A stretch of DNA of 60,401 bases from Candidatus Omnitrophota bacterium (GTDB lineage: Bacteria > Omnitrophota > Gorgyraeia > Zapsychrales > Zapsychraceae), in the NCBI GenBank assembly GCA_030637405.1, contig DAOWGP010000052.1, forward strand, positions 1 through 60,401, given 5' to 3'. Shown piece after piece: positions 1 to 60,401 of this stretch. Within the stretch, counting starts at the first letter, position 1; each line of letters opens with the position of its first letter. The notes beneath the pieces were generated by a model. That model searched no databases. It was given only the letters and a program-made list of their open reading frames with translations, and was not told where the DNA came from. The position numbers were made by a program, and so were the translations under genes.

Positions 1-242
1 ATAAAATCAAATTGAAGAGGATTATCTGGATAGATGGTAATTCCTTCAACAATAGCCGGTGTATAGCTTGGGCTAAGAGTAATCATTGTCCCCGGGGCAG
101 GAAGATTAGCTACACCTGCCTGTCCGGCAGGCAGGCTTTGGGCATAGGAAACAGGCGTGATACTCATGCCAAGAAAAGGTATTAAGAGGCTGAGAATAAG
201 GACCCGACCGCGTGCCCTAAATCTTCTTTTGCGGATAAACAT
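1..242 (-). CDS. 5' end of a second giant-protein paralogue (runs off window; absent from ORF track)
   Basis: GGAGG RBS then ATG at 242; MFIRKRRFRARGRVLILSLLIPFLGMSITPVSYAQ...NLPAPGTMITLSPSYTPAIVEGITIYPDNPLQFDF aligns with NLPVPGSMVTMTPAFTPTMITGVNIYPDNPLKFDF of the 217..5970 protein; signal-peptide-like start. Confidence 0.85.
   Translation of the reverse strand, partial: MFIRKRRFRARGRVLILSLLIPFLGMSITPVSYAQSLPAGQAGVANLPAPGTMITLSPSYTPAIVEGITIYPDNPLQFDF
115..135. repeat. REP-like palindrome CCTGCCTG-TCCGG-CAGGCAGG inside coding sequence
   Basis: Perfect 8-bp arms; near-identical intergenic copy at 58065..58086. Confidence 0.75.
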
Positions 243-3200
243 TAATGAAATCCTCCCCGCGGCAAAGCCGCGTGGAAACCTTTTGATTGTTTCGCGTGTT
301 GTTTAAAACAATATTTATCCTGTACGGACAGTGCGTCGCGCTATTCTTAACAGGATTGTTTTTTTCAATCGCAAACCCTAACTCCATCGGTACCGATTGG
401 GAATCAGAATCCGCGTCAGCATACGGCGCGTCTTCACTTTCGGTCAATCCTAACAACAGCGGTAAATTGATCACCGGCGCAACATTGATAATCACGGGCG
501 CGAAACCCTGGATATTCATATTCCGTAAATCCCGGATCATCCGCGGCGCCGCCGGCATTACCACCCCGCTTCCGTCACTCTCAACCTGCATGTCCATTTC
601 ATTGGGGTTCAAGTCAATACCGCCTTTTTCCATTTGCTCAATCCCACTGCGTTCTCTGCCCATCATCGGCGAGGATGAAATTTCTGCGATTTTGTCATTC
701 ACCATAGTCAGCACTTGAAGCGCGCCCTCTTCATTTTGTCCCACATAATTCAAATTATCTAGATCCGAAATCTCCGCAGATTTCCCAAAATTAAGAATTA
801 GTGCGCCCGGACCAGCAGCTCGCGCCATGCCGGACCCTTTTGTGTTGTCTTCAGTATATTCATCATCCCATACTGAAATATACTCAGGAAGAAGATTATT
901 TCCTGTGATATCTTTAACCCAAGAAAGGCCTTCCTTTGCCGCTATGAATTTATCAGAAAAAGCCATTTGAAGAACACCATAATCCGGAAGCGCGCGTACA
1001 AGGATGTTTTTAGTCAATTCAGAACCCACAAAGAGTTTTTGAAATAATTCCTGACTACGAAGCGTCTTGGTCTCGAACCCCCCAGCTTTCTTCCCCCCAA
1101 TGAGAAGACGTAACCTTGTTGGATCCTCACGTCCACCAACGTCATCATCAAAGATGGCGGTATCAGGTAAGCCAAGCTCATATTTTACTCTTTTAAATTG
1201 TTGCATAACTTCAGCTACTTGCTTATCAGAGAATGGTTTCCGAAACAGATTTTCAACATCACCCTGCTTTTTTCCTGACTTCACAAAAGTTCGTTTCTCA
1301 CCGCCATTTCCCGTTATAACCAGAATACGATGCCGGATATCCCTGGGAAACTGCTCTAAAAAGACTTTATCAGCCCCAGTATTATCCTTAACGGTATAAA
1401 GCCCACCGGTAACCAAAACAAAATATCCTCCTGCCCTTAAAAATCGCTCAATCGCACCACGAACTTTGGGGCGGAGTTTTTCAAGAACGTTCTGCTTTTT
1501 CAATGCTGTTCCCTCTAGATCACTAAGAATCAGTCTCGGGTATTGATCTAGATTGTTCCAATCCCCAACAAAACTCTCAATGCCTTTCTGTACCTCTGCC
1601 GTCACCGGTGAGAAAGTTTTTTTACCCTCTGTACTATCGGGCGTTATAGGTGAAGAAGTAGCCCGGAATTCTTCCCACGTCAATGGTAATTCCGCAGTTC
1701 GTTTAACAATCTTCAGGAACGCATCCTTCTGCCACTCTAGAAACAACGGCATTCCCTCGCCTATTTCTTCACGCTGCGTTTTCAATTTATCATAAGTTTT
1801 ATCATAAACTGCCTCAGCATCAAAAGGCTTCATACTTTTCAGCCAGTACTTGTTCTCCATCAGCTCATCCCTGAAGACAGAAACAAGCGAATACAACATG
1901 TCGTAGGGATTATTCGGTAAAGAACTCTCATACGATACTAGCCATTGCAGCTGAGGATTTCCTCTCAGGCCTTCTATTTTCTTAAAATCATCAAAATATT
2001 CAACCAGTCTTTTGTAATCATGCTCTGAGAGGCTATTCGCAACATACTGGATTCTTCGATAGTCAACAGGTATTAGGGAAACCCCCCGGTTTTTAAGAGT
2101 TTGCCTTTCCACTTTTCCTGCCGTCTCCCAGTCCGCTCCAAACCCGATCTTATCCACAAGGTCATCACGCCCTTCCGGCACGAGACGCTTCACCCGCTCG
2201 ACATAATAAGACCGAAATAGGTCCGGAATAAGCTCCAGATAATCTTCGTCCGTCACGGAATTACCGATAAACCGAAGCTGGTACCCTTTCAGTTCCTGCA
2301 AATATTTTATACCCGCATAACTCTCCTTTTTCATTAAACCCCGCATAAATTCCGTTCGCGTAGATGGAGACACGCCTTCCTTTTCCACAATACCGTCAAC
2401 CGCTCGCAGAGCCTCTTCATCCAGCTCAAAACTTCTCGGGGCAATTCCCGATACAGCTTCCAGCCCATGAGTCAATCCTTTACCATACCGCCAGGCCAAT
2501 GCAGGGGCCTTGTCAAGGCCTCCTAACCCCCAAAATTGTTTTTGAACTCTGAAAAAGTCTTTGATAAATTTTTCCCCTTCTTGCTTTACAACAGCCGCCT
2601 CATCATCATTTACCGCGGCGCTCAAAGTATCATGTTTCTGCGCAAGAATATTTAAGATGCCCTCAAAAAAAGGCAATTGGTCAAACAGCAGAACCTTTTT
2701 TAATCTGACTTCCCGCTTCTCTTCTTTGAAACCATTAGTTGTGGACCTGTCCCAGAATCGTAAGGTTAAATTCTCACCCCGCAAATCTACGATCTGTCCG
2801 CCGGCAAGCAACCCCTGCCCACGGCCAAAAAGCCCCTTCAGGTCTTCTTCCGTTTCATCATTCAATGTCCCAAATCTATTTTTACTGCTGAGTTGAAACT
2901 TGAGCAATAAAAACCGCCCCAGGGCTATAGTACGCATATCACCGCTAAAATATCTTTCATTTACTTCTTCCCCTTCCAATGGGCGCTCACCTAATTTGAC
3001 CAATGGCTGGGGATGCTTAAAGATATCAGTGTCCGCAATCACCTCTTTAAGCCACTCCACAAGCGCTTTTTCTCCTTCAACACGCATACCTTCCATTATT
3101 TCATCCAAGTTAATGCCATAACGGCTAAACAATATCTTATGTTTTGGAAGAAGAAGGCCATATATGCGGTTTCGCATGATCTGTTCTGCAAGTGACCTGT

Positions 3201-5970
3201 TGTTAATCTGAAAATGCGTCTGCTTAGCAGCATCAGGCCCTCTTTTGGCAATGGCCTCGGCATTAAGGCGGTCGACCAAGGGATCCTCTGTAAATCCCCG
3301 GAGGGCTACAGTTCCCGCGTGCTGCTCCTCAAAGGAAGGTCCAGTTCGCCCCCGCGTCCCTTCCCGCATCATAGATCTAGGACGGCGTATTCTCGCAGAC
3401 ACATTCACATTGTACGACAGGTCAAAATGTTCGAAAGCAGTTAATGTCAGCATACCTTCGAAATGAACGATTTCTCTTTTATCTCCTCCTGGTTTAACCG
3501 GATTCCATATCTCCAAAGCTTCTACAGCACTTTCCTGGCTGAGAAAAACATCCTCTCCCTTATCTTCCATCGCGACAAAAATCCCCTCAGCTCTTGATTC
3601 TATCGTATGCTTAGCCTTGTTAACTGTCTGTCCCTTGTGATTAATGGATATATTAAAAATGTTTTCATTTCCTGCCGGGTTCTTCAGCTCAATCCACATA
3701 CTGCCTAAGAAAAACTTTGCCGATTCTCCCGGCTCTACAATTTTATCTTTTAATTTCTTAGTTCTCTCTCCCCTCTTACCCGTATTTTTATCTCTTTCAA
3801 CCTTCCATACCCTGTATAAAATATTCCCGTTTTCCCGAAATTCAACCGTCAACTCCTTCTCGCCATTAAAAAGCGTCATTAGATTATTTTCATCCAGCCC
3901 GTATTTCAACTGCCCCTTAGCGGTTTGATCGTATAAGGGCGCTACAGCAGGTTTATTTTTAGCCACTAATCTTACAAATTCTATATACCGTTTAACATTA
4001 AATTTTATCAGCGGGTCTTCTGTGGCTGGGTCCGGCCGATCGGTTTTTTCCAGTAAAAAATCATCAAAAGATTTGGGCAGAGTAATCCAGAATTTATTTT
4101 CCTCAGATACAACGGCCGCGATAATATCCGCAACCGTTGTTTTGCCGCTACAAAATGTACCCGCACCCCCAAATGCTAAACGCAGCTTATCAGTGTTTTC
4201 TAGCAATAGCTTTATTTGCTCTCGTATAAGATCCTTATAATCTTGCTCCTCAGAAAACTGATCTGAGAGCGCAAGAATTAAATTATCCCGCAATTCCTGC
4301 AAGCGCCCAACCACTGGTTGAGCATCCTGCTTTAATTCCGCAAAAAGCTGCGCTTTTCGATATTCAAGCCCCTCCTTTAATTCTGCTAACTCTTTATCCT
4401 TTGCATGAAATCGCGTAATCAGAGGATTTTTTTTAAATGTTTCTTCTAAAGATGATTGCATTGCTTTAACAAACTGTTGGTCATCCACCAAGTCAACAAA
4501 ATTTTGTTGGATAAGATCATAAAATGTTTCTAACTCTTGTTTCATTTCAGAACGATCATCCTGTAACTGAGCTATTTTCTTATGATAAAACTCAATCGCA
4601 TCTAAATGTGAGAACCCCTTAACTTCTCCTGGTTCTTTGATTGCGTCATCTCCCATCACCGGCGAGGAGGTGGGGCTTTTACCCGGTTGCGATTGCGCGT
4701 CTAATTCTGTTATCACAACTTCACTGTCTGATTCTGAAGCCTCAATGGCCGATGAGGCTTCTCGCTCTGCAATCACCTCAAGCTCTACTGTTGTTTTCTT
4801 AAAGTCACCTTCTTTACCTTGAATGGGTGAACTTACAGTTCCTCCTCCATCTTTCTTCTGCACAACAACTGTTTCCGGTGCATATGGCAACGCGCCGCCC
4901 GAGAAATACTTTCTTGGAATCACTTCTTGAGTCGCCGGATCGTAGTCTTCCTTAATGTAATTGTAAACGCCCTTCTCAAAGGCCTCGATATATTGCCGGT
5001 AAATTTTCTCTTTGACTTGTGTATCCTCCGCATCAACGCCTTTGGTCATGTTTTGGTCAACATAGACCTGGCCTAAAACGCTTTCTTTAAGAGCCTGTTT
5101 ATACCACACTGCTAAGATCATAGAATTATAAATCTGTCTTAAATTGGCGAATGTTGCCCCCTCATTGACTTCACGTTCAATTTCCGGGATCAAAACCTCG
5201 CGCACCACCTGGGAGGAAACACCGCTGATCGTTTCGATATCCTCCAGGCTAACATTTCCTAACCCGTGTTTTGTGCTCGTTTTATTGCTTTCAAGGGCCA
5301 GGTAATCTTCTTCAAGCATCACATTCAGATAACTGCTGATCACAAACGCGCCTTTGGCATGTTCATAGACTTTAGCTTCCTTGGGCACAATCCAGATCTT
5401 ATTAAAGGTATTCATCGGGATTTCCGTAGTACCGAACTGTTCATAAGCCTTTTTGTAAACGCGATCCCAGAATTTCTTCCCCAGTTCATCTTCCGGATAC
5501 ATCAATGAAGCGCTCAGTTGTTTGAGCAGGTAATCCTGCGCCAAGAGATCACGTCCCATTTCTGTACGGCCGAACCCTTCGGGGATAATTCGGTCTTTTT
5601 CATAGGGCGAGAGGTTGACCCACATCTCATCTTCAGGGACAGTGAGCGACGCCATAAAATACTTAATGAGCTTCTCCGATTCATCCTCAAAGGCCTCGTC
5701 ATTAAGGTCGGAATCACCTCTGTTAATAATAAAGTCGAATTTAAGGGGATTGTCAGGGTAGATGTTAACCCCTGTTATCATCGTAGGGGTAAAGGCTGGC
5801 GTCATGGTAACCATGCTCCCGGGAACCGGCAGATTTAATATGGTCTGCGGCATGATTTGGGCATCGACCGGCGGCGGAATAATTACGCTGAAAATAAACG
5901 CAAAAGCAATGAAGGCGGATAAAGCCCGGTAGATAAAAGTAGACCGTCGCTTTTCGATAAAGGTGATCAT
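217..5970 (-). CDS. Large secreted modular protein: conserved N-domain, P-loop kinase-like and HAD-like cargo, GGIDL C-terminal motif
   Basis: 1917-aa ORF with GGAG RBS and N-terminal signal; GAGTFCSGKTT Walker A (~aa 601); LILSDLEGT HAD motif I (~aa 1481); KGGIDLNP...GFAPVIINV near the C-terminus; true 3' end uncertain. Confidence 0.8.
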   Translation of the reverse strand: MITFIEKRRSTFIYRALSAFIAFAFIFSVIIPPPVDAQIMPQTILNLPVPGSMVTMTPAFTPTMITGVNIYPDNPLKFDFIINRGDSDLNDEAFEDESEKLIKYFMASLTVPEDEMWVNLSPYEKDRIIPEGFGRTEMGRDLLAQDYLLKQLSASLMYPEDELGKKFWDRVYKKAYEQFGTTEIPMNTFNKIWIVPKEAKVYEHAKGAFVISSYLNVMLEEDYLALESNKTSTKHGLGNVSLEDIETISGVSSQVVREVLIPEIEREVNEGATFANLRQIYNSMILAVWYKQALKESVLGQVYVDQNMTKGVDAEDTQVKEKIYRQYIEAFEKGVYNYIKEDYDPATQEVIPRKYFSGGALPYAPETVVVQKKDGGGTVSSPIQGKEGDFKKTTVELEVIAEREASSAIEASESDSEVVITELDAQSQPGKSPTSSPVMGDDAIKEPGEVKGFSHLDAIEFYHKKIAQLQDDRSEMKQELETFYDLIQQNFVDLVDDQQFVKAMQSSLEETFKKNPLITRFHAKDKELAELKEGLEYRKAQLFAELKQDAQPVVGRLQELRDNLILALSDQFSEEQDYKDLIREQIKLLLENTDKLRLAFGGAGTFCSGKTTVADIIAAVVSEENKFWITLPKSFDDFLLEKTDRPDPATEDPLIKFNVKRYIEFVRLVAKNKPAVAPLYDQTAKGQLKYGLDENNLMTLFNGEKELTVEFRENGNILYRVWKVERDKNTGKRGERTKKLKDKIVEPGESAKFFLGSMWIELKNPAGNENIFNISINHKGQTVNKAKHTIESRAEGIFVAMEDKGEDVFLSQESAVEALEIWNPVKPGGDKREIVHFEGMLTLTAFEHFDLSYNVNVSARIRRPRSMMREGTRGRTGPSFEEQHAGTVALRGFTEDPLVDRLNAEAIAKRGPDAAKQTHFQINNRSLAEQIMRNRIYGLLLPKHKILFSRYGINLDEIMEGMRVEGEKALVEWLKEVIADTDIFKHPQPLVKLGERPLEGEEVNERYFSGDMRTIALGRFLLLKFQLSSKNRFGTLNDETEEDLKGLFGRGQGLLAGGQIVDLRGENLTLRFWDRSTTNGFKEEKREVRLKKVLLFDQLPFFEGILNILAQKHDTLSAAVNDDEAAVVKQEGEKFIKDFFRVQKQFWGLGGLDKAPALAWRYGKGLTHGLEAVSGIAPRSFELDEEALRAVDGIVEKEGVSPSTRTEFMRGLMKKESYAGIKYLQELKGYQLRFIGNSVTDEDYLELIPDLFRSYYVERVKRLVPEGRDDLVDKIGFGADWETAGKVERQTLKNRGVSLIPVDYRRIQYVANSLSEHDYKRLVEYFDDFKKIEGLRGNPQLQWLVSYESSLPNNPYDMLYSLVSVFRDELMENKYWLKSMKPFDAEAVYDKTYDKLKTQREEIGEGMPLFLEWQKDAFLKIVKRTAELPLTWEEFRATSSPITPDSTEGKKTFSPVTAEVQKGIESFVGDWNNLDQYPRLILSDLEGTALKKQNVLEKLRPKVRGAIERFLRAGGYFVLVTGGLYTVKDNTGADKVFLEQFPRDIRHRILVITGNGGEKRTFVKSGKKQGDVENLFRKPFSDKQVAEVMQQFKRVKYELGLPDTAIFDDDVGGREDPTRLRLLIGGKKAGGFETKTLRSQELFQKLFVGSELTKNILVRALPDYGVLQMAFSDKFIAAKEGLSWVKDITGNNLLPEYISVWDDEYTEDNTKGSGMARAAGPGALILNFGKSAEISDLDNLNYVGQNEEGALQVLTMVNDKIAEISSSPMMGRERSGIEQMEKGGIDLNPNEMDMQVESDGSGVVMPAAPRMIRDLRNMNIQGFAPVIINVAPVINLPLLLGLTESEDAPYADADSDSQSVPMELGFAIEKNNPVKNSATHCPYRINIVLNNTRNNQKVSTRLCRGEDFINVYPQKKI

Positions 5971-6308
5971 TTCGGAGTCCTCCCAAGGTTTCAGTAATTT
6001 TATTACGCAAAGACCAGCGTAATATCAACACAAAATTACTTTAATAAACCTTCCGATTCCTCCGTGGCGGGAAAAAATTCCTAAGAACGGAATAGTTTGA
6101 AGCAGGGACAGAACAATGTTCTGTCCGTTGTTTTTTATATTAGTATAATGCCATATTTTCATGAAAATAGCAAATTTTTTTTGTTTTTGTTGTACAATTT
6201 TTGACAAAAAAAATGGTAAATTTTTTTAACCAACCCCCAAATCAGCCCGAGGGCCAGTCTGAGTTTGTTTGATTTTCTTACCCCTTAGGAAATTATAAAA
6301 GACTTGGG

Positions 6309-6381
6309 GCTAGAAAATTCTTTCCTAAGGATCAAAGAAGACATGAGTACCACCATTTTAATGGTGGTACGAATTTTCTTG
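6309..6381. repeat. Dispersed hairpin element, copy 1
   Basis: GCTAGAAAATT...ATGAGTACCACCATTTTAATGGTGGTACGAATTTTCTTG; second copy at 54114..54177. Confidence 0.75.
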
Positions 6382-6384
6382 GGA

Positions 6385-7203
6385 TTAATACAATCCATAT
6401 CCCCGCATGATCCAGACAATGATGGCATCGCCCCAGAACAAGCATATAATGGCACCCAGGACCAGGAAAGGCCCATAGGCGATCGCTGTATCTTTAGTGC
6501 GGATCTTCTCAATAATACCATAGACCGCGCCGAAAAACGGAGCGATAAAGAAAGCCAATATGGCCATCTTCCACCCCATAAAGGCCCCGACCATAGCCAT
6601 AAGCTTAACGTCACCGCCGCCCATAGACTCTTTCTTGAAAAGAAAGTCTCCAAGCATACCCATTAAATAAATGGATCCGCCGCCAACCAAAACACCTAAA
6701 AGCGATAGGCCCAAAGACTGTAAATGGGCCATGATCAAAGACTGCCCATGCAGCACAACATCATGCAACTGGGGGATAAACACGCTGAAAATAATCCCGG
6801 CTATCATGCCGCCGATACTGATTTCATCAGGAATGATCCGGTGTTCAAAATCAACAAAAGTCGCCACAATAAAACCAGAGATCATAACAAGATAGGGCCA
6901 TAAAAGAACCGTTAGCCCAAAATACCGGTAAAAAAATAAAAAGATGGATGCCGTGATCAACTCAATAATAAAATACCGTATAGAGATTTTCGCGCCACAG
7001 AACCGGCATTTCCCACGTAAAATTAAATAACTGAGAAAGGGAATATTGTCGTGCCAGGGGATCATTTTTTTGCAATGCACACAATGCGAACGGGGCGCGA
7101 CAATAGATTTCTCATGAGGCATACGGACAATACACACATTCAAGAAACTTCCGACGATCGCGCCTAAAACAAACATAAAAACACCGATAACGTCAATACC
7201 CAT
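6385..7203 (-). CDS. pilD: Prepilin peptidase/N-methyltransferase (A24)
   Basis: GSFLNVCIVR, RSHCVHC and RGKCRFC Zn motifs, MGGGDVKL catalytic motif, multiple TM helices. Confidence 0.93.
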   Translation of the reverse strand: MGIDVIGVFMFVLGAIVGSFLNVCIVRMPHEKSIVAPRSHCVHCKKMIPWHDNIPFLSYLILRGKCRFCGAKISIRYFIIELITASIFLFFYRYFGLTVLLWPYLVMISGFIVATFVDFEHRIIPDEISIGGMIAGIIFSVFIPQLHDVVLHGQSLIMAHLQSLGLSLLGVLVGGGSIYLMGMLGDFLFKKESMGGGDVKLMAMVGAFMGWKMAILAFFIAPFFGAVYGIIEKIRTKDTAIAYGPFLVLGAIICLFWGDAIIVWIMRGYGLY

Positions 7204-8069
7204 TATGTCTTAACTCCTTCCTCAAGACTTTTGCGCATTTTATTTTTAATATCATCATTAAGCTCAATATTGGCCCAATGCTGAAAAGCTAAAACACCCT
7301 GATAATAGAGCATCCCGAGCCCATTGGATACGCGAGCCCCTTTTTCCCTTGCCTCCCTTAGAAACACTGTTTCCTCCGGATTATAAATAACGTCATACAC
7401 CAACATATTGGCATGAAACATTTCTGCCTCGAAGAGGCAAGGGTCGCCTTCATGCATGCCAACCGGCGTAGCATTAATTAAGAAATCCGAGGTCGCAATA
7501 TTTAGGTCATCCATGCTCCGCGCACTCTCAACAATGCTTAAATCAATCCTTTCCTTGAGGTCTTCAACAAGTTGATCGGCTTTCTCCTTGACCATGTCAT
7601 AAATACGTATCGACTCCGGCCTTTCCTCAACAAGACAAAGAGCGGCAATAATGGCTCTTGATACACCGCCGGCTCCAAGGATTGCAACGCGTTTATCCTT
7701 CGTTTGAAATCCCAGTTCCGCGAGATGCGATAAGAATCCGGGCGCATCAGTATTGTGCCCGATAAGCTTTCGCTCTTCATCAATGACAATCGTGTTGATG
7801 GCCCCGACTTTTTTCGCAAACGGCGTTAAAACGTCCAAATATTTCAGCGCTATTTCTTTATACGGCACCGTAATGTTGAGCCCAAAAATGGGACTTTCCT
7901 TATCCCGTAATTCTTTAAAGAATCCGGCAAGCTCTTCTTCCTTCAAAGGAAAGAGCTTGTAGAGAGCATCTACCCCAAGCTCTCTAAATGCCGTATTATG
8001 CATTAAGGGCGACAGGCTATGCTCAACGGGATACCCGACGATTCCATATAACGATCTGTTTTCAGGCAT
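7203..8069 (-). CDS. aroE: Shikimate dehydrogenase
   Basis: HSLSPLMHN, NITVPYK, GAINT, NTDAPG, GAGG, NATPVG, NGLGML motifs. Confidence 0.95.
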   Translation of the reverse strand: MPENRSLYGIVGYPVEHSLSPLMHNTAFRELGVDALYKLFPLKEEELAGFFKELRDKESPIFGLNITVPYKEIALKYLDVLTPFAKKVGAINTIVIDEERKLIGHNTDAPGFLSHLAELGFQTKDKRVAILGAGGVSRAIIAALCLVEERPESIRIYDMVKEKADQLVEDLKERIDLSIVESARSMDDLNIATSDFLINATPVGMHEGDPCLFEAEMFHANMLVYDVIYNPEETVFLREAREKGARVSNGLGMLYYQGVLAFQHWANIELNDDIKNKMRKSLEEGVKT

Positions 8070-8138
8070 AAATCAATTCTCCACAAATTCTCAAAGCGTT
8101 TGTGAGAAGGTTAAAATCTCGTGTAAAAGTATGGAAAC

Positions 8139-9671
8139 TCAATGCTTCTGGCCGGATTGTTGAGAAAGCACTTTATTGATGGCATTAATATACGCCTTCG
8201 CCGAAGCTTCTAAGATATCTGTGCTGGCCCCATGGGTAATAACGCTCTTCTCCTTCATCTTCACCTTAACGGTAACCTCACCTAAAGCGTCTTTTCCATG
8301 GGTAACAGACTGAATGGAATAATCTAACAATTCGCCTTTTATTTTCGTAATCCCTTCGACGGCTTTATAGCACGCGTCAACCAATCCATCACCGGAAGAA
8401 GTTTTTTTATACTCTTTACCTTTTGATTTTAAAACCACTTCGACATTCGGCGCGACATTGGTTCCGCTTGTCGCGGATAAACTCACCAAGCTCCATACCT
8501 TCTGGAAACCTTTCACCTCGTCCTCAACGATCGCAATTAAGTCCTCATCAAAAACATGTTTCTTTTTATCCGCAACATTCTTAAAACGGTCAAAAGCTTT
8601 ATCAACCTGGCTTTCTTTTAATTCAATCCCCAAACTTTTTAACCGGTCTTTAAAGGCATGCCGTCCGGAATGCTTTCCTAACACCAAACCCGTCCCGACA
8701 AACCCAACATCTTCAGGGCGCATGATCTCATAGGTTGAGCGTTCCTTTAAAATGCCATCCTGATGAATGCCGGCTTCATGGCGAAACGCATTGCCCCCGA
8801 CGATCGCCTTATTGGGAGATACAACGAAACCTGTATATTTACTCACTAAACGCGAAACACGGCATATCTCCCGCGTGTTTATTCCCGTTTTGCATCCATA
8901 AATATCCGAGCGCGTTTTAATTGCCATGACAATTTCTTCCATTGAAGCATTGCCGGCCCGCTCACCAATACCGTTAACCGTGCATTCAACCTGCCTGGCT
9001 CCTTGGCGCACAGCTTCCAGGGAATTAGCAACACCAACGCCTAGATCATCATGGCAATGGACAGAAATGATCGCCTTGTTAATATTGGGAACATTGTTCT
9101 TTATATCCGCGATAAGCCCTCCATATTCCGCCGGAATGCTGTATCCTACCGTATCCGGAATATTTACGGTCGTCGCCCCCGACTTGATCACTTCCTCAAG
9201 AATTCGAAACAAGAATCCCCGCTCGCTGCGGGAGGCATCTTCCGGTGAGAATTCAACATCAACCACCTTCTTTTTAGCATATTTAACCGCGTCGACAGCC
9301 ATCTTTAAGATCTCTTCCTGGGTTTTCTTCAACTTATGCTGCATGTGGATCTTTGACGTTGCTAAAAAGACATGAATTCGTTTGTTTCTAGCCCCTTTCA
9401 ATGCTTCATGCGCGGCGTCAATGTCCTTTTTGATCGAACGGGCCAGCCCGCAGACAGTCGATTCCTTAATGTGTTTGGCAACCGCATGAACAGCATCAAA
9501 ATCTCCTTTTGAGATGACAGGAAATCCCGCCTCAACGATATCCACGCCTAAGCGCTCAAGCGCATAGGCGATCTCCAGCTTTTCCTGATGGTTCATACTC
9601 GCGCCCGGCGCCTGCTCACCGTCACGTAAAGTCGTATCGAATATGAGAACTCTGTCTTTTTTCTTTGTCAT
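8139..9671 (-). CDS. leuA: 2-isopropylmalate synthase
   Basis: FDTTLRDGEQAPG, HCHDDLG, GIGERAGN, HEAGIHQDG, C-terminal regulatory domain. Confidence 0.96.
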   Translation of the reverse strand: MTKKKDRVLIFDTTLRDGEQAPGASMNHQEKLEIAYALERLGVDIVEAGFPVISKGDFDAVHAVAKHIKESTVCGLARSIKKDIDAAHEALKGARNKRIHVFLATSKIHMQHKLKKTQEEILKMAVDAVKYAKKKVVDVEFSPEDASRSERGFLFRILEEVIKSGATTVNIPDTVGYSIPAEYGGLIADIKNNVPNINKAIISVHCHDDLGVGVANSLEAVRQGARQVECTVNGIGERAGNASMEEIVMAIKTRSDIYGCKTGINTREICRVSRLVSKYTGFVVSPNKAIVGGNAFRHEAGIHQDGILKERSTYEIMRPEDVGFVGTGLVLGKHSGRHAFKDRLKSLGIELKESQVDKAFDRFKNVADKKKHVFDEDLIAIVEDEVKGFQKVWSLVSLSATSGTNVAPNVEVVLKSKGKEYKKTSSGDGLVDACYKAVEGITKIKGELLDYSIQSVTHGKDALGEVTVKVKMKEKSVITHGASTDILEASAKAYINAINKVLSQQSGQKH

Positions 9672-9737
9672 GGCATTAAACTCGTCGTATTGTTTTGCCC
9701 CTTCGCTTTGCTCCAGGGGCGACGGCGCACTAACACT

Positions 9738-10364
9738 TTACGTCACTATGTTCCGTAAAGTGTGTGCTTGTCGAAACTCTTTGATCTTTTTACGGGCAAA
9801 ACCAACTGAAACATGATCTGATCCGCTGCCGAATTTGTTGGCATGAGAGGTAATCTTGATCTGGTCAAGCTCGTCATATGTTACATGACGTCTTTTTTCG
9901 CCAACCAAACAAAGGTTTAATCCTTTCCTCTCGACAGTAACCGGCTCAATGCCAAAAAGCTTAACAAATGCCGGCAATGTCGCCTCTGAATAACCCCACT
10001 TGTGGTTTCCAAAGTGCCCAATATAGGTTTTAGATTCCCACATATTTTCGCCGAAAATAAAATCGACGAAATTATCATACCCGAATTTAAAATATTTAAA
10101 AAGAATCTTTTTAAAATTCGGGACTTGAAGGGTCACCTTCCCGCCTATCTTTAAAACCCTTATCCATTCATAGAAAACAACAAAGCGGAGATATTTATCA
10201 AAATGTTCCAGCACATCCTCGGCCAGAATTTCATCGGCAGCCAGATCATCATAAGGCAAAGGCTGGCTGATATCATGGAGAAGATCCGGCTGACATGCTT
10301 CGACCGAATCGATATTGATCCACCCTTCAAGTTTTTTTGTCCCGCAACCTAGATGTAACTTCAT
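9738..10364 (-). CDS. Class I SAM-dependent methyltransferase-like protein
   Basis: KLHLGCG...GWINID, VLEHF, RVLKIGG motifs. Confidence 0.8.
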   Translation of the reverse strand: MKLHLGCGTKKLEGWINIDSVEACQPDLLHDISQPLPYDDLAADEILAEDVLEHFDKYLRFVVFYEWIRVLKIGGKVTLQVPNFKKILFKYFKFGYDNFVDFIFGENMWESKTYIGHFGNHKWGYSEATLPAFVKLFGIEPVTVERKGLNLCLVGEKRRHVTYDELDQIKITSHANKFGSGSDHVSVGFARKKIKEFRQAHTLRNIVT

Positions 10365-10448
10365 GGGATTTTACAATTCCGTTGCTTGTTGCTCATTGTT
10401 CGTCAATCACATCCTCCGAGCAACGATTCACAAGCAACGATTTACGAT

Positions 10449-11441
10449 TTATTTCTTCATCCAGGGCATCATCTCGCGAAGAGTTTTCCCGACCTTCTCA
10501 ACGGAATGATTCTGTGAATCTTTACGGAACGTATTAAAATTAGGTCGCCCTTTTTTATTCTCACGCATCCATTCCCGCGCGAATTTCCCGGATTGAACCT
10601 CAGCAAGGATCTTTTTCATCTCTTTGCGCGTGCGGTCATTAATAATCCTGGGCCCTCGTGTATAGTCGCCATATTCCGCCGTATCTGAAACACGGCTTCT
10701 CATTCCCTTAATACCGTGTTCATAAATAAGATCAACGATCAGTTTTAATTCATGCACGCATTCGAAATACGCCATTTCAGGAGCGTATCCCGCTTCAACC
10801 AATGTTTCAAAACCCGCCTTCATAAGCTCACTTGCGCCACCACAGAGAACAGCCTGTTCGCCAAAAAGATCTGTTTCGGTTTCTTCCCTGAAACTGGTTT
10901 CAAATATACCGGCCCGTCCGCCACCGATCCCTTTGGCATACGCTAAGGCATCTTTAAGCGCGTTACCGGAAGCATCCTGATGGATCGCGACCAGACACGG
11001 CACGCCTTTACCTTCCTCGAACTGACTTCGGACTAAAGCCCCGGGGCCTTTAGGCGCGATCATCCATACGTCGATGTCTTCCGGCGGTTTAATTTGCCCG
11101 AAATGAATATTAAATCCATGAGAAAAAGCGATCGATTTTCCCTTTGTTAAATAACGTTTCAGTGATTTCCTGTAAATGACCGCCTGAACATGATCCTGAG
11201 TTAATATCATAATCACATCGGCCTTCTTCGCCGCATCTTTCGCTTTGATAGGTTTAAACCCATCTTTTTTCGCGATTTCATAATTGGGCGAATCGGGAAG
11301 TTCAGCAATAATAACGTTTAGCCCACTATCGCGTAAATTTAACGCCTGGCCGCGCCCCTGAATGCCATAACCGATAATGGCGATGGTCCGGTCTTTATAC
11401 ACATCTAAATCAGCATCTTTGTCATAGTAAATTTTTGCCAT
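10449..11441 (-). CDS. ilvC: Ketol-acid reductoisomerase (start corrected to ATG 11441)
   Basis: [41 protein letters not shown]; AAGGA RBS before 11441. Confidence 0.96.
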
Positions 11442-11470
11442 TTTTCTTCCTTTCTTTAACAAATCGCTTC

Positions 11471-11542
11471 AGCGAAGCTGAGCTCGGGCGTTGGCGTGGC
11501 GCACAGCAACACGCCAACAATTAATAGACGAAGTTCGTGTTT
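11471..11542. repeat. Direct repeat A flanking cassette array 1
   Basis: AGCTCGGGCGTTGGCGTGGCGC...CGCCAACAATTAATA.ACGA...TCGTGTTT shared with 13489..13558; internal GTTGGCGTG/CACGCCAAC hairpin. Confidence 0.8.
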
Positions 11543-11581
11543 ATTTTATTTTTTCTATGTGTTATGAATTTTTTCTTATTA

Positions 11582-11983
11582 TTAATTTCGATTTTCTAAT
11601 TTTTTTATTCGTTCTATTAATAATGCTGTTGTAATCGTTGCATTACATATTAGAATTGGTGTGAGAAAATATCCAATTGAATTTATACCAAATATAATTA
11701 AGCAAATTATTCCTGCGCCACTACACAAAAAAAATATTAAGGACATATTTTCTATATTAAAAGAATAAATTGCATTGATTAAATAATATATTCCTGAAAA
11801 ATATGACGCTACCAATGCCATTAGTAAGCAAACAAATATGTATACTATCCAATGTCCTTCAAAATTATTATATAAATCAATCAAGAAATCTTGAACACCG
11901 CATCCAATAATGGAAGGTATAACCATAATCCATGCGAATAAATAAACATTTTTAAATATTTTTTTCATTTGTTTATTATTCAT
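11582..11983 (-). CDS. Cassette-encoded hypothetical multi-pass membrane protein
   Basis: 133 aa, about 4 hydrophobic segments; ATG overlaps the attC R' core GTTATGA. Confidence 0.75.
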   Translation of the reverse strand: MNNKQMKKIFKNVYLFAWIMVIPSIIGCGVQDFLIDLYNNFEGHWIVYIFVCLLMALVASYFSGIYYLINAIYSFNIENMSLIFFLCSGAGIICLIIFGINSIGYFLTPILICNATITTALLIERIKKLENRN

Positions 11984-12057
11984 AACGTTAGAATTCAGCG
12001 GTGGTGAACAAGCCCGTTAGGACGTGACGAACCATCCTCTGGAATGGATTGTTAGAT
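11980..12057 (-). other. attC site (78 bp)
   Basis: Minus strand ATCTAAC-AATCC-ATTCCAGA...GCTGAAT-TCTAAC-GTTATGA: canonical R''/L''/L'/R' spacing. Confidence 0.9.
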
Positions 12058-12079
12058 GATTTATAAAACAATACTTAAA

Positions 12080-12514
12080 TTAACGGCCTTTAAATTTATA
12101 ATTTTCTAAAGAAAACTTTTTATAGAGCGGATCGTTTTTAATATCTGATTTTAATTTTTCTATTTGCTCGTCTGACATCCCTTTTCTTTTTAACTCGGCC
12201 AGCCCTTCTGAAGTCTCAAGTAACCAATTTAATTGTTTATCTATCCGTTGGGTTTTTATGAGTATTTTATCTCCTATAAAAGCTACAACAAATCATGTGA
12301 GAATACCAAGAAAAATTGAAAATATAACATTGAATCTAAAAATCATGGCATATAAGAAAATGCTACTAAAACCAATAAGAAGGTAAATTATTGCATAAAT
12401 ACGTCCCCACCGAGTAGTTTTAAGCAATTCAAGGCTCTGTCTTACTATCGCCCGCATTCTTAACTTTTCCATTTTTTCTTCAAATTCTTTAGTTTTTTCC
12501 ATTATATTATTCAT
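12080..12514 (-). pseudogene. Cassette membrane-protein ORF interrupted by a single in-frame TGA (12293..12295)
   Basis: Frame continues FVVAFIGDKILIKTQRID...KFKGR to TAA at 12080, filling the cassette. Confidence 0.75.
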
Positions 12515-12573
12515 CTAACGCGGCAGATGAACGGCGTCGCGCAGAGACGTCCGTCTCAATCTGCTTGTTAGGT
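12513..12573 (-). other. attC site (61 bp)
   Basis: Minus strand ACCTAAC-AAGCA-GATTGAGA-CGGACGTC...GACGCCG-TTCATCTGCCGC-GTTAGAT, 4 bp after the RES gene stop. Confidence 0.88.
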
Positions 12574-12577
12574 GTCT

Positions 12578-13306
12578 TTATTGATCGTTATATTTATACT
12601 TTATCTTGCTGATGCGAACCACTTTCCTTTTACCATTATTAGGACTAACATAATTCTTATCAAACAACACATAATTTGTGCCATCTTCTTTCACAGAACT
12701 CGGAAAACCAATTCCATCATATCTTTTTGATTTAATGAAATCTGAAATAATTTGAGTCGAAGCATAATGTATGTGACGTAATTGAGGAAGAACTGGGGAT
12801 GAGACTAAAAATTGAACAGTATCGATTAAAGTAACCTTATGAGAATCAGCACCTGCTGCAAGTCTGACCGCACCGCTTGTGATCTTGGAAAAATCTATTA
12901 TTTGAATATCCTTATTTAATGTTAACGTAAATATGGTGACATAAGCAGATAAAAGAGGCTTCACTTCATATATTGCCGTCTCCATTTCTTTCGATAAATA
13001 TTGATATGAAAATCCAGGAGGATTGAATCTGCCTCCACAATTTTGTGTAGTATTATTGTATTGGTATTCTAAAGGAGAAGATAATCCGAAATCTTTTATG
13101 GTATCATGAATTTTAGCCCAATAAAATTTCGTGCCTTCTTTAAAAGTAATTTTATAAGAATATTGGTCAATAAGTTCATTTAATAACTCTTTTGTGTTTT
13201 CTAAAGGAAAGGACCGATTGTGTTCCTTAGACCTAAGAATAAAAAAACGAAATCTTTCTTCAAAAGGCAAACTGTCGATTTTCTTTGACGAATCTGAAGT
13301 TGTCAC
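12578..13306 (-). CDS. RES-domain protein (NAD+ phosphorylase/ART-fold family), cassette-borne
   Basis: GGRFNPPGFSYQYLS, TAIYEV, YASTQIISDFIK, YDGIGFPSS, GTNYVLF. Confidence 0.85.
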   Translation of the reverse strand: MTTSDSSKKIDSLPFEERFRFFILRSKEHNRSFPLENTKELLNELIDQYSYKITFKEGTKFYWAKIHDTIKDFGLSSPLEYQYNNTTQNCGGRFNPPGFSYQYLSKEMETAIYEVKPLLSAYVTIFTLTLNKDIQIIDFSKITSGAVRLAAGADSHKVTLIDTVQFLVSSPVLPQLRHIHYASTQIISDFIKSKRYDGIGFPSSVKEDGTNYVLFDKNYVSPNNGKRKVVRISKIKYKYNDQ

Positions 13307-13488
13307 TTATTCATACCTCCTCAGATAGGATTTTCCATTCGTAATCCCAGGAAATTCCTGTAATAGCAAACTCAAAGTATTAATTGTTACCCTTCCATTA
13401 TTTATACCTAACTATTCGGTCGAGTAACATTTCGTATTCCCGAGACCTTTTCTTGTGCGGTGAAAAGCAGCCAATAACTCGATGGAAA

Positions 13489-13558
13489 AGCGAAAGCTTA
13501 GCTCGGGCGTTGGCGTGGCGCGCAGCGCGCCAACAATTAATATACGACAGTCGTGTTT
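13489..13558. repeat. Direct repeat B flanking cassette array 1
   Basis: Diverged copy of 11471..11542 in the same orientation. Confidence 0.8.
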
Positions 13559-13612
13559 GCTAGCGATTTACTTATCAACTTGAGTTTGGCAAATTTTAAC
13601 TGATCTCGATGA

Positions 13613-13768
13613 GTCATCCTGAGCGCGGCGTATGTTTTTCCTTAATATTTAATTCAGAGGAAAACATTACGTACTTGTTTCATCCAAATTATTTTGAAAA
13701 ACAAGTGCAAAGGATCTCAAGTTCAGATTCTTCCACCCCATTGCCTAACGATGGAGTGTCAGAATGAC
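13613..13768. repeat. REP doublet (GTCATCCTGAGCG...AAGGATCT / AGATTCTT...TCAGAATGAC) carrying a nested 80-bp double-hairpin element (13629..13708)
   Basis: Inverted termini GTCATCCTGA/TCAGAATGAC; insert recurs at 58091..58168. Confidence 0.7.
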
Positions 13769-13857
13769 AGCAGTTTTTAGTATACTTTTTATCGGACAGT
13801 TATGTTCTTTTCTAAAGCGTCTTAAAAATTCAGCCCCTTACTTATAGAAACATTTGC

Positions 13858-14823
13858 TTACCGTAACAACTTAATCAGTTTCAAATACTCATCTACATGT
13901 TTATTCTCACGTTTGCAAGCCATCGGCAGATCAACAACATTGATCTCATCTTCCCAAACGCCGACCGCTTTGCCAGAGATGCCCCGCATAAACAGATCAA
14001 CAGCTTGAGCCCCCAACCGGGTCGCTAGAACGCGATCATCCCCGACGGGAGTGCCGCCACGTTGGACATGCCCTAAAACAACAAAACGTGTTTCTAATCC
14101 GGTCATTTCTTTAATCGTACCGGCAACATCCGGCGCTTTTGCGGCTCCTTCGGCCACAATGATCATCCAGCTGACTTTTCCAAGCTTGTTCCCCCGAACA
14201 ATATTTTGATAGAGCTCGTTATAGTCGAATTTACGTTCAGGAATAATAACGTCCTCAGCGCCGGCGCCTAAGGCCACCTCAAGAGCAATATAGCCGGAAT
14301 GGTTTCCCATTACTTCAATAACAAAGATCCGCTCCATACTATGCGCCGTATCACGAATTTTATCGATCGATTCCAGCGCCGTATTGACAGCCGTATGACA
14401 GCCGATTGTTTGATCCGTTCCACATAGATCATTATCAATGGTGCCGGGCAATCCAATCGTAGGAATATCATGCTTTCCTGAAAGATCTTGTGCCCCGCGG
14501 TAAGACCCGTCGCCGCCGATGACAATAACCGCGTCAATCGCGTGCTTCTTTAATATTTGAAGCGCGGCTTTCTGGCCTTCTTCCGTCTTAAATTCCTTAG
14601 ACCGAGCTGTTTTGAGAATCGTCCCGCCACGGTTAATAATATTCGAAACAGAGCGGTGGTTCAGCGGGATAATCTCATCGTCAATCAAGCCCTGATAGCC
14701 GCGAATAATGCCGGCAACTTCTAACCCGTTAGATAATGAACAGCGTACAACGCTGCGGATCGCCGCGTTCATTCCCGGCCCGTCACCCCCGGAAGTTAAG
14801 ATACCGACTTTTTTAATTGCCAT
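13858..14823 (-). CDS. pfkA: ATP-dependent 6-phosphofructokinase
   Basis: LTSGGDGPGMNAA, GGTILKTAR, IGGDGS, PGTIDND, EVMG, LGHVQRGG. Confidence 0.96.
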   Translation of the reverse strand: MAIKKVGILTSGGDGPGMNAAIRSVVRCSLSNGLEVAGIIRGYQGLIDDEIIPLNHRSVSNIINRGGTILKTARSKEFKTEEGQKAALQILKKHAIDAVIVIGGDGSYRGAQDLSGKHDIPTIGLPGTIDNDLCGTDQTIGCHTAVNTALESIDKIRDTAHSMERIFVIEVMGNHSGYIALEVALGAGAEDVIIPERKFDYNELYQNIVRGNKLGKVSWMIIVAEGAAKAPDVAGTIKEMTGLETRFVVLGHVQRGGTPVGDDRVLATRLGAQAVDLFMRGISGKAVGVWEDEINVVDLPMACKRENKHVDEYLKLIKLLR

Positions 14824-14824
14824 A

Positions 14825-16546
14825 TTAGATCCCCGGAATGTTCATCGCGCGCGGATGGTCAACGCTGAATGAATAAAATATTTCTCCTTTTTCCTTTTGG
14901 CGTAATGAAAACTCCCAGCGCCAAATACCTTTACGGTCTTTCCAATCCTTATCTTTCGGCTTTTGGCTGACATCAAAAGTTTTCACCTTAACGCGATCAT
15001 TTTGCGATACGGGAATCGCCTCAAAAAGATGAACATTGATCTCTCTATTCTTATAATTCTCAACAGTCAATTTATACTGAAAACTCGTCACGCGATTTGG
15101 CGATTTGATCCCTCCGATCAAAATATCGTCAACATTGCGCGAGACTTGCTCCCGCTTGACCTTGACATTTTCATCAACCCCTAAGTAAAGATTAAATTCT
15201 TCCCCGGGCCCGATATTATCAATGTTAGATTTGCCGATATAATCCCCGTCAAGAAACAGGTTGACTTGCCCCGCGAGCAATTGCAAATCTTTCGAATTAA
15301 CAACACGGCTTCCCAGATAAGCAAACGGCTTTAAGCGCGGATAGCTTGAATATTCAAAATTCGCGATCAAAACTTGGGACGAAATCGGATACTTATTTTC
15401 TGACCCGTCAGACTTGATCGTCACCGGGCGTACAATTTTATAGACAACCGAAATCCCTTTTTGCTCTACTTGAGAATACGCTAACGTCGCTTCCGCTTCC
15501 ATTGGCGTATTTGCAAGTTCCTCGTCAAGCATGAAAGCATCATATTGCCCCCCTATTCCTTCTGCCACAGGCGCTGCCATTTGCTTCATAAACATTCGGC
15601 CTGATGCTCTTCCCTTATCTTCTCTTCTGCGCGGTTGATATGGCCTCAGGATCCACGGCTCAACATACGGCATGCGCCCACTCACCGTCGGCTGGGCAGT
15701 TGAAAGGGTCAGATGCACATCTTCCCAATCTTCGCCCGTCGCCTGCTTGATCATTCCAAAAGAAGTCAATTCAACTTCTTTTTTATCATAATTAGCCCGG
15801 GCGTCATAAACTGAACGCCAGTTAGCCCCACGCACAAGATAGGAAACATCAAGAGCGAAATTTCCGGCTTTTGCGCACTCCAGATCAACAACAAGCAACC
15901 GTTGTTGTTGGTTGCCGGAACTCTTCAACTGACTAAGCTGGCGCCGCGCAACATCCTTTTCCTTCTTCAGTTCCCTTATCCTGATATCGGTAGCCTGTTT
16001 TCGTTTCTCAACAGCCGAATAACGCTCAAACAAAAAGCTGCGTACGCCCTCGAGATTCTCGATAGAAGGCATCGCCGTGACCAAATCTTTCGGAGTCTGC
16101 TGCCCGGAAAATAATTTTATAGAATCAAGATACTCGCGCTCTTTGCCCAAGATCAAAAGGGTATTATTTGCCGCTTGGATCTGGTCCGCCAAACTTTCGA
16201 TCAATGCCAGCAATTCCTGGACACGTTCGTCCGCGGCGTCTTTGGAATATTCTCGTTTAATATAAGCGCCGAATATCTTGACATCCGCGGTTCCTGTGCC
16301 CGTCACCGTAAGAGAATTTTCATCTAATTGGGGGATAATATTCTCAAAAACAATGCTGTATTCACCAATAGATAGGTCAACTTTTGCCTCTCGCGTAACA
16401 CGTGCCGAACCCGGATAAACCGTCACTTCGGTAATATTCGATTCCGCCGGCAGATTCTCGGCAAAACTGCCGGAAACAATATTTAGAGAAAACAGTCCTA
16501 AAACAACGGTGATCTTAATTAACCTGATGGCCGCATTTGATTGCAT
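14825..16546 (-). CDS. DUF4140/DUF4139 (MuiA-like) secreted protein
   Basis: Signal peptide, ITEVTVYPGSARVTR, coiled coil, W..YD, QATGEDW.DV.LTLST. Confidence 0.85.
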   Translation of the reverse strand: MQSNAAIRLIKITVVLGLFSLNIVSGSFAENLPAESNITEVTVYPGSARVTREAKVDLSIGEYSIVFENIIPQLDENSLTVTGTGTADVKIFGAYIKREYSKDAADERVQELLALIESLADQIQAANNTLLILGKEREYLDSIKLFSGQQTPKDLVTAMPSIENLEGVRSFLFERYSAVEKRKQATDIRIRELKKEKDVARRQLSQLKSSGNQQQRLLVVDLECAKAGNFALDVSYLVRGANWRSVYDARANYDKKEVELTSFGMIKQATGEDWEDVHLTLSTAQPTVSGRMPYVEPWILRPYQPRRREDKGRASGRMFMKQMAAPVAEGIGGQYDAFMLDEELANTPMEAEATLAYSQVEQKGISVVYKIVRPVTIKSDGSENKYPISSQVLIANFEYSSYPRLKPFAYLGSRVVNSKDLQLLAGQVNLFLDGDYIGKSNIDNIGPGEEFNLYLGVDENVKVKREQVSRNVDDILIGGIKSPNRVTSFQYKLTVENYKNREINVHLFEAIPVSQNDRVKVKTFDVSQKPKDKDWKDRKGIWRWEFSLRQKEKGEIFYSFSVDHPRAMNIPGI

Positions 16547-16673
16547 TGTCTTTCTCCTGTTTAAGAGTTATCCCTTTAAAAAGCTACAAACCAGAAAGCA
16601 CGGAAAATCATTACCCTAGATGAAAATCCGTGCCATAGTCCGTCTTATTTAAAATGAATAGATCCCTGCTTTA

Positions 16674-18089
16674 TCAATATCGATAATGGTCGGATTTATA
16701 TGGACCTTCGACCGGAATGCCAAGATAAGCCGCTTGTTTTTCAGTTAGCTTTGTCAATTTGACACCAACATTCATAAGATGCAGACGGGCCACCTCTTCA
16801 TCAAGCTGCTTGGGTAACCGGTAGACATCCGTCTTATACTCATTTTTCCAAAGCTCGATTTGAGCCAGAGTTTGATTGGTAAACGAGTTGCTCATGACAA
16901 ATGACGGGTGCCCGGTCGCGCATCCTAAATTAACAAGCCGTCCATCAGCCAAAAGAATAATCGAATGACCGTCAGGAAAATAATATTCGTCCACTTGCGG
17001 TTTAACATTGACCTTCTTCACCCCGGGCCATTTCTCAAGCTGGGCAACCTGAATTTCATTGTCAAAGTGCCCGATATTGCACACAATGGCCTTATCTTTC
17101 ATCTTTGAGAGGTGATCAGCCGTAATGACATCACAATTACCTGTTGTCGTGACATAGATATTCCCTTCACTAAGAGCGTCTTCTAGCGGTTTTACTTCAT
17201 AACCTTCCATCGCCGCTTGAAGAGCACAGATCGGGTCGATTTCCGTGACAATGACACGCGCCCCATAGGTCTTCATTGAATGCGCGCATCCCTTGCCAAC
17301 ATCCCCGTAACCACAAACAACAACAACTTTTCCGGCAATCATAATATCGGTCGCCCGTTTGATGCCATCCGCCAAAGATTCCCGGCAACCGTAAAGATTA
17401 TCGAATTTCGATTTTGTCACTGAATCGTTAACATTGAACGCGGGAAACAACAACTTGTCCTGCTCCATCATCTGATATAATCGATGAACACCTGTCGTTG
17501 TCTCTTCAGAGACTCCTTTAATGGCCTTAACCGTATCATGCCATTTCTTCGGTTCTTCCCTGAGTATTCCTTTCAAACAGGCCAATAATTCCCGCTCATC
17601 TTCGGCATCGGTCTTTTTCTCTAAAACAGAAGCGTCATCTTCCGCTTCATATCCCAGATGCACCATTAAAGTCGCATCCCCGCCATCATCGACGATCAAT
17701 GTTGGGCCTTTCCCTCCGGGAAATGATAAAGCCTGCTTTGTACACCACCAATAATCCTTCAGGGTCTCGCCTTTCCAGGCAAATACGGGAACTCCTAAAT
17801 CAGCAATGGCCGCTGCCGCATGATCCTGCGTTGAGAAAATATTGCAACTAGCCCAACGGACATCGGCCCCTAACGCTTTGAGCGTCTTGATCAGTACAGC
17901 TGTCTGGATCGTCATATGCAGAGAACCCATAATACGGGCTCCGGCCAACGGGTTTTGCCCTTTATATTTTCCCTGAATAGACATTAAACCCGGCATTTCT
18001 GCTTCCGCTAATTCAATTTCTTTGTGCCCCCATTCGGCCAAAGAAATATCCTTCACTTTATAATCATGTGTTGCCGTCATATTAGACAT
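16674..18089 (-). CDS. ahcY: Adenosylhomocysteinase
   Basis: [43 protein letters not shown]. Confidence 0.97.
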
Positions 18090-18135
18090 AACTCCTCATT
18101 TTTTCTAAAATTATCTTCATTTATTGATATAACAC

Positions 18136-19308
18136 TTAAGCAACAGTAGCTTGAGCTAAACCTTCTTTCGCCAAAATTTCGACTTTCGGTGTTTTTTCCC
18201 ATGAAAATTCATCACGTCCAAAATGTCCATAGGCAGCTGTCTTTTGATAGATCGGCTTAAGAAGATCCAATTCTTTAATAATACCTTTTGGTGTTAGACC
18301 GAAATGCTTCCCTACAAGGTCAACCAGCTTTTGTTCAGATACTTTCCCTGTCCCAAAAGTATCAATCATCACGCTGACTGGTTCAGCCTTACCGATCGCA
18401 TAACCTAACTGTATCCAGCATTTTTCGGCCAATTTGGCAGCAACAATATTCTTTGCTACGTAACGAGCCATATAGGTAGCTGAACGGTCAACTTTGCTCG
18501 GATCCTTACCGGAAAAAGCACCGCCACCATGAGAAACGACTCCACCGTAAGTATCAACAATAATTTTACGTCCGGTCACACCTGTATCTGATTGAGGACC
18601 GCCAACCACAAACTTGCCGGTTTCATTCACATAGTATTTAGTGTTTTCGTCGACCAGATTACCAACGATCGGCTTAGCAATTGTTTCAATGATCTCTTTT
18701 TTAGACTCGGCCGTGATACACTTTCCGGTTTCATCTAAAATATCTTCCGTGTGCTGACAAGCTAAAACAACCGCGTCCACTCTCTTAGGTGTTCCATCTT
18801 CATATTCTACGGTCACCTGGCTCTTGCAATCCGGCCCCAGATAATCAAGCTCGCCTGACTTCCGGACATCTTCAATCCTTTTCACAAGTTTATGCGCCAG
18901 CATGATCGGAAGCGGCATAAGCTCGGGTGTATCATCGCACGCGTAGCCGATCATAATGCCCTGGTCACCAGCCCCGCCGGCATCAACACCTTGTGAAATA
19001 TCAGGAGATTGACCGACAATGGCATTGAGAATCGAACACGTCGATGAATTAAAACCGTATTTTGGATCCGTATACCCAATATCAATTAAAGTATTACGAA
19101 CAATCTTCTGAACATCAACAAATGTCGTTGTTGTAATCTCACCGCCAACGATCACAAGACCTGTTGTGATAAATGTTTCACAGGCAACGCGCCCATTTGG
19201 GTCATCTTTTAAGACCTGATCTAATACGGCATCTGAAATTTGATCACATACTTTATCCGGATGCCCATTTCCAACTGACTCTGAAGTAATAAAATACTGT
19301 CCTTTCAC
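18136..19308 (-). CDS. metK: S-adenosylmethionine synthetase
   Basis: [38 protein letters not shown]. Confidence 0.97.
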
Positions 19309-19363
19309 TTGATCCCCTTTCTCTGTTAATAGATAATAGCGCTTTTTCCTGCACTTATTTTAT

Positions 19364-20101
19364 TTAACGAAATTTCTCCTGCGCCTCTTTATAGGCCTCA
19401 ACACTCCCAATATCATACCACATTCCCGTAAATTTAAACCCATAGACGTTATTCTTCTGATAAAGCCATCGGATATAATCTCCAGCCGTATCAGATTTTT
19501 CTGATTCTACCAAATAATCATTGATAAGGCCAAGAGAATTTTTGGGAAGATAATAAAAACACATGGCCACAAGCGTTGACTGTGGCTCCTCGGGTTTTTC
19601 TTCAAACGATACGATCTTAGAGTTCCCGTCTAACCCGGCGATACCAAACTTCGTTGCTTCTTTCAAATCCCCAACATCGTAAAGCCCGATACTCACCGAA
19701 GGGGATTTCGCTTCAGCAAATTCTATATATTCCGCAATATTGTAATCGAAGAGATTATCACCACCGATAACCAACACATCATCATCAATCTCAGTCTCTT
19801 TAAGGGCAAATTCGATATCCCCGATCGACCCTAAACGATCTTCAGGAGTTTTTGTCCCGTCATTAATGACCTGTATAGCATGTGGAAAGGCCTCTTGTTG
19901 ATCCGCCCATTCCTGAAAAATCGAATAGAATTTATCATTTGTCACAAGAATCAATTCATCGAGACTGCTTATGTCTTTGATCCGATCAAGAATATAGTCA
20001 ACAAGCGGCCGCTTATTAATCTCTAATAACGCCTTAGGTGTATTTTTCACTAAAGAATAAAGCCTTGTTCCATAACCAGCGGCTAAGATCAATGCCTTCA
20101 T
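19364..20101 (-). CDS. Sugar-phosphate nucleotidyltransferase family protein
   Basis: [35 protein letters not shown]. Confidence 0.88.
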
Positions 20102-21873
20102 TTATTCTGATTGCCCCCTTCATTACTAATGATATCCGGAGCTAGTTCCCGCAGGCGTTGTTTACTAAGTTCCCCTACTTCTTCTCCGGTAGATAATTGC
20201 AGAACCGCTTGAGCTAACTCTTGCGCATCCTTTAAACTAACACTTCGGATAAGTTTTTTGATTTGTGGGATTGATACCGGAGACATGCTGAATTCATCTA
20301 AATTTAGGCCTAACAGAACAAGCGCTAAGACCGGGTCACTTGACATTTCCCCGCATAAACCGACCGGAATATTTTCTTTATGGGCGGCATCGATGGTCCG
20401 CTTGATCAAACGTAAAATTGCCGGATGTCCGGGGTCATATAAGTCATCTGTCTGTTGATTAACACGGTCAACAGCTAAAGTATACTGAATCAGGTCATTG
20501 GTCCCGATACTGAAGAAGTCCGCTTCTTTTGCCAGCATATCCGATGTCATCGCGGCCGAAGGAACTTCAATCATAACACCTACTAATATCTTTTCATCAA
20601 ACGGGATATTCTCATCTTTGAGATTCTTCATCACTTCATGTAAGATCGCATTGGCCTGGCGGAGTTCGCTTGGGCCCGAAATCATAGGATACATCAAACG
20701 GACACGGCCAAAAGTCGACGCTCTTAAAATCGCCCGTAATTGCGTCTTGAAAATATCAGGACGCGCCAAACAAAAACGGATAGCCCGCCATCCCAAAAAT
20801 GGATACATATCGCGTGGAATCTCTAAACTGGAAATAAATTTATCACCCCCCAGATCAAGAGTCCGAATCGTTACCGTTTCTGGAGATAAAGCTTCAACAA
20901 CTTTTTTATAAGCCTCAAATTGTTCCTCCTCGCTTGGCAAGTCGACCCGGTTCATATAAAAATACTCTGACCGGAACAACCCGATCCCGTCTGCCCCTTG
21001 CTCTAACACAACCGGAATTTCCTCAGGAAGCTCCAGGTTCGCCGCCAGAACCACTTTTTGGCCATCGGTCGTCTCTGCCGGGAGATCTTTGATCACCCCA
21101 AATTGTCCCCGGAATTGGACTATCCGGCTCTTTAAGTCACGGTAGGAAGCCTTCGTTTCTTCTGTCGGATGAATAATAATCAAACCTTTGCGTCCATCGA
21201 CAATAATGTAATCCTGATTCTGTATGCGCAGGGTGGCATCTTTCAATCCCACAACAGCCGGGATCCCTAAAGTCTTAGCCATGATTGCTGTATGCGACGT
21301 CCGGCCCCCAACATCCATTACAAAAGCTTTAATATTCTTATTGTACATGCTTGCCGTATCTGAAGGTGATAAATCATGACTGACAATAACCAATTCTTCC
21401 GTTAGATTGTCTAATTCATGAAGCTTGTTTTCGTCCATCAGATTCTTCAAGATACGCCGACCGACATCGCTGACATCACCAACACGCTCGCGCAAATACT
21501 CATCCTCAATCGCCGAAAAAATCTTAATATATTTCCTTAGAACTTCCGAAAAAATATATTCCGATGATAATTTCTCCGACTTTATACGTTTAATAACTTC
21601 TTCAATAAGAACCTTGTCTTCTAATACCAATAAATGGGCATCGAAAATCTGAGCATGTTGGCTCAAGGCCTCAGAACCTATTTTCTTCTGGATCGCCAGG
21701 ATCTCTTCACGTGTTTTAATCAATGCCTCTTCAAACCGGGCGATCTCAATAGGGACTTCCTTTTCCATTACGGCTCGCGGCGGAATAATAAAGTCCTGCT
21801 TATCAAGAATAAAACTTGGGCCCTCGGCAATGCCCGACGCGGCTGGAATACCTTTTAAGATAATTTCATTCAT
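20098..21873 (-). CDS. ptsI: PEP-protein phosphotransferase (Enzyme I)
   Basis: [43 protein letters not shown]. Confidence 0.95.
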
Positions 21874-22139
21874 TCGATACTATCCTTTGTTAAGAGATCT
21901 TCTAACTCCGCAATAACCTTATCCGAATCCTCTCCGTCAATTTCAAGAATAACTTTTACTCCCGGCTGCACGCCAAGTGTTAATATGCCCATGATCGATT
22001 TTCCGTTGACCTTCTCGTTATCTTTTTGAATCGTCACTTCCGAATTATAGCGTGAGGCGATTTGCACAAATAATGCCGCGGGGCGCGCGTGTAACCCTTG
22101 GGCGTTATTAACAATGATTTCTTTAGTAATCTTGACCAT
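21870..22139 (-). CDS. ptsH: HPr phosphocarrier protein
   Basis: GLHARPAA and NGKSIMG motifs. Confidence 0.95.
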
Positions 22140-22145
22140 TGCGTA

Positions 22146-23387
22146 TTACCGCTTAATTACTCGATGAGCTTCGATCAACCGAATAATCGCTTCATTCAAT
22201 TTTGACGAATCATGACGGACATAATCCGTCACCCCCAACAAATCGGTCGCCTCGATCTTGTATCCCATCTTGCGGATCTGATCAACATCTGCCTCAACCG
22301 GGAAGGAAACTTCTTCTTCATAGCGACCCAACGCATCCTGTGAGGCCTGGGCGTTATTGATCAAACACGCATCGAGAATATCTTTATTCGCATGTTTAAC
22401 AATGGCCCTTACATGGTCACTCGCTGTATATCCATCCGTTTCGCCGTGCTGAGTCATGATATTGCACACATAAATTCTAAAAGCCCTTGACTTAGCGATT
22501 GCTTCACTGACGCCTTTGATGATCAAATTCGGGATGATACTTGTATATAGGCTTCCCGGACTCAAAATGATGACATCGGCCTCTTCGATCGCCTCCAAAG
22601 AATCTTTCGTTGGTTGCGCATCCGGATCCGTTAAATACAAATGTTTTATACGAGAGTTTGGATTAGGGATCCGGGCTTCCCCTTCTGTTTTTGTCCCATC
22701 CTCATACTCGGCAACCAAATGAACATTGCTGACCGTCGATGGAATAACTTTTCCACGGATAGCCAGAACACGGCTTGTTTCTTTGACGGCCCGCTCAAAA
22801 TCACCATCCATTAACTGCACCATTACTGTCAGGACAAGATTGCCAAAGTTGTGTCCGCGAAATTCAGAATCTTCGGGAAAACGAAATTGAAAAAGTTCTC
22901 CCATTAATGCCGGAGCATCAGCAAGCGCCACCAAACAATTGCGGATATCGCCAGGAGCAACGATATTAAATTCTTCACGTAGGCGCCCCGAGGAGCCTCC
23001 GCTATCCGCCACTGTAACGATTGCCGTAATGTTTGATGTATATTCCTTAAGACCAAAGATCAAATGTGAAAGACCATGCCCGCCGCCAATTGTCACAATT
23101 TTTGGGCCGCGTTCTAAATACCGGCGCTGATAAAGAATGTTAACAAGGTCGCGCTCGCCCTTGGGAAGAAAAAGTGTAAGCAGTGAAACAATCATCTTCC
23201 CCATACCAAGAACAATGAGAACCATCCCACATAAGATCCAGACGATCCCCAGGGTGCTAATAAACATATATGGTTCAGCCGTTAATACAGCTCCAAAACT
23301 AACGACAACCACTCCAAGCAATGCGGTGAACAGCCACCGCTTTACCTTCATGCCAGGATACAACCATTTAAAAGGATTTTTCGGCAT
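22146..23387 (-). CDS. YvcK/GlmR (CofD-like) family protein with N-terminal TM helices
   Basis: IGGGHGLS, VTVADSGGSSGRLR, PGDIRNC, GHNFGN, PGSLYTS, RHD. Confidence 0.9.
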   Translation of the reverse strand: MPKNPFKWLYPGMKVKRWLFTALLGVVVVSFGAVLTAEPYMFISTLGIVWILCGMVLIVLGMGKMIVSLLTLFLPKGERDLVNILYQRRYLERGPKIVTIGGGHGLSHLIFGLKEYTSNITAIVTVADSGGSSGRLREEFNIVAPGDIRNCLVALADAPALMGELFQFRFPEDSEFRGHNFGNLVLTVMVQLMDGDFERAVKETSRVLAIRGKVIPSTVSNVHLVAEYEDGTKTEGEARIPNPNSRIKHLYLTDPDAQPTKDSLEAIEEADVIILSPGSLYTSIIPNLIIKGVSEAIAKSRAFRIYVCNIMTQHGETDGYTASDHVRAIVKHANKDILDACLINNAQASQDALGRYEEEVSFPVEADVDQIRKMGYKIEATDLLGVTDYVRHDSSKLNEAIIRLIEAHRVIKR

Positions 23388-23389
23388 AC

Positions 23390-23866
23390 TTATAATTTAG
23401 ACAATCGTCCATCTTCCCGTTGGACAATGGCTAATATGCTTTTATCGTCTTTGGCGGCCTTCAGCGTTTCACGGATATATTTATCTTTTAATAGACGAGA
23501 AATTCTTGCCAATGCTTTAAGGTGAGGACCTGCAGAATCAACAGGTGCAATTAACAGAAAAAAGATATAAGCGGGTTCGCCGTCTAAAGAATCAAAATTG
23601 ATACCCTGTTTACTTATCCCTAAACAGCCTATCAATTTTTTCATACTACCGTATTTGCCGTGGGGAATTGCGATTCCCTGTCCGATTGCCGTCGACCCTA
23701 ACGCCTCGCGGGCCATTAAGATCTCCAAAACGTCTTTCCTGCGTTTTTTCTCGATCGAACCGGCATTAATCAGCAGATCGACTAACTCGGCAATAACATC
23801 GTCTTTCGTTGTGCTTTTAAGATCTGCCAATACGGCCTTCGTGCAGAGAAAATCACTGATCTTCAT
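23390..23866 (-). CDS. PTS EIIA (Ntr/Fru-type)
   Basis: REALGSTAIGQGIAIPHGK, FDSLDG, HLKALARISR. Confidence 0.9.
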   Translation of the reverse strand: MKISDFLCTKAVLADLKSTTKDDVIAELVDLLINAGSIEKKRRKDVLEILMAREALGSTAIGQGIAIPHGKYGSMKKLIGCLGISKQGINFDSLDGEPAYIFFLLIAPVDSAGPHLKALARISRLLKDKYIRETLKAAKDDKSILAIVQREDGRLSKL

Positions 23867-24094
23867 TCAACAATCCTCCTTGAATGACTACACAATTTAC
23901 GGAACCTGCCAGTAGCAGGCGATAATGAACGTAAACTGTAAATAGAAATTCAACCCCGCCCTTTGGACGGATTATTATACAATTAAATAAATCAGAATCG
24001 TCATCCCTCACTTCTGATTATGAAACAATCTTAGTTCGGGATAAATTTTGATTCACCTTATGTCACTTCATTCCATAAGCTGATCAAAATCTAA

Positions 24095-24168
24095 AGCGGC
24101 GGATGGGATTCGAACCCACGACATCCACCTTGGCAAGGTGGCATTCTAGCCAACTGAATTACCGCCGC
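24095..24168 (-). tRNA. tRNA-Gly(GCC), CCA not encoded
   Basis: GCGGCGG acceptor, CCACC-TTGCCAA-GGTGG anticodon arm, GGTTCGAATCCC T arm. Confidence 0.93.
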
Positions 24169-24321
24169 AGAGTTTCAAAAATATTTTGTTCTAGAAAAAC
24201 TCAAGGCGAGTACTTGTTTCCTTAAATTATCTGAAAGACAAGTGCCGCCGTAGATCTACAATAAAAAACCGATAAAAGATGTCTTCGGCGGATCTCACAA
24301 AATTGGTTCTTAAAACTTTAA

Positions 24322-24349
24322 TGGGCGGAGGAGGACTTGCAAGCTCCAT
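24322..24349 (-). repeat. Degenerate duplicate of the tRNA-Leu 3' end (att-like scar)
   Basis: ATGGAGCTTGCAAGTCCTCCTCCGCCCA vs ATGGAGGTTCAAGTCCTCTTCCGCCCA in the tRNA. Confidence 0.75.
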
Positions 24350-24516
24350 AGTTTGAGTCCGGAGCGCAGTCCCGAGTCGCCATTTATAAATTAAAGGTGA
24401 CGAGGGAAACCTCCAATCCCTTTCTTTCACGCCTTTGGCCCCTCGTGACAAATTGGTTAGCAACAATCACTCGGGACAACATACTTTTTTCCTGAATAAA
24501 TTAAATGGAAAAAGTA

Positions 24517-24601
24517 TGGTGGGCGGAAGAGGACTTGAACCTCCATGGATTTCTCCACTAGTTCCTAAGACTAGCGCGTCTACCAATTTCGCCATCCGCC
24601 C
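24517..24601 (-). tRNA. tRNA-Leu(TAG)
   Basis: GGGCGGA acceptor, CTAGT-CTTAGGA-ACTAG arm, long variable arm, ends ACCA. Confidence 0.95.
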
Positions 24602-24659
24602 CTGATCTAAAATTTTTTAGGTGCATCAAGGGCGATGCTGGTGACACCTAAAACATATA

Positions 24660-24735
24660 TGGTGGGCCACCCGCGACTCGAACGCGGCACACCTGCCTTA
24701 AAAGGGCAGTGCTCTACCGGATGAGCTAGTGGCCC
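24660..24735 (-). tRNA. tRNA-Lys(TTT)
   Basis: GGGCCAC acceptor, CTGCC-CTTTTAA-GGCAG arm, GTTCGAGT, ends ACCA. Confidence 0.95.
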
Positions 24736-24986
24736 AAGATTACAACAGATATATTCAGAAAAATCTTGGTGCCTATCCCGAGTCTCCTGTCTCCCTTTCC
24801 TTGTTACCAAAGACGAGGGACGGCCGAATACCAATAGCTTTCCAATACATCCTATCCCTCGTGACGTACACCAGAGCATGATTCACTCGGGACTTTGACC
24901 CGACTTTCGTCGGGTCTCGGAAGACATCTTTTTTCAAAGAACTAAAAAATGATTCATGGAGCCCGGTCTGTAAAGCCGTGGTACCT

Positions 24987-25273
24987 TTTTGTTTTACCCT
25001 ACTACGCTCAATGACTTCGTTTCGTTTCACGAAACTTCGTGTTGAGCTTCGTAGGGTTATCCATCCGAAAAGTCTGCGAATTATCCTTCGCTAAAGCTTC
25101 GGAGAAATTCCGCGAAGCCTTGGCAAAGCAAAACATCCTCCGAAGCAGAAGACCTTTGCTGTAGAATCCATTCGCATTCATCCACGGACATCCCTCGACT
25201 TCGCTCGGGACTCCTTCTCGAGGGATCCTGAGCTTGTCGAAGGGTGCCCGTGGTCTTCTGCGAAGAATGGATA
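24987..25273. repeat. Cluster of nested REP-like palindromes
   Basis: CCCTACTACGCTCAA...TTGAGCTTCGTAGGG; CCTTCGCTAAAGCTTCGG; CCCTCGACTTCGCTCGGGA/TCCTGAGCTTGTCGAAGGG inside GCAGAAGACC/GGTCTTCTGC. Confidence 0.7.
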
Positions 25274-25281
25274 AAATACGC

Positions 25282-25845
25282 TTAAGATATTTCCATCAAT
25301 GATTTGCTTTTTTTATCAAGCAGATCATCAATTTCTTTGATATATTTATCTGTTAACTTCTGGACGTCATCATGGGACTTAAAATAATCATCCTCGGAAA
25401 TCGCTTTATCATTTTGCAGCTTTTTTAATTTATCATTTGCGTCCCGGCGAACCGTCCGCAAAGAAACTCTCGATTTTTCTGCCATTTCCTTGACAACCTT
25501 TGCTAGCTCGCGCCTTCTCTCGTCGGACAATGGCGGAATTGACAAACGAATGATCTTCCCGTCATTGGAAGGAGTCACTCCTAAATTAGAACTTAAAATA
25601 GCTTTTTCGATTCCTGGAATCACTGTCGGATCCCACGGCTGGATCATCACTGTACGGGGATCTGGAGTTGAAACAGAAGCTAATTGCTTAAAGGGCGTCA
25701 TTGTGCCAAAATAATCGACATGTAATCCCTCGATAAGCCCGGGATGTGCCCGGCCGGTGCGAACCTCCGAAAACTCGCGCTTCGCTGACTCAATAGACTT
25801 CTTCATCTTTCCTTCAGTTTCTTTTAGAATCTCTTTCACGCTCAT
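25282..25845 (-). CDS. frr: Ribosome recycling factor (start corrected to 25845)
   Basis: VRTGRAHP, IQPWD, PPLSDERR, RTVRRDAN; AAGGAG RBS. Confidence 0.95.
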   Translation of the reverse strand: MSVKEILKETEGKMKKSIESAKREFSEVRTGRAHPGLIEGLHVDYFGTMTPFKQLASVSTPDPRTVMIQPWDPTVIPGIEKAILSSNLGVTPSNDGKIIRLSIPPLSDERRRELAKVVKEMAEKSRVSLRTVRRDANDKLKKLQNDKAISEDDYFKSHDDVQKLTDKYIKEIDDLLDKKSKSLMEIS

Positions 25846-25855
25846 TTTTCGCTCC

Positions 25856-26575
25856 TTACTGAACGATTGTTCCGATTTTTTCCCCAAGAACAACTTTTTT
25901 AATATTACCTTTTTTCAGCAAACTAAAAACAATAATCGGCATATTGTGCTCCATACACATGCTAATTGCCGTCGCATCCATAACCTTTAGATTTTTTTTC
26001 AGCGCATCTATGAATTTAATTTCATTATATTTTTTAGCGTTCTTGAACTTAACCGGGTCCGCAGAATAAATACCATCAACCTTGGTTGCCTTTAGGATAA
26101 CATCGGAATTTAACTCCTTGGCTCGCAAAGCTGCCGCGGTATCCGTCGTAAAATAAGGATTCCCGGTGCCAGCCACAAAGATCACAACACGGTTTTTTTC
26201 CAAATGGCGCAACGCTCTTCTACGGATATACGGCTCAGCAACGGCTGACATCTGAATGGCCGTCATAACGCGCGTTGGAACGCCTCTTTGCTCCAAAGCA
26301 TTCTGCAAGGCAAGACCGTTCAGAACCGTCGCCAGCATCCCCATGTAATCCGCAACGGACTGATCCAGCCCAAAACGCTTCGACTCAACCTGCCCCCGGA
26401 AAAAATTGCCAGCACCTACAACAAGAGCGACTTTCGTGCCAAGGGCGCGAACGTCCTTGATCTGCGCGGCAAAAGAAGCGCAAACCTCAGCATCAATGCC
26501 ATGGTCTTGGCCTCCAAGCAAGGCTTCTCCGCTAAGCTTAAGAAGAATACTTTTATAGATGGGTTTTTTACTCAA
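25856..26575 (-). CDS. pyrH: UMP kinase
   Basis: [39 protein letters not shown]. Confidence 0.96.
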
Positions 26576-27098
26576 CTTCGTTTACCTTGTACCGGATAAA
26601 ACGGCTGACAAAAATATTTTCCCCAATACTGGAAATTAATTCATTAATGCAGTCCCGGATCGTCTTCTTGGGGTCCCTAACAAACGGCTGTTCGTTAAGG
26701 CATTTCTCCTTAATGAACGCCTCTTTATCTTTCTCTTCGGCTAAGACACCCTCAGGAACATCTTCCTTTTTGACATACTTCGGATTAGCTGCCGCAATGT
26801 GCATCGCAACATTTTTCGTAAATTTACAGAAGTTCTCATTCTTCGCAACAAAATCGGTTTCGCAATTGACCTCAACAATAACACCAATCTTTGCCCCTTG
26901 GTGAATATAGGTCTCGATGCGGCCTTCTTTGGCGGTTCGCCCTCCTTTTTTCGCCGCTAACTCAAGCCCTCTTTTCTGGAGGATCTTTTTAGCTTTGTCC
27001 ATATCACCGCCCGCCTCTTCAAGGGCATTCTTACATTCGATGACACCGCAGGAAGTCATCTCACGCAGCTCTTTAATCGTATCAACTGTTATTTCCAT
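26568..27098 (-). CDS. tsf: Elongation factor Ts, short form (start corrected to 27098)
   Basis: [24 protein letters not shown]; 176 aa; AAGGA RBS. Confidence 0.93.
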
Positions 27099-27150
27099 AA
27101 AATCTATCCTTTCTACAATCGTATCTATATCACAACGATATATATTGTTC

Positions 27151-27966
27151 TTAATTTTCTGAAGGTGTTGGAGCCGTAGGAGCTTTTTCATCGACAACAG
27201 AATCTGTCTCTGCAGTGGCATTGTTGACAGACGCGTCCTGCTTTTGCGCGGATTGCTTCTTAATTGTTTCGCTCGAAATAAATTCTTTCTGGCCTTCCCG
27301 GAAACTCTCTGCAACTAAATTCGTAATAATCCGGATGGATTTAAGAGCATCATCATTACCAGGAATCGGATAATCAATAAGATCAGGATCGCAATTTGTG
27401 TCGATAATCGCAATAATCGGAATACCAAGCTTATAGGCTTCTCGAACAGCAATATCTTCTTTCTTGGGATCAACAACAAAAACCGCCTGCGGCATTTCCT
27501 TCATTTCACGAACACCACCAAAATTAAAAAGAAGCTTCTCTCTCTCCTTTGTCAGGCTGGCAATTTCCTTCTTTTTTAAGTTTTCCAAAATACCATTTTC
27601 CTGCATTTGCTCGATCTCTTTGAGACGGTCAAGAGATTTTCGTACCGTTTTGAAATTTGTCAAAAGACCGCCTGACCACCGGTTTCTAACAAAAAACATT
27701 TCGGATTTAACGGCCTCCGCCTCTACGATCATTTGAGATTGTTTTTTGGTTCCAATGAACAGAACTTTCCCGCCTCTAGCCGCAATATCACGTATAAAGT
27801 CTCTTGCCTCATTGAGGCACTGGACTGTTTTTTCTAAATCAATGATATAAATCCCACTTCTTTGCCCAAAAATAAATTTTTTCATTTTTGGACTCCACCG
27901 CTTGGTTTGATGTCCAAAATGAACCCCTGCTTCCAACAGTTTCTTGATCAATTCTTCTACCATCAT
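27151..27966 (-). CDS. rpsB: 30S ribosomal protein S2
   Basis: [26 protein letters not shown]. Confidence 0.97.
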
Positions 27967-28067
27967 TCCTCCGTTTTTAGTTCAATTTTATGTTACTTTT
28001 TATGCTTGATAGGTTTAGGCAGCATAAGTTCCCATAAAATTGTTATTAATTATTAAATAGTTTTCGT

Positions 28068-28096
28068 AGTATAACCAATAACTGTTTTTTTTGCAA
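28068..28096 (-). promoter_or_regulatory. Putative sigma70 promoter of rpsB-tsf-pyrH-frr
   Basis: TTGCAA-17 bp-TATACT. Confidence 0.55.
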
Positions 28097-28223
28097 CTAT
28101 TTCTTTTAACAACTTTTTCTCTTCAGTTTTTCACAAAAATGCGGCGATTTTGCCCAAAAACCGGCGATTTTTGATTACGTCTGCCCATCATCCATTTAGT
28201 AGATGACGAGGTCTCATCGAGAA

Positions 28224-30023
28224 TTAATTTTCGATGGAAAATTGCATTTCATAAAGCCTTTTATACAACGGACATGTTTCCAGTAACTGTTCATGAGGGC
28301 CAATGCCAACAATCTGTCCACGCTCTAAACACACGATTTTATCCGCTTTCTTTATGGTGGATAATCTATGGGCTATAGCAATAACCGTCCGTCCCTGCAT
28401 CAATTGGTCCAAAGCTTCCTGTACATATTTTTCTGATTCGGAGTCTAGCTGTGAAGTCGCCTCGTCCAAAATCAGAATGGGTGGATTCTTTAGGATCGCC
28501 CGGGCGATAGAAATGCGTTGCTTTTCCCCTCCTGATAAGCGGAAACCGCGATCACCGATCATCGTCTCATACCCTTTCGGCATTTTTTCAATAAACCGGT
28601 GCGCAAAAGCCTTTTTAGCAACAGCCTCGATTTCTCCTTGCGTTGCTTCCGGATACCCATAAGAAATATTCGATTTGACCGAATCATTGAACAAAATAGA
28701 TTCCTGGGTCACAATGCCGATCTGATTTCTCAACGATCGAAAAGTCACATCTTTTAAATCAACACCATCCATTTTAACCGTACCGCTTGTCGGGTCATAA
28801 AAGCGCGGGATCAGATTGGCTAACGTTGTTTTACCTGTGCCTGTTGGACCAACAATAGCAACGATCTCACCTTTTTTCACTTCTAGAGTGATACCCTTTA
28901 ATACAACCCCCGATTCTTGCGCATAGTGAAAATCGGCATTCTCAATGCGGATCGACTCAGACATTTCTTTTAATTGGCTGGCATCCGCCTTTTCCACTAC
29001 CGTCGGCTCAGCATCCAGCACTTCATAAACACGTTCGCTCGCCGCAAGAGCCTGTTGCGTTAACGCGTTCACATTGCCCAACTTTTTAATCGGACTGATA
29101 ATCGACATGATCGACCCGAAGAATAGGATAAAAACACCAAATGACATTTCATCAGCCATCACGCTATGACCCAGCCATAAAATAACACCCACGCCGCACA
29201 TAGCACCAAAAATCTCCGTTATCGGCGAGATAATAATAAGCCGTTTGATCGACTTCATGCGCAGCTTATAATAATCATGATTCTTCCCCTTAAAACGCTT
29301 TGTTTCATATTCCTCGGTACCAAATGCCTTAACAAGTTTAACGCCTGAGATCGTCTCAAGCAGGAGCGTATTGATGTCGGCCATCTTCTCCTGAGTTCCC
29401 TTAGAGATCTTACGTAACCTCTTGCCGATCTTGCTCAACGGAAAACCGATTAAGGGAAAAACACCAAAAATAATAAACGCCGCTTTCGGATTAATAGAAA
29501 AAGCGACAGCCGTAAACATAATAATCATAAATGTTTGCCGAAAAAGATCGGTTAAACCGTATGACAGAGCATTCTCGACGACATTAACGTCATGTGTAAT
29601 GCGGGATATAAGTTCGCCGGTCCTCTTTTCACTGAAGTAATCAAGGGAAAGATTCTGAATACGCTCATACAGGCGATAGCGGAGGTCCCTCATAACACGT
29701 TGGGAAACATCGCTCATCAAGTATTGAAAGGCGAATGTGAAAATATGCTTTAGCAAAAGCCCGGCCATGACCACAATGGGGAATATCCAAAAGAATGTAG
29801 TCGGCTCAATCGCATTAAGCTTATCGATCCCCCCCTGGATAAAGTCGGGAAGGTCGTTCGCAACCATGATCTTCTTGTTGTTAAAGATGCGATCGGTCAT
29901 GGGAACCATCAGAGATAGCTGGAATACTTCAAAGAAACTGGCAATAAACATGTTCAGGACAGCTATGGAGAATAGCTTCCTGTGCCCCTTTAAAAAGTGA
30001 AGAAGTTTGATGTAATTTCTCAT
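28224..30023 (-). CDS. msbA: MsbA-like ABC exporter (TMD+NBD)
   Basis: GPTGTGKTT, LSGGEKQR, LDEATS, IAHRLST; adjacent to lpxB; start 30023 or 30044. Confidence 0.8.
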   Translation of the reverse strand: MRNYIKLLHFLKGHRKLFSIAVLNMFIASFFEVFQLSLMVPMTDRIFNNKKIMVANDLPDFIQGGIDKLNAIEPTTFFWIFPIVVMAGLLLKHIFTFAFQYLMSDVSQRVMRDLRYRLYERIQNLSLDYFSEKRTGELISRITHDVNVVENALSYGLTDLFRQTFMIIMFTAVAFSINPKAAFIIFGVFPLIGFPLSKIGKRLRKISKGTQEKMADINTLLLETISGVKLVKAFGTEEYETKRFKGKNHDYYKLRMKSIKRLIIISPITEIFGAMCGVGVILWLGHSVMADEMSFGVFILFFGSIMSIISPIKKLGNVNALTQQALAASERVYEVLDAEPTVVEKADASQLKEMSESIRIENADFHYAQESGVVLKGITLEVKKGEIVAIVGPTGTGKTTLANLIPRFYDPTSGTVKMDGVDLKDVTFRSLRNQIGIVTQESILFNDSVKSNISYGYPEATQGEIEAVAKKAFAHRFIEKMPKGYETMIGDRGFRLSGGEKQRISIARAILKNPPILILDEATSQLDSESEKYVQEALDQLMQGRTVIAIAHRLSTIKKADKIVCLERGQIVGIGPHEQLLETCPLYKRLYEMQFSIEN

Positions 30024-30049
30024 AAGTTCACGAAATCGTAGCATATCAA

Positions 30050-30078
30050 TTGACTTTTGTCGAGGGATTTGTTATTGT
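30050..30078 (+). promoter_or_regulatory. Putative sigma70 promoter for oxidoreductase-lpxB
   Basis: TTGACT-17 bp-TATTGT with extended -10 TG. Confidence 0.5.
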
Positions 30079-30146
30079 TAACATCACTAGAATAAAATGA
30101 ATTAGAATATTAATAATAATATTCGGATATTAACACAGAAAGAGCT

Positions 30147-31085
30147 ATGGAAAAAATCAAGATCGGAGTTGTAGGTATTGGCCATTTAGGTTCACGGCAC
30201 CTTAAAGTTTACAGCGAATTGCCGGAAAAAGTTGAGATTGTAGGAGCTTGTGACCTTCACGCCGAACGGGCAGAGAAAATTGCCCGCCAATATAACGCGC
30301 CGTTTATGACTGACTACGAGAAATTTATTGGAAATGTCAACGCGGTCAATATCTGCACACCAACAGAATCCCACTATGAGATCGCAAAGTTCTTCCTGGA
30401 GAACAATATTCACGCATTTATTGAAAAACCGATCACAACAACCGTAGACCAGGCTGATGAGATCATTTCCCTTGCCAAAAAAAATAATCTTAAATTGCAG
30501 ATTGGCCACATCGAGCGCTTTAATTCAGCATTCACATCGATCAAGCACTTTACACACAATCCCCTTTTTATCGAATGTCATCGTTTGAACCATTTCCCCA
30601 ACCGCTCGCTCGATATCGGGGTTGTTATGGATCTGATGATCCACGATATTGATATTATCTTAGGGCTCATCGCCTCGCCGATCAAAGATATCCAGGCCAT
30701 CGGTGTCAACATCTTAACACCTCTTGAAGACATCGCAAGTGTCCGTATTACATTTGAGAATGGATGTGTCTGCAATCTCACCGCCAGCCGCGTCTCCGAT
30801 GAAGTCATGCGCAAAATCCGTCTTTTCCAAAAAGATACATACATTTCTCTTGATTATGTGAAACAAGAAGCATTCATTTACAAAAAACATCAAAGACAAA
30901 TTCTTAAGCACAGCCTTCCGATCGAGAGAGAAGAGCCCCTGATGAAAGAGCTCGAACACTTTATCGACTGCGTTGCCGAGGATAAAAAACCCCTTATCTC
31001 GGGGGCCGAAGGCCGTGAAGCCTTAACGGTTGCCCTTGAAATCAGCAGGAAAATATGGGAAGCACACCAAAACATCTCGTCGTAG
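30147..31085 (+). CDS. Gfo/Idh/MocA oxidoreductase, GnnA-like
   Basis: GVVGIGHLG, EKP, GHIERFN, DLMIHDID; overlaps the lpxB ORF. Confidence 0.85.
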   Translation: MEKIKIGVVGIGHLGSRHLKVYSELPEKVEIVGACDLHAERAEKIARQYNAPFMTDYEKFIGNVNAVNICTPTESHYEIAKFFLENNIHAFIEKPITTTVDQADEIISLAKKNNLKLQIGHIERFNSAFTSIKHFTHNPLFIECHRLNHFPNRSLDIGVVMDLMIHDIDIILGLIASPIKDIQAIGVNILTPLEDIASVRITFENGCVCNLTASRVSDEVMRKIRLFQKDTYISLDYVKQEAFIYKKHQRQILKHSLPIEREEPLMKELEHFIDCVAEDKKPLISGAEGREALTVALEISRKIWEAHQNISS

Positions 31086-32200
31086 TCGCCGGAGAAGCAT
31101 CCGGAGACATGCATGCCGCTCATCTCATTGAGACCATTCATCGTCTTGATCCTTCTATTACCTTTTCTGGTCTCGGCGGGCCAAAAATGAAAGCCGCCGG
31201 CGTTCATCTTCATGAGGACCTCACCAAAATGGCCGTTGTAGGATTTTGGGAGGTCGTTAAACATTACAAAGATATTAAAAGGATATTCCACCTCATTTTA
31301 AAGAAGATAGAAGAAATCCATGTCGATGCCGTTATTCTTGTCGACTATCCCGGGTTTAATCTTCGTCTCGCGCGGGAATTGAAAAAACGGAATATCAAGG
31401 TCATATACTATATCAGCCCACAAGTGTGGGCCTGGAAGCAAAAACGTGTTCACTTTATCAAGAAAAACGTCGATAAAATGCTGGTTCTTTTCCAATTCGA
31501 AAAGAATTTTTACGCGGATTTCGGAGTTGATGTCCATTTTGTCGGACATCCCCTCATCGACACGATCAAGGTCCACAGCGCAAAAGAGAGTTTTCTTGAA
31601 AGCAAGAATCTTTCTGCCGATAAACTGACGATCGGTATTTTGCCCGGGTCACGGGAAAAGGAAATCGAAAACCTCCTGCCGATCATGCTTGAGGCGGCAG
31701 GAATATTAGGCCAAGAGTTTCCTCAAGTTCAATTTCTTATCATGAAAGCGCCAACAATCGCACGACCTTCCATAGAGCGATACCTGCAAAACAGGTCCCT
31801 TACCTGCCAGATCGTCAACGGAAATATTTATGACGGCATTAATGCCAGCGACCTGTGCATGGTTGCTTCCGGCACAGCAACTTTGGAGACAGCCATTTTA
31901 CAAAAGCCGATGGTCGTTATTTACAAGACCTCACTTTTAACGTGGATTCTGGCCAAACTTTTTGTAAAGATCGCGAATATCGGGCTGGTTAATGTCGTGG
32001 CAGGAAATCGTATCGTTCCGGAATGCGTGCAGTTTCAGGCGACAGGACAAAAAATTGCGGGGGAACTGAAAAATATTTTTACAAATGAGCTGAAGATCGC
32101 GGATATTAAAACAAATTTAAAGTCAGTAAAAGAATCACTGGGCCCTGGCGGAGCAAGCCTGCGGGCCGCGGAGGAAATATTAAAAACAATAAGCAGTTAA
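31055..32200 (+). CDS. lpxB: Lipid-A-disaccharide synthase
   Basis: AGEASGD, DYPGFN, YISPQVWAW, FVGHPL, LPGSR, SGTATLE. Confidence 0.96.
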   Translation: MGSTPKHLVVVAGEASGDMHAAHLIETIHRLDPSITFSGLGGPKMKAAGVHLHEDLTKMAVVGFWEVVKHYKDIKRIFHLILKKIEEIHVDAVILVDYPGFNLRLARELKKRNIKVIYYISPQVWAWKQKRVHFIKKNVDKMLVLFQFEKNFYADFGVDVHFVGHPLIDTIKVHSAKESFLESKNLSADKLTIGILPGSREKEIENLLPIMLEAAGILGQEFPQVQFLIMKAPTIARPSIERYLQNRSLTCQIVNGNIYDGINASDLCMVASGTATLETAILQKPMVVIYKTSLLTWILAKLFVKIANIGLVNVVAGNRIVPECVQFQATGQKIAGELKNIFTNELKIADIKTNLKSVKESLGPGGASLRAAEEILKTISS

Positions 32201-32211
32201 TATCGGGAAGA

Positions 32212-32976
32212 CTATATTCTTTCTAAGACGCCCAAAGGAACCCACCCTCTTTTTCCGTCTAATCGCTCGATTTTTATCCAGTTCGATTCCGGCCGCATGA
32301 TCTTCGCCTTCATTCCCTCAGATAATTTAAAGTGCACTGTTGAATCATCTCTTGGTTCGAAATAGGACTCCGCTGCTGTGACAACAACAGCTAAATCTCT
32401 AGCATATTGGATCTTAACAACAAGCCCAACAGCATATATCATCACGATCAATGACAGAAACGCCGCCATTCCCTGGATGAATGATCTCGGCCAGTTCAAA
32501 TAAAGAGATAAAAGGAAGACCATTCCTAAAACAAAAATAGCTCCTACAAGAATCATCACCATTTCGTTTATCGTATAAAATTCGATATAGCTTTTCATGG
32601 TTCTATCTAGAAAGTTTATCTTCTCCCCAGCGCTATAGCGGTTGATCCGTGAGGATACATAGCGGTTATTAAAGTTAAGGTCGCTGTCCCGCGGGATCAA
32701 ACTCTTGGCACGCTCATAATTAAGAATCGCTCTTCCCATATCCCCTTTTTTAAAATAACTGTTACCAAGATTGTAATAGACCGCCCCGCTTTGAAGCCCG
32801 CCTTCAATGATCTGAGTATACTTTGTAATCGCCTCTTCATATTGCCCGTCTTTATAGGCCATGCCCGCCGAAACAAACCTGGATAAGGCTTCCTTTTCAG
32901 TTATCTGGGCAAAACCGTTAACCGAGGTAAAAACGAACAGGAAGATTAAAAATAATATTAGTTTGAAATTTCTCAT
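32212..32976 (-). CDS. BatE-like TPR + SH3 protein
   Basis: YYNLGNSYFK TPR, TM helices, C-terminal W.KI...GWV SH3-like domain. Confidence 0.8.
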   Translation of the reverse strand: MRNFKLILFLIFLFVFTSVNGFAQITEKEALSRFVSAGMAYKDGQYEEAITKYTQIIEGGLQSGAVYYNLGNSYFKKGDMGRAILNYERAKSLIPRDSDLNFNNRYVSSRINRYSAGEKINFLDRTMKSYIEFYTINEMVMILVGAIFVLGMVFLLSLYLNWPRSFIQGMAAFLSLIVMIYAVGLVVKIQYARDLAVVVTAAESYFEPRDDSTVHFKLSEGMKAKIMRPESNWIKIERLDGKRGWVPLGVLERI

Positions 32977-34796
32977 TTTAAGAACCGCTCCAAGTGATCA
33001 ATGATCTGCGCTAAACGCTGATAACTTGCGTCCATATTTTCCCGGCTCACATCCGCCGAGGCATAACGGATCATATCGCATTCATCATAAGTCACTTTGA
33101 TATTATCAATCACTTTTTGCTCAATGTTATTCGCGCTTAAATATGACTGAACCGTTTCAAAGGCAACGGCTCCTGAGGAAAGATGAAGCTTATTCCCTAA
33201 ATACTGCTGAATCGTTTTAAAGACCGTATCATAGAATTCTCCTCCGTTGTGCGCCGCAATAAGCTTCTTTGCCTGCGCTAATCCTTTTTTCGCCTGCCGT
33301 GGCGCCTGTAAGCGTCGAGCATAAACACTATCTGTCTTGATCCGGTCGCTACGTTTATAATAGATAAGTCCCCCCGACCAAAAGAGCGTAAGAACGAAAA
33401 TGCAAATATAAAATAAACCGTTTTTGTAAATAGCTCCCCCTATAAGCCGTAGCCTTCCCGGCTTAGTTTTAATAAAGACGATATCTTGCCCCAAAGTTTC
33501 CGGCTCGACCACCCTAATCTCTCCCTCTAATCCAACAACTTTGAATTCTTCCCCTTTTTCTAATTTTCTCACTGTTATAGGAAATGGCCCCTTCTTGATT
33601 GTCTGATATTTTTTTAGTTTAGGATCAAAATACGTAAATTGAATTTGCGGGATCTCTGTTATTTCTTCCAACCGGGGAATGATCACTTGCTCTGTCTTTT
33701 TTATATTATCCTTCTCAAAAACCTGCGGATCATAAAGTTTAAAGTCCGTTGTCGATGGCAAAGACGGCATCTGAATTGCCGCTAGATTCCCTTCACCAAT
33801 AACCGTCAGTCTCATAGTGACCGGATCGCCTTCTTTGACCTCAGCCGGACTGACAGAAACGTTAAAATCGAATTGTCCGACACCGCCGGAGAAATCTTGC
33901 GGCCTGCTTTCCTCAGGAAGCGGCAAAACATTGATGATGGACTCTTTAGACTCCAATGCGATCGGCTGTTTTTCATGACGATCAAAAAATGAATTAAAGA
34001 AATCGTCATTGAATATCCTGTTGCGGCCACGAGGACGTCCCTGTCTGGCTGAACTCTTGACCAGTATATTACATTCTATTTTAGCTGGGCCCAAACGTAA
34101 TTCGCCTATCCGTGTCGGATAAATTTCCGTGCTAAATTCCACAACGCCATAACGTACTCCGCTTATAACTTGTTGATATTGTTTTGGTTTCTCAAATTTT
34201 CCGATAGAAAACCCGACATTATCAAACTGAGGATATTGAACTTCATTAACAGAAAGGCCGGAAATAAATAAAAAAACCTTGATGGTAAGACGCTCACTAA
34301 GATAAACTTCATCTTTAGGAAGCTCCAATGTTACAAAAATCTTGTCTTCAATCTTAACCTGACTTCCTGGCCCCGGCACCGATTGATCCCCGGTGCTAAC
34401 AACTTCAATTAAGATAGGGTCAACCCTATACGTCTTTCCCGAGGCGATCACATCAAAAACAGGGATTTGAAACTGTCCTACCTTCAGAGGAAATAAAGAA
34501 TAGGCGAACGCTTTGGAACTTGAATGCTGGCCGTTGATGATCGAAACGCGTGTCGAAGGCCCTAAGTAATTGACATTAAATCCTTCGACCTTCGGCAATT
34601 GGATCGGTTCAATAGCCTGACTACCATTGACCGTAATGATGAGTTGTGCCGTTGAACCTAAAAGAATTTTTCTTGAGCTGATTTCAACTTCAACGCTAAT
34701 ATCCTGGGCAAATCCATGCGAAGCTATCAGGATAAGAAATCCTAACAATAACATGAAGATGCTCGTTGATCTTAATTTATGAAAACGCATGTTCAT
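32973..34796 (-). CDS. BatD family protein
   Basis: Signal peptide, repeated beta-rich domains, FSGGVGQF, C-terminal TM; operon context. Confidence 0.85.
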   Translation of the reverse strand: MNMRFHKLRSTSIFMLLLGFLILIASHGFAQDISVEVEISSRKILLGSTAQLIITVNGSQAIEPIQLPKVEGFNVNYLGPSTRVSIINGQHSSSKAFAYSLFPLKVGQFQIPVFDVIASGKTYRVDPILIEVVSTGDQSVPGPGSQVKIEDKIFVTLELPKDEVYLSERLTIKVFLFISGLSVNEVQYPQFDNVGFSIGKFEKPKQYQQVISGVRYGVVEFSTEIYPTRIGELRLGPAKIECNILVKSSARQGRPRGRNRIFNDDFFNSFFDRHEKQPIALESKESIINVLPLPEESRPQDFSGGVGQFDFNVSVSPAEVKEGDPVTMRLTVIGEGNLAAIQMPSLPSTTDFKLYDPQVFEKDNIKKTEQVIIPRLEEITEIPQIQFTYFDPKLKKYQTIKKGPFPITVRKLEKGEEFKVVGLEGEIRVVEPETLGQDIVFIKTKPGRLRLIGGAIYKNGLFYICIFVLTLFWSGGLIYYKRSDRIKTDSVYARRLQAPRQAKKGLAQAKKLIAAHNGGEFYDTVFKTIQQYLGNKLHLSSGAVAFETVQSYLSANNIEQKVIDNIKVTYDECDMIRYASADVSRENMDASYQRLAQIIDHLERFLK

Positions 34797-34805
34797 ATAG
34801 GTCTA

Positions 34806-35753
34806 TCACCAATCTTTGAAAACAGGACGCTTATCATTTGCCCTCGGATGAACATTGAGAAGCCCTTGCGGTTCTTCAGCCTGTTGATAACTCTCTAGAA
34901 GCATTTGAGCCTCTTTTTGAGTTAACTCCTGGGCATTTTGCGACTGCGCACCCTCCTCTTGCTGTTTATTATAATCTTCTTTCTCCTCTTGTCCACGCCC
35001 TTGATCCTGTTTTTCCTGCTGTTCCTGCGACGGCTCTTCTTGCCCTGATTGAGCTTTCTTCTCTTCGCCGTCCGCGCTTTGTTGTTCTTGCTGCTGTTTC
35101 TGCCCCTCTTCCCCTTGCTGGCCTTCCTGCTGTTGCTGTCGTTGGCTTTCCTGTTTTTCTTGCGATGACTGCTCCTGCTGTTGCTGGTCTTTCTTATCTT
35201 TCGGCAGATCGCATTGTTTTTGATTTTGTTCCTTCTGCTGTTCCTGTTTTTCTTTCAACCGCATTAATTCCTTCTGAACATATTCAAAATTATGATTCGC
35301 GTCCTTATTGCCTTCATCAATGGATAAAGCCCGTTTGTATTGGCTGATAGATTTTTCCAGAGAAGATATCGCAAGATCGATATCATCTTCCACATGCGTC
35401 ATCCCGGCCCGATATAACGCATTCCCAAGATTATAATGCGCGCTTATCCTTAATTCATCATCTTCGCTTAAAAAAACTTTCTGAAGATGGTCGATAGCTT
35501 TTTCATAATCCTCTTCCTTATAAAAAGCTGTTCCTAAATTAAAATTTACAATGTCAGATTCGGGAGCTTTCTTTAAAGCGTCGGCATATTTCTCACGGGA
35601 AGCCGCATAGTCACCGTTTTGATAATGACGGTTGCCTTCCTTAATATCCCGTTTGGGTGATGCGGCTTCAGCCGCAACACAATGAACCAATACACAGAGG
35701 ATACTCAGAAAGGCTTTTTGTCTGATAGTTGTTTTTTTCGCGTCGTTAAACAT
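34806..35753 (-). CDS. BatC-like TPR protein with Q/E-rich linker
   Basis: FNLGTAFYK, HYNLGNALY, low-complexity Q/E tract, C-terminal KDW. Confidence 0.85.
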   Translation of the reverse strand: MFNDAKKTTIRQKAFLSILCVLVHCVAAEAASPKRDIKEGNRHYQNGDYAASREKYADALKKAPESDIVNFNLGTAFYKEEDYEKAIDHLQKVFLSEDDELRISAHYNLGNALYRAGMTHVEDDIDLAISSLEKSISQYKRALSIDEGNKDANHNFEYVQKELMRLKEKQEQQKEQNQKQCDLPKDKKDQQQQEQSSQEKQESQRQQQQEGQQGEEGQKQQQEQQSADGEEKKAQSGQEEPSQEQQEKQDQGRGQEEKEDYNKQQEEGAQSQNAQELTQKEAQMLLESYQQAEEPQGLLNVHPRANDKRPVFKDW

Positions 35754-36727
35754 GTTTCAATCACCAATAATAGAAAAGCGATTCCTAATGGAAATTGGAA
35801 CCGTTCAAAGTATTTCTTTTCCATTTTTGCTTCAATTTCTCTTTTTTCAATTTTCGATAATTCACGTTCATAGATCAAATCCAGGCCAAACTTGCTGCCG
35901 CTGGCTTTAATATAAATACCGCCTGTAACAAGAGCGATCTGTTTCAGTAACCTCTCATTTAACCGTGATTTTACAAAATTTCCGTCACGATCCTTTAAGA
36001 AGGCCGTTTGACCTCCTTCACCCTTGATTTGGATCAATTCTCCCTCATCGCTTCCGATACCGACACAATAGATCTTTATTCCTTTTTCCTTTGCCGCCTT
36101 CGCTGCTTCAATAGGCTTTCCTTCCAAATCATCTCCATCCGTGATAATAATGATCGCCTTGTGTTCACTGGAGGTCTTATCATAATCTTTTATGGCCTCA
36201 TTGATTGCTTTGGCAAGATTGGTCCCGCCGCGCGGAACCGTATCAACATTAAGGTCTTTGAGGCTCACCTGAAAACCGCCGTAATCAACTGTAAGAGGGC
36301 ATATCAAAAAGGACTCTCCCGAGAACGCAATAAGGCCAATGCGGTCCCCCTTTAGCTTCTTAAGCAGGTCCTGTACGGCAAATTTCGTACGCTGCAAACG
36401 ATTAGGCTTGACATCTTGCGTCAACATGCTTTTAGACGTGTCGATGACAACCAAGATATCGATGCCCTGCCACTTGACTTCCTGCCATTGAAATCCCCAT
36501 TGTGGACGGATCAATGCCAGAAGACTAAATACAAAGACGGCCACAAGAAAAATATTTTTGTTCCTGGCCTTTTTGGGGTCAAAACAAAACGCGATATCCT
36601 TAACAAGGTGTTCTTGCGTAAAACGCTCAACCGCGCCTTTATGATGTTTCCTGGCCCAAAATAAAAACATCATAAGGCCGATCACCGCCCATAACCAAAC
36701 CAACATGTTTAACTGCGCGAAATGCAT
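35705..36727 (-). CDS. BatB-like VWA protein
   Basis: DTSKSM MIDAS, PNRL, CPLTVD, ITDG. Confidence 0.88.
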   Translation of the reverse strand: MHFAQLNMLVWLWAVIGLMMFLFWARKHHKGAVERFTQEHLVKDIAFCFDPKKARNKNIFLVAVFVFSLLALIRPQWGFQWQEVKWQGIDILVVIDTSKSMLTQDVKPNRLQRTKFAVQDLLKKLKGDRIGLIAFSGESFLICPLTVDYGGFQVSLKDLNVDTVPRGGTNLAKAINEAIKDYDKTSSEHKAIIIITDGDDLEGKPIEAAKAAKEKGIKIYCVGIGSDEGELIQIKGEGGQTAFLKDRDGNFVKSRLNERLLKQIALVTGGIYIKASGSKFGLDLIYERELSKIEKREIEAKMEKKYFERFQFPLGIAFLLLVIETCLTTRKKQLSDKKPF

Positions 36728-36731
36728 AAAA

Positions 36732-37727
36732 TCACGGAACCCTTAAAAATATTGTATTAGCTGAGACCTCTTCCAAAAAAAGAATCATTAAAGAGGCAAT
36801 CAGAAAATAACTAAACAGCTCTTTATATTCCTTATATCCATATTCTTCGATCTTGACCGTCTCTAAAGCGTCGATCTCCTCGTAAATATTACGCAGAGAT
36901 TCGGTATCTGTTGCGCGAAAATATTTCCCGCCCGTTATATCAGCGACTTCCTGAAGCATTTCTTCATCGAGTTCAATAGGAATATTTTGATAGACTTTCC
37001 TCCCCCAAGGATCCCTTGCGGGAAACGGAACTCTTCCCTTTGTACCCGCTCCAATCGTGTAGATCTTAATGCCAAAGGCCTCGGCAACACGAGCGGCTTC
37101 AATCGGGCTCATTTTTCCGGCATTATTGACGCCGTCAGTCAACAAAATGATCACCTTGCTCTTGGCATCACTGTTTTCCAATCGTGCGACCGATGAAACA
37201 ATCGCTGATCCTACCGCCGTGCCATCTTGGATTAATCCAAGTTCAACACGATCCAAATTTGTTAAAAGCCACGAATGATCTGTCGTTAAGGGACTGACGG
37301 TATAAGCAAGGCGGGCAAAGGCTACTAGTCCCAGACGATCATTTTTTCTCTCCTTAACGAATTCCTGCACGACCTTTTTTACAATGTCTAAACGATTGTA
37401 CCTCCTTGCCTTCATAACAAAATCCTCAGCCGCCATACTGCCCGATGCATCAATGGCTAAAACAATATCAATACCTTCGGTCTTATGTACCGTCTCTTCT
37501 AATACGGAACGCGGGCCAGCAAGCGCGATCAAAAATAATATGACCGCCAAAAGGCGCAACACGTAAGGAACCTGATGAAATCGCACTTTCCATGTCGCCT
37601 TAAGGGATGATACGATCCCGGTGGAAGAAAACTGAAAACTTGTTGCCCTCTGCCGCTTCTTAATAAAAATAATAAGAGCCAGAACCAACGGGATAATTAG
37701 GATGATCCAAGGATTTTTAAATATCAT
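36732..37727 (-). CDS. BatA-like VWA protein
   Basis: DASGSM MIDAS, GTAVG, LLTDGVNN, TGGKYFRA. Confidence 0.9.
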   Translation of the reverse strand: MIFKNPWIILIIPLVLALIIFIKKRQRATSFQFSSTGIVSSLKATWKVRFHQVPYVLRLLAVILFLIALAGPRSVLEETVHKTEGIDIVLAIDASGSMAAEDFVMKARRYNRLDIVKKVVQEFVKERKNDRLGLVAFARLAYTVSPLTTDHSWLLTNLDRVELGLIQDGTAVGSAIVSSVARLENSDAKSKVIILLTDGVNNAGKMSPIEAARVAEAFGIKIYTIGAGTKGRVPFPARDPWGRKVYQNIPIELDEEMLQEVADITGGKYFRATDTESLRNIYEEIDALETVKIEEYGYKEYKELFSYFLIASLMILFLEEVSANTIFLRVP

Positions 37728-37735
37728 AGTACGAA

Positions 37736-38368
37736 CTAGCTATCTGTTGACGCTAAATTTGGGGCAGCATCCACGATTTTCGTTTCCTCGATTAATTGCC
37801 TGGCAAAGAGAAAACTTTCTTCCGCCTCCTCAACACGGGGAATATGCTTGGCAAATTTAATAATATCGCACGAAGTCATGAACTTTTTCAGCGTTTCCTT
37901 ATGAACAGCGCTTAACTCTCTTGACCGCTCAAGTGACCATAAAAATTCCTCGGTCGTCATTTCCGGGGCCCGGATCTTAAAGCGGTTTTCAAAATAATAC
38001 CGGATAATGCCCGAGAGCTCGGAATAATACTCTTTAAAGCGTCCTTCCTGCAAATAAGAACTTCTGGCTAATTGGTCCAATTGATCATAGGCAATTTCCC
38101 ATGGCAAACGGTTATCGACAGGCAGCGCCGCGGTTCCATCCTTCCATTTTCGTCTTAGATAAATATAACCAGCTAAACATGCAACCAGGACGAGAAAAAG
38201 AATAATAACCAGGAAGAAATAGTTGAACGGAAAATAAACAGGCGACCGGACATCGCGAAGGCCTTCACTCGCAACAACCGCATTATCGTCTGCACATGCA
38301 ACCGAAGCAAAGAAGATAATAAAGTTCCATAGAAATATTGCTGGGGCTTTTTGTTTCATATTCATCAA
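37736..38368 (-). CDS. Bat-operon membrane protein (DUF4381-like)
   Basis: LRDV..P, TM helix, IIRYYFE, EMTTEE, DIIKFAK. Confidence 0.7.
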   Translation of the reverse strand: MMNMKQKAPAIFLWNFIIFFASVACADDNAVVASEGLRDVRSPVYFPFNYFFLVIILFLVLVACLAGYIYLRRKWKDGTAALPVDNRLPWEIAYDQLDQLARSSYLQEGRFKEYYSELSGIIRYYFENRFKIRAPEMTTEEFLWSLERSRELSAVHKETLKKFMTSCDIIKFAKHIPRVEEAEESFLFARQLIEETKIVDAAPNLASTDS

Positions 38369-39309
38369 CGTTTCCGGCGGCGGCGTTTCGCGAAAAATTT
38401 TACGATCGCGTTTGTATAAGGAACATCGGTTGAAATGTCGATATAATCCGTCCCGACAGACCGGAAAAGCCGCTCACGCTGTTTCAAACGTTCTGTATTA
38501 TTTTGATGATATTGCCGGCGCAATGCCGCATCCGATGAATCGATCAATATCGTTTTTCCCGTCTCGGCATCTTCGAGAGTAATGATCCCGGAATCGGACA
38601 ATTGCATCTCCCGAGGATCATTTAAGGTTATGGCGATCACATCATGCCGCTTATTCGCAATAGCCAGCGACTTCTTGAGTATCTCTTCAGAGCTATTGAG
38701 CCCCTCACGGTAATTCTGGCCATTTTTTTCCGGACGCAATATTGTCCCGGATGGAAAGAAATCAGAAATCAGAAACACGATCGATTTACGCGTGGTAACC
38801 TTATTTAAATATTCCAAAGCATTCATAATATCTGTGGAGTGCCCCTCCGGTTCAAAGTAAAGCACCTCACGGATCACGTGCAGAACATGGCGCAGGCCCT
38901 TTCGCGGCGGAATGAATTTTTCGATCCTGTCGGTAAACATGATCAGGCCGACTTTATCATTGTTGCGGATAGCCGAGAAGGCCAAGATCGCCGCTATTTC
39001 AGCCGCTAATTGACTTTTAAGCATATTAACAGAGGCGAACCGGCAGGATAAAGATACATCCACGAGGATCATAACGGTGAGTTCACGCTCTTCGATGAAT
39101 TTCTTGATATGCGGTTTTCCGGTACGCGCCGTCACGTTCCAGTCAATGGTCCGCACATCATCGCCGGGCTGGTATTCGCGCACCTCGTCAAACTCGACGC
39201 CCTGTCCTTTAAAGACGCTGTGATACTCTCCGGCAAAGACGTCCGAAACAAGCCTTGAGGTCGTAATCTCAATTCGCCTGACTTTTTGGAAAAGTTCTTT
39301 TGGAATCAT
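38365..39309 (-). CDS. DUF58 protein
   Basis: EFDEVREYQPGDDVRTIDWNVTAR, ISDF. Confidence 0.93.
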   Translation of the reverse strand: MIPKELFQKVRRIEITTSRLVSDVFAGEYHSVFKGQGVEFDEVREYQPGDDVRTIDWNVTARTGKPHIKKFIEERELTVMILVDVSLSCRFASVNMLKSQLAAEIAAILAFSAIRNNDKVGLIMFTDRIEKFIPPRKGLRHVLHVIREVLYFEPEGHSTDIMNALEYLNKVTTRKSIVFLISDFFPSGTILRPEKNGQNYREGLNSSEEILKKSLAIANKRHDVIAITLNDPREMQLSDSGIITLEDAETGKTILIDSSDAALRRQYHQNNTERLKQRERLFRSVGTDYIDISTDVPYTNAIVKFFAKRRRRKR

Positions 39310-39312
39310 TTT

Positions 39313-39405
39313 CAGGGGTCAGGGTACAGGGTTCAGGGTTCAGAATGCAGATTATAATCAGTGTGATTTAAAATCTGTACCCTGTTCCCTGAACCCTGGC
39401 CCCTG
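39313..39405. repeat. Heptamer-repeat inverted structure
   Basis: CAGGGGT CAGGGTA CAGGGTT CAGGGTT CAGA opposite TCTGTAC CCTGTTC CCTGAAC CCTGGCC CCTG. Confidence 0.8.
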
Positions 39406-39406
39406 T

Positions 39407-40402
39407 TTATGGTACTTCGATCTCGTCAAAGATCATTCGGATAATATCTTCTGAAGTTTTTTCTTCGGCTTCCGCCTCGTAACTGACAATCACACGATGA
39501 CGCAAGACATCCATGCCGATCGATTTGATATCCTGCGGCGTAACATAGCCTCTGCCCTGAAGAAAGGCATAGGCCTTCGCGGCAACCGTTAAATAAATCG
39601 TGGCCCGTGGAGAAGCCCCGAATTGTATAAGGCCCTTTAAATCCGGCAATTGATAATTCTGCGGCTGGCGTGTCGCGTCCACAATATCCACGATATAGTG
39701 TTCGATCTTTTCATCCAAGTAGACCTCGTCGACAACACTGCGCGCATTGAGGAGATCTTTCGCGGTAATGATTTCACGAACATCGATCTGCTTGTTGGTA
39801 AAGGACATCCTTTTTAAGATCTGGTATTCCTCTTCCTTGTTCGGATAATCAATCACAACCTTGAGCATAAAACGGTCGACCTGGGCTTCGGGCAAGGGAT
39901 AGGTGCCTTCCTGCTCGATCGGGTTTTGCGTCGCTAAAACAAGGAAGGGTTCGGCAAGCTGCCGCGTCTCATCGCCGATCGTGACCTGACGTTCCTGCAT
40001 GGCCTCTAAAAGCGCGCTTTGAACTTTGGCCGGCGCGCGGTTGATCTCATCGGCTAAAATAATATTCGCGAAAATGGGGCCGGTTTTTACTTTAAAATCT
40101 CCTGTCCGTTGATCATAGATCAGGGTCCCGGTCAGGTCAGCAGGTAACATATCCGGCGTAAACTGTATGCGCTGGAATTTTGCCTGAAGCGTTGATGAAA
40201 GCGTCTTTACAGCGGTGGTCTTAGCAAGCCCGGGAACCCCTTCAAGAAGAATATGGCCATTCGCCAGAAGACCGACCATCAGGCGATCCAGAAGATATCT
40301 CTGGCCAACAATGACTTTTTGCATTTCAAGAAGAACCCCCTCGATGAACCCGCTTTCTTTTTTGACCTTTTCATTGATAAGTGTAATATCCTGGTTTGTC
40401 AT
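39407..40402 (-). CDS. MoxR-family AAA+ ATPase
   Basis: GVPGLAKT, RIQFTPD, DEINRAPAKVQSALLE, NPIEQEGTYPLPEAQ. Confidence 0.95.
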   Translation of the reverse strand: MTNQDITLINEKVKKESGFIEGVLLEMQKVIVGQRYLLDRLMVGLLANGHILLEGVPGLAKTTAVKTLSSTLQAKFQRIQFTPDMLPADLTGTLIYDQRTGDFKVKTGPIFANIILADEINRAPAKVQSALLEAMQERQVTIGDETRQLAEPFLVLATQNPIEQEGTYPLPEAQVDRFMLKVVIDYPNKEEEYQILKRMSFTNKQIDVREIITAKDLLNARSVVDEVYLDEKIEHYIVDIVDATRQPQNYQLPDLKGLIQFGASPRATIYLTVAAKAYAFLQGRGYVTPQDIKSIGMDVLRHRVIVSYEAEAEEKTSEDIIRMIFDEIEVP

Positions 40403-40609
40403 TATCCTTTACCTCCCGAATAGTTAAATAACGCATAGAAAAGCGTTATTAATAGTAGTATTATTTAATTTTATAATACTTATCATTTCTGTCAATACAA
40501 ATAATGTGGATTTATGGATTTAACCTGTAGACGACCATGAGAATGGAGCAAGAAACAATCAGAGCGGCCCCCGTCTTAACGGGATCCGTTGAAACGAATG
40601 ATTATGTGC

Positions 40610-40702
40610 TTATAATTTTTTCAGGCGCCGCGACATTTCTTTATATGCTTCTTCATCACGTCGCATGCCGACTTTTAAAACAAGGATTTTTATCTTCCAC
40701 AT
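40610..40702 (-). pseudogene. RelE/ParE-like toxin remnant (in-frame internal deletion)
   Basis: MWKIKI-LVLKVGMRRDEEAYKEMSRRLKKL*, 30 aa, starting 6 bp after the antitoxin stop. Confidence 0.65.
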
Positions 40703-40708
40703 TTTGGA

Positions 40709-40978
40709 TTATTTCAAAAGGCTTTCAATATTAATATAATCGCTGTCTTTGCTGTTTTTAAAACGTTCCTGAGCAATAAAGCCTAAAACAAGATCTTCAG
40801 CCATCTCTAAAACATTTTGCATATGCGTATATTCTTCAGTTGACATTAAGACCGCTTGAGGTTTGCGCCTTTTTTCAATAATGACAAGCCCTTTACGCGC
40901 TTTTTCAAGAATTTTTTCAATTCCCGTGCGCAATTCTGAAACGCCGACTAATGTGGTATTTTCTTCAATCGTAATCAT
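40709..40978 (-). CDS. Phd/YefM-family antitoxin
   Basis: VGVSELRT, VIIEKRRKPQAVLMS.EEY, acidic C-terminus. Confidence 0.85.
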   Translation of the reverse strand: MITIEENTTLVGVSELRTGIEKILEKARKGLVIIEKRRKPQAVLMSTEEYTHMQNVLEMAEDLVLGFIAQERFKNSKDSDYINIESLLK

Positions 40979-41211
40979 TTTTTTGACCTAATCTTTCATT
41001 TTTATACTTAAAGCATAATATTTATCATTATGATTGTTAAATCAACAGCCATTCTAACAGTTCAATTGGCAATTAATTTGGCATTAAGAAACGGATCGAG
41101 TCTTGAAGGTTGAATTAAAACCTGTGGTGTTTTCAATTTTCAAGATTTGATCCCTTTTTCAGATTTCTTAGCGCGCATTAAGTATGCGCCCCCGGAATTC
41201 CGTAATATTTT

Positions 41212-41451
41212 CTAAATCAAATCTGGCAAATTTTCTCTTGGCAATAAAAGATGTATAGAGCGTGCTTGGCCAGGTATTTTTGAAATGAATCCACATTTAT
41301 CAAGTGTTTTTATCATTTGGTGTATTGATGACCAAGTAACTTTAAAGTATTTTTGCATATCAGCTTCCGAAGGTGGATGCCCATGGATTCTTGTATAATA
41401 ATAGATAAATGCTAGGTATTGGCCTTGTCGATATGTGTATTTATTTTTCAA
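41212..41451 (-). CDS. LexA-type/MarR-like winged HTH regulator
   Basis: T.RQGQYLAFI, PPSEADMQKYF.V, IHQMIKTL, PGQARSI. Confidence 0.8.
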   Translation of the reverse strand: MKNKYTYRQGQYLAFIYYYTRIHGHPPSEADMQKYFKVTWSSIHQMIKTLDKCGFISKIPGQARSIHLLLPRENLPDLI

Positions 41452-41504
41452 ATTATTTTAATGGAATATCATAAATTATTTTTTATATTATCAAAATTTA
41501 TCCT

Positions 41505-41528
41505 GTAGGGTTCAGGCAGGCCTGAACC
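41505..41528 (+). repeat. GTAG-family REP
   Basis: GTAG-GGTTCAGGC-AG-GCCTGAACC, perfect 9-bp stem. Confidence 0.75.
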
Positions 41529-41690
41529 TCTAAAGAATTAATATTATTTTCGTTTGCATTCCATGTTGCGGGATTATTCATGACATGAAGAGTTCCGGAG
41601 ACGCGTGTCCTGGAATTGTTTAAACATCTTCAAAAGATCAAAGAAACGCCTGTCTCAAAAGTGACTGTCACCTTTTTTTTCTTTTTTTTA

Positions 41691-42101
41691 TTATTCGTGC
41701 CTATATATTTTTTCTTCAATTAATAAATCCTGAATATTTTCAATTTCCCGGTCTATTTCTCGCAAATTTTGTTTCAGACTTTTGCTTTCTTCGGCTTTTT
41801 TATAAATGTATTCTAATTTTCTTTCCGAATATCGCCCTTCATTATACTTTGGAACAAAATAGAACAATAATCCAAAAACAATGAGTATAGCAAATAAGCC
41901 AATTATTGTATTTCTTCTATCACGTGCGACTTTTTTATCTTTGTTTTGTAAACGAGTTCGCCAATCTTCAAAATTATTTTGAGAATCCCATTGTGCAACA
42001 ACAAATCTACGTTCTTCTTCAGAAAGACTGTTATATAATTGCGCAAGTCTTTTATGTTCTTTGATGTCTTGCTCAGATATTTCAGGTGGATAATAACTCA
42101 T
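41691..42101 (-). CDS. Cassette hypothetical protein, single TM + coiled coil
   Basis: 136 aa, starts just after core GTTATGA; its own attC is missing. Confidence 0.75.
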   Translation of the reverse strand: MSYYPPEISEQDIKEHKRLAQLYNSLSEEERRFVVAQWDSQNNFEDWRTRLQNKDKKVARDRRNTIIGLFAILIVFGLLFYFVPKYNEGRYSERKLEYIYKKAEESKSLKQNLREIDREIENIQDLLIEEKIYRHE

Positions 42102-42123
42102 TATTTTACCTTATTATATATTT

Positions 42124-42201
42124 TCATAACATTCAAGCTCACTGCTGGTAGCCGACACCGAAAGGCGGTGGATAACAGTCAGGTGCAGTGAGTCGTTAGG
42201 T
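42124..42201 (-). other. attC site (78 bp)
   Basis: ACCTAAC-GACTC-ACTGCACC...GTGAGC-TTGAAT-GTTATGA; R'' complements the cassette start GTTAGGT at 42874..42880. Confidence 0.85.
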
Positions 42202-42215
42202 GTTTATAGATTATT

Positions 42216-42875
42216 TTACCCATTATTTTTTTTCAATAAAAATTGCACAAAACTCTCTCTAACTACCATATAAAACCATTCTGTTAGGCAATTCCCTGGG
42301 ATTGATATTGATACCTGACATTTCCTTTTGTTCCTATCTATAAACGTGTCTATAGATGTGGTATTTTCTTCTATGTTTCTAAATAATCCTTTATGTACTA
42401 TAATGCAGCGATTACGTTGATATAGGTATTGCAAAACATCAACAAATGTGCTTCTTGTAGGACAGTTATTAATTCTTTTCTGAAATTTAATCATATTTTT
42501 ATATGAGGAAGGACAATATTTGTTCAAAAAATTTTGGAATTCTTTTGATTTTTTTATTTTTCTTTCTATTTCATAGTTCTCTAAAAAATCTGTATATTTA
42601 ATACCTTTTGTTTTTCTAAAATATGCCAAATAATTGCATAATGTTTCAACCGCAATATAACACAATAAATTAGCTATAACAGGGTGCTTACTCTTAAGTA
42701 TTTTTGAATCAATAAGTTTTAGGTTAGCTATCAAGAAATATCTTTTAATATATTCATTATGTTTGTTTTCCAGTTGACTAATCAACTGTTGAAAGCAGTT
42801 CAAATCTTTAAATTTCGAAGAGTACAGAGGGTATATTTTTTTAATAATTTGCTTTTCATTCATAATTTTATACAC
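42216..42875 (-). CDS. Cassette hypothetical protein (HEPN-like RxxxxH motif)
   Basis: 219 aa, AT-rich; helical CYIAVETL and LYQRNRCIIVHKG; start may be ATG 42863. Confidence 0.7.
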   Translation of the reverse strand: MYKIMNEKQIIKKIYPLYSSKFKDLNCFQQLISQLENKHNEYIKRYFLIANLKLIDSKILKSKHPVIANLLCYIAVETLCNYLAYFRKTKGIKYTDFLENYEIERKIKKSKEFQNFLNKYCPSSYKNMIKFQKRINNCPTRSTFVDVLQYLYQRNRCIIVHKGLFRNIEENTTSIDTFIDRNKRKCQVSISIPGNCLTEWFYMVVRESFVQFLLKKNNG

Positions 42876-42940
42876 CTAACGACCAAGTTTACCTGCCGCT
42901 ATGGAGCGCAGCGGAATAGCGGTCAGGTGTAGTGTTATGT
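42874..42940 (-). other. attC site, degenerate (R''-L'' spacer missing)
   Basis: ACATAAC-ACTACACC-TGACCGCTAT...ATAGCGGCA-GGTAAAC-TTGGTC-GTTAGGT. Confidence 0.75.
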
Positions 42941-43450
42941 GTTTTTATTTAATTCATAATCCTTTTTGCATGCATTCATAAAACTCGATGCATTGATTAT
43001 AAAATCACTTAGATTAGGAGTTTCTCCGCCTTTTTGTAATATCTGAAACTTTTTTAATTGCTCAATGGGATATCTGCATTGCCGAACAAATTCATCTTCT
43101 GAAAGTCCAGTGCTTAGTCCATGCGATACAATAGATTTAACTCTCACCGCATCGGTTATAATTTGCTTTAATTTTTCTTCGGGTTTAATCGATTTTTCTA
43201 TCACCAATTTAATATTTGCAATATTTGTTTCGTTTTGTATGAATTTTTTTCCTGTTTCATTTGAGGGAACCTCAGAAAATATGGTGTTGATTACGGCAGT
43301 AGCCAATATTTCGGAATAACTTTCATCAAAATTCACCTTGCATTCTGACAACAGATAGAATAATAAACCCATCTTAACAGAATCAACAGCATCCGAAGCC
43401 ATTTGAAAGGTTTTCTTTTTATTTCCAAATAGTAAACCAAATATCCCCAC
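42935..43450 (-). CDS. Cassette hypothetical protein
   Basis: 171 aa, AAGGA RBS, MGIFGLLFG start; stop TAA lies inside R''. Confidence 0.75.
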   Translation of the reverse strand: MGIFGLLFGNKKKTFQMASDAVDSVKMGLLFYLLSECKVNFDESYSEILATAVINTIFSEVPSNETGKKFIQNETNIANIKLVIEKSIKPEEKLKQIITDAVRVKSIVSHGLSTGLSEDEFVRQCRYPIEQLKKFQILQKGGETPNLSDFIINASSFMNACKKDYELNKNT

Positions 43451-43485
43451 TATAATTCCTTTTTATTTTCACGCAACATTCAAAC

Positions 43486-43626
43486 TCACCTGACTTTGAG
43501 CGCGCCGACAACCTTCTGCCCCTTACGCCATTTTAAGCGGCGGACCACATCTTTGGGAAGCGTCACATAATAGGTGTTCGTTTTTCCCGTCACCCCGATC
43601 TTCCACACCTCTTGCCCCTTGGCCAT
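43486..43626 (-). CDS. Small AbrB/MazE/SpoVT-like protein, probably 3'-truncated (not in ORF track)
   Basis: MAKGQEVWKIGVTGKTNTYYVTLPKDVVRRLKWRKGQKVVGALKVR*, 46 aa. Confidence 0.65.
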   Translation of the reverse strand: MAKGQEVWKIGVTGKTNTYYVTLPKDVVRRLKWRKGQKVVGALKVR

Positions 43627-43700
43627 ATCCCTTACCCTTCTCCTCACTTCTTACTTCTTACCTAACCCCTTACCACTTAGTATATACCCGAGTATGTACC

Positions 43701-44749
43701 CTATCCGGCGTAATCCGCTATCTTTTCATCCAGCAATTTCTGGTTTAAGAGGAATCCCTCCCGCACGATAATATCCGCGTCCCGCTCGCCGGAGCGATAA
43801 AACACGTCGGCAACATACCGGCCGTATTGATCGATAGCATATGTTTTAACGACGACAACGAGCGCCTCTTTTAAGACGCCTTCAAGGGACGCTTTCGCTT
43901 TTTTCCCCGTTGAGATGACAATTCGGCCGCGTTAATACTCTTTAAGCGCAAGCGTTTTCGAAGGATAAATCCCGCGCCTGTTTCGACCTCACAAACAAGC
44001 GTATCCCCATCCACCACTCTCACCACAAACGCTTTGTACGTATAGATATTTCCTCTGGCCACGCGGGACGGCTCAATCCGAATCGTATTCCGCTCTTCCT
44101 GAATTGTAACAATATCCCCTTCCTTCATAGTTCCTATTTCAGCGGCATTAACAGGTTTGTAGGATTCAAACCCCAAATCAATCATGGCCCGCCCATTTAT
44201 GGGAGATAAAACAAGCCTGCAGGTATTTAATGTGCCGCGCCGGACGAGTAATTTGGCCATCGGACAGGCTTGATGTGCCGATATCGGCGCCGCTAAGGAT
44301 CGCGTTTTGATTTTATGTTCCTTTAAAGCGTTCCTTAATTGGCGGGTTGACCATTTATTGTTGATGGTCTTCGAGGCATATTCTTCCCTCACACCGGCAT
44401 CTTTGATGGAAATAAGCGCCCGGATATTCGTCCACCCCAATTGGTCACGCGCATGGCCAATTCCCTTACTCAGGTAAAATTGGCGCATATACTTTAGATT
44501 TGTCAGTGAAAATCCTGAACCGTAACACCGCGCTAAATCATTCGATAAGCGCTCTAACAGCCGCTCGCCATAAGCGGCCATGATCCGGTTATTTTGCTCA
44601 ACTTTAACGATTTGCCGGCCGATCTGCCAATAGGCTTCCGCCTTGAGATGATTGAGGACATCCCGGGCCTTTTCCTGAGCTTCATCATAGATACGGGAAA
44701 CATGTCCGAGAAGATTGGTGTATTCTGATTTGGAAAGCGCGCTGGGCAT
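43701..44749 (-). CDS. DUF1016 N-terminal domain fused to thermonuclease (SNase), split by a -1 frameshift near 43900
   Basis: YWQIGRQI, GFSLTNLKYMRQFY, WSTRQL; VVDGDT, RLRL..INA.E; -1 frame supplies DQYGRYVADV and LLNQKLL. Confidence 0.82.
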
Positions 44750-44758
44750 AATTTATTA

Positions 44759-44787
44759 TGTATAGCGAAAAACGCGAGGCGTGTCAA
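44759..44787 (-). promoter_or_regulatory. Putative sigma70 promoter facing the DUF1016-SNase gene and cassette array 2
   Basis: TTGACA-17 bp-TATACA, 9 bp before ATG (near-leaderless). Confidence 0.5.
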
Positions 44788-44824
44788 TGATAGTTAGCGA
44801 AGAGGATTGCCCCCGTCATCCCCG

Positions 44825-47800
44825 TTATCGAAAGAACACGTCGATGCGCTCGACTTTACAATCACGGATATCCTCAGCACGAGTTCCAACCACAAACTGC
44901 CCCGAAATAACAACAGGCTGTTTTTTATTGGGATAAGTTAATTGTATTTCTTTAAGAGAAGGTTTGTTTGCGCCAAATGTATTTCGGCGGCGCGGATTGT
45001 GATAAACAACAAGCGTTGTCCCAAACAAATTAAAGGCATAACAATTCTTAAGCAATTCAACTCTCTTGTGAACATTATTGGCATCTAAATACGTCAGAGT
45101 GCTTTTCTTTTTTGTAAACAACGCCCCGGCTAAAGCCGGCTTTAACGTAAGAGTCAGTTCGCCTTTTGCATTCACCGCAAAAGGATTTTTCCCCATATTC
45201 ATCAATAGCCAGATATGCATGAACTCGGCTGTACTTCCCGATAAGCGCGCGACGAATCCCCGGCCATGCAAAGCCTTATCCTCATGAGCGCTGCTGACCA
45301 CAAAGGAAGAATTCTCCAGAACGTTTCGTCCATATTGTTCTGGCTTTAGAAAAGGAGTTAGCGCAGCATAAAGATTCTGGTAAAACTCTTCATAAAGCTC
45401 ACAACGCAATAATTCCAAAATGAATTTATACTCCATGTGAAGCCAGATAGACTCGTTCTCAAGCCAACCCCTCGGGAAAATACGGCTCCGGCCGATCTCT
45501 TCCGATTCGCCAGAGAGATCAGCATTGACCTTATACATTTTTAACTTGCTATCAAACAGGTCGCTTTTCCGTATTTGACTGTATAATTTCTGGGCATTCC
45601 CATGACTTTTTTCAACACGCAGCGCGTGAACATACCCTTCTAAAAACAAAGGCAGAATATGTTTCTTGAATTTTAAAGGCCTGATATATATCGGTCCATC
45701 TTCTCCATGTTTTTCGAGCGATTCATACTTCACAACCTCATGATAAAAATAAGTCGCAAGAAATCCTTTGTTGTCTCTAGCGGATTCAATGCCTTTATCT
45801 GTTCGTGATATCACTAAATCAAGAAAATACTTAATTTCAGAAATTGGAATACTCGTTTCATTTCCGTAAATCCCATGACGCACATATTGGCGATAATGCT
45901 CTTTAAGGTCATTGGATTTCTCCCAATAAACCTGGGCGTTCGATTCCAACGATAATACATGAGTCAACCCGGAGATAAAGTTGGCTAATTCTTCGAAGAC
46001 CAAGATTTGCTGAGCATCTTTTAACCCAAGTTTTGAAAGAGACTCCATCAAAAACAAACTTATGCGTTTCAATTCAAAAGTTTCCGAAATCGATGACCCC
46101 AAAAGCCCCGGCAAACCGTTGAGCGCGTCATACCAATTCGGCTTATCGGCCTCCATCTCAATACCGATGCCGCTTGGATCTAAAGTGGCAACTTTATTCG
46201 CGATCAGGCAAAGAAGTTTACAAATCAGATGCGTCGAATAAACATCTCCTTTACCGCCTTTTATCCTTAATACATTTCCGTCAGCTGAGGAGTCATTCGC
46301 CACCGATCCGTATTGACGTACTCCACGACCCGTCAAAATATAGCGACGATCCCGCGGAAGCACATAATGACTATTATGGTAGAAACAAAAATCTTTCCTC
46401 TTTAATAGCAGATCCTCAAGAGTTTCCGGATAGACCGACAGATAGCTCTCGATCAAATCCAGATTATATGTCCAGTGATCCGACCAGAACCCTTCCCCAT
46501 GATCTGCAAGCTCCTGTTTACAGCATGCTTCCAAAACTCTTCCAAGAAACGTTTTTGATGAAACATTTAAGCCAATCCTCTCTTGCATAATAAATTTCAA
46601 GAGTTCTCCCGGCGCAAAACCCTTCTGGACAAAATCCTTGATTTGATCACGATCCTTTATAGCAACACACTCGGAAAGAACGCGGCTGAATTTTTTCTTA
46701 TCACGAACGGAAAAGGTTGCTCCTTTGACAACTAAAGGATTATATCCGTCCGCCTGGCTCAAGTTGAGAAAATTCACCAGATGGCTATTCTTCACATGCG
46801 AATTAAACCATACATCATTACGCCTGTTCTGGTTCACATCACGGTAATTTCCGTTCCCCTGCGAATAAAATGTCGGTGAGACATAAAAGTAATTATAATC
46901 CCGCTCAAGATCCCCGTGCTTACGACTGTAAACATTAAACGCGACATGACCATCGCCCGTCTTTAATGATATAGGAAGCCCGCCGCGCAAAATATTATCA
47001 AGGAAGGTCTGAGATGAAAAAAGATCAAACTCGGACGAAGAACTTTTTGTTAAGGCGAAATTCTTAACGCCGTCAACAATTTCTTTGTTCTTGGCAGCTT
47101 TCTTATCAATAAATTGTTTCTTTGTTACCTGAAGCACAATTTTGCCCAACTGCGCCTCATCATGGGCATAGCCAAACAAGGAAACTATTTGCTTTTCGAT
47201 CTTGGTTTTTAGTTTAAACCGTGCATGACTCATTGCCGAAGCCGTACGATTACTGGTCTGCTGTTGCCTGGGAATCTTGAAACCCTTCTGCGCGAATCGT
47301 GTCGGCGCAAGAAAATCCAGGGCCGCGCCGAATACACAAGACGCTTCCACAACCGGATCAAGCAATCCCTTTTCTTCTGCCGAAGGGTCAAAGCTGAAAA
47401 AGAAATTCCCCTCCTTAATATGCGTTACTTCGGGCTTATCGGACACTTCAACATTCAGCTGATAGTAAGGCGCTTTCTTTTTTAAATTCCTTACCTTAAC
47501 CCACGCCTCAACTGTACGTGATATAGCTTTATTGAGACCATCCGTAAGGCCATAAGGCACGATGGCCGGCAGTCCGTCGATCATTTCAATATCATAATCC
47601 TTCTTGCCCGTATTCTTGATAGTAACGCGGCGCACTAAAGCCGCGTAAGGCTCCTCAGGAAGAGTGAAATAGTTCACTTCAGCCATTAGCCCCAAATTAT
47701 TATTTATTTCCTGGAGAGTCAGGTCATGGGCCGACATCGATAACGTTTGTTTCTTTTTGAAATCTGTTCCTTCTAAATAATTCTGAAAAGGTTCCCAATA

Positions 47801-48100
47801 AACCGTCTTTGACCCAGTCGTCGCTTTTATGAATGTCCTAAACCCTTGAGTTGAGACCAAACGGTAGGACTTGTTAGCCGGCTGAAATTCCATGATCGCT
47901 TTATCTTTCGACTCGACGCCAAAACTCGCAATACATTGCCCCCGGTTAACATAAAAAACCCACATCGGGATTCCCCAGACTCCCGCAATACCTGGAAAGA
48001 AATTACAGAACGACTTGCTTTCGTTATAATTCTCTATAACAAAATGCCCGTTCTCATTAAGCTTATAATTTGCTTGAGGTGATATTTTTTTTATGCTCAT
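44825..48100 (-). CDS. Large glycoside phosphorylase, GH94-related (probably GH161-type beta-1,3-glucan phosphorylase)
   Basis: 1091 aa; WVFYVNRGQ, YSRKHGDLERDYN, QGNGNYRDVNQNRR, WYDALNGLPG, GWLENES; family assignment from recall. Confidence 0.7.
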   Translation of the reverse strand: MSIKKISPQANYKLNENGHFVIENYNESKSFCNFFPGIAGVWGIPMWVFYVNRGQCIASFGVESKDKAIMEFQPANKSYRLVSTQGFRTFIKATTGSKTVYWEPFQNYLEGTDFKKKQTLSMSAHDLTLQEINNNLGLMAEVNYFTLPEEPYAALVRRVTIKNTGKKDYDIEMIDGLPAIVPYGLTDGLNKAISRTVEAWVKVRNLKKKAPYYQLNVEVSDKPEVTHIKEGNFFFSFDPSAEEKGLLDPVVEASCVFGAALDFLAPTRFAQKGFKIPRQQQTSNRTASAMSHARFKLKTKIEKQIVSLFGYAHDEAQLGKIVLQVTKKQFIDKKAAKNKEIVDGVKNFALTKSSSSEFDLFSSQTFLDNILRGGLPISLKTGDGHVAFNVYSRKHGDLERDYNYFYVSPTFYSQGNGNYRDVNQNRRNDVWFNSHVKNSHLVNFLNLSQADGYNPLVVKGATFSVRDKKKFSRVLSECVAIKDRDQIKDFVQKGFAPGELLKFIMQERIGLNVSSKTFLGRVLEACCKQELADHGEGFWSDHWTYNLDLIESYLSVYPETLEDLLLKRKDFCFYHNSHYVLPRDRRYILTGRGVRQYGSVANDSSADGNVLRIKGGKGDVYSTHLICKLLCLIANKVATLDPSGIGIEMEADKPNWYDALNGLPGLLGSSISETFELKRISLFLMESLSKLGLKDAQQILVFEELANFISGLTHVLSLESNAQVYWEKSNDLKEHYRQYVRHGIYGNETSIPISEIKYFLDLVISRTDKGIESARDNKGFLATYFYHEVVKYESLEKHGEDGPIYIRPLKFKKHILPLFLEGYVHALRVEKSHGNAQKLYSQIRKSDLFDSKLKMYKVNADLSGESEEIGRSRIFPRGWLENESIWLHMEYKFILELLRCELYEEFYQNLYAALTPFLKPEQYGRNVLENSSFVVSSAHEDKALHGRGFVARLSGSTAEFMHIWLLMNMGKNPFAVNAKGELTLTLKPALAGALFTKKKSTLTYLDANNVHKRVELLKNCYAFNLFGTTLVVYHNPRRRNTFGANKPSLKEIQLTYPNKKQPVVISGQFVVGTRAEDIRDCKVERIDVFFR

Positions 48101-48139
48101 TTGTCACGATCCTTTTCCAATAGGTCTATTTACCCATCC

Positions 48140-48997
48140 CTAATAAGGATTCTTGGCCTTGCGAAACAGATTGTAATACCCCGATAATTTCATCCAGAGA
48201 TAATCTTTACGATTATCCTTATCACTAAAGCGGATACGGTTTAATTCAAATACATCTTTGTTGAACCGGTCATACCCCCGATTGGTCGCGCAGGCAGATT
48301 TATAACCCGCCCGCTTAACGATTTCTTTGATCTCCTCACTAAACCCGCCGATCGGATAAGCAAAATGGTCGACTGTTATTCCAAGATTTTGTTCTAAAAT
48401 GTTTTTACTCATTTCAATTTCCTGGCGCTGCACTTCGACAAAGGCGTCAGGTAAATACAACTCTATGCGCGTATGGCTGCCAATATCAATACCGGAAGCG
48501 ATCATCTCTTTGATTTGCTCCCAGGTTAAACGCCCTTTCGTTCCAACTTTATCCGATGGGACGAAAATAGTAGCCGGAAAACCGTATTCCTTAAGAACCT
48601 TAAAAGCCTGGGTATAGTTGTTCTCATAACCGTCATCAAAGGTGATCACCGCAGTCTTCCGAGGTAAAGATCTCCCCTCTTCAACAGCCTCGACAAGTTC
48701 GCCTAAAGGGATAACATCATAATTATGCTCCTTCAAATAGGCCATCTGCCACTCGAAATTCTCCGGGCTTACCCAATTCGTCTGCGGATGTTCCGTATAA
48801 GTCACCTGATGATACATTATGATCGGCACCACATAACGGCCCGGCAACCAAAGCGAAAACACCATCACGGCAATTGTCAAAAGAACGATACTAACTATGA
48901 AGAATTTCTTTAAATAACGCACAACGTGTTTCCTTAAACTCAAAATAGAAAACCGGCATTCATTAAAACTGCGAGAGAGCTCTTTTAACAAACTCAC
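48140..48997 (-). CDS. Polysaccharide deacetylase (NodB/CE4)
   Basis: IMYHQV, ITFDDGY, GSHT, FAYP.G; true start probably downstream. Confidence 0.88.
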   Translation of the reverse strand: MSLLKELSRSFNECRFSILSLRKHVVRYLKKFFIVSIVLLTIAVMVFSLWLPGRYVVPIIMYHQVTYTEHPQTNWVSPENFEWQMAYLKEHNYDVIPLGELVEAVEEGRSLPRKTAVITFDDGYENNYTQAFKVLKEYGFPATIFVPSDKVGTKGRLTWEQIKEMIASGIDIGSHTRIELYLPDAFVEVQRQEIEMSKNILEQNLGITVDHFAYPIGGFSEEIKEIVKRAGYKSACATNRGYDRFNKDVFELNRIRFSDKDNRKDYLWMKLSGYYNLFRKAKNPY

Positions 48998-49412
48998 TAA
49001 CGAGTTTATTATCAGCCCTGCCTTGCACCTTCCCGGTTATGATCTTCATCACCTTACCCATGTCTTTCATCGAATCAGCCTGAACCTCCTCGATCGCCTC
49101 AATAACAAATTTCTCTATTTCCTGTTCAGACATCTCCTTAGGAAGATAGCTTTTTAATATGGCCAATTCGGCAAATTCCTTTCCGGCTAAATCCTGCCGC
49201 CCGCCTTTCTCATACTGAAGTATAGAATCCTGTCTCTGCTTGGCCTGCTTCTTAATGACAGCAATAACTTCTTCATCCTTAAGGTTCTCCGCCCTTTTTT
49301 CAATAAGGACATTCTTCATCTGAGCCCTCAAAAAACTTAAAGTTGAGGATTTCACCGTATCCCTATCCTTCATTGCCTTTATATAATCTTTACCAATTTG
49401 ATCCTCTAACAT
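48963..49412 (-). CDS. GatB/YqeY domain protein
   Basis: KAMKD, KQRQDSI..Y..GGR.DLA, YLP, KDMGKVM, GRAD. Confidence 0.92.
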   Translation of the reverse strand: MLEDQIGKDYIKAMKDRDTVKSSTLSFLRAQMKNVLIEKRAENLKDEEVIAVIKKQAKQRQDSILQYEKGGRQDLAGKEFAELAILKSYLPKEMSEQEIEKFVIEAIEEVQADSMKDMGKVMKIITGKVQGRADNKLVSEFVKRALSQF

Positions 49413-49570
49413 TTCTCCTCCTTCAATGAGTACATGATCTATGGAACATTAGTGAACATAAATCATTGTACGAATTGAACCCCGCCTTTTGGCAAAGCAT
49501 TCTTTGTTAAATCCGTTTGCCCAAAAAGCGGGGTAAATTCCAACATTCAACTTAACTTCACTTACATTCG

Positions 49571-49813
49571 TTAAATTGAGTTGTCATTTATACTAATGGT
49601 TTTATGGCGGGATTTCAATCCTTTTATGATCTCAATTTGGCTTTTTCGTACCTGGAAATGCTCCGCGAGAAGGGCAATCAGCGCCTTGTTCGCCTTCCCG
49701 TCAACGGCAGGGGCATTGGTATAAACCTTCCATGCGTCGCCCTCCCACATGTCCCTTTTTTGCTTTATGGCGTTTTTCTTTGCTCCCGGGATAACTTTTA
49801 CCTCTATTCTCAT
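49571..49813 (-). CDS. DUF167 (UPF0235) protein
   Basis: VKVIPGA, APAVDGKAN, G.KSR.K. Confidence 0.9.
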   Translation of the reverse strand: MRIEVKVIPGAKKNAIKQKRDMWEGDAWKVYTNAPAVDGKANKALIALLAEHFQVRKSQIEIIKGLKSRHKTISINDNSI

Positions 49814-50587
49814 TTAAGGCAAGACCATATCAAGATGGTTTATTTTTAGCCATCGCCGGTACCATTGAAAGTCCGGGATAACTTTTTCCACTCGCCTCCA
49901 GAACCGCTTTGAGTGGCTGGGAATAGTCAAATGGCAAAGCTCATGGACCACCACATAATCGACCACTTTAAGGGGTGAGAGAATAATCTGCCAGTTGAGA
50001 TGAATAGTCTGCGTATTGTAATCACAGCAGCCCCATAACCGTTTTTGCGTACGGATAGCAATTTTCTTCGGCTCTACCCCCATAAGACGCGAATAATGAA
50101 AGACCCTTCCGCCTAAAATTTCCTTTGCTTGCGCCCGATACCACTGAAGCATTTTACTTCTTACCTGAGACTGGCCTCCCTCAAGAGATAATCCTTCCGG
50201 AACAGTGATAGACCATCCTTTAAGGACATCAAAAGTAATGCGGCTTCGCTTGATATCCGACTTGAGAACATTTACTTTATATTTCTTCCCCAAAAATAAA
50301 AATTCATGCCCATGAGCGAATTCTCTTTGGTCTAGGATATCCTTATTTTTCTGAGCCTCTCTAACCTTCGCTAAGATCCATCGCGCCTTTTCATGAATAA
50401 AACTGTGGATATCTTTCTCCCTCATAGTAAAAGGCGAAGCGATGCTTACTTGCGCATGCTCATCGACCGTGATCGTCAATGTTCTGCGTCCCAAAGAACG
50501 CGCTAATACAAAAGGAATATTTCCTTCTTTGGTTTTTAAAGAGTGGGCGGCCTTAACAATGTGTTTTGGACGACGGATTCTTCTCAT
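49814..50587 (-). CDS. YgjP/DUF45-like zinc-binding hydrolase
   Basis: QKRLWGCC, LNWQI, DYVVVHELCHL...HSKRFW. Confidence 0.88.
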   Translation of the reverse strand: MRRIRRPKHIVKAAHSLKTKEGNIPFVLARSLGRRTLTITVDEHAQVSIASPFTMREKDIHSFIHEKARWILAKVREAQKNKDILDQREFAHGHEFLFLGKKYKVNVLKSDIKRSRITFDVLKGWSITVPEGLSLEGGQSQVRSKMLQWYRAQAKEILGGRVFHYSRLMGVEPKKIAIRTQKRLWGCCDYNTQTIHLNWQIILSPLKVVDYVVVHELCHLTIPSHSKRFWRRVEKVIPDFQWYRRWLKINHLDMVLP

Positions 50588-50715
50588 AAACTTTAATCAG
50601 AAAATTTATATAACAAATACTATCGTAATATAGGGAATTAAAAGAGATGGCAGGTATGCTCGTCAAGGTTTTTCAATTCACGCGCAAAAAAATTTTCCGG
50701 CAGTCCACAATTTTT

Positions 50716-51807
50716 TTATGGACTATCAAAAAACGTCACATCAATTTCAACTTTTCGATTGGCTTGCTCGATAACAGGATTCAAAGAATCGTCGACATCT
50801 AAACGTTTATACTGTTCTTCATTCACCCGAACCATCTGGCCTTCCTTGACAAAATATCCATTGTTGCCAAGCTGCAGTTTCTGGTCGTCGATCTTAGCAA
50901 GAGCAGCTGCCCGGGCCGCGCGCTCTTTATTCCTTAAAAGCCTCATCTCATTCTTGATAGACTGCAACTTAAGGCGATATTCCGCCATGGACATCTCAAC
51001 ATTGGCAACAGCAGCAACACTCTCTTGGCGTGCCATCTGCGCCTGGACCTGGGCCTGAAGCAGAGCAATTTCATTGTTAAGTTCAGTATTGCGTTCGTTA
51101 GATTCCGTCAGCATCTCTTCAGTTCTGTTTAAAAGCGCTCCCGTCGCCTCGAGCTCTTTAGAAAATAACGCAAGAGCGGCCTTGTCTTGTGCAATAATTT
51201 CATTGGCAATATTCAATTTCTCTGTTTTGGCAACTAAGCTTGCCTCACTGGTCCGATAAAGACGCATATAATTCTGGGTTAACGTTGTTTGCTGCGCTGA
51301 GGCCGTAAACATTTTTTGATTCGCTCTAATAACATCCCGATATATGATACTGGTCGAGTAAATAATATGTTCCATCAAAGCAACCAAGGCAATGCATACA
51401 AGAAAACCGATTGTTGTTGTTATGCGTCGCCTCGCAAGAAACCGGTTTACCCCTTTTTGAACTCTCTGGCGCATCCGCGCAAGCACCTGCTCATTCGCAT
51501 CTAAGAATTTAATACCACAGAAGTATTTATCGCGGGAAAATCTTTTCTTCTTATTCCAGACCAAACGACCAACCCGTGGAACATAATTCTTTTCTCCCAA
51601 GTTTGAATCAAAGGACAGAATACAGTCTTCCTTAGGATCAAATTTAACATCCGTTTCCATAAGCATTCCGGTCGCACTAATATTACGAATCCTGGCATGC
51701 CCCTCACGTTGCTTATATTTGATCTGCCAAGAAAGGTGTTCATTCTCCTTAATGCGCAAATCTTTCCGTTCATCTTTTAGGAGCACATGAGCACGATCAA
51801 GCATCAT
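50716..51807 (-). CDS. PilZ-like domain + TM + coiled-coil protein
   Basis: ERKDLR, RNISATG, GRLVW, CGIKF; TM then long coiled coil. Confidence 0.75.
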   Translation of the reverse strand: MMLDRAHVLLKDERKDLRIKENEHLSWQIKYKQREGHARIRNISATGMLMETDVKFDPKEDCILSFDSNLGEKNYVPRVGRLVWNKKKRFSRDKYFCGIKFLDANEQVLARMRQRVQKGVNRFLARRRITTTIGFLVCIALVALMEHIIYSTSIIYRDVIRANQKMFTASAQQTTLTQNYMRLYRTSEASLVAKTEKLNIANEIIAQDKAALALFSKELEATGALLNRTEEMLTESNERNTELNNEIALLQAQVQAQMARQESVAAVANVEMSMAEYRLKLQSIKNEMRLLRNKERAARAAALAKIDDQKLQLGNNGYFVKEGQMVRVNEEQYKRLDVDDSLNPVIEQANRKVEIDVTFFDSP

Positions 51808-52026
51808 ATTTTTTTTATCTCCATTTAATGTTTTAATTTAAAGTATTGATATTTATGGTTTGATTATAACGGATTATTTAACACGCACACAATAAACACA
51901 TTTTCATTATTATTAAATATCAGTATATATATAATAAAGCGTAAAAACAAGAGAATTTCAAACTGAAGCGTGGGAATGAAGCGAAAGCTGTTAATTCTCT
52001 AATATTTAGAACATCTGGTCCTAATT

Positions 52027-53940
52027 TTATTCAAAGATCGGGATCATATCAAAAATACTCTCAATGATCGCCTCTTCAGGGCTCATTTCCATTTCCTGAG
52101 GCGCTTCTCCCTCGCTGCTTCCCGAAGATTGTCCAGGGCCTCCACCACCTTCCGATGGCGCATCCTCAGATTTCTCATCATCGAGATCGAGAGCTTTAAA
52201 AATGACTTTTTTTAGCTCTTCCTTGCCCATGTCTCGAATAATTTCCTTGCCCAGGTCCTCAACATCAGGATACATTCGAAAATCCGCTAACTTGCCGTTA
52301 TAGGTCCTAAGAGGAATATGGATCCGCTGCTGTTCATCCAAGAAATATTTTAATTCTTCTGAAACAGCAACCATACTGGCAGACAACTCGGAAAGTATAT
52401 AGAGATCCGCAGCCAGATTAAGATTCTGATCAAAATCCAGCTTACCGCTAGCAAGCACCAAAAACCCATCGGCATTGACTTGCGCCCTATTAATGAACAC
52501 AACACCTTCATGGATCTTTATATCCGTTTCCACTTTTTCAAGAATCGTATCCTCAGCTTCCAATTTTTCCTTATATTTTTCGAGTAAATTTTTTTCGATC
52601 TTGCCGGCCGCATTTGGAATAAACGAAATCTTGCTTAAAACAAGCTTTAGTATGTTGATATCCAGTATCCGGCCATTTTTGACCTCAAAAACCCCCTCAC
52701 CCACAAGAGAAGACTCCAGAGCTTTCCCGTCTATCCCACGACCACTGAACTTGCACTTGGCGTGCAATTGCCCCTCAAGTTTTACCGGAAGGTTCAGCTG
52801 TCCTGCAAGTTCACTTAACTGAGCATTTGTCAATTTTAAATCTGCCAAGAATTTCTGCTCTGCTAAATATTCGATAAGCCGTCCCGACATTCTCATTTCA
52901 CCGGAAGCCAAGGGCATCTTAATCTCTGCAATCTCCGCATCAGATTCTGTCATCGAGAACTGCATATCTAAATTCTCAATGGGTATGGGAGAATTTTCAA
53001 ATTGCGCCGTAACATCTGTCAGACGTCCATCCGAGGAAAGAACCAGCAACCCCTCTTCGCTTAAGATCATTTGATGAACATCAATCCCTAATTTACCGTC
53101 AATTCTATCTTTAAGACCAGCGTCCTTCAGTGACGGTATTCCCTCATAGACACGGTCTAAGGAAAGGTTTGAGAAATTCGTTTGCATTTTTAGATCGTCG
53201 ATCCGTATCTGTTGATTTAGCATATTGATCTGCGCTAAACCATTAAGGCTAATATTTTTTCGGTCACTGAACAATGAAGCCTTAAGCTGAAACGGAAATG
53301 GCGCGTCCACTGAAAGATTTGAGATCTGAAATTCAATTTCGGTTATAGGAATCATTGTGGATGGTTCCGTCATGTGATCTGTAAAAATAAAGGCCCCATC
53401 CGTTATCCGGATTGATCTGATCAGCATTTCTTTAAAATTGAAATCCTTCGATTTTTTCTTTGTTGCCTTTTCAGAAGCATCTCCCGTCTGAGAGGTAGCA
53501 GCCTTTCCGGCAACCGGCAAATCATCGTTCTCTTTTTGGGCAAATTTCTGAAAATTGATCTCACCCTTATTATTGCGGATAAGATTAACTTTCAGGGAAT
53601 TAAATTCGATCTTTGAGGCCAAAACTTGGCGTTTTAATAAAAAAGGCAGGACATCAACATCCAAATGTGAAGAATCAATATAAAGCATCGGCTCCGTTGA
53701 GAAATCGGGAAGGTCCATAACGGTCAAACCGCTAATATGTAACGTTATCCCTTGATTGACAGAGAAATTAAAAGAGACATGTCGCATGCGCACATCGCGT
53801 TTAATTGATTTGCTGATCTGTTCTGTGATCTGCGCCTTAAAGCGATTGAGATCTACAGTTTTGAGAAAAACAAATATCCCGACAAAAAGAAAAACCGTAA
53901 TGATTAATGTCGATGTGACAATGATTTTAATGATGCGCAT
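52027..53940 (-). CDS. AsmA-family protein
   Basis: N-terminal anchor, DLNRFKAQITEQISKSIKR, NLIRNNKGEINF, LVGEG.FEV.NG. Confidence 0.85.
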   Translation of the reverse strand: MRIIKIIVTSTLIITVFLFVGIFVFLKTVDLNRFKAQITEQISKSIKRDVRMRHVSFNFSVNQGITLHISGLTVMDLPDFSTEPMLYIDSSHLDVDVLPFLLKRQVLASKIEFNSLKVNLIRNNKGEINFQKFAQKENDDLPVAGKAATSQTGDASEKATKKKSKDFNFKEMLIRSIRITDGAFIFTDHMTEPSTMIPITEIEFQISNLSVDAPFPFQLKASLFSDRKNISLNGLAQINMLNQQIRIDDLKMQTNFSNLSLDRVYEGIPSLKDAGLKDRIDGKLGIDVHQMILSEEGLLVLSSDGRLTDVTAQFENSPIPIENLDMQFSMTESDAEIAEIKMPLASGEMRMSGRLIEYLAEQKFLADLKLTNAQLSELAGQLNLPVKLEGQLHAKCKFSGRGIDGKALESSLVGEGVFEVKNGRILDINILKLVLSKISFIPNAAGKIEKNLLEKYKEKLEAEDTILEKVETDIKIHEGVVFINRAQVNADGFLVLASGKLDFDQNLNLAADLYILSELSASMVAVSEELKYFLDEQQRIHIPLRTYNGKLADFRMYPDVEDLGKEIIRDMGKEELKKVIFKALDLDDEKSEDAPSEGGGGPGQSSGSSEGEAPQEMEMSPEEAIIESIFDMIPIFE

Positions 53941-54113
53941 CGTGATCCTCAGGGGGTTGAACTATTAGCAAATCTAACTTGAAGGCCCCGTGTAAACTAT
54001 TATAATATCTGGCCTGTTGTTTTGAATAGAATAACCGTGCCGGGAATGAGTCGTTGTTGATATTTTTATCTACAGTTTTTGCTCTAGTCTGGAAAGTTAC
54101 CACTTTCCGGATT

Positions 54114-54177
54114 GCTAGAAAATTTTTCCCAAAAAAATATGAGTACCGCCATTCTAATGGCGGTACGAATTTTCTTG
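54114..54177. repeat. Dispersed hairpin element, copy 2 (supplies the stop codon of the TPR gene)
   Basis: GTACCGCCAT-TCTA-ATGGCGGTAC with flanks matching 6309..6381. Confidence 0.75.
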
Positions 54178-57100
54178 CAAACGGTTTAAGGTCTCTTCAA
54201 CAATGGTATTACGTGTTTTCTTTTCCTGCAATTGTAAAACAACGCTATGATTGCCCCCGCGCTGCAAACCCTCACGCATTTTCGTCTCTGTTTTTTTCAG
54301 GTAGGCTGCCGTTTTTTTGTATCCAGGTTTCATTTGTTTGATCTGGAGAAATAGAGTTTTTGCCTCTTGATAAGAACCTTTGCGGTACAATTTTACCGCC
54401 CTGGCATATAACTCCCGGAATTGTTTTTCGTATTCCCTTTGAACTTTCCGACGCTGCCCCTTTAATTCTTCGCGTCGCTTTTGAACATGCTTTTCCCAAT
54501 CAATGGACCTCTCATTTTCCATTCTTGGTTCTTCATATCGAGGCTTCATGACTTCCTGTGATACGGGCTTTCGAAAACTACGCTCCACCTCTAACAAGGC
54601 GCGCTGAATAACCTCGCGCCTCTGCCCGGAGACATAAGGTTCTCGGTCTTTGGATGAATACGCGCCTTCTTTAGACATGCCCTGTTTCCCCTGAAACCTG
54701 TCTTTTTTTTGATCCACCCACAATTGTGGATTTTCGCCGATATCCCTATCGATACGCCCAAGATAATCCAGCGTCGCCTTATATCCCGGGGAAAGAGACT
54801 CCACTTCAATAAATTTCAACTTTGCGCGAATAAACTCTTTTGCCTTATACAAAACAAGTGCTTCCCGGTATTTTGCTTCTGCCTCCCTCGAAAGTTTTTC
54901 CTGTCGATTTTGTGAGGTTCTCTCCACAAATTTATTCCCGTTCTTCTCAAGCGCATAAAAACCGGGTTCCTCCGCATACCTTCCTTGACTCCGCGCAGTT
55001 ACTTTTTGCATGGCAAGTTCTTCATCCCTGATATCTTCATCAAGCCGAAGAAGATACTTAGCCGTCGATCTATAACCGGGCAATGTTTTTTCAACATCGA
55101 TAAATGCGATCTTGGCTTTTTCAAACTCTCGGGCTTTGTAATATTTAAGCGCCTTACGATATAATGATTTCGCTTTCTTCTGAGCTCTTTTCTGATGTTC
55201 CCGCTCAATTTGTTCCATTGAATCCTTCAGCTTATTCTTTTCTTCGCGACGGGCCAACGTTTCTTTCTTTAATTCTTTAATCCGCTTTTGTTCTTCGGTC
55301 TTACGTAATTGCCGCTGTCGTGTATCTTTTTTCTGCCGCGCTAATTTCTCTTGCCATCTTTGGCGCCCTAAGATCTCTTCTTCACTTTCCTGTCGAAGCC
55401 GTCTGTTTTTTCTTATCTCTGAATCTGCTCTAGCGAGGTATTTCCCTGTTGACTTGTAGCCCGGCCACATTGCATCAACTTCTTCAAGAGTTTCCTTAGC
55501 CTGCGCAAACCATCCGGCTTTGTAATACCGCAGAGCCTCTTCGTAAACTGAGTCCGCTTGCCGCGCCAATCGTTTTTGATGTTCCTTCTCGATTTCTCGA
55601 ATCGTTTTTTCCCATTTCGCACGTTCGCTTTCGCGAAGCAACGCTTCTTCTCGTAACCTCAGAAGCCTTCTTTCTTCTTCAGTCGCCCGCAATCGCTCAA
55701 GACGGTCTTCCTCACGCTGTTGCGCTAAGCGCTGTTCCCTGATCTGACGTTCAAAAGCAATCTGCTGTTGTTTCTGGCGGGATTTCTCAGCCTTTTGAAT
55801 ATCCCGATCAATATGCTTTAAGTATTTTTGTGTTGATCTATAGCCGGAAAGAATCTGTTCAACTTCAAGAAATTTATCTTTTGCCTGCCCATAATTCCCG
55901 CGCTTATATAATGACATTGCAAACTGATAAACAGCTTCCGCCTGAGCTTCTTTTCTCTGAAATTCTTTGCTCCGCGCAGCCTTACGCTCTCGCTCTTGAC
56001 TCCTCTCTGCTTGCCTGCTTGCTAAAGCTTCCCTGTTACTGCGTTGTTGCGAAGCCTCTCTTTCCATCCGCCGGCGCTTCTGTTCTTCCTTGTGTATATC
56101 ATCATCAATACCTGACAAATATTTCGCAGTCAACTTATATCCAGGAAGGATTTGCTCAACTTCCATGAAATCCGATCTCGCTGCTTCCCATCGCTTTGCG
56201 TTATAAGAACGCAGGGCTTCCTGATAAACAAATTCAGCTTCTTCCTCCAATTTCTTTTGACGCTCACGCTCATTTTCCTGAATAATACGTTCCCACTCTT
56301 CCCGTTGTTTTTCTCGCGCAGAAGCCTTTTTCTTAAACTCCTCAAGACGGTTTCGTTCCTCAACAGCGCGTAATTCTTGCTCCTCTTCCCATTTTTTCTG
56401 TTCGAACAATTTCTTGTCGCGCAGTTTACGCTGGAAAATCCTCTGCCGCTCCTGCTCCCGTTGCTGGCGTTCTTCCTCAATGTCCTGATCGATCCTGGCA
56501 AGATATTTTTCGCTCGACTTATAATCAGGAAATATTCTTCGAACTTCGAGAAAATCCTCTTTCGCCTGTTCAAACTGGCGCTTCTTATAATATTTAACCG
56601 CTTCATGATAAATGAACCGTGCCTGTTCTTTCAGTTTTTTCTGCCGCTCTTTTTCGCTTTCCTCAAGAACTCTTAACCATTCGTGGCGCTCTTTCCGCCG
56701 ACCTGCAACTTCTCTTTTGAATTGATCAAGCCGCGCCTTCTCCTTTGCCTCTCGCAATTCGTCAAGACGCTTTTCTTCGCGCATCCTAGCTAACTCTTCG
56801 TCTCTTTTTTGCTGCTCTAATTCGCGTGCGCGTCTCTCCTGACGCAGTCGAGCATCTTCCTGCACATCACGGTCGATTCGAGCCAGATATTTCTCTGTTG
56901 ATTTATAGTTAGGGACGATTAGCTGCGCTTCCTCAAAACGGCTTTTCGCTAATTCAAACCGGCGCTTCTTGAAATAATGCTCCGCCTCTTGATATACAGC
57001 GTCAACCTGTTCTATTAATTTTTTCTTAAGTTCCCGTTCGCTTTCCTGAAGAATATGCTTCCATTCTTTTTTTTCCTTTTTTCGCGCTAAAATTTCCCTT

Positions 57101-57906
57101 TTGCGTCTCTCCTCTACCAACCGCTCCTCCTCATCCCGGATATCCCTGTTGATCCTGGAAGAATATTTCGCAGTATCCTTATAACCAGGAAGAATGCTGT
57201 TAACCTCTTCAAAATAATCCTTTGCCAGTTTAAATTCTCTCGATTTGTAATAGCCAATAGCCTCTTGATAGAGCGGGTCAACCTGTTCAGCTAGTTTATT
57301 TTCCAACTCGATGCGGCTCTCCTCAAGAATGCGCTCCCACTCCGCCCGTTCTTCACGACGGGCAACGGCATTTTTTTTAAAACTTTTTCCGCTTAAATTT
57401 TGCTGCGCCTGCCTGATCTTATGGGTAAGAATAGTCAGATAATTCCGTGAGGCTTTGTGGTCAGGAGTAATTGTTTCGATTCTCTCAAACATTTTCTTCG
57501 ACGCCACATACTTCTCTTTTTTAAACAGGAAAACTGCCGTGTCATAAAACTTATCAATATTGTTATTGCTGAGCTCTCCCTCACTTTCGGTGAAGAGCAG
57601 ATTCTCATCAACGGGGTCAATTGTATTTTTCAGGTCTTGATGATCTTCAACATATTTCGCAGGACTTTCCAAGACCTCCAGCGCCTTTTCCCAAAGCTCT
57701 TGAGCTTCTTCAAATCGCCCTTGTTCAAAGAGCTCGACCGCCTGCTCATTATAGGCATTGACCTGTTTTTCACTTTGCGGATCTTGATTAGATGGGGATT
57801 CTTGATCGGATAAAAAAGGCAAAAAAGCGGCAGAGTCAGGAGCCATGAACATCACCGAAAACAGAAATAAAAACACAATTGTAAGAGTTTTTTTCTTCAT
57901 ATGCAT
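54154..57906 (-). CDS. Secreted TPR-like repeat protein with E/R/K-rich helical spacers (start corrected to 57906/57900)
   Basis: MKKKTLTIVFLFLF signal; about 10 copies of Y.EA...Y....F..AK..F.EV..I.PGYK.T.KYL..ID.DI. Confidence 0.8.
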   Translation of the reverse strand: MHMKKKTLTIVFLFLFSVMFMAPDSAAFLPFLSDQESPSNQDPQSEKQVNAYNEQAVELFEQGRFEEAQELWEKALEVLESPAKYVEDHQDLKNTIDPVDENLLFTESEGELSNNNIDKFYDTAVFLFKKEKYVASKKMFERIETITPDHKASRNYLTILTHKIRQAQQNLSGKSFKKNAVARREERAEWERILEESRIELENKLAEQVDPLYQEAIGYYKSREFKLAKDYFEEVNSILPGYKDTAKYSSRINRDIRDEEERLVEERRKREILARKKEKKEWKHILQESERELKKKLIEQVDAVYQEAEHYFKKRRFELAKSRFEEAQLIVPNYKSTEKYLARIDRDVQEDARLRQERRARELEQQKRDEELARMREEKRLDELREAKEKARLDQFKREVAGRRKERHEWLRVLEESEKERQKKLKEQARFIYHEAVKYYKKRQFEQAKEDFLEVRRIFPDYKSSEKYLARIDQDIEEERQQREQERQRIFQRKLRDKKLFEQKKWEEEQELRAVEERNRLEEFKKKASAREKQREEWERIIQENERERQKKLEEEAEFVYQEALRSYNAKRWEAARSDFMEVEQILPGYKLTAKYLSGIDDDIHKEEQKRRRMEREASQQRSNREALASRQAERSQERERKAARSKEFQRKEAQAEAVYQFAMSLYKRGNYGQAKDKFLEVEQILSGYRSTQKYLKHIDRDIQKAEKSRQKQQQIAFERQIREQRLAQQREEDRLERLRATEEERRLLRLREEALLRESERAKWEKTIREIEKEHQKRLARQADSVYEEALRYYKAGWFAQAKETLEEVDAMWPGYKSTGKYLARADSEIRKNRRLRQESEEEILGRQRWQEKLARQKKDTRQRQLRKTEEQKRIKELKKETLARREEKNKLKDSMEQIEREHQKRAQKKAKSLYRKALKYYKAREFEKAKIAFIDVEKTLPGYRSTAKYLLRLDEDIRDEELAMQKVTARSQGRYAEEPGFYALEKNGNKFVERTSQNRQEKLSREAEAKYREALVLYKAKEFIRAKLKFIEVESLSPGYKATLDYLGRIDRDIGENPQLWVDQKKDRFQGKQGMSKEGAYSSKDREPYVSGQRREVIQRALLEVERSFRKPVSQEVMKPRYEEPRMENERSIDWEKHVQKRREELKGQRRKVQREYEKQFRELYARAVKLYRKGSYQEAKTLFLQIKQMKPGYKKTAAYLKKTETKMREGLQRGGNHSVVLQLQEKKTRNTIVEETLNRLQENSYRH

Positions 57907-58090
57907 AGAAAAACGTCTAATATTAATCGTGATATGCCGAGTAATATTAATATTATATAAGTTCAACATATTGTAACATATACAATTAGATAGCTTCCAG
58001 CATTTTCTCGGATTTTTTACAGTAATGGCTTCCTCTGAATGTTTTAAGGCATACAGCAAAGAAGACCTGTCTGCCGGCAGGCAGGTACGA

Positions 58091-58168
58091 CGTATGTTTT
58101 TCCTTAATTTTGTTTAGAGGGAAACATTACGTACTTGCTTCATCTAAATTATTTTGGAAAACAAGTAC
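58091..58168. repeat. Double-hairpin dispersed element
   Basis: CGTATGTTTTTCC...GGAAACATTACG-TACTTG...CAAGTAC; matches 13629..13708, partial copy 24210..24245. Confidence 0.8.
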
Positions 58169-58264
58169 GAACGAAGTGAGGAGTTTTCTTGTAGTTTTTT
58201 TGAATGAAACACACGGCAGGAAAGTCGATTCTTAATGTCACTCAAAAACGGGGATTATCTCTAA

Positions 58265-58450
58265 ATGGGCATATTTGCCACAGATTGTTGTTAGGACATT
58301 CCATTAGTTATTGATTTTAAATGTGTTAGATAGAAAATTAGGGATCTTTCTTGAACCTGTTTAGGTAACACCCTTAATTCCCTTTATCTAACTTATTTAT
58401 TAGCAGCATCTACATGAATAGTTAATAACAATTTATGGCAAATATGCCAT
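58265..58450. mobile_element. MITE-like long inverted repeat
   Basis: Termini ATGGGCATATTTGCCACAGATTGTTGTTA / TAATAACAATTTATGGCAAATATGCCAT; inner GTTAGATA/TATCTAAC pair; no ORF. Confidence 0.55.
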
Positions 58451-58472
58451 AAATGACATTCCTGAAATATTC

Positions 58473-60023
58473 TTAATGGAGGGTTTTTTCGGAAAAGACG
58501 TCGGCCGTGAAGATCTCAATCTTTGTTTTCGGATCTTTCCACGCATCTGCAGGAAGGTGAGCTTTTTGAGAACACAACTGGGATAAGAATTCTTCCTTTG
58601 ACCATCCGGTATCAGTAGCGACTTGAGGTAAAAACAGGCCTTGATGCCAGGATCCTTGGCTTACTATAACCCCGTGCGTTCCCAATTCGATTTCGCCAAC
58701 ATTTTTAATAACCCTCGGCTTGGAAAGAACCGATATTTCTATATCAATATCGTTGAGCTCTTCTGATTTTACCGGCTGAAAACGAGGATCTTGTGACGCG
58801 GCAGAAATAGCCATATCACGCACCGTCAGGTATAGGGGCTTTCTTCCAATGACATTACCGATACATCCACGTAGATAACTTTTATTATGAATCGTTACAA
58901 ACGCCCCTTCTTCTTCCAGCAAACGCGCATCAGCTTCTTTGACATCCAATTTTTTTCCTGTTGTAACATATTCTTCAACTGTTTTCCGCGCGATATCAAT
59001 GAGCTTCTTTTTCTGTTCAAGCGTGAGAGATCCTACCCCCTTAATATTACCCTTATCTGCAGTGGGATCTTTTGCCTTGTCATCATTTCCGTAAACAACG
59101 ATCGACGTATACCCAACAACACGGTCGCGATCACCGCTGACATCTCCTGAATTCGCATAGCGCAGAACATCCACCTCATTCAACTCTTTTTGCCTGGCAT
59201 ACAATAAAGCCGCCGTAACAGGCGCGAACCCGCACATTTCCATTGTGCGCAGCTGACATTCTTTCCAAAGCTGTTCGATCTTAAGATTCTTCACGGCATC
59301 GATCGTTCGCATGTCCATCTTACGCGCAGAAGCATCGTCATGATAATGCGATAGATCTGTGCTCACAACAATTAATACGTCTTGACGTGTACCGATAATG
59401 TCATGCAATGTTGCGGCAAAATCTTCCAAAAGCTGAAAACTCGGCTGCCCCATAATGATCGGAACGATCTTAAAATCTTGAAATGTCTTCTGTATAAACG
59501 GAATTTCAACTTCAAGCGAGTGTTCCAATTCAAAAGCCCGGGGTTCGAAATAAAAATTCTCATTAGCCGAGGTGAGTTTCTTCGCAAACTCATCATCAAC
59601 CTCGGCAGTGCCCAGCGGCGTTTGAAAACCTCCTTCCTCCCAAACGGAGATCCCTTCAAATCCAACATGATGGCTTGGAGCCAAGATAAGAATCGTTTTG
59701 TATTTCTTCCGGCTAGCGGCTTTAAATCCATAGGCAGCTACCCCGCCGGAATAGACATACCCGGCATGAGGAGCAATGAGAATATCAATATCTTTATCGG
59801 AAGGGGTAACGGAGGCTTCAGAGAAGAACTTCTCGATGTTAGCCGATAACCGCCTTGGGTTGGCATCATAAAATTGCCCGCTAACATTGGGCTGCTTGAT
59901 CTTGGAACCACCGAAGGCGAGTGAAGACATAGCGCTTAAAAAGAATATGGTGACGGTTAATAATCTGATGTTCGCAAAAAACGCTTTAGCTTTGTATTTG
60001 ATCAGATACACGTCGTATACCAT
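58473..60023 (-). CDS. AmmeMemoRadiSam protein B (MEMO1) - protein A (AMMECR1) fusion with N-terminal hydrophobic leader
   Basis: PHAGYVYSG, EHSLEV, STDLSHY, MCG, VVGY; then GAFVT, LRGCIG, DPRF, LPQVA; start uncertain. Confidence 0.92.
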   Translation of the reverse strand: MVYDVYLIKYKAKAFFANIRLLTVTIFFLSAMSSLAFGGSKIKQPNVSGQFYDANPRRLSANIEKFFSEASVTPSDKDIDILIAPHAGYVYSGGVAAYGFKAASRKKYKTILILAPSHHVGFEGISVWEEGGFQTPLGTAEVDDEFAKKLTSANENFYFEPRAFELEHSLEVEIPFIQKTFQDFKIVPIIMGQPSFQLLEDFAATLHDIIGTRQDVLIVVSTDLSHYHDDASARKMDMRTIDAVKNLKIEQLWKECQLRTMEMCGFAPVTAALLYARQKELNEVDVLRYANSGDVSGDRDRVVGYTSIVVYGNDDKAKDPTADKGNIKGVGSLTLEQKKKLIDIARKTVEEYVTTGKKLDVKEADARLLEEEGAFVTIHNKSYLRGCIGNVIGRKPLYLTVRDMAISAASQDPRFQPVKSEELNDIDIEISVLSKPRVIKNVGEIELGTHGVIVSQGSWHQGLFLPQVATDTGWSKEEFLSQLCSQKAHLPADAWKDPKTKIEIFTADVFSEKTLH

Positions 60024-60158
60024 AGAAACGATAAAAACTATCCCTACCCATTAATTTAACAGATAACGATCCGCACTGAAAAGGCTCGTACGATCTTCTT
60101 TCCGTATTAAATAATCTATCACAAAAAGTGCTATAGTGTCAAATATATTGACCATATC

Positions 60159-60401
60159 ATTGGGTAGGAGGCGGAATTACTTCCGTTGTCCTCCCACACC
60201 ACCGCGCGTACGGTTCCGTACACGGCGGTTCCTGTCATTTCTGCTATGTAGACATCAATACCTGTTATCTAATTATGCGCCCAACTTTACCTCGCGGATT
60301 CCGTCCGCTACTTCCAGTTTCAAGGCCCTCTTTCGAGGCATTTGCCTAAGGACAACCAGAAAATCAGTCAAGCTTCATTGACAAGTTCAGGCCTTCCTCT
60401 A
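60159..60401 (-). mobile_element. 3' portion of a group II intron (class IIC-like); domain V about 60197..60231, domain VI and AT terminus at 60159
   Basis: GAACCGCCGTGTACGGAACCGTACGCGCGGTGGTGTGGGAGG (CGC triad) followed by ...CCTCCTACCCAAT. Confidence 0.9.

What the first reader, a model, noticed from the sequence alone, without database searches (positions are those of the whole stretch)
217..5970. Secreted 'chassis + cargo' giant protein with enzyme modules bounded by SSP motifs
Seen: signal peptide, a ~360-aa N-domain whose start is shared with the adjacent paralogue, and a GGIDLNP...GFAPVII C-motif. These enclose a uridine/pantothenate-kinase-like P-loop domain, an unrecognised middle region and a HAD-like domain. 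Six S-S-P-hydrophobic-type motifs (VSSPI, ASSAI, TSSPV, TSSPI, TFSPV, SSSPM) occur only at module borders (~aa 378-437, 1438-1452, 1766). Established: such kinases and HAD phosphatases normally act on cytoplasmic metabolites. Inference: an exported polyprotein that delivers metabolic effectors, possibly to a host or prey cell, with SSP as processing or joining sites. This is the best candidate for an undescribed system.
Basis: partly seen in the sequence, partly recalled or inferred. Interest (0 to 1): 0.85.

Follow-up and report, generated by a model that had tools for sequence, protein, structure and literature searches.

The report
Two-capped exported enzyme-carrier protein family
This gene belongs to a very large, apparently undescribed family of Omnitrophota proteins that share an export signal, a conserved head and a conserved tail predicted to clasp each other, and between them carry ever-changing modules that look like cytoplasmic enzymes.

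Summary
It has a Sec-type signal peptide, a ~330-aa N-domain ("N-cap"), a ~60-aa C-terminal GGIDLNP...GFAPVII domain ("C-cap"), and six SSP-type motifs (6 seen, 0.74 expected). The N-cap defines a huge family: 8097 cluster representatives, named Omnitrophica/Omnitrophota where a name exists. Genomes hold up to about 33 copies.

Caps are constant and cargo is not. In one genome, 30 of 30 ORFs carry both caps, yet only 2 of 435 pairs share any cargo similarity. Cargo elsewhere includes PGI, PGM and PGK, all of lower glycolysis, and NAD salvage. The family's PGK cargo copies examined are extra, diverged copies.

Two points are new. The caps are predicted to dock (ipSAE 0.80, best control 0.00) through their invariant residues. 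Module borders carry lineage-specific punctuation, SSP[VILM] or DxAM[LVIM].

This protein's own cargo is an orphan. Its kinase-like and HAD-like labels rest only on motifs and language-model look-alikes.

Export is inferred. Delivery into a host and cleavage at SSP are untested. Published work notes enzyme domains in giant Omnitrophota proteins; I found no mention of caps, docking or punctuation.

The parts
217..5970 (-). Whole ORF, 1917 aa plus stop (P0001)
5860..5970 (-). Sec-type signal peptide, aa 1-37: basic n-region, hydrophobic core, VDA|Q site
   Evidence: Read from the sequence and hydropathy. Across the family the n-region net charge averages +3.05 and is positive in 97% of 303. A small-x-small-Q site occurs in 262 of 327. 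No dedicated predictor was run.
4876..5859 (-). N-cap, aa ~38-365, ending in IPRKYFSGG. This is the conserved head domain of the family.
   Evidence: 8097 representatives at E<=0.001. 55 invariant columns among 41 sequences. AF2 model: pLDDT 68, pTM 0.66. No solved fold matched.
4651..4875 (-). Linker zone 1, aa 366-440, with punctuation motifs SSPI (aa 380-383, window 4822-4833), SSAI (aa 406-409, window 4744-4755) and SSPV (aa 435-438, window 4657-4668)
1657..4650 (-). Cargo module 1, aa 441-1438, with no internal punctuation. It holds a coiled-coil-like stretch (~464-590), a P-loop PRK/uridine-kinase-like part (aa ~590-960, window 3091-4203) and an unassigned part (aa ~960-1438).
   Evidence: Walker A read. 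Atlas look-alikes 0.92-0.93. No Pfam or PDB support. No relative found in the family or the database.
1603..1656 (-). Linker 2, aa 1439-1456, with SSPI (aa 1439-1442) and FSPV (aa 1453-1456)
676..1602 (-). Cargo module 2, aa 1457-1765, HAD-IIB-like (a lead only)
   Evidence: NCBIfam Cof subfamily E 0.044, 13.4 bits against cut-off 137. Atlas 0.95 to Hydrolase_3/S6PP clusters. No PDB sequence hit below E 0.1.
625..675 (-). Punctuation 3, aa 1766-1782: SSPM plus a short spacer before the C-cap
   Evidence: The same motif sits at the same distance in the paralogues' C-caps.
442..624 (-). C-cap, aa 1783-1843: GGIDLNP ... GFAPVIINVAP ... LPLLLGL
   Evidence: Invariant G13 G14 I15 D16 G52 P55 I57 P62 L66 in 11 sequences. 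The strict motif pair found in 144 of 222 proteins always lies 56-135 aa from the C-end. Predicted to bind the N-cap.
220..441 (-). Acidic and variable C-terminal tail, aa 1844-1917. Its last codons overlap the start of the next gene.
1..240 (-). Start of the adjacent paralogue (signal peptide plus the first ~45 aa of its N-cap), cut by the window edge

Best explanation
P0001 is an ordinary member of a very large family of exported, modular 'two-cap carrier' proteins. In the genomes sampled, the family was found only in one class of its phylum; source names, where given, are Omnitrophica/Omnitrophota.

Shown:
- Every complete member has a signal-peptide-like start, a ~330-aa N-cap and a ~60-aa C-cap at the extreme C-terminus.
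- The part between the caps is unrelated from one paralogue to the next.
- That part is built of modules. Many are cytoplasm-type enzymes and many have no known family.
- Module borders carry a short peptide motif that is fixed within a lineage: SSP[VILM] here, DxAM[LVIM] in others.

Predicted:
- The C-cap's invariant GGID and GFxPVII segments bind a pocket made of the N-cap's invariant WVNLSP, QDY.LK, NK.WI and LRQ segments.
- So head and tail clasp each other, either within one molecule or head-to-tail between molecules.

Inferred:
- The whole polypeptide crosses the inner membrane by Sec and works outside the cytoplasm: in the periplasm, on the cell surface or at a host interface.
- The cargo modules are accessory, diverged copies rather than the cell's housekeeping enzymes.
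- The punctuation marks flexible joints between independently exchangeable modules. Whether these joints are also cut is open.

For this protein the cargo is an orphan block of about 1000 aa with a P-loop kinase-like part, followed by a HAD-IIB-like module.
For: Family size and placement:
- 8097 representatives at E<=0.001 and 6280 at E<=1e-30. In all 150 listed, the match starts within the first 66 residues. Hit lengths run from 369 to 5312 aa.
- The 119 listed relatives of 1054-3355 aa cover only 17-27% of the query. 68 of them carry precomputed Pfam families, none common to all. Names, where given, are Candidatus Omnitrophica/Omnitrophota.
- 162 further members of 3356-5000 aa carry whole pathway sets. 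P0164 has PPDK, GAPDH, TIM, PGK and enolase.

Distribution:
- The N-cap is in 15 of 151 sampled genomes of the phylum, all labelled same order or same class as the window's genome.
- The C-cap is in 8 of 151, all among those 15.

Two-cap rule (genome G129):
- 30 of 30 ORFs have both caps; 20 were picked by the C-cap and 10 by the N-cap.
- Only 2 of 435 pairs share cargo at BLAST E<=1e-5.
- N-cap and C-cap identities co-vary: Mantel r 0.69, reached by 0 of 2000 permutations.

Cargo swap between near-identical caps: P0001 against P0002 shows N-cap 303/363 identical, C-cap 64/109 identical and no significant cargo alignment.

Docking:
- Complex prediction score 0.80 (runs 0.80, 0.82, 0.77); best of 3 controls 0.00.
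- That mark was reached by 58 of 80 solved complexes and 2 of 110 mismatched pairs. These counts hold only roughly, because my own alignments were used.
- The runs agree in at least 55% of contacts; the partner's pLDDT is at least 52.
- 18 of 55 invariant N-cap residues lie in the 65-residue interface, against 10.3 expected (p 0.005).
- By my reading, 7 of the 9 invariant C-cap residues lie in the interface.
- In an AF2 model of a 603-aa full-length homologue, the C-cap start is the only confident part after the N-cap (pLDDT 70-78 at residues 531-550).

Export:
- The n-region is positive in 97% of 303 members. A small-x-small-Q site occurs in 262 of 327.
- P0001 has no hydrophobic segment between the signal peptide and the C-cap.
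- 207 of 237 complete members have no strong hydrophobic segment in the cargo.
- LysM occurs in a paralogue's cargo.

Accessory copies:
- G000 has a canonical 404-aa PGK (533 bits) plus a fused PGK (271 bits).
- In the order, 28 of 31 genomes match PGK. Most of these matches are stand-alone ~400-aa frames scoring 514-549 bits.
- Copies inside large frames (1330-8222 aa) occur in 6 genomes and score 271 bits or less.

Punctuation:
- SSPV is 50-fold and DAAM 27-fold over expectation in 240,721 aa of cargo.
- The two types are nearly exclusive. Proteins with two or more motifs: type A only 67, type B only 97, both 9.
- Border test. Examples: 0 of 10 motifs fall inside PGI of P0008. In P0072 the motifs sit about 10 aa either side of PGK and just after TIM.
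- The three motifs of P0191 all lie in segments with pLDDT below 50.
- Codons vary (12 combinations at 19 sites), so selection acts on the peptide.
Against: - No localisation, expression or cleavage data exist. No RNA run holds the gene.
- Many cargo families (PGK, PPDK, hexokinase, NAD synthase, response regulators, HTH, SNF2, DnaJ) need ATP, NAD or DNA, and have no obvious use outside a cytoplasm. So the inferred location is paradoxical.
- The docking is a model's confidence only. The cap models are of middling quality (pLDDT 68, 59 and 52-57). Cis against trans docking cannot be told apart.
- The Mantel correlation can arise from shared descent of the caps without any contact.
- The signal peptide was judged by hand and hydropathy, not by a trained predictor.
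- 30 of 237 complete members have one or more strong hydrophobic segments in the cargo, so topology may differ among members.
- Punctuation is weak or absent in 118 of 291 cargos and in genome G057. It is therefore not essential to the family.
- One of four motif matches in P0164 lies inside Enolase_N.
- This protein's cargo labels lack any significant profile or structure match.
Confidence: 0.55

Rival explanations
1. This is an exported polyprotein whose modules are cut apart at the SSP (or DxAM) motifs and delivered as metabolic effectors into a host or prey cell. The caps would serve as the delivery or translocation device.
For: - The cargo range spans the functions of a cytoplasm: glycolysis, NAD salvage, the glyoxylate shunt, protein kinases, HTH, SNF2 helicases and DnaJ. 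That makes sense inside another cell, not in open water.
- Short, lineage-fixed, peptide-level motifs sit exactly at module borders.
- There are tens of paralogues per genome with unrelated cargo, like effector repertoires.
- The fused copies are extra to the housekeeping genes.
- Passages read in Seymour 2023 and West-Roberts 2023 propose host-dependent or predatory lifestyles for Omnitrophota and suspect cleavage of giant proteins.
Against: - No protease domain was found in P0001 or in the caps by Pfam. No invariant His or Cys appears in the N-cap.
- No fold match to any translocator or pore former. The best Foldseek E-value was 0.13 and the best Z 3.1.
- Proline directly after the conserved serines is, from recall, a poor P1' residue for most endopeptidases.
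- 118 of 291 cargos lack repeated punctuation.
- Multi-enzyme blocks such as GAPDH-TIM-PGK in P0164 carry no motif between the enzymes.
- The fused PGK has lost more than half of the canonical invariant positions.
- No dedicated secretion system lies beside the gene; the window is otherwise housekeeping.
Confidence: 0.2
2. A structural or adhesive coat. The proteins are exported and linked head-to-tail through N-cap:C-cap docking into a surface layer. The enzyme-like modules are mostly degenerate pseudo-enzymes that serve as folded spacers or ligand-binding units, not as catalysts.
For: - Predicted docking between caps that are shared by all paralogues.
- Fused PGK copies keep only 53-96 of 158 canonical invariant positions.
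- 25 of 30 members in G129 have no Pfam family at E<=1e-5.
- The cargo of P0001 is an orphan.
Against: - Some cargo domains score very high against enzyme families. PGI in P0008 scores 630 bits and Enolase_C in P0164 scores 336 bits. This speaks for retained activity.
- Pathway-coherent sets (lower glycolysis, NAD salvage) are hard to explain as spacers.
- Cis docking is as likely as trans.
Confidence: 0.15
3. A membrane-tethered cytoplasmic metabolon. The N-terminal hydrophobic segment is an anchor, and the cargo stays on the cytoplasmic face, where ATP and NAD are available.
For: - The cofactor needs of the cargo enzymes.
- West-Roberts 2023 (passage) warns that an overlooked transmembrane segment could give a wrong extracellular call.
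- Nielsen and Lui 2026 (passages) read TM-only giants as cytoplasm-facing.
- 30 of 237 members have hydrophobic segments in the cargo.
Against: - A positive n-region in 97% of members places the N-terminus inside and everything after the single hydrophobic segment outside.
- A conserved small-x-small-Q site fits signal peptidase I.
- 207 of 237 members, P0001 included, have no second membrane segment that could bring the cargo back inside.
- LysM occurs in cargo.
Confidence: 0.1

Closest known systems
Giant multi-enzyme proteins of Omnitrophota. 'Archaeovorins': West-Roberts et al. 2023, bioRxiv 10.1101/2023.11.21.568195, passages read. 'Multi-enzyme metabolic clusters': Nielsen and Lui 2026, bioRxiv 10.64898/2026.06.07.730766, abstract, section 8 and passages read.
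   Same: - Same phylum.
- A signal peptide or membrane association.
- Sugar-metabolism and glycolytic enzyme domains (PGM, PGI, TIM, FBPase, PPDK, starch synthase, ROK, radical SAM, response regulator) inside polypeptides predicted to be extracellular.
- A suspicion that the proteins are cut into pieces.
   Different: - Those papers treat proteins of 10,000 aa and more (up to 147,155 aa), often with many transmembrane helices and C39 or S8 peptidase or SecA-like domains.
- This family runs from about 600 aa to at least 5312 aa and mostly has no membrane segment in the cargo.
- It comes in tens of copies per genome.
- It is defined by an N-cap and a C-cap, which the passages I searched do not mention. 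The same holds for punctuation motifs. West-Roberts states that information about cleavage points is lacking.
- Whether the 10,000-aa giants start with the same N-cap was not tested. My searches stopped at 5000 aa.
MARTX toxins (recalled, no paper read)
   Same: Conserved N- and C-terminal regions flank a variable array of effector modules that differ between strains. The modules are separated by linkers at which processing occurs.
   Different: - MARTX toxins leave by type I secretion without a Sec signal.
- Their arms are glycine-rich repeats.
- They carry their own cysteine protease domain.
- Their cargo is toxic, not metabolic.
- Pfam found no RTX repeat or protease domain in P0001.
Type IX secretion cargo with a C-terminal sorting domain (recalled)
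   Same: A Sec signal peptide, a variable enzyme or adhesin body, and a small conserved domain at the very C-terminus shared by tens of proteins in one genome.
   Different: - T9SS cargo has no conserved N-terminal domain.
- The sorting domain is recognised by Pfam models such as PF18962, which did not match P0001. That family is listed on two other family members, P0109 and P0235, presumably in their cargo.
- T9SS is, from recall, confined to the Bacteroidota group.
Cohesin-dockerin assembly of cellulosomes (recalled)
   Same: A small C-terminal docking module binds a larger receptor module, so that many different exported enzymes can be assembled outside the cell.
   Different: - Here both modules sit on the same polypeptide.
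- No sequence or fold likeness was found.
- The cargo is cytoplasm-type enzymes, not glycoside hydrolases.
Polymorphic toxin systems with demarcation motifs, such as VENN in CdiA (recalled)
   Same: A short conserved peptide marks the border between a conserved carrier and exchangeable modules.
   Different: - In those systems only the C-terminal tip varies, it is a toxin, and it comes with an immunity gene.
- Here the middle varies and several modules are strung together.
- The motif differs by lineage, and no immunity-like partner gene was seen.

Membership tests
Two-cap carrier family (defined here) | N-cap directly after a signal-peptide-like start | tested here: met
   aa 38-365, 100% self match, 59-85% identity to relatives
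Two-cap carrier family (defined here) | C-cap (GGID ... G..P.I..I.P...L) at the extreme C-terminus | tested here: met
   window 403-654 (-) matches the C-cap profile at E 3.5e-28
Sec signal peptide (signal peptidase I type) | Basic n-region, hydrophobic h-region, small residues at -3 and -1 | tested here: met
   Read from the sequence plus hydropathy. No trained predictor was run.
PRK / uridine kinase family (PF00485) | Match to the family profile above the gathering score | tested here: not met
   No Pfam hit at E<=1. No PDB sequence hit. Only Atlas look-alikes at 0.92-0.93.
PRK / uridine kinase family (PF00485) | Walker A P-loop GxxxxGK[ST] | tested here: met
   GGAGTFCSGKTT read. The motif definition is recalled.
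HAD superfamily, subfamily IIB (Cof / Hydrolase_3 PF08282) | Match to the family profile above its cut-off | tested here: not met
   NCBIfam Cof 13.4 bits against cut-off 137, E 0.044. No Pfam hit. Atlas 0.95 to Hydrolase_3 clusters.
HAD superfamily, subfamily IIB (Cof / Hydrolase_3 PF08282) | Motif I DxDx[TV] with both aspartates (recalled definition) | tested here: not met
   The sequence reads SDLEGT: the second acid is Glu, not Asp.
Archaeovorin / giant Omnitrophota proteins | Giant size (tens of thousands of aa) with many transmembrane helices and C39/S8 peptidase or SecA-like domains (as in the passages read) | tested here: not met
   1917 aa, no such Pfam domain, no internal hydrophobic segment
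Archaeovorin / giant Omnitrophota proteins | Cytoplasm-type sugar or glycolytic enzyme domains in a predicted extracellular polypeptide of Omnitrophota | tested here: inconclusive
   Met by many family members. Only leads exist for P0001 itself.
MARTX toxins | Glycine-rich RTX-type repeats and a cysteine protease domain | tested here: not met
   No Pfam match
T9SS cargo | C-terminal sorting domain recognised by Pfam or NCBIfam models | tested here: not met
   No match in P0001
Cohesin-dockerin | Dockerin or cohesin fold or profile | tested here: inconclusive
   No Pfam match. The C-cap was not searched on its own.

The most novel reading that the evidence does not exclude
The family is a new kind of protein export and delivery architecture. 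In this reading, self-clasping carriers take whole stretches of cytoplasmic metabolism out of an ultra-small, host-dependent bacterium. Examples of such cargo are lower glycolysis, NAD salvage and the glyoxylate shunt. The metabolism would be placed on or in the partner cell. The N-cap grips the C-cap's GGID segment, perhaps even acting on it enzymatically. The lineage-specific punctuation motifs (SSP[VILM], DxAM[LVIM]) would be the sites where a co-evolving factor cuts or handles the modules. That would be an 'exported metabolism' taking about 5% of the genome.
Probability: 0.2. Interest if true: 0.95.

Novelty: new variant of a known kind. Interest (0 to 1): 0.78.

Why it matters
Ultra-small Omnitrophota spend a large share of a ~2-Mb genome on these proteins. 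In G129, 30 members sum to 38,242 aa, about 115 kb or about 5%.

The literature I could read treats their large enzyme-bearing proteins as poorly conserved and of unknown processing. Three results change that picture.

1. Two compact, highly conserved caps give a simple handle to find, count and classify thousands of such proteins.
2. The punctuation motifs give candidate module borders. [quoted passage not shown]
3. The predicted head-to-tail clasp is a concrete hypothesis about how they assemble, testable at the bench with mutations.

The findings also sharpen a real paradox. ATP- and NAD-dependent enzymes, and even DNA-binding domains, sit behind a canonical export signal with no way back through the membrane.

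Tried and rejected
Searches that gave nothing useful
- Whole-protein Pfam, NCBIfam and PDB-sequence searches: nothing significant. The SPATA1_C, FGGY_N, GlpG and 3ec6 rows are below cut-off and taken as chance.
- PDB-sequence searches of the kinase-like and HAD-like parts alone: nothing below E 0.1.
- Fold searches of the N-cap model: Foldseek best E 0.13; VIA wide best Z 3.1 (rmsd 6.7, 106 aligned). This shows no match found, not a new fold. The weak rows for ClyA-type toxins (NheA, MakB, MakE) have TM-scores of 0.11-0.15 and were not pursued.
- VIA wide search of the full-length P0191 model: only a helical hairpin of the cargo matched, Z up to 5.6.
- Search for relatives of the cargo (aa 441-1765) among proteins of 1054-3355 aa: only the protein itself.
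- RNA evidence: no RNA holder listed. The DNA is held nearly whole (0.90-0.97 of sampled words) by three further runs of one cold-seep metagenome study, besides a run that may be the source.
- ATP/ADP translocase (PF03219) in the own genome: no match, but the control rang in no genome, so the search says nothing.
- Paper PMC10407285 (passages) concerns small SpeD fusions and has no bearing here.
- Supplementary files of papers are closed. The domain catalogues of West-Roberts 2023 and Nielsen and Lui 2026 may list members of this family, and I could not check them.

Ideas rejected
- Punctuation as a DNA-level recombination signal: the SSP codons differ (12 combinations at 19 sites).
- Cargo held in the cytoplasm between two membrane segments while the caps meet outside: 207 of 237 complete members, P0001 included, have no strong hydrophobic segment in the cargo.
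- C-cap as a plain transmembrane anchor: in G129 the hydrophobic LPLLLG end is replaced by short polar ends and the segment carries Arg and Glu.
- Tat export: no conserved twin-arginine motif in the sequences read.
- N-cap as a Cys or His protease: no invariant Cys or His.

Claims of 'not in print'
- These rest (four motif strings, 0 papers).
- They also rest on term searches within three papers and on searches.

Rows dropped
- Two G129 C-cap matches with stop codons inside (C1:951863 and C1:307825) were not fetched.
- Three further G129 C-cap matches were not fetched for the count. In one search their frames (767, 744 and 619 aa) already showed an N-cap match.
- In one search, only alignments of 80 aa or more from pairs covering at most half of the query cargo were used (78 queries).

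Full report
**What is at the locus**

Window 217-5970 (-) is one open frame of 1917 aa. The rest of the window is ordinary chromosome. It holds prepilin peptidase, shikimate dehydrogenase, LeuA, IlvC, PFK, SAM synthetase, AdoHcy hydrolase, PTS enzyme I and EIIA, an ABC exporter and an AsmA-like protein. No dedicated secretion system lies beside the gene.

The window is contig C32 of a 2.09-Mb, 146-contig genome estimated 92% complete. Relatives that carry a name are called Candidatus Omnitrophica or Omnitrophota. Near-identical DNA occurs in runs labelled cold-seep metagenome.

**The observation**

- The protein starts with a basic stretch, one strong hydrophobic segment and VDA|Q.
- Residues ~38-365 form a domain that ends in IPRKYFSGG.
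- The adjacent downstream gene starts at window 240 and overlaps the target's last codons. It begins with the same signal peptide and domain, and then runs off the window.
- GGIDLNP (aa 1783) and GFAPVII (aa 1822) are present.
That is 6 observed against 0.74 expected, and 4 strict SSP[VILM] against 0.06. Neither count was reached in 5000 shuffles.
- The enzyme labels are the weak part. No Pfam, NCBIfam or PDB-sequence match is significant.
- What remains for those labels is a Walker A loop, a HAD-like DLEGT in which the second acid is Glu, and language-model look-alikes. The look-alikes are PRK/uridine kinase (0.92-0.93) and Hydrolase_3/S6PP (0.95).
- The cargo as a whole (aa 441-1765) found only itself among proteins of similar length. 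It has no relative among 221 other family members.

**A very large family defined by two caps**

The first 400 residues find 8097 cluster representatives at E<=0.001, and 6280 at E<=1e-30. In all 150 listed, the match is at the very start of the hit. Hit lengths run from 369 to 5312 aa.

In the 1054-3355 aa class, 399 proteins match. The 119 listed cover only 17-27% of the query. A further 162 match in the 3356-5000 aa class.

The tail is just as constant. In the 144 of 222 stored proteins where a strict two-part C-motif was found, it lies 56-135 aa from the C-end. Most of the rest carry a looser form.

In a sample of 151 genomes of the phylum, the N-cap occurs in 15. All 15 are labelled same order or same class as this genome. 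The C-cap occurs in 8, all among those 15.

In the near-complete genome G129, every one of 30 ORFs examined has both caps, N-cap first and C-cap last. Twenty were picked through the C-cap and ten through the N-cap. These 30 ORFs sum to 38,242 aa.

**Cargo is exchangeable**

- P0001 and its closest relative P0002 share 303 of 363 N-cap residues and 64 of 109 C-cap residues, with no significant alignment in between. P0002 carries a PGI domain instead.
- Within G129, only 2 of 435 paralogue pairs share any cargo similarity, while N-cap and C-cap identities co-vary (Mantel r 0.69; 0 of 2000 permutations reach it). Shared descent of the caps could give this correlation without physical contact.
- Cargo families recorded on relatives include PGI, PGM, UDP-glucose pyrophosphorylase, PGK, TIM, GAPDH, enolase and PPDK.
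- They also include FBPase, hexokinase, starch synthase, glycogen phosphorylase, isocitrate lyase with malate synthase, and NAD-salvage sets.
- Beyond metabolism they include methyltransferases, HEAT repeats, protein kinases, HTH, SNF2 and DnaJ.
- P0164 strings PPDK, GAPDH, TIM, PGK and enolase on one chain.
- Much cargo is dark. 51 of 119 listed relatives have no precomputed Pfam family. In G129, at most 5 of 30 members match any family at E<=1e-5.

**The enzyme cargo is accessory and diverged**

A paralogue on contig C107 carries a full-length PGK domain (E 3e-79). The genome also has a normal 404-aa PGK scoring twice as high.

In the order, 28 of 31 genomes match PGK. Most of these matches are stand-alone frames of about 400 aa scoring 514-549 bits. 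Copies inside large frames occur in six genomes and score 271 bits or less.

Five fused PGKs keep 53-96 of the 158 positions that are invariant in ten canonical PGKs. The C107 copy keeps 69 and is 30% identical to its own genome's PGK.

**The caps are predicted to dock**

The N-cap model (pLDDT 68, pTM 0.66) is a mixed alpha/beta domain with no match among solved structures. The best Foldseek E-value is 0.13 and the best Z is 3.1.

Folding the N-cap together with the C-cap gave a score of 0.80 (runs 0.80, 0.82, 0.77) against 0.00 for the best of three controls. That mark was reached by 58 of 80 solved complexes and 2 of 110 mismatched pairs. These counts hold only roughly, because my own alignments were used. 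The runs agree in at least 55% of contacts, and the partner's pLDDT is at least 52.

The interface uses the most conserved residues of both parts. On the C-cap these are GGIDLNP and GFAPVIINV. On the N-cap they are the WVNLSP, QDY.LK, NK.WI and LRQ segments. Eighteen of 55 invariant N-cap residues lie in the interface, against 10.3 expected (p 0.005). Seven of nine invariant C-cap residues also lie there (my reading).

An AF2 model of a 603-aa full-length homologue places the C-cap start with pLDDT 70-78, while the cargo before it stays below 50. I could not inspect its contacts. Whether the clasp is within one molecule or between molecules is open.

**Punctuation**

In 240,721 aa of cargo, the most over-represented four-letter words are SSPV (50-fold), ASSP, SSSP, SSPI and DAAM (27-fold). 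They belong to two motifs, [AS]SSP[VILM] and DxAM[LVIM].

The two motifs hardly ever occur together. Of 291 cargos, 67 have two or more of the first only, 97 of the second only, 9 both and 118 neither.

The type is a property of the genome:
- All G000 paralogues use SSP.
- G129 uses DxAM and has no SSP.
- G057 uses neither.

The motifs sit at module borders:
- Ends of local cargo alignments lie within 15 aa of a motif 161 of 634 times, against 41.1 +/- 8.2 for random positions.
- Motifs lie deep inside alignments 42 times, against 219.8 +/- 16.1.
- P0008 has ten motifs and none inside PGI.
- P0072 has motifs about 10 aa before and 28 aa after PGK, and 8 aa after TIM.
- In P0164 the GAPDH-TIM-PGK block has none inside it. 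One match does fall within Enolase_N.
- In the P0191 model, all three motifs lie in low-confidence segments.

The SSP codons vary, so the peptide is what is conserved.

In G000 the motif is 20 times denser in family ORFs than in all other long ORFs. It also marks several whole-contig ORFs of up to 4843 aa, which look like pieces of still larger genes.

**Location**

Across the family the n-region is positive in 97% of 303 members, and a small-x-small-Q site is present in 262 of 327. P0001 has no hydrophobic segment between the signal peptide and the C-cap. 207 of 237 complete members have none in the cargo.

So the caps and the cargo should lie on the same side, outside the cytoplasm. This is inference from sequence. 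It clashes with the cofactor needs of much of the cargo, a clash that West-Roberts et al. also noted for their giant proteins.

**What is known**

- Seymour et al. 2023 (passages) report giant ORFs as poorly conserved and of unclear role.
- West-Roberts et al. 2023 (passages) report glycolytic domains predicted to be extracellular and suspect cleavage. They state that cleavage points are unknown.
- Nielsen and Lui 2026 (abstract, section 8 and passages) catalogue Pfam content and topology of proteins of 10,000 aa and more.

None of the passages or term searches showed a conserved N-terminal or C-terminal domain, a docking idea or linker motifs. Four motif strings occur in no paper of the library. 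Supplements could not be read.

**Verdict**

The thing is a member of a large, uncharacterised, two-capped carrier family that belongs to the known phenomenon of enzyme-bearing exported proteins in Omnitrophota. It adds three new features: the caps, the predicted clasp and the lineage-specific punctuation. Cleavage at SSP and delivery to a host remain attractive but untested.

Noticed in passing
G000 contigs C58, C37, C111, C62, C38, C61, C6 (own genome, outside the window): Whole contigs are single open frames. C58 is 4149 aa with 16 SSP[VILM] motifs and C37 is 4843 aa with 9. These are fragments of still larger genes that use the same punctuation without visible caps.
   Followed up: partly
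window 217-240: The ATG of the adjacent paralogue (window 240-238, - strand) lies 21 nt upstream of the target's stop codon (219-217). The two genes therefore overlap in different frames.
   Followed up: partly
window 5780-5810 (aa ~45-55 of P0001): A nearly invariant LNLPxPG(T)M motif directly follows the signal peptide. It lies outside the predicted N-cap:C-cap interface, and its role is unexplained.
   Followed up: no
window 6385-7203 (-): A prepilin (type IV leader) peptidase gene sits directly upstream of the target on the same strand. No link to the family was tested.
   Followed up: no
window 12578-13306 (-): A RES-domain protein lies in a low-GC stretch (GC 0.35 at 12-14 kb). This may be a toxin-antitoxin island.
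   Followed up: no
window 40001-44000: A second low-GC stretch (GC 0.357) was not examined.
   Followed up: no
window 44825-48100 (-) and 54154-58059 (-): Two further large ORFs: one of 1091 aa with no Pfam family, and one of 1301 aa with TPR repeats. Neither matched the N-cap.
   Followed up: partly
G129 contigs C1 and C3 (loci L020-L029, L049-L068): Family members lie in tandem arrays. Three are adjacent at C3:215-227 kb and four lie within C1:1037-1079 kb. G000 also has two tandem pairs, which points to expansion by local duplication.
   Followed up: partly
L014 (G000:C107) aa 801-1182: The fused PGK has changes in segments that I recall as PGK signatures, for example N320K, E327K and G376A in the numbering of the genome's own PGK. 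Whether it is still a kinase is open.
   Followed up: partly
P0030, P0040, P0049, P0104, P0138, P0311 and others: A minority of family members carry a strong hydrophobic segment 18-90 aa after the N-cap. Their topology may differ from that of P0001.
   Followed up: no

Follow-up and report, generated by a model that had tools for sequence, protein, structure and literature searches.

In the head-cargo-tail proteins of this Omnitrophota lineage, SSP[VILM] opens each cargo module, and the synonymous sites of the codons at these junctions are conserved, which is a new observation. What is selected in the first place is the amino-acid motif; its serines are encoded by TCN in some copies and by AGY in others, and D-x-A-M takes its place at equivalent junctions elsewhere. 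We lean, with modest confidence, towards a second function for the delimiter, in which its coding DNA doubles as a short-homology crossover point for module exchange.

The giant gene and its repeat pair

The gene that harbors the repeat lies at one end of the window (the whole 60,401-nt stretch of DNA analysed here) and is composed as follows.

217..5970, minus strand: giant gene, 1917 aa, with signal peptide, conserved head, cargo modules and conserved tail (ORF list, translation)
5863..5970, minus strand: N-terminal signal or anchor, aa 1-36, with KRR, a hydrophobic stretch and VDA-Q (translation, by eye)
4834..5862, minus strand: conserved head domain, aa 37-379 (55-87% identity to family members)
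4825..4833, minus strand: SSP delimiter 1, aa 380-382, VSSPIQG, AGT TCA CCC (motif search; the next segment is conserved in P0005)
4652..4668, minus strand: repeat copy 1, which is SSP delimiter 2, aa 435-440, SSPVMG, TCC TCG CCG GTG ATG GG (repeat search)
1657..4650, minus strand: cargo module A, aa 441-1438, a coiled coil followed by a P-loop-containing block (translation; homologue P0205)
1648..1656, minus strand: SSP delimiter 3, aa 1439-1441, TSSPITP, TCT TCA CCT (4 residues past the end of P0205 homology)
676..1647, minus strand: cargo module B, aa 1442-1765, weakly HAD/Cof-like (NCBIfam TIGR00099, E 0.044, below the cut-off)
659..675, minus strand: repeat copy 2, which is SSP delimiter 4, aa 1766-1771, SSPMMG, TCC TCG CCG ATG ATG GG, opening the tail (repeat search)
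361..675, minus strand: conserved tail, aa 1766-1870, GGIDLNP ... GFAPVIINVAPVINLPLLLGL (alignments to family members)
1..302, minus strand: start of the head of a second family gene, directly downstream and truncated where the contig stops (phmmer of the head against ORF o847, E 1e-12)

The two 17-mers, TCCTCGCCGATGATGGG at 659-675 and TCCTCGCCGGTGATGGG at 4652-4668, are identical at 16 of 17 positions on the minus strand and start 3993 nt, or 1331 codons, apart. The sequence-only reading had described them as a direct repeat in a common frame, and both the window search and the ORF frame bear this out: allowing up to 3 mismatches, only these two known copies were found in the 60-kb window against 0.11 matches expected from shuffles, none of 100 shuffled windows held two or more, and both copies are read in the frame of the giant ORF. 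The further claim that they bracket the whole cargo block comes close to the mark. The pair does enclose aa 441-1765, that is, module A and the HAD-like module B, and within this gene the consensus codons are confined to these two copies, which form the outermost pair around the cargo. Two more SSP motifs lie immediately past the head (aa 380) and between modules A and B (aa 1439), and their codons differ from those of the 17-mer pair.

Four SSP[VILM] delimiters in one 1917-aa protein compare with 79-82 genome-wide. Among the 82 SSP motifs of the genome, distributed over 18 ORFs, identity of at least 16/17 was found in 1 of 266 within-gene pairs, which is the pair described here, and in 3 of 3055 between-gene pairs, one of the three being a contig-end overlap. 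The 12-mers TCCTCGCCGGTG and TCCTCGCCGATG have 1 and 2 copies in the genome, respectively. The pair is non-random when compared with random DNA but is not exceptional when compared with the genome's own SSP population; a single within-gene pair at 16/17 is about what the between-gene rate predicts, and the pair alone is therefore no evidence.

Module A has a single homologue, P0205, found in a search that covered proteins of 1054-3355 aa (41% identity across aa 532-1435). There module B is absent, module A sits alone between head and tail, and the orthologous cargo is bracketed by SDAAM and SDQAM in place of SSP. The alignment with P0002 picks up again at aa 1762, which is 4 residues ahead of delimiter 4. 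A Pfam and NCBIfam search of the whole protein returned sub-threshold matches only. The impression by eye that the cargo is more AT-rich than its flanks was confirmed at synonymous sites: GC3 is 0.519 in the head, 0.600 in the tail and 0.405 in the cargo overall, all inside the genome's 5-95% range (0.362-0.624), and inside the cargo it amounts to 0.329 in the coiled coil, 0.440 in module A and 0.352 in module B. The same difference is seen family-wide, with head above cargo in 86 of 92 genes and tail above cargo in 53 of 69.

A delimiter peptide and its codons across the family

The giant protein has all the features of the Omnitrophota head-cargo-tail proteins: an N-terminal signal or anchor (as read from the translation), a head of ~330-340 aa, a tail, and delimited, unrelated cargo. 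Its head (aa 37-379) matched 8054 cluster representatives at E<=1e-3 and 6268 at E<=1e-30; 3345 matches were found among 8000 scored candidates, with 52-83% identity across the 119 other matches listed. The family thus counts thousands of genes, up to 33 per genome. The tail (aa 1783-1845) shares 59% identity with P0002 and 56% with P0005 and follows the pattern GGI[DN]LNP ... PVI..I.P...LLG, with GGI[DN] near the C-terminus in 57 of 80 genes of the loci set. Cargo Pfams differ even between genes with the closest heads. An AlphaFold model of the head (pLDDT 75.4, pTM 0.77) gave 0 Foldseek matches in the PDB at E<=0.001 (best E 0.055) and a best VIA Z of 3.7, so that neither search found a protease-like or any other PDB match for it. 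Even the smallest of the complete SSP-type members inspected, P0158 (603 aa), carries a module of ~150 aa, and a fully empty head-tail gene was not seen among the members inspected.

SSP is strongly enriched in these proteins (261 observed against 35.9 expected in 120 family members), with the logo [A/S/V/T]-S-S-P-[V/I/L/M] and no conservation in the flanks. Only 1 of 108 motifs, from 17 proteins, falls inside a Pfam best stretch, where 18.4 would be expected, and the usual position is 6-15 aa ahead of a domain start, which upholds the earlier view of SSP motifs as junctions of exchangeable cargo modules. Other lineages have the alternative delimiter D-x-A-M (DAAM 43 against 1.1 expected; D.AM 138 against 12.9). 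Both types are hardly ever mixed within one gene, and the type goes with the genome, not with the head tree (8 changes over 18 SSP, 41 DxAM and 48 unclassified heads). For RSExR, GARLA and N[AS][AS]VL, no locus of the loci set had three or more copies.

The codons of the motif are strongly biased. For 80 motifs from 20 genes, the second serine (S2) is TCG in 45 (12.0 expected), the first (S1) is TCC in 28 (13.8 expected) and TCG in none (12.0 expected), and the proline is CCG in 53 (30.8 expected); AGY codons occupy S1 in 28 of the 80. TCGCCG is present at 40 of these 80 motifs compared with 9 of 97 non-motif Ser-Pro pairs. The giant gene's own genome, with 79 motifs, shows 27 TCG against 9.7 expected, and 47 motifs from independent metagenome loci show TCC 32 and TCG 36 times (8.6 expected for each) and CCG 38 times (19.8 expected). 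Within a merged non-redundant set of 174 motifs from 16 sources, the exact 9-mer TCCTCGCCG is found at 41 (24%), present in 10 sources, and at 59 with up to 1 mismatch, and an alanine preceding the motif is GCC in 48 of 59 cases (19.1 expected); the giant gene's genome has the exact 9-mer at 7 of its 79 motifs. The possibility, raised together with the original claim, that SSP codon choice simply matches the background does not hold, given the bias in three data sets and in the merged 174 motifs. The idea of SSP DNA as a strictly conserved site has to be given up, with the exact 9-mer at 41/174 only and AGY at S1 in 28/80. In context controls, Ser before Pro is TCG at a frequency of 0.20 and Pro before Val is CCG at 0.46, and sequence context accounts for only part of the motif codon bias.

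Motifs of the same gene also resemble each other in their codons. Out of 3 codons, 1.58 are identical within a gene (156 pairs), compared with 1.04 between genes of the same genome (357 pairs) and 1.03 between genomes (2642 pairs), and none of 1000 permutations reached the observed within-gene value. DxAM junctions are alike in their G/C-ending bias (GCG 102 against 49.4 expected; GAC 88 against 51.6), and a third-base pattern C-C-G-G-G, limited to ~5-6 codons, is common to both delimiter types; the ATG of the DxAM type is invariant by motif definition. Conserved head columns show a weak NCG preference (TCG 0.30 vs 0.18; CCG 0.45 vs 0.38), and in the giant gene's genome the head's invariant Ser-Pro (LSPYE) is encoded by codons other than TCG CCG. 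Among the 34 tRNAs of this 92%-complete assembly, tRNA-Pro(CGG), tRNA-Ala(CGC) and tRNA-Val(CAC) are present, and tRNA-Ser(CGA) was not found. Genome-wide, the 9-mer has 32 copies, ~7 of them in motifs by hand count, and it is not enriched outside family genes.

Several simpler causes of these patterns were rejected. GC-biased gene conversion as the sole cause of the codon bias is incompatible with a GC3 excess limited to codons -2..+3, and a general G/C-ending preference at conserved residues is real but too weak. From the codon usage of individual genes, only 0.67 and 0.62 identical codons are expected in place of the observed 1.58 and 1.04. An internal start after SSP is at odds with the variety of codons at position 4 (GTG 44, ATG 15, GTT 24, GTC 19, GTA 11, GCN 12; n=174).

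Module exchange at the delimiter

Only three independent comparisons, with 4-5 breakpoints, show where modules begin and end to be shared. The clearest is a 470-codon PGK module common to two family genes (L016, aa 575-1046; L111, aa 2025-2496) at 94% nucleotide identity: the identity sets in at CCC GCC TCC TCG CCG and ends directly past the next TCC TCG CCG, the sequences on either side are unrelated, and between the heads identity is only 83%. Two contigs of the giant gene's own genome (C37 and C38) have 189 nt in common at 96% and diverge straight after an SSP, a split that may represent paralogues or variants. In the third comparison, a pair of orthologues (L062 and L068, 92% identical) differ by a module of ~150 aa, with divergence directly past an ADRAVLAS junction. 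Recent module sharing with breakpoints exactly at SSP-coding DNA is thus supported by the first two cases. If linkers are very short, selection for intact modules could also place breakpoints at the motif.

At the giant gene itself, empty or alternative alleles, suggested as a check in the sequence-only reading, did not turn up: no joint 659-675/4652-4668 or alternative junction was seen in 4 runs of one study, searched as contigs, which drop rare variants, and the variation seen in them consists of SNPs and small indels only. Nor did 4 same-genus genomes yield an orthologous locus that carries other cargo; the same-genus loci have the head alone in common. One syntenic contig (G004) stops just short of the gene's position, and another genome (G001) has aroK-dprA-topA there. 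The closest relative, P0002, has 83% head identity and a PGI cargo; its contig was not among the matches of the metagenome scan, the best of which reached 77%. No integrase, recombinase or transposase Pfam was detected at E<=1e-6 in the 39 window ORFs of at least 150 aa. The neighborhood therefore lacks the adjacent recombinase of integrons and shufflons among these 39 ORFs, and the delimiter lacks their strict core DNA; a silent cassette array of the vlsE type carrying the same repeat is also missing, the 17-mer occurring just twice in the 60-kb window. All in all, the proposal of SSP DNA as an in-frame recombination or insertion site retains the junction position, the codon bias and the breakpoints, and loses the strict site, the alleles and the recombinase.

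Explanations for the conserved junction DNA

Members of the family begin with a signal peptide and have a ~340-aa head and a GGIDLNP tail, both fixed, around enzyme modules that are interchangeable. The SSP peptide would be read by a processing or recognition factor. Its preferred nucleotide string is (GCC) TCC TCG CCG (GTG), the only sequence that otherwise unrelated modules have in common and the place at which modules are seen to pass between genes. Such exchange would most likely proceed by in-frame recombination at short homology (illegitimate or homology-facilitated), and by homogenising junction DNA it could produce both the synonymous bias and the within-gene concordance. Both copies in the giant gene use the preferred string, with x-Met-Gly after each by coincidence, and the 16/17 identity results from this. 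What has been observed comprises the motif and its place at the junctions, its replacement in other lineages, the bias and within-gene concordance of its codons, and breakpoints that coincide with it; we infer recombination within motif DNA, homogenisation behind the bias and any cleavage or recognition that the peptide may undergo. Against this explanation, junction DNA is conserved only statistically, with the exact 9-mer at 24% overall. The G/C-ending bias of DxAM and the third-base pattern common to both types are not obviously predicted by homogenisation and hint at an RNA- or translation-level constraint.

Such a constraint is central to a purely protein-level account, in which SSP is a processing, sorting or recognition signal, its DNA plays no part in recombination and the 17-nt identity is a side effect. 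Here codon preference would come from selection on translation or mRNA (accuracy, decoding kinetics, an RNA-binding or cleavage factor), and breakpoints would fall at the motif because recombinants cut elsewhere are non-functional. We take this to be a real possibility, albeit an unlikely one. It agrees with a peptide kept across serine codon families (AGY at S1 in 28/80) and substituted by D-x-A-M in other lineages, with the C-C-G-G-G pattern over ~5-6 codons in both motif types, with the weak NCG preference in conserved head columns, and with a repeat pair unexceptional among the genome's motifs, as well as with the lack of a recombinase family in the 39 window ORFs and of variant alleles in the 4 runs (contigs). 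It is hard to reconcile, however, with a motif bias far above that of conserved head residues (TCG 0.52-0.77 vs 0.30; GAC 0.50 vs 0.36), with the LSPYE Ser-Pro of the head, which goes without TCG CCG in its own genome, and with a within-gene concordance beyond codon usage that site-wise translational selection does not predict; slow decoding is not evident either, as dedicated tRNAs for CCG, GCG and GTG exist (34 tRNAs, 92%-complete assembly). At the other extreme, the ~15-nt junction could be the target of a specific recombinase that moves whole modules in frame from one family gene to another, much as happens at integron attC/attI or shufflon sfx sites, the peptide being its tolerated translation. 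The recurrence of GCC TCC TCG CCG RTG across lineages, a genome-specific motif type, which looks as though it co-evolved with some factor acting in trans, the shared module that is exact at both breakpoints, and the enormous cargo diversity, with up to 33 family genes per genome, would all suit such a dedicated system. Exact sites nonetheless make up 24%, and many junctions keep the peptide with 2-4 nucleotide changes, which a site-specific enzyme would not tolerate; no recombinase or integrase family occurs among the 39 window ORFs, neither excision nor an alternative arrangement was seen in the 4 runs (contigs), and the 9-mer shows no enrichment outside family genes (~7 of 32 genome copies in motifs by hand count). 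We consider it most improbable.

Another idea is that the 17-mers are the scar of one event, the junctions, duplicated or retained, of a single insertion of aa 441-1765 into an empty head-tail gene. Although the two copies are the gene's only ones with consensus codons and the outermost around the cargo, and although within-gene concordance is general, P0205 has module A without module B, so the cargo was assembled in at least two steps; in addition, an extra SSP (aa 380) lies ahead of copy 1, a pair like this one has a non-negligible chance of arising in the motif population, and an empty allele was found neither in the 4 runs (as contigs) nor in the 4 same-genus genomes. A single insertion is very unlikely on these grounds. 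Rather improbable, too, is a more far-reaching form of our preferred crossover explanation, an in-frame cassette economy in which a 12-15-nt junction is at once peptide delimiter and nucleotide address for the cut-and-paste of whole enzymes between carrier genes. The junction would be (GCC) TCC TCG CCG (RTG) here and GAC nnG GCG ATG in other lineages, its uniformity per genome might be kept by the exchange process or by a trans-acting factor, and the third-base pattern of both delimiter types might reflect one conserved recognition at the nucleic-acid level.

Parallels to known systems are partial. The central cassette of Borrelia burgdorferi vlsE is flanked by 17-bp direct repeats and varies by segmental gene conversion from an adjacent silent cassette array, which underlies antigenic variation. 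As in the giant gene, in-frame 17-bp direct repeats surround a variable middle, there of a surface-protein gene with constant ends, and the vlsE middle is replaced by recombination; here, unlike vlsE, no silent array was seen, the cargo consists of whole enzymes unrelated to one another, the repeat belongs to a large genome-wide set of delimiters and no switching was observed. Shufflons, whose sfx sites lie within the pilV coding sequence in plasmid R64 (Rci recombinase), and integron attC cassettes likewise define exchangeable gene segments by short conserved DNA sites, but they have a recombinase beside the sites and strictly conserved core sequences, whereas the 39 window ORFs scanned here contain no recombinase and the exact 9-mer stands at 41/174 sites only. 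In viral polyproteins (for example at picornavirus 3C and potyvirus NIa sites), a strictly conserved short peptide marks each border between the self-contained proteins of one long ORF, much as SSP recurs here. The differences are that the modelled head has no recognisable fold and that cleavage at the delimiter is putative; we know of no report of synonymous-site conservation of this kind at viral cleavage sites.

Long 'multi-enzyme metabolic cluster' proteins of Omnitrophota (>=10 kAA) have been treated by their Pfam content, and their cleavage into parts has been proposed (bioRxiv 10.64898/2026.06.07.730766; West-Roberts et al. 2023, bioRxiv 10.1101/2023.11.21.568195). In the available parts of these papers, they resemble the present family in lineage, in signal peptides and in unrelated enzymes in series (PGM, starch synthase, HAD, response regulators); the ~340-aa head, the GGIDLNP tail, the delimiter peptides and the junction DNA features are not described in those parts. 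The accessible text of West-Roberts et al. 2023 (10.1101/2023.11.21.568195) states the cleavage points as unknown and does not contain the word 'recombination'. A search for literature linking Omnitrophota with 'polyprotein' found none.

Head-cargo-tail genes accept almost any enzyme as cargo, and what is at stake is the origin of this diversity and the handling of the products. Exchange through delimiter codons, if true, would explain the in-frame shuffling of whole enzymes between carrier genes and would provide a rule for the sites of recombination and, possibly, of processing. Even if the cause of the codon bias is translational, the delimiters would be marked as sites read at the nucleic-acid level.

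The 17-nt repeat and its peptide

A motif search of the window located both of the near-identical 17-mers that the sequence-only reading had taken as a direct repeat bracketing the cargo, and both lie in the frame of the giant gene:

217–5970, minus strand: giant ORF, 1917 aa (ORF list and translation)
659–675, minus strand: 17-mer copy TCCTCGCCGATGATGGG, encoding SSPMMG at aa 1766 (motif search)
4652–4668, minus strand: 17-mer copy TCCTCGCCGGTGATGGG, encoding SSPVMG at aa 435 (motif search)

The copies are separated by 1331 codons and are the only matches in the whole window at ≤3 mismatches (0.11 expected; 0/100 shuffles reached two). Two further SSP motifs are found in the giant protein, at aa 380 (VSSPIQG) and aa 1439 (TSSPITP), and five more large window ORFs contain none. 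A peptide delimiter is the ordinary way to explain the repeat.

That SSP is a peptide delimiter is established. Among 120 proteins of the head-cargo-tail family, 261 copies of SSP are present where 35.9 would be expected, with the logo [A35 S26 V9 T9]-S-S-P-[V46 I21 L11 A7 M7] and flanks without conservation. In 17 proteins with Pfam matches, 1 of 108 delimiters falls inside the Pfam best stretch (18.4 expected), and domains are closely bracketed, e.g. 860<[866-963]<991 and 1104<[1118-1531]<1574. Most other genomes are without SSP and carry D-x-A-M-[L]-[A/S] (DxAM) at equivalent places (DAAM 43 vs 1.1 expected, D.AM 138 vs 12.9), each gene having either one type or the other. The only homologue found for the first cargo module of the giant protein, P0205, holds it between SDAAM and SDQAM at the places of the second and third giant-gene SSP, and the second module is absent from it. 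On a midpoint-rooted FastTree of the heads, where branch support was not assessed, SSP-type genes lie interspersed with DxAM-type ones, with 8 parsimony changes, indicating that delimiter type follows the genome and not the gene lineage. The first serine (S1) is encoded by AGY in 28 of 80 motifs, so it is the amino acid that is held and not the DNA. In ORF o3345 (own-genome contig C141, aa 708), ASSPISDNAMLL has an SSPI delimiter followed at once by a DNAM(L) delimiter, which may be a transitional junction between the two motif types.

The head-cargo-tail family and its surroundings

The head, a conserved N-terminal 340 aa behind a signal-like segment, matched 8054 cluster representatives in a full HMMER scan (E≤1e-3) and 3345 of 8000 scored candidates in a word-indexed search; records that carry a name belong to Omnitrophota or are mislabelled 'Planctomycetales' MAGs. 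Related genomes have up to 33 head matches and the own genome at least 6, and head-bearing proteins span 369–4969 aa among the 150 matches listed. Cargo Pfams vary by protein (PGI, PGM, UGPase, PGK, GAPDH, enolase, aldolase, PPDK, HEAT repeats, response regulators). P0002, the closest relative, has aa 1-362 (83%) and aa 1762-1867 (59%) in common with the giant protein and nothing between, and the last ~47 residues past the tail are apparently non-conserved. A structure search with the head model (pLDDT 75.4) found no PDB match. Multi-enzyme giant proteins are already in print (10.64898/2026.06.07.730766; 10.1101/2023.11.21.568195; PMC10066038); the texts consulted gave no account of the head-tail frame, of the delimiters or of the delimiter DNA, and a literature search pairing 'Omnitrophota' with 'polyprotein' had no match.

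The cargo, in parts suspected by eye of being more AT-rich than its flanks, is so at synonymous sites (GC3 0.405, against 0.519 in the head and 0.600 in the tail; genome ORFs 0.481 ± 0.075). Family-wide, heads and tails lie ~0.10 above the cargo of the same gene (92 genes; head > cargo in 86/92, tail > cargo in 53/69), and variable head columns are higher too (0.507 vs 0.434 for cargo). The excess may stem from ectopic conversion between paralogous heads, from expression or from cargo origin.

Directly downstream, a second family gene starts at window 1-302, minus strand (head, phmmer E 1e-12), overlapping the final codons of the giant gene in a different frame and truncated by the contig end. 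Elsewhere in the own genome, contig-spanning ORFs of C111, C6, C108 and C61 overlap end to end in that order by 138-141 nt at 100%, which would add up to a single giant ORF, punctuated by SSP and about 10,000 aa long, that the assembler split; C97, with a head, joins C30 by the same kind of overlap. The window also encodes, on the minus strand, a RES-domain protein amid housekeeping genes (12578-13306; PF08808, E 3.4e-15), possibly the toxin partner in a RES-Xre pair, and an ordinary stand-alone phosphofructokinase (13858-14823; PF00365, E 4.6e-106), so that the cell also has conventional cytoplasmic glycolytic genes beside carrier-borne enzyme modules.

Codon choice and concordance at the delimiters

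Codon choice at SSP departs from background in three motif sets; agreement with background was among the outcomes that the sequence-only reading had named as refuting it.

Codons at SSP delimiters, observed (expected); S1, S2, P and V are successive positions. Expected counts in the 80- and 47-motif sets are from gene-specific codon usage; the 47 motifs come from 10 ORFs, one gene counted twice.
80 motifs, 20 genes, 8 genomes: S1 TCC 28 (13.8), S1 TCG 0 (12.0), S2 TCG 45 (12.0), P CCG 53 (30.8), V GTG not tallied
Own genome, 79 motifs: S1 TCC 22 (12.3), S1 TCG 2 (9.7), S2 TCG 27 (9.7), P CCG 49 (33.2), V GTG 15/43 (8.3)
Independent metagenome loci, 47 motifs: S1 TCC 32 (8.6), S1 TCG 1 (8.6), S2 TCG 36 (8.6), P CCG 38 (19.8), V GTG 11/17 (4.4)

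TCGCCG is present in 40/80 motifs vs 9/97 non-motif Ser-Pro pairs. In a merged set (174 motifs, 39 ORFs with near-duplicates dropped, 16 sources), exact TCCTCGCCG occurs in 41 motifs from 10 sources, and alanine before SSP is GCC in 48/59 (19.1 expected). Dipeptide context accounts for part of this bias, not all (Ser-before-Pro TCG 0.20, Ser-before-Ser TCC 0.14, Pro-before-Val CCG 0.46). The excess is limited to codons -2 to +3, which argues against broad GC-biased conversion; conserved head columns show a weak version (TCG 0.30 vs 0.18, CCG 0.45 vs 0.38, GAC no difference). Bias is also seen at DxAM junctions (GCG 102 vs 49.4 expected, GAC 88 vs 51.6), a result replicated in independent metagenome loci. 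The two junction strings, nnC TCC TCG CCG GTG (SSP) and nnC GAC nnG GCG ATG CTG (DxAM), have a third-base series C-C-G-G-G over five codons in common though the peptides differ, and none of the explanations tested accounts for it.

Copies within a gene also agree with each other.

Identical codons, of three, per SSP pair (5 pairs with homologous flanks set aside).
Within a gene: 156 pairs, mean 1.58, all three identical 21.8%
Other genes, same genome: 357 pairs, mean 1.04, all three identical 8.7%
Other genomes: 2642 pairs, mean 1.03, all three identical 7.6%

Within-genome permutation reached the observed within-gene concordance in 0/1000 trials. Gene codon usage was rejected as its source, predicting only 0.67 vs 0.62. 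Some family genes are near-uniform, L066 and L089 for instance (TCC TCG CCG GTG G at 4/4 motifs and GCC AGY TCG CCG GT at 7/9, respectively). The 17-mer pair exemplifies this tendency and by itself is unremarkable: among 82 own-genome motifs in 18 ORFs, identity of ≥16/17 is reached by 1/266 within-gene and 3/3055 between-gene pairs.

Module boundaries and exchange

All-against-all DNA comparison of family genes returned few recently shared non-collinear segments. The clearest is a PGK module, 94% identical between L016 aa 575-1046 (genome G007, genus g4) and L111 aa 2025-2496 (a metagenome contig identical to L027 of genome G008, genus g5). Identity starts at CCC GCC TCC TCG CCG and ends immediately past the next TCC TCG CCG, with unrelated sequence on both sides; the heads of the two genes are 83% identical over 120 codons. 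Own-genome contigs C37 and C38 have 189 nt in common at 96%, and their divergence sets in immediately past an SSP. L062 and L068, orthologues with 92% identity, differ in that a ~150-aa module of one is replaced by 7 residues in the other, divergence starting directly past an ADRAVLAS junction and its opposite end not lying at a motif. Segment ends at delimiters in these three pairs indicate that modules travel as delimiter-bounded cassettes; in the sequences compared, the delimiter codons are the sole sequence common to the joins.

Empty or alternative alleles at the repeat junctions, expected for cargo exchange at this site, did not appear in four runs of one study (contigs only), and no giant-gene orthologue was found in four same-genus genomes. 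The neighbouring leuA/ilvC/aroE/A24-peptidase block (window 6385-11462) is syntenic in two of the same-genus genomes, at L097 (G004:C64) and L098 (G001:C129), with 73-80% nt identity. In genome G001 the A24 peptidase gene runs straight on into aroK-dprA-topA, genes that in the own genome stand at the end of contig C70, so the family genes represent a whole-gene insertion or deletion difference in a housekeeping neighbourhood.

Among the 39 ORFs of the window that were scanned, none matched a recombinase family, and exact 12-mers of the junction occur in just 1 and 2 copies in the own genome. On present evidence, a dedicated system of the integron kind is unlikely. An explanation at the protein or RNA level alone, with codon preference coming from translation and breakpoints from selection, is less likely though plausible; the third-base pattern common to SSP and DxAM junctions favours it. 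The recombination role that the sequence-only reading gave to SSP DNA survives in part: synonymous conservation, within-gene concordance and exact breakpoints speak for it, and the AGY serines show that what is held is the peptide. The junction string would serve as a short homology for in-frame module exchange between genes, and such exchange would homogenise the junction DNA, a model that fits these three lines of evidence together.
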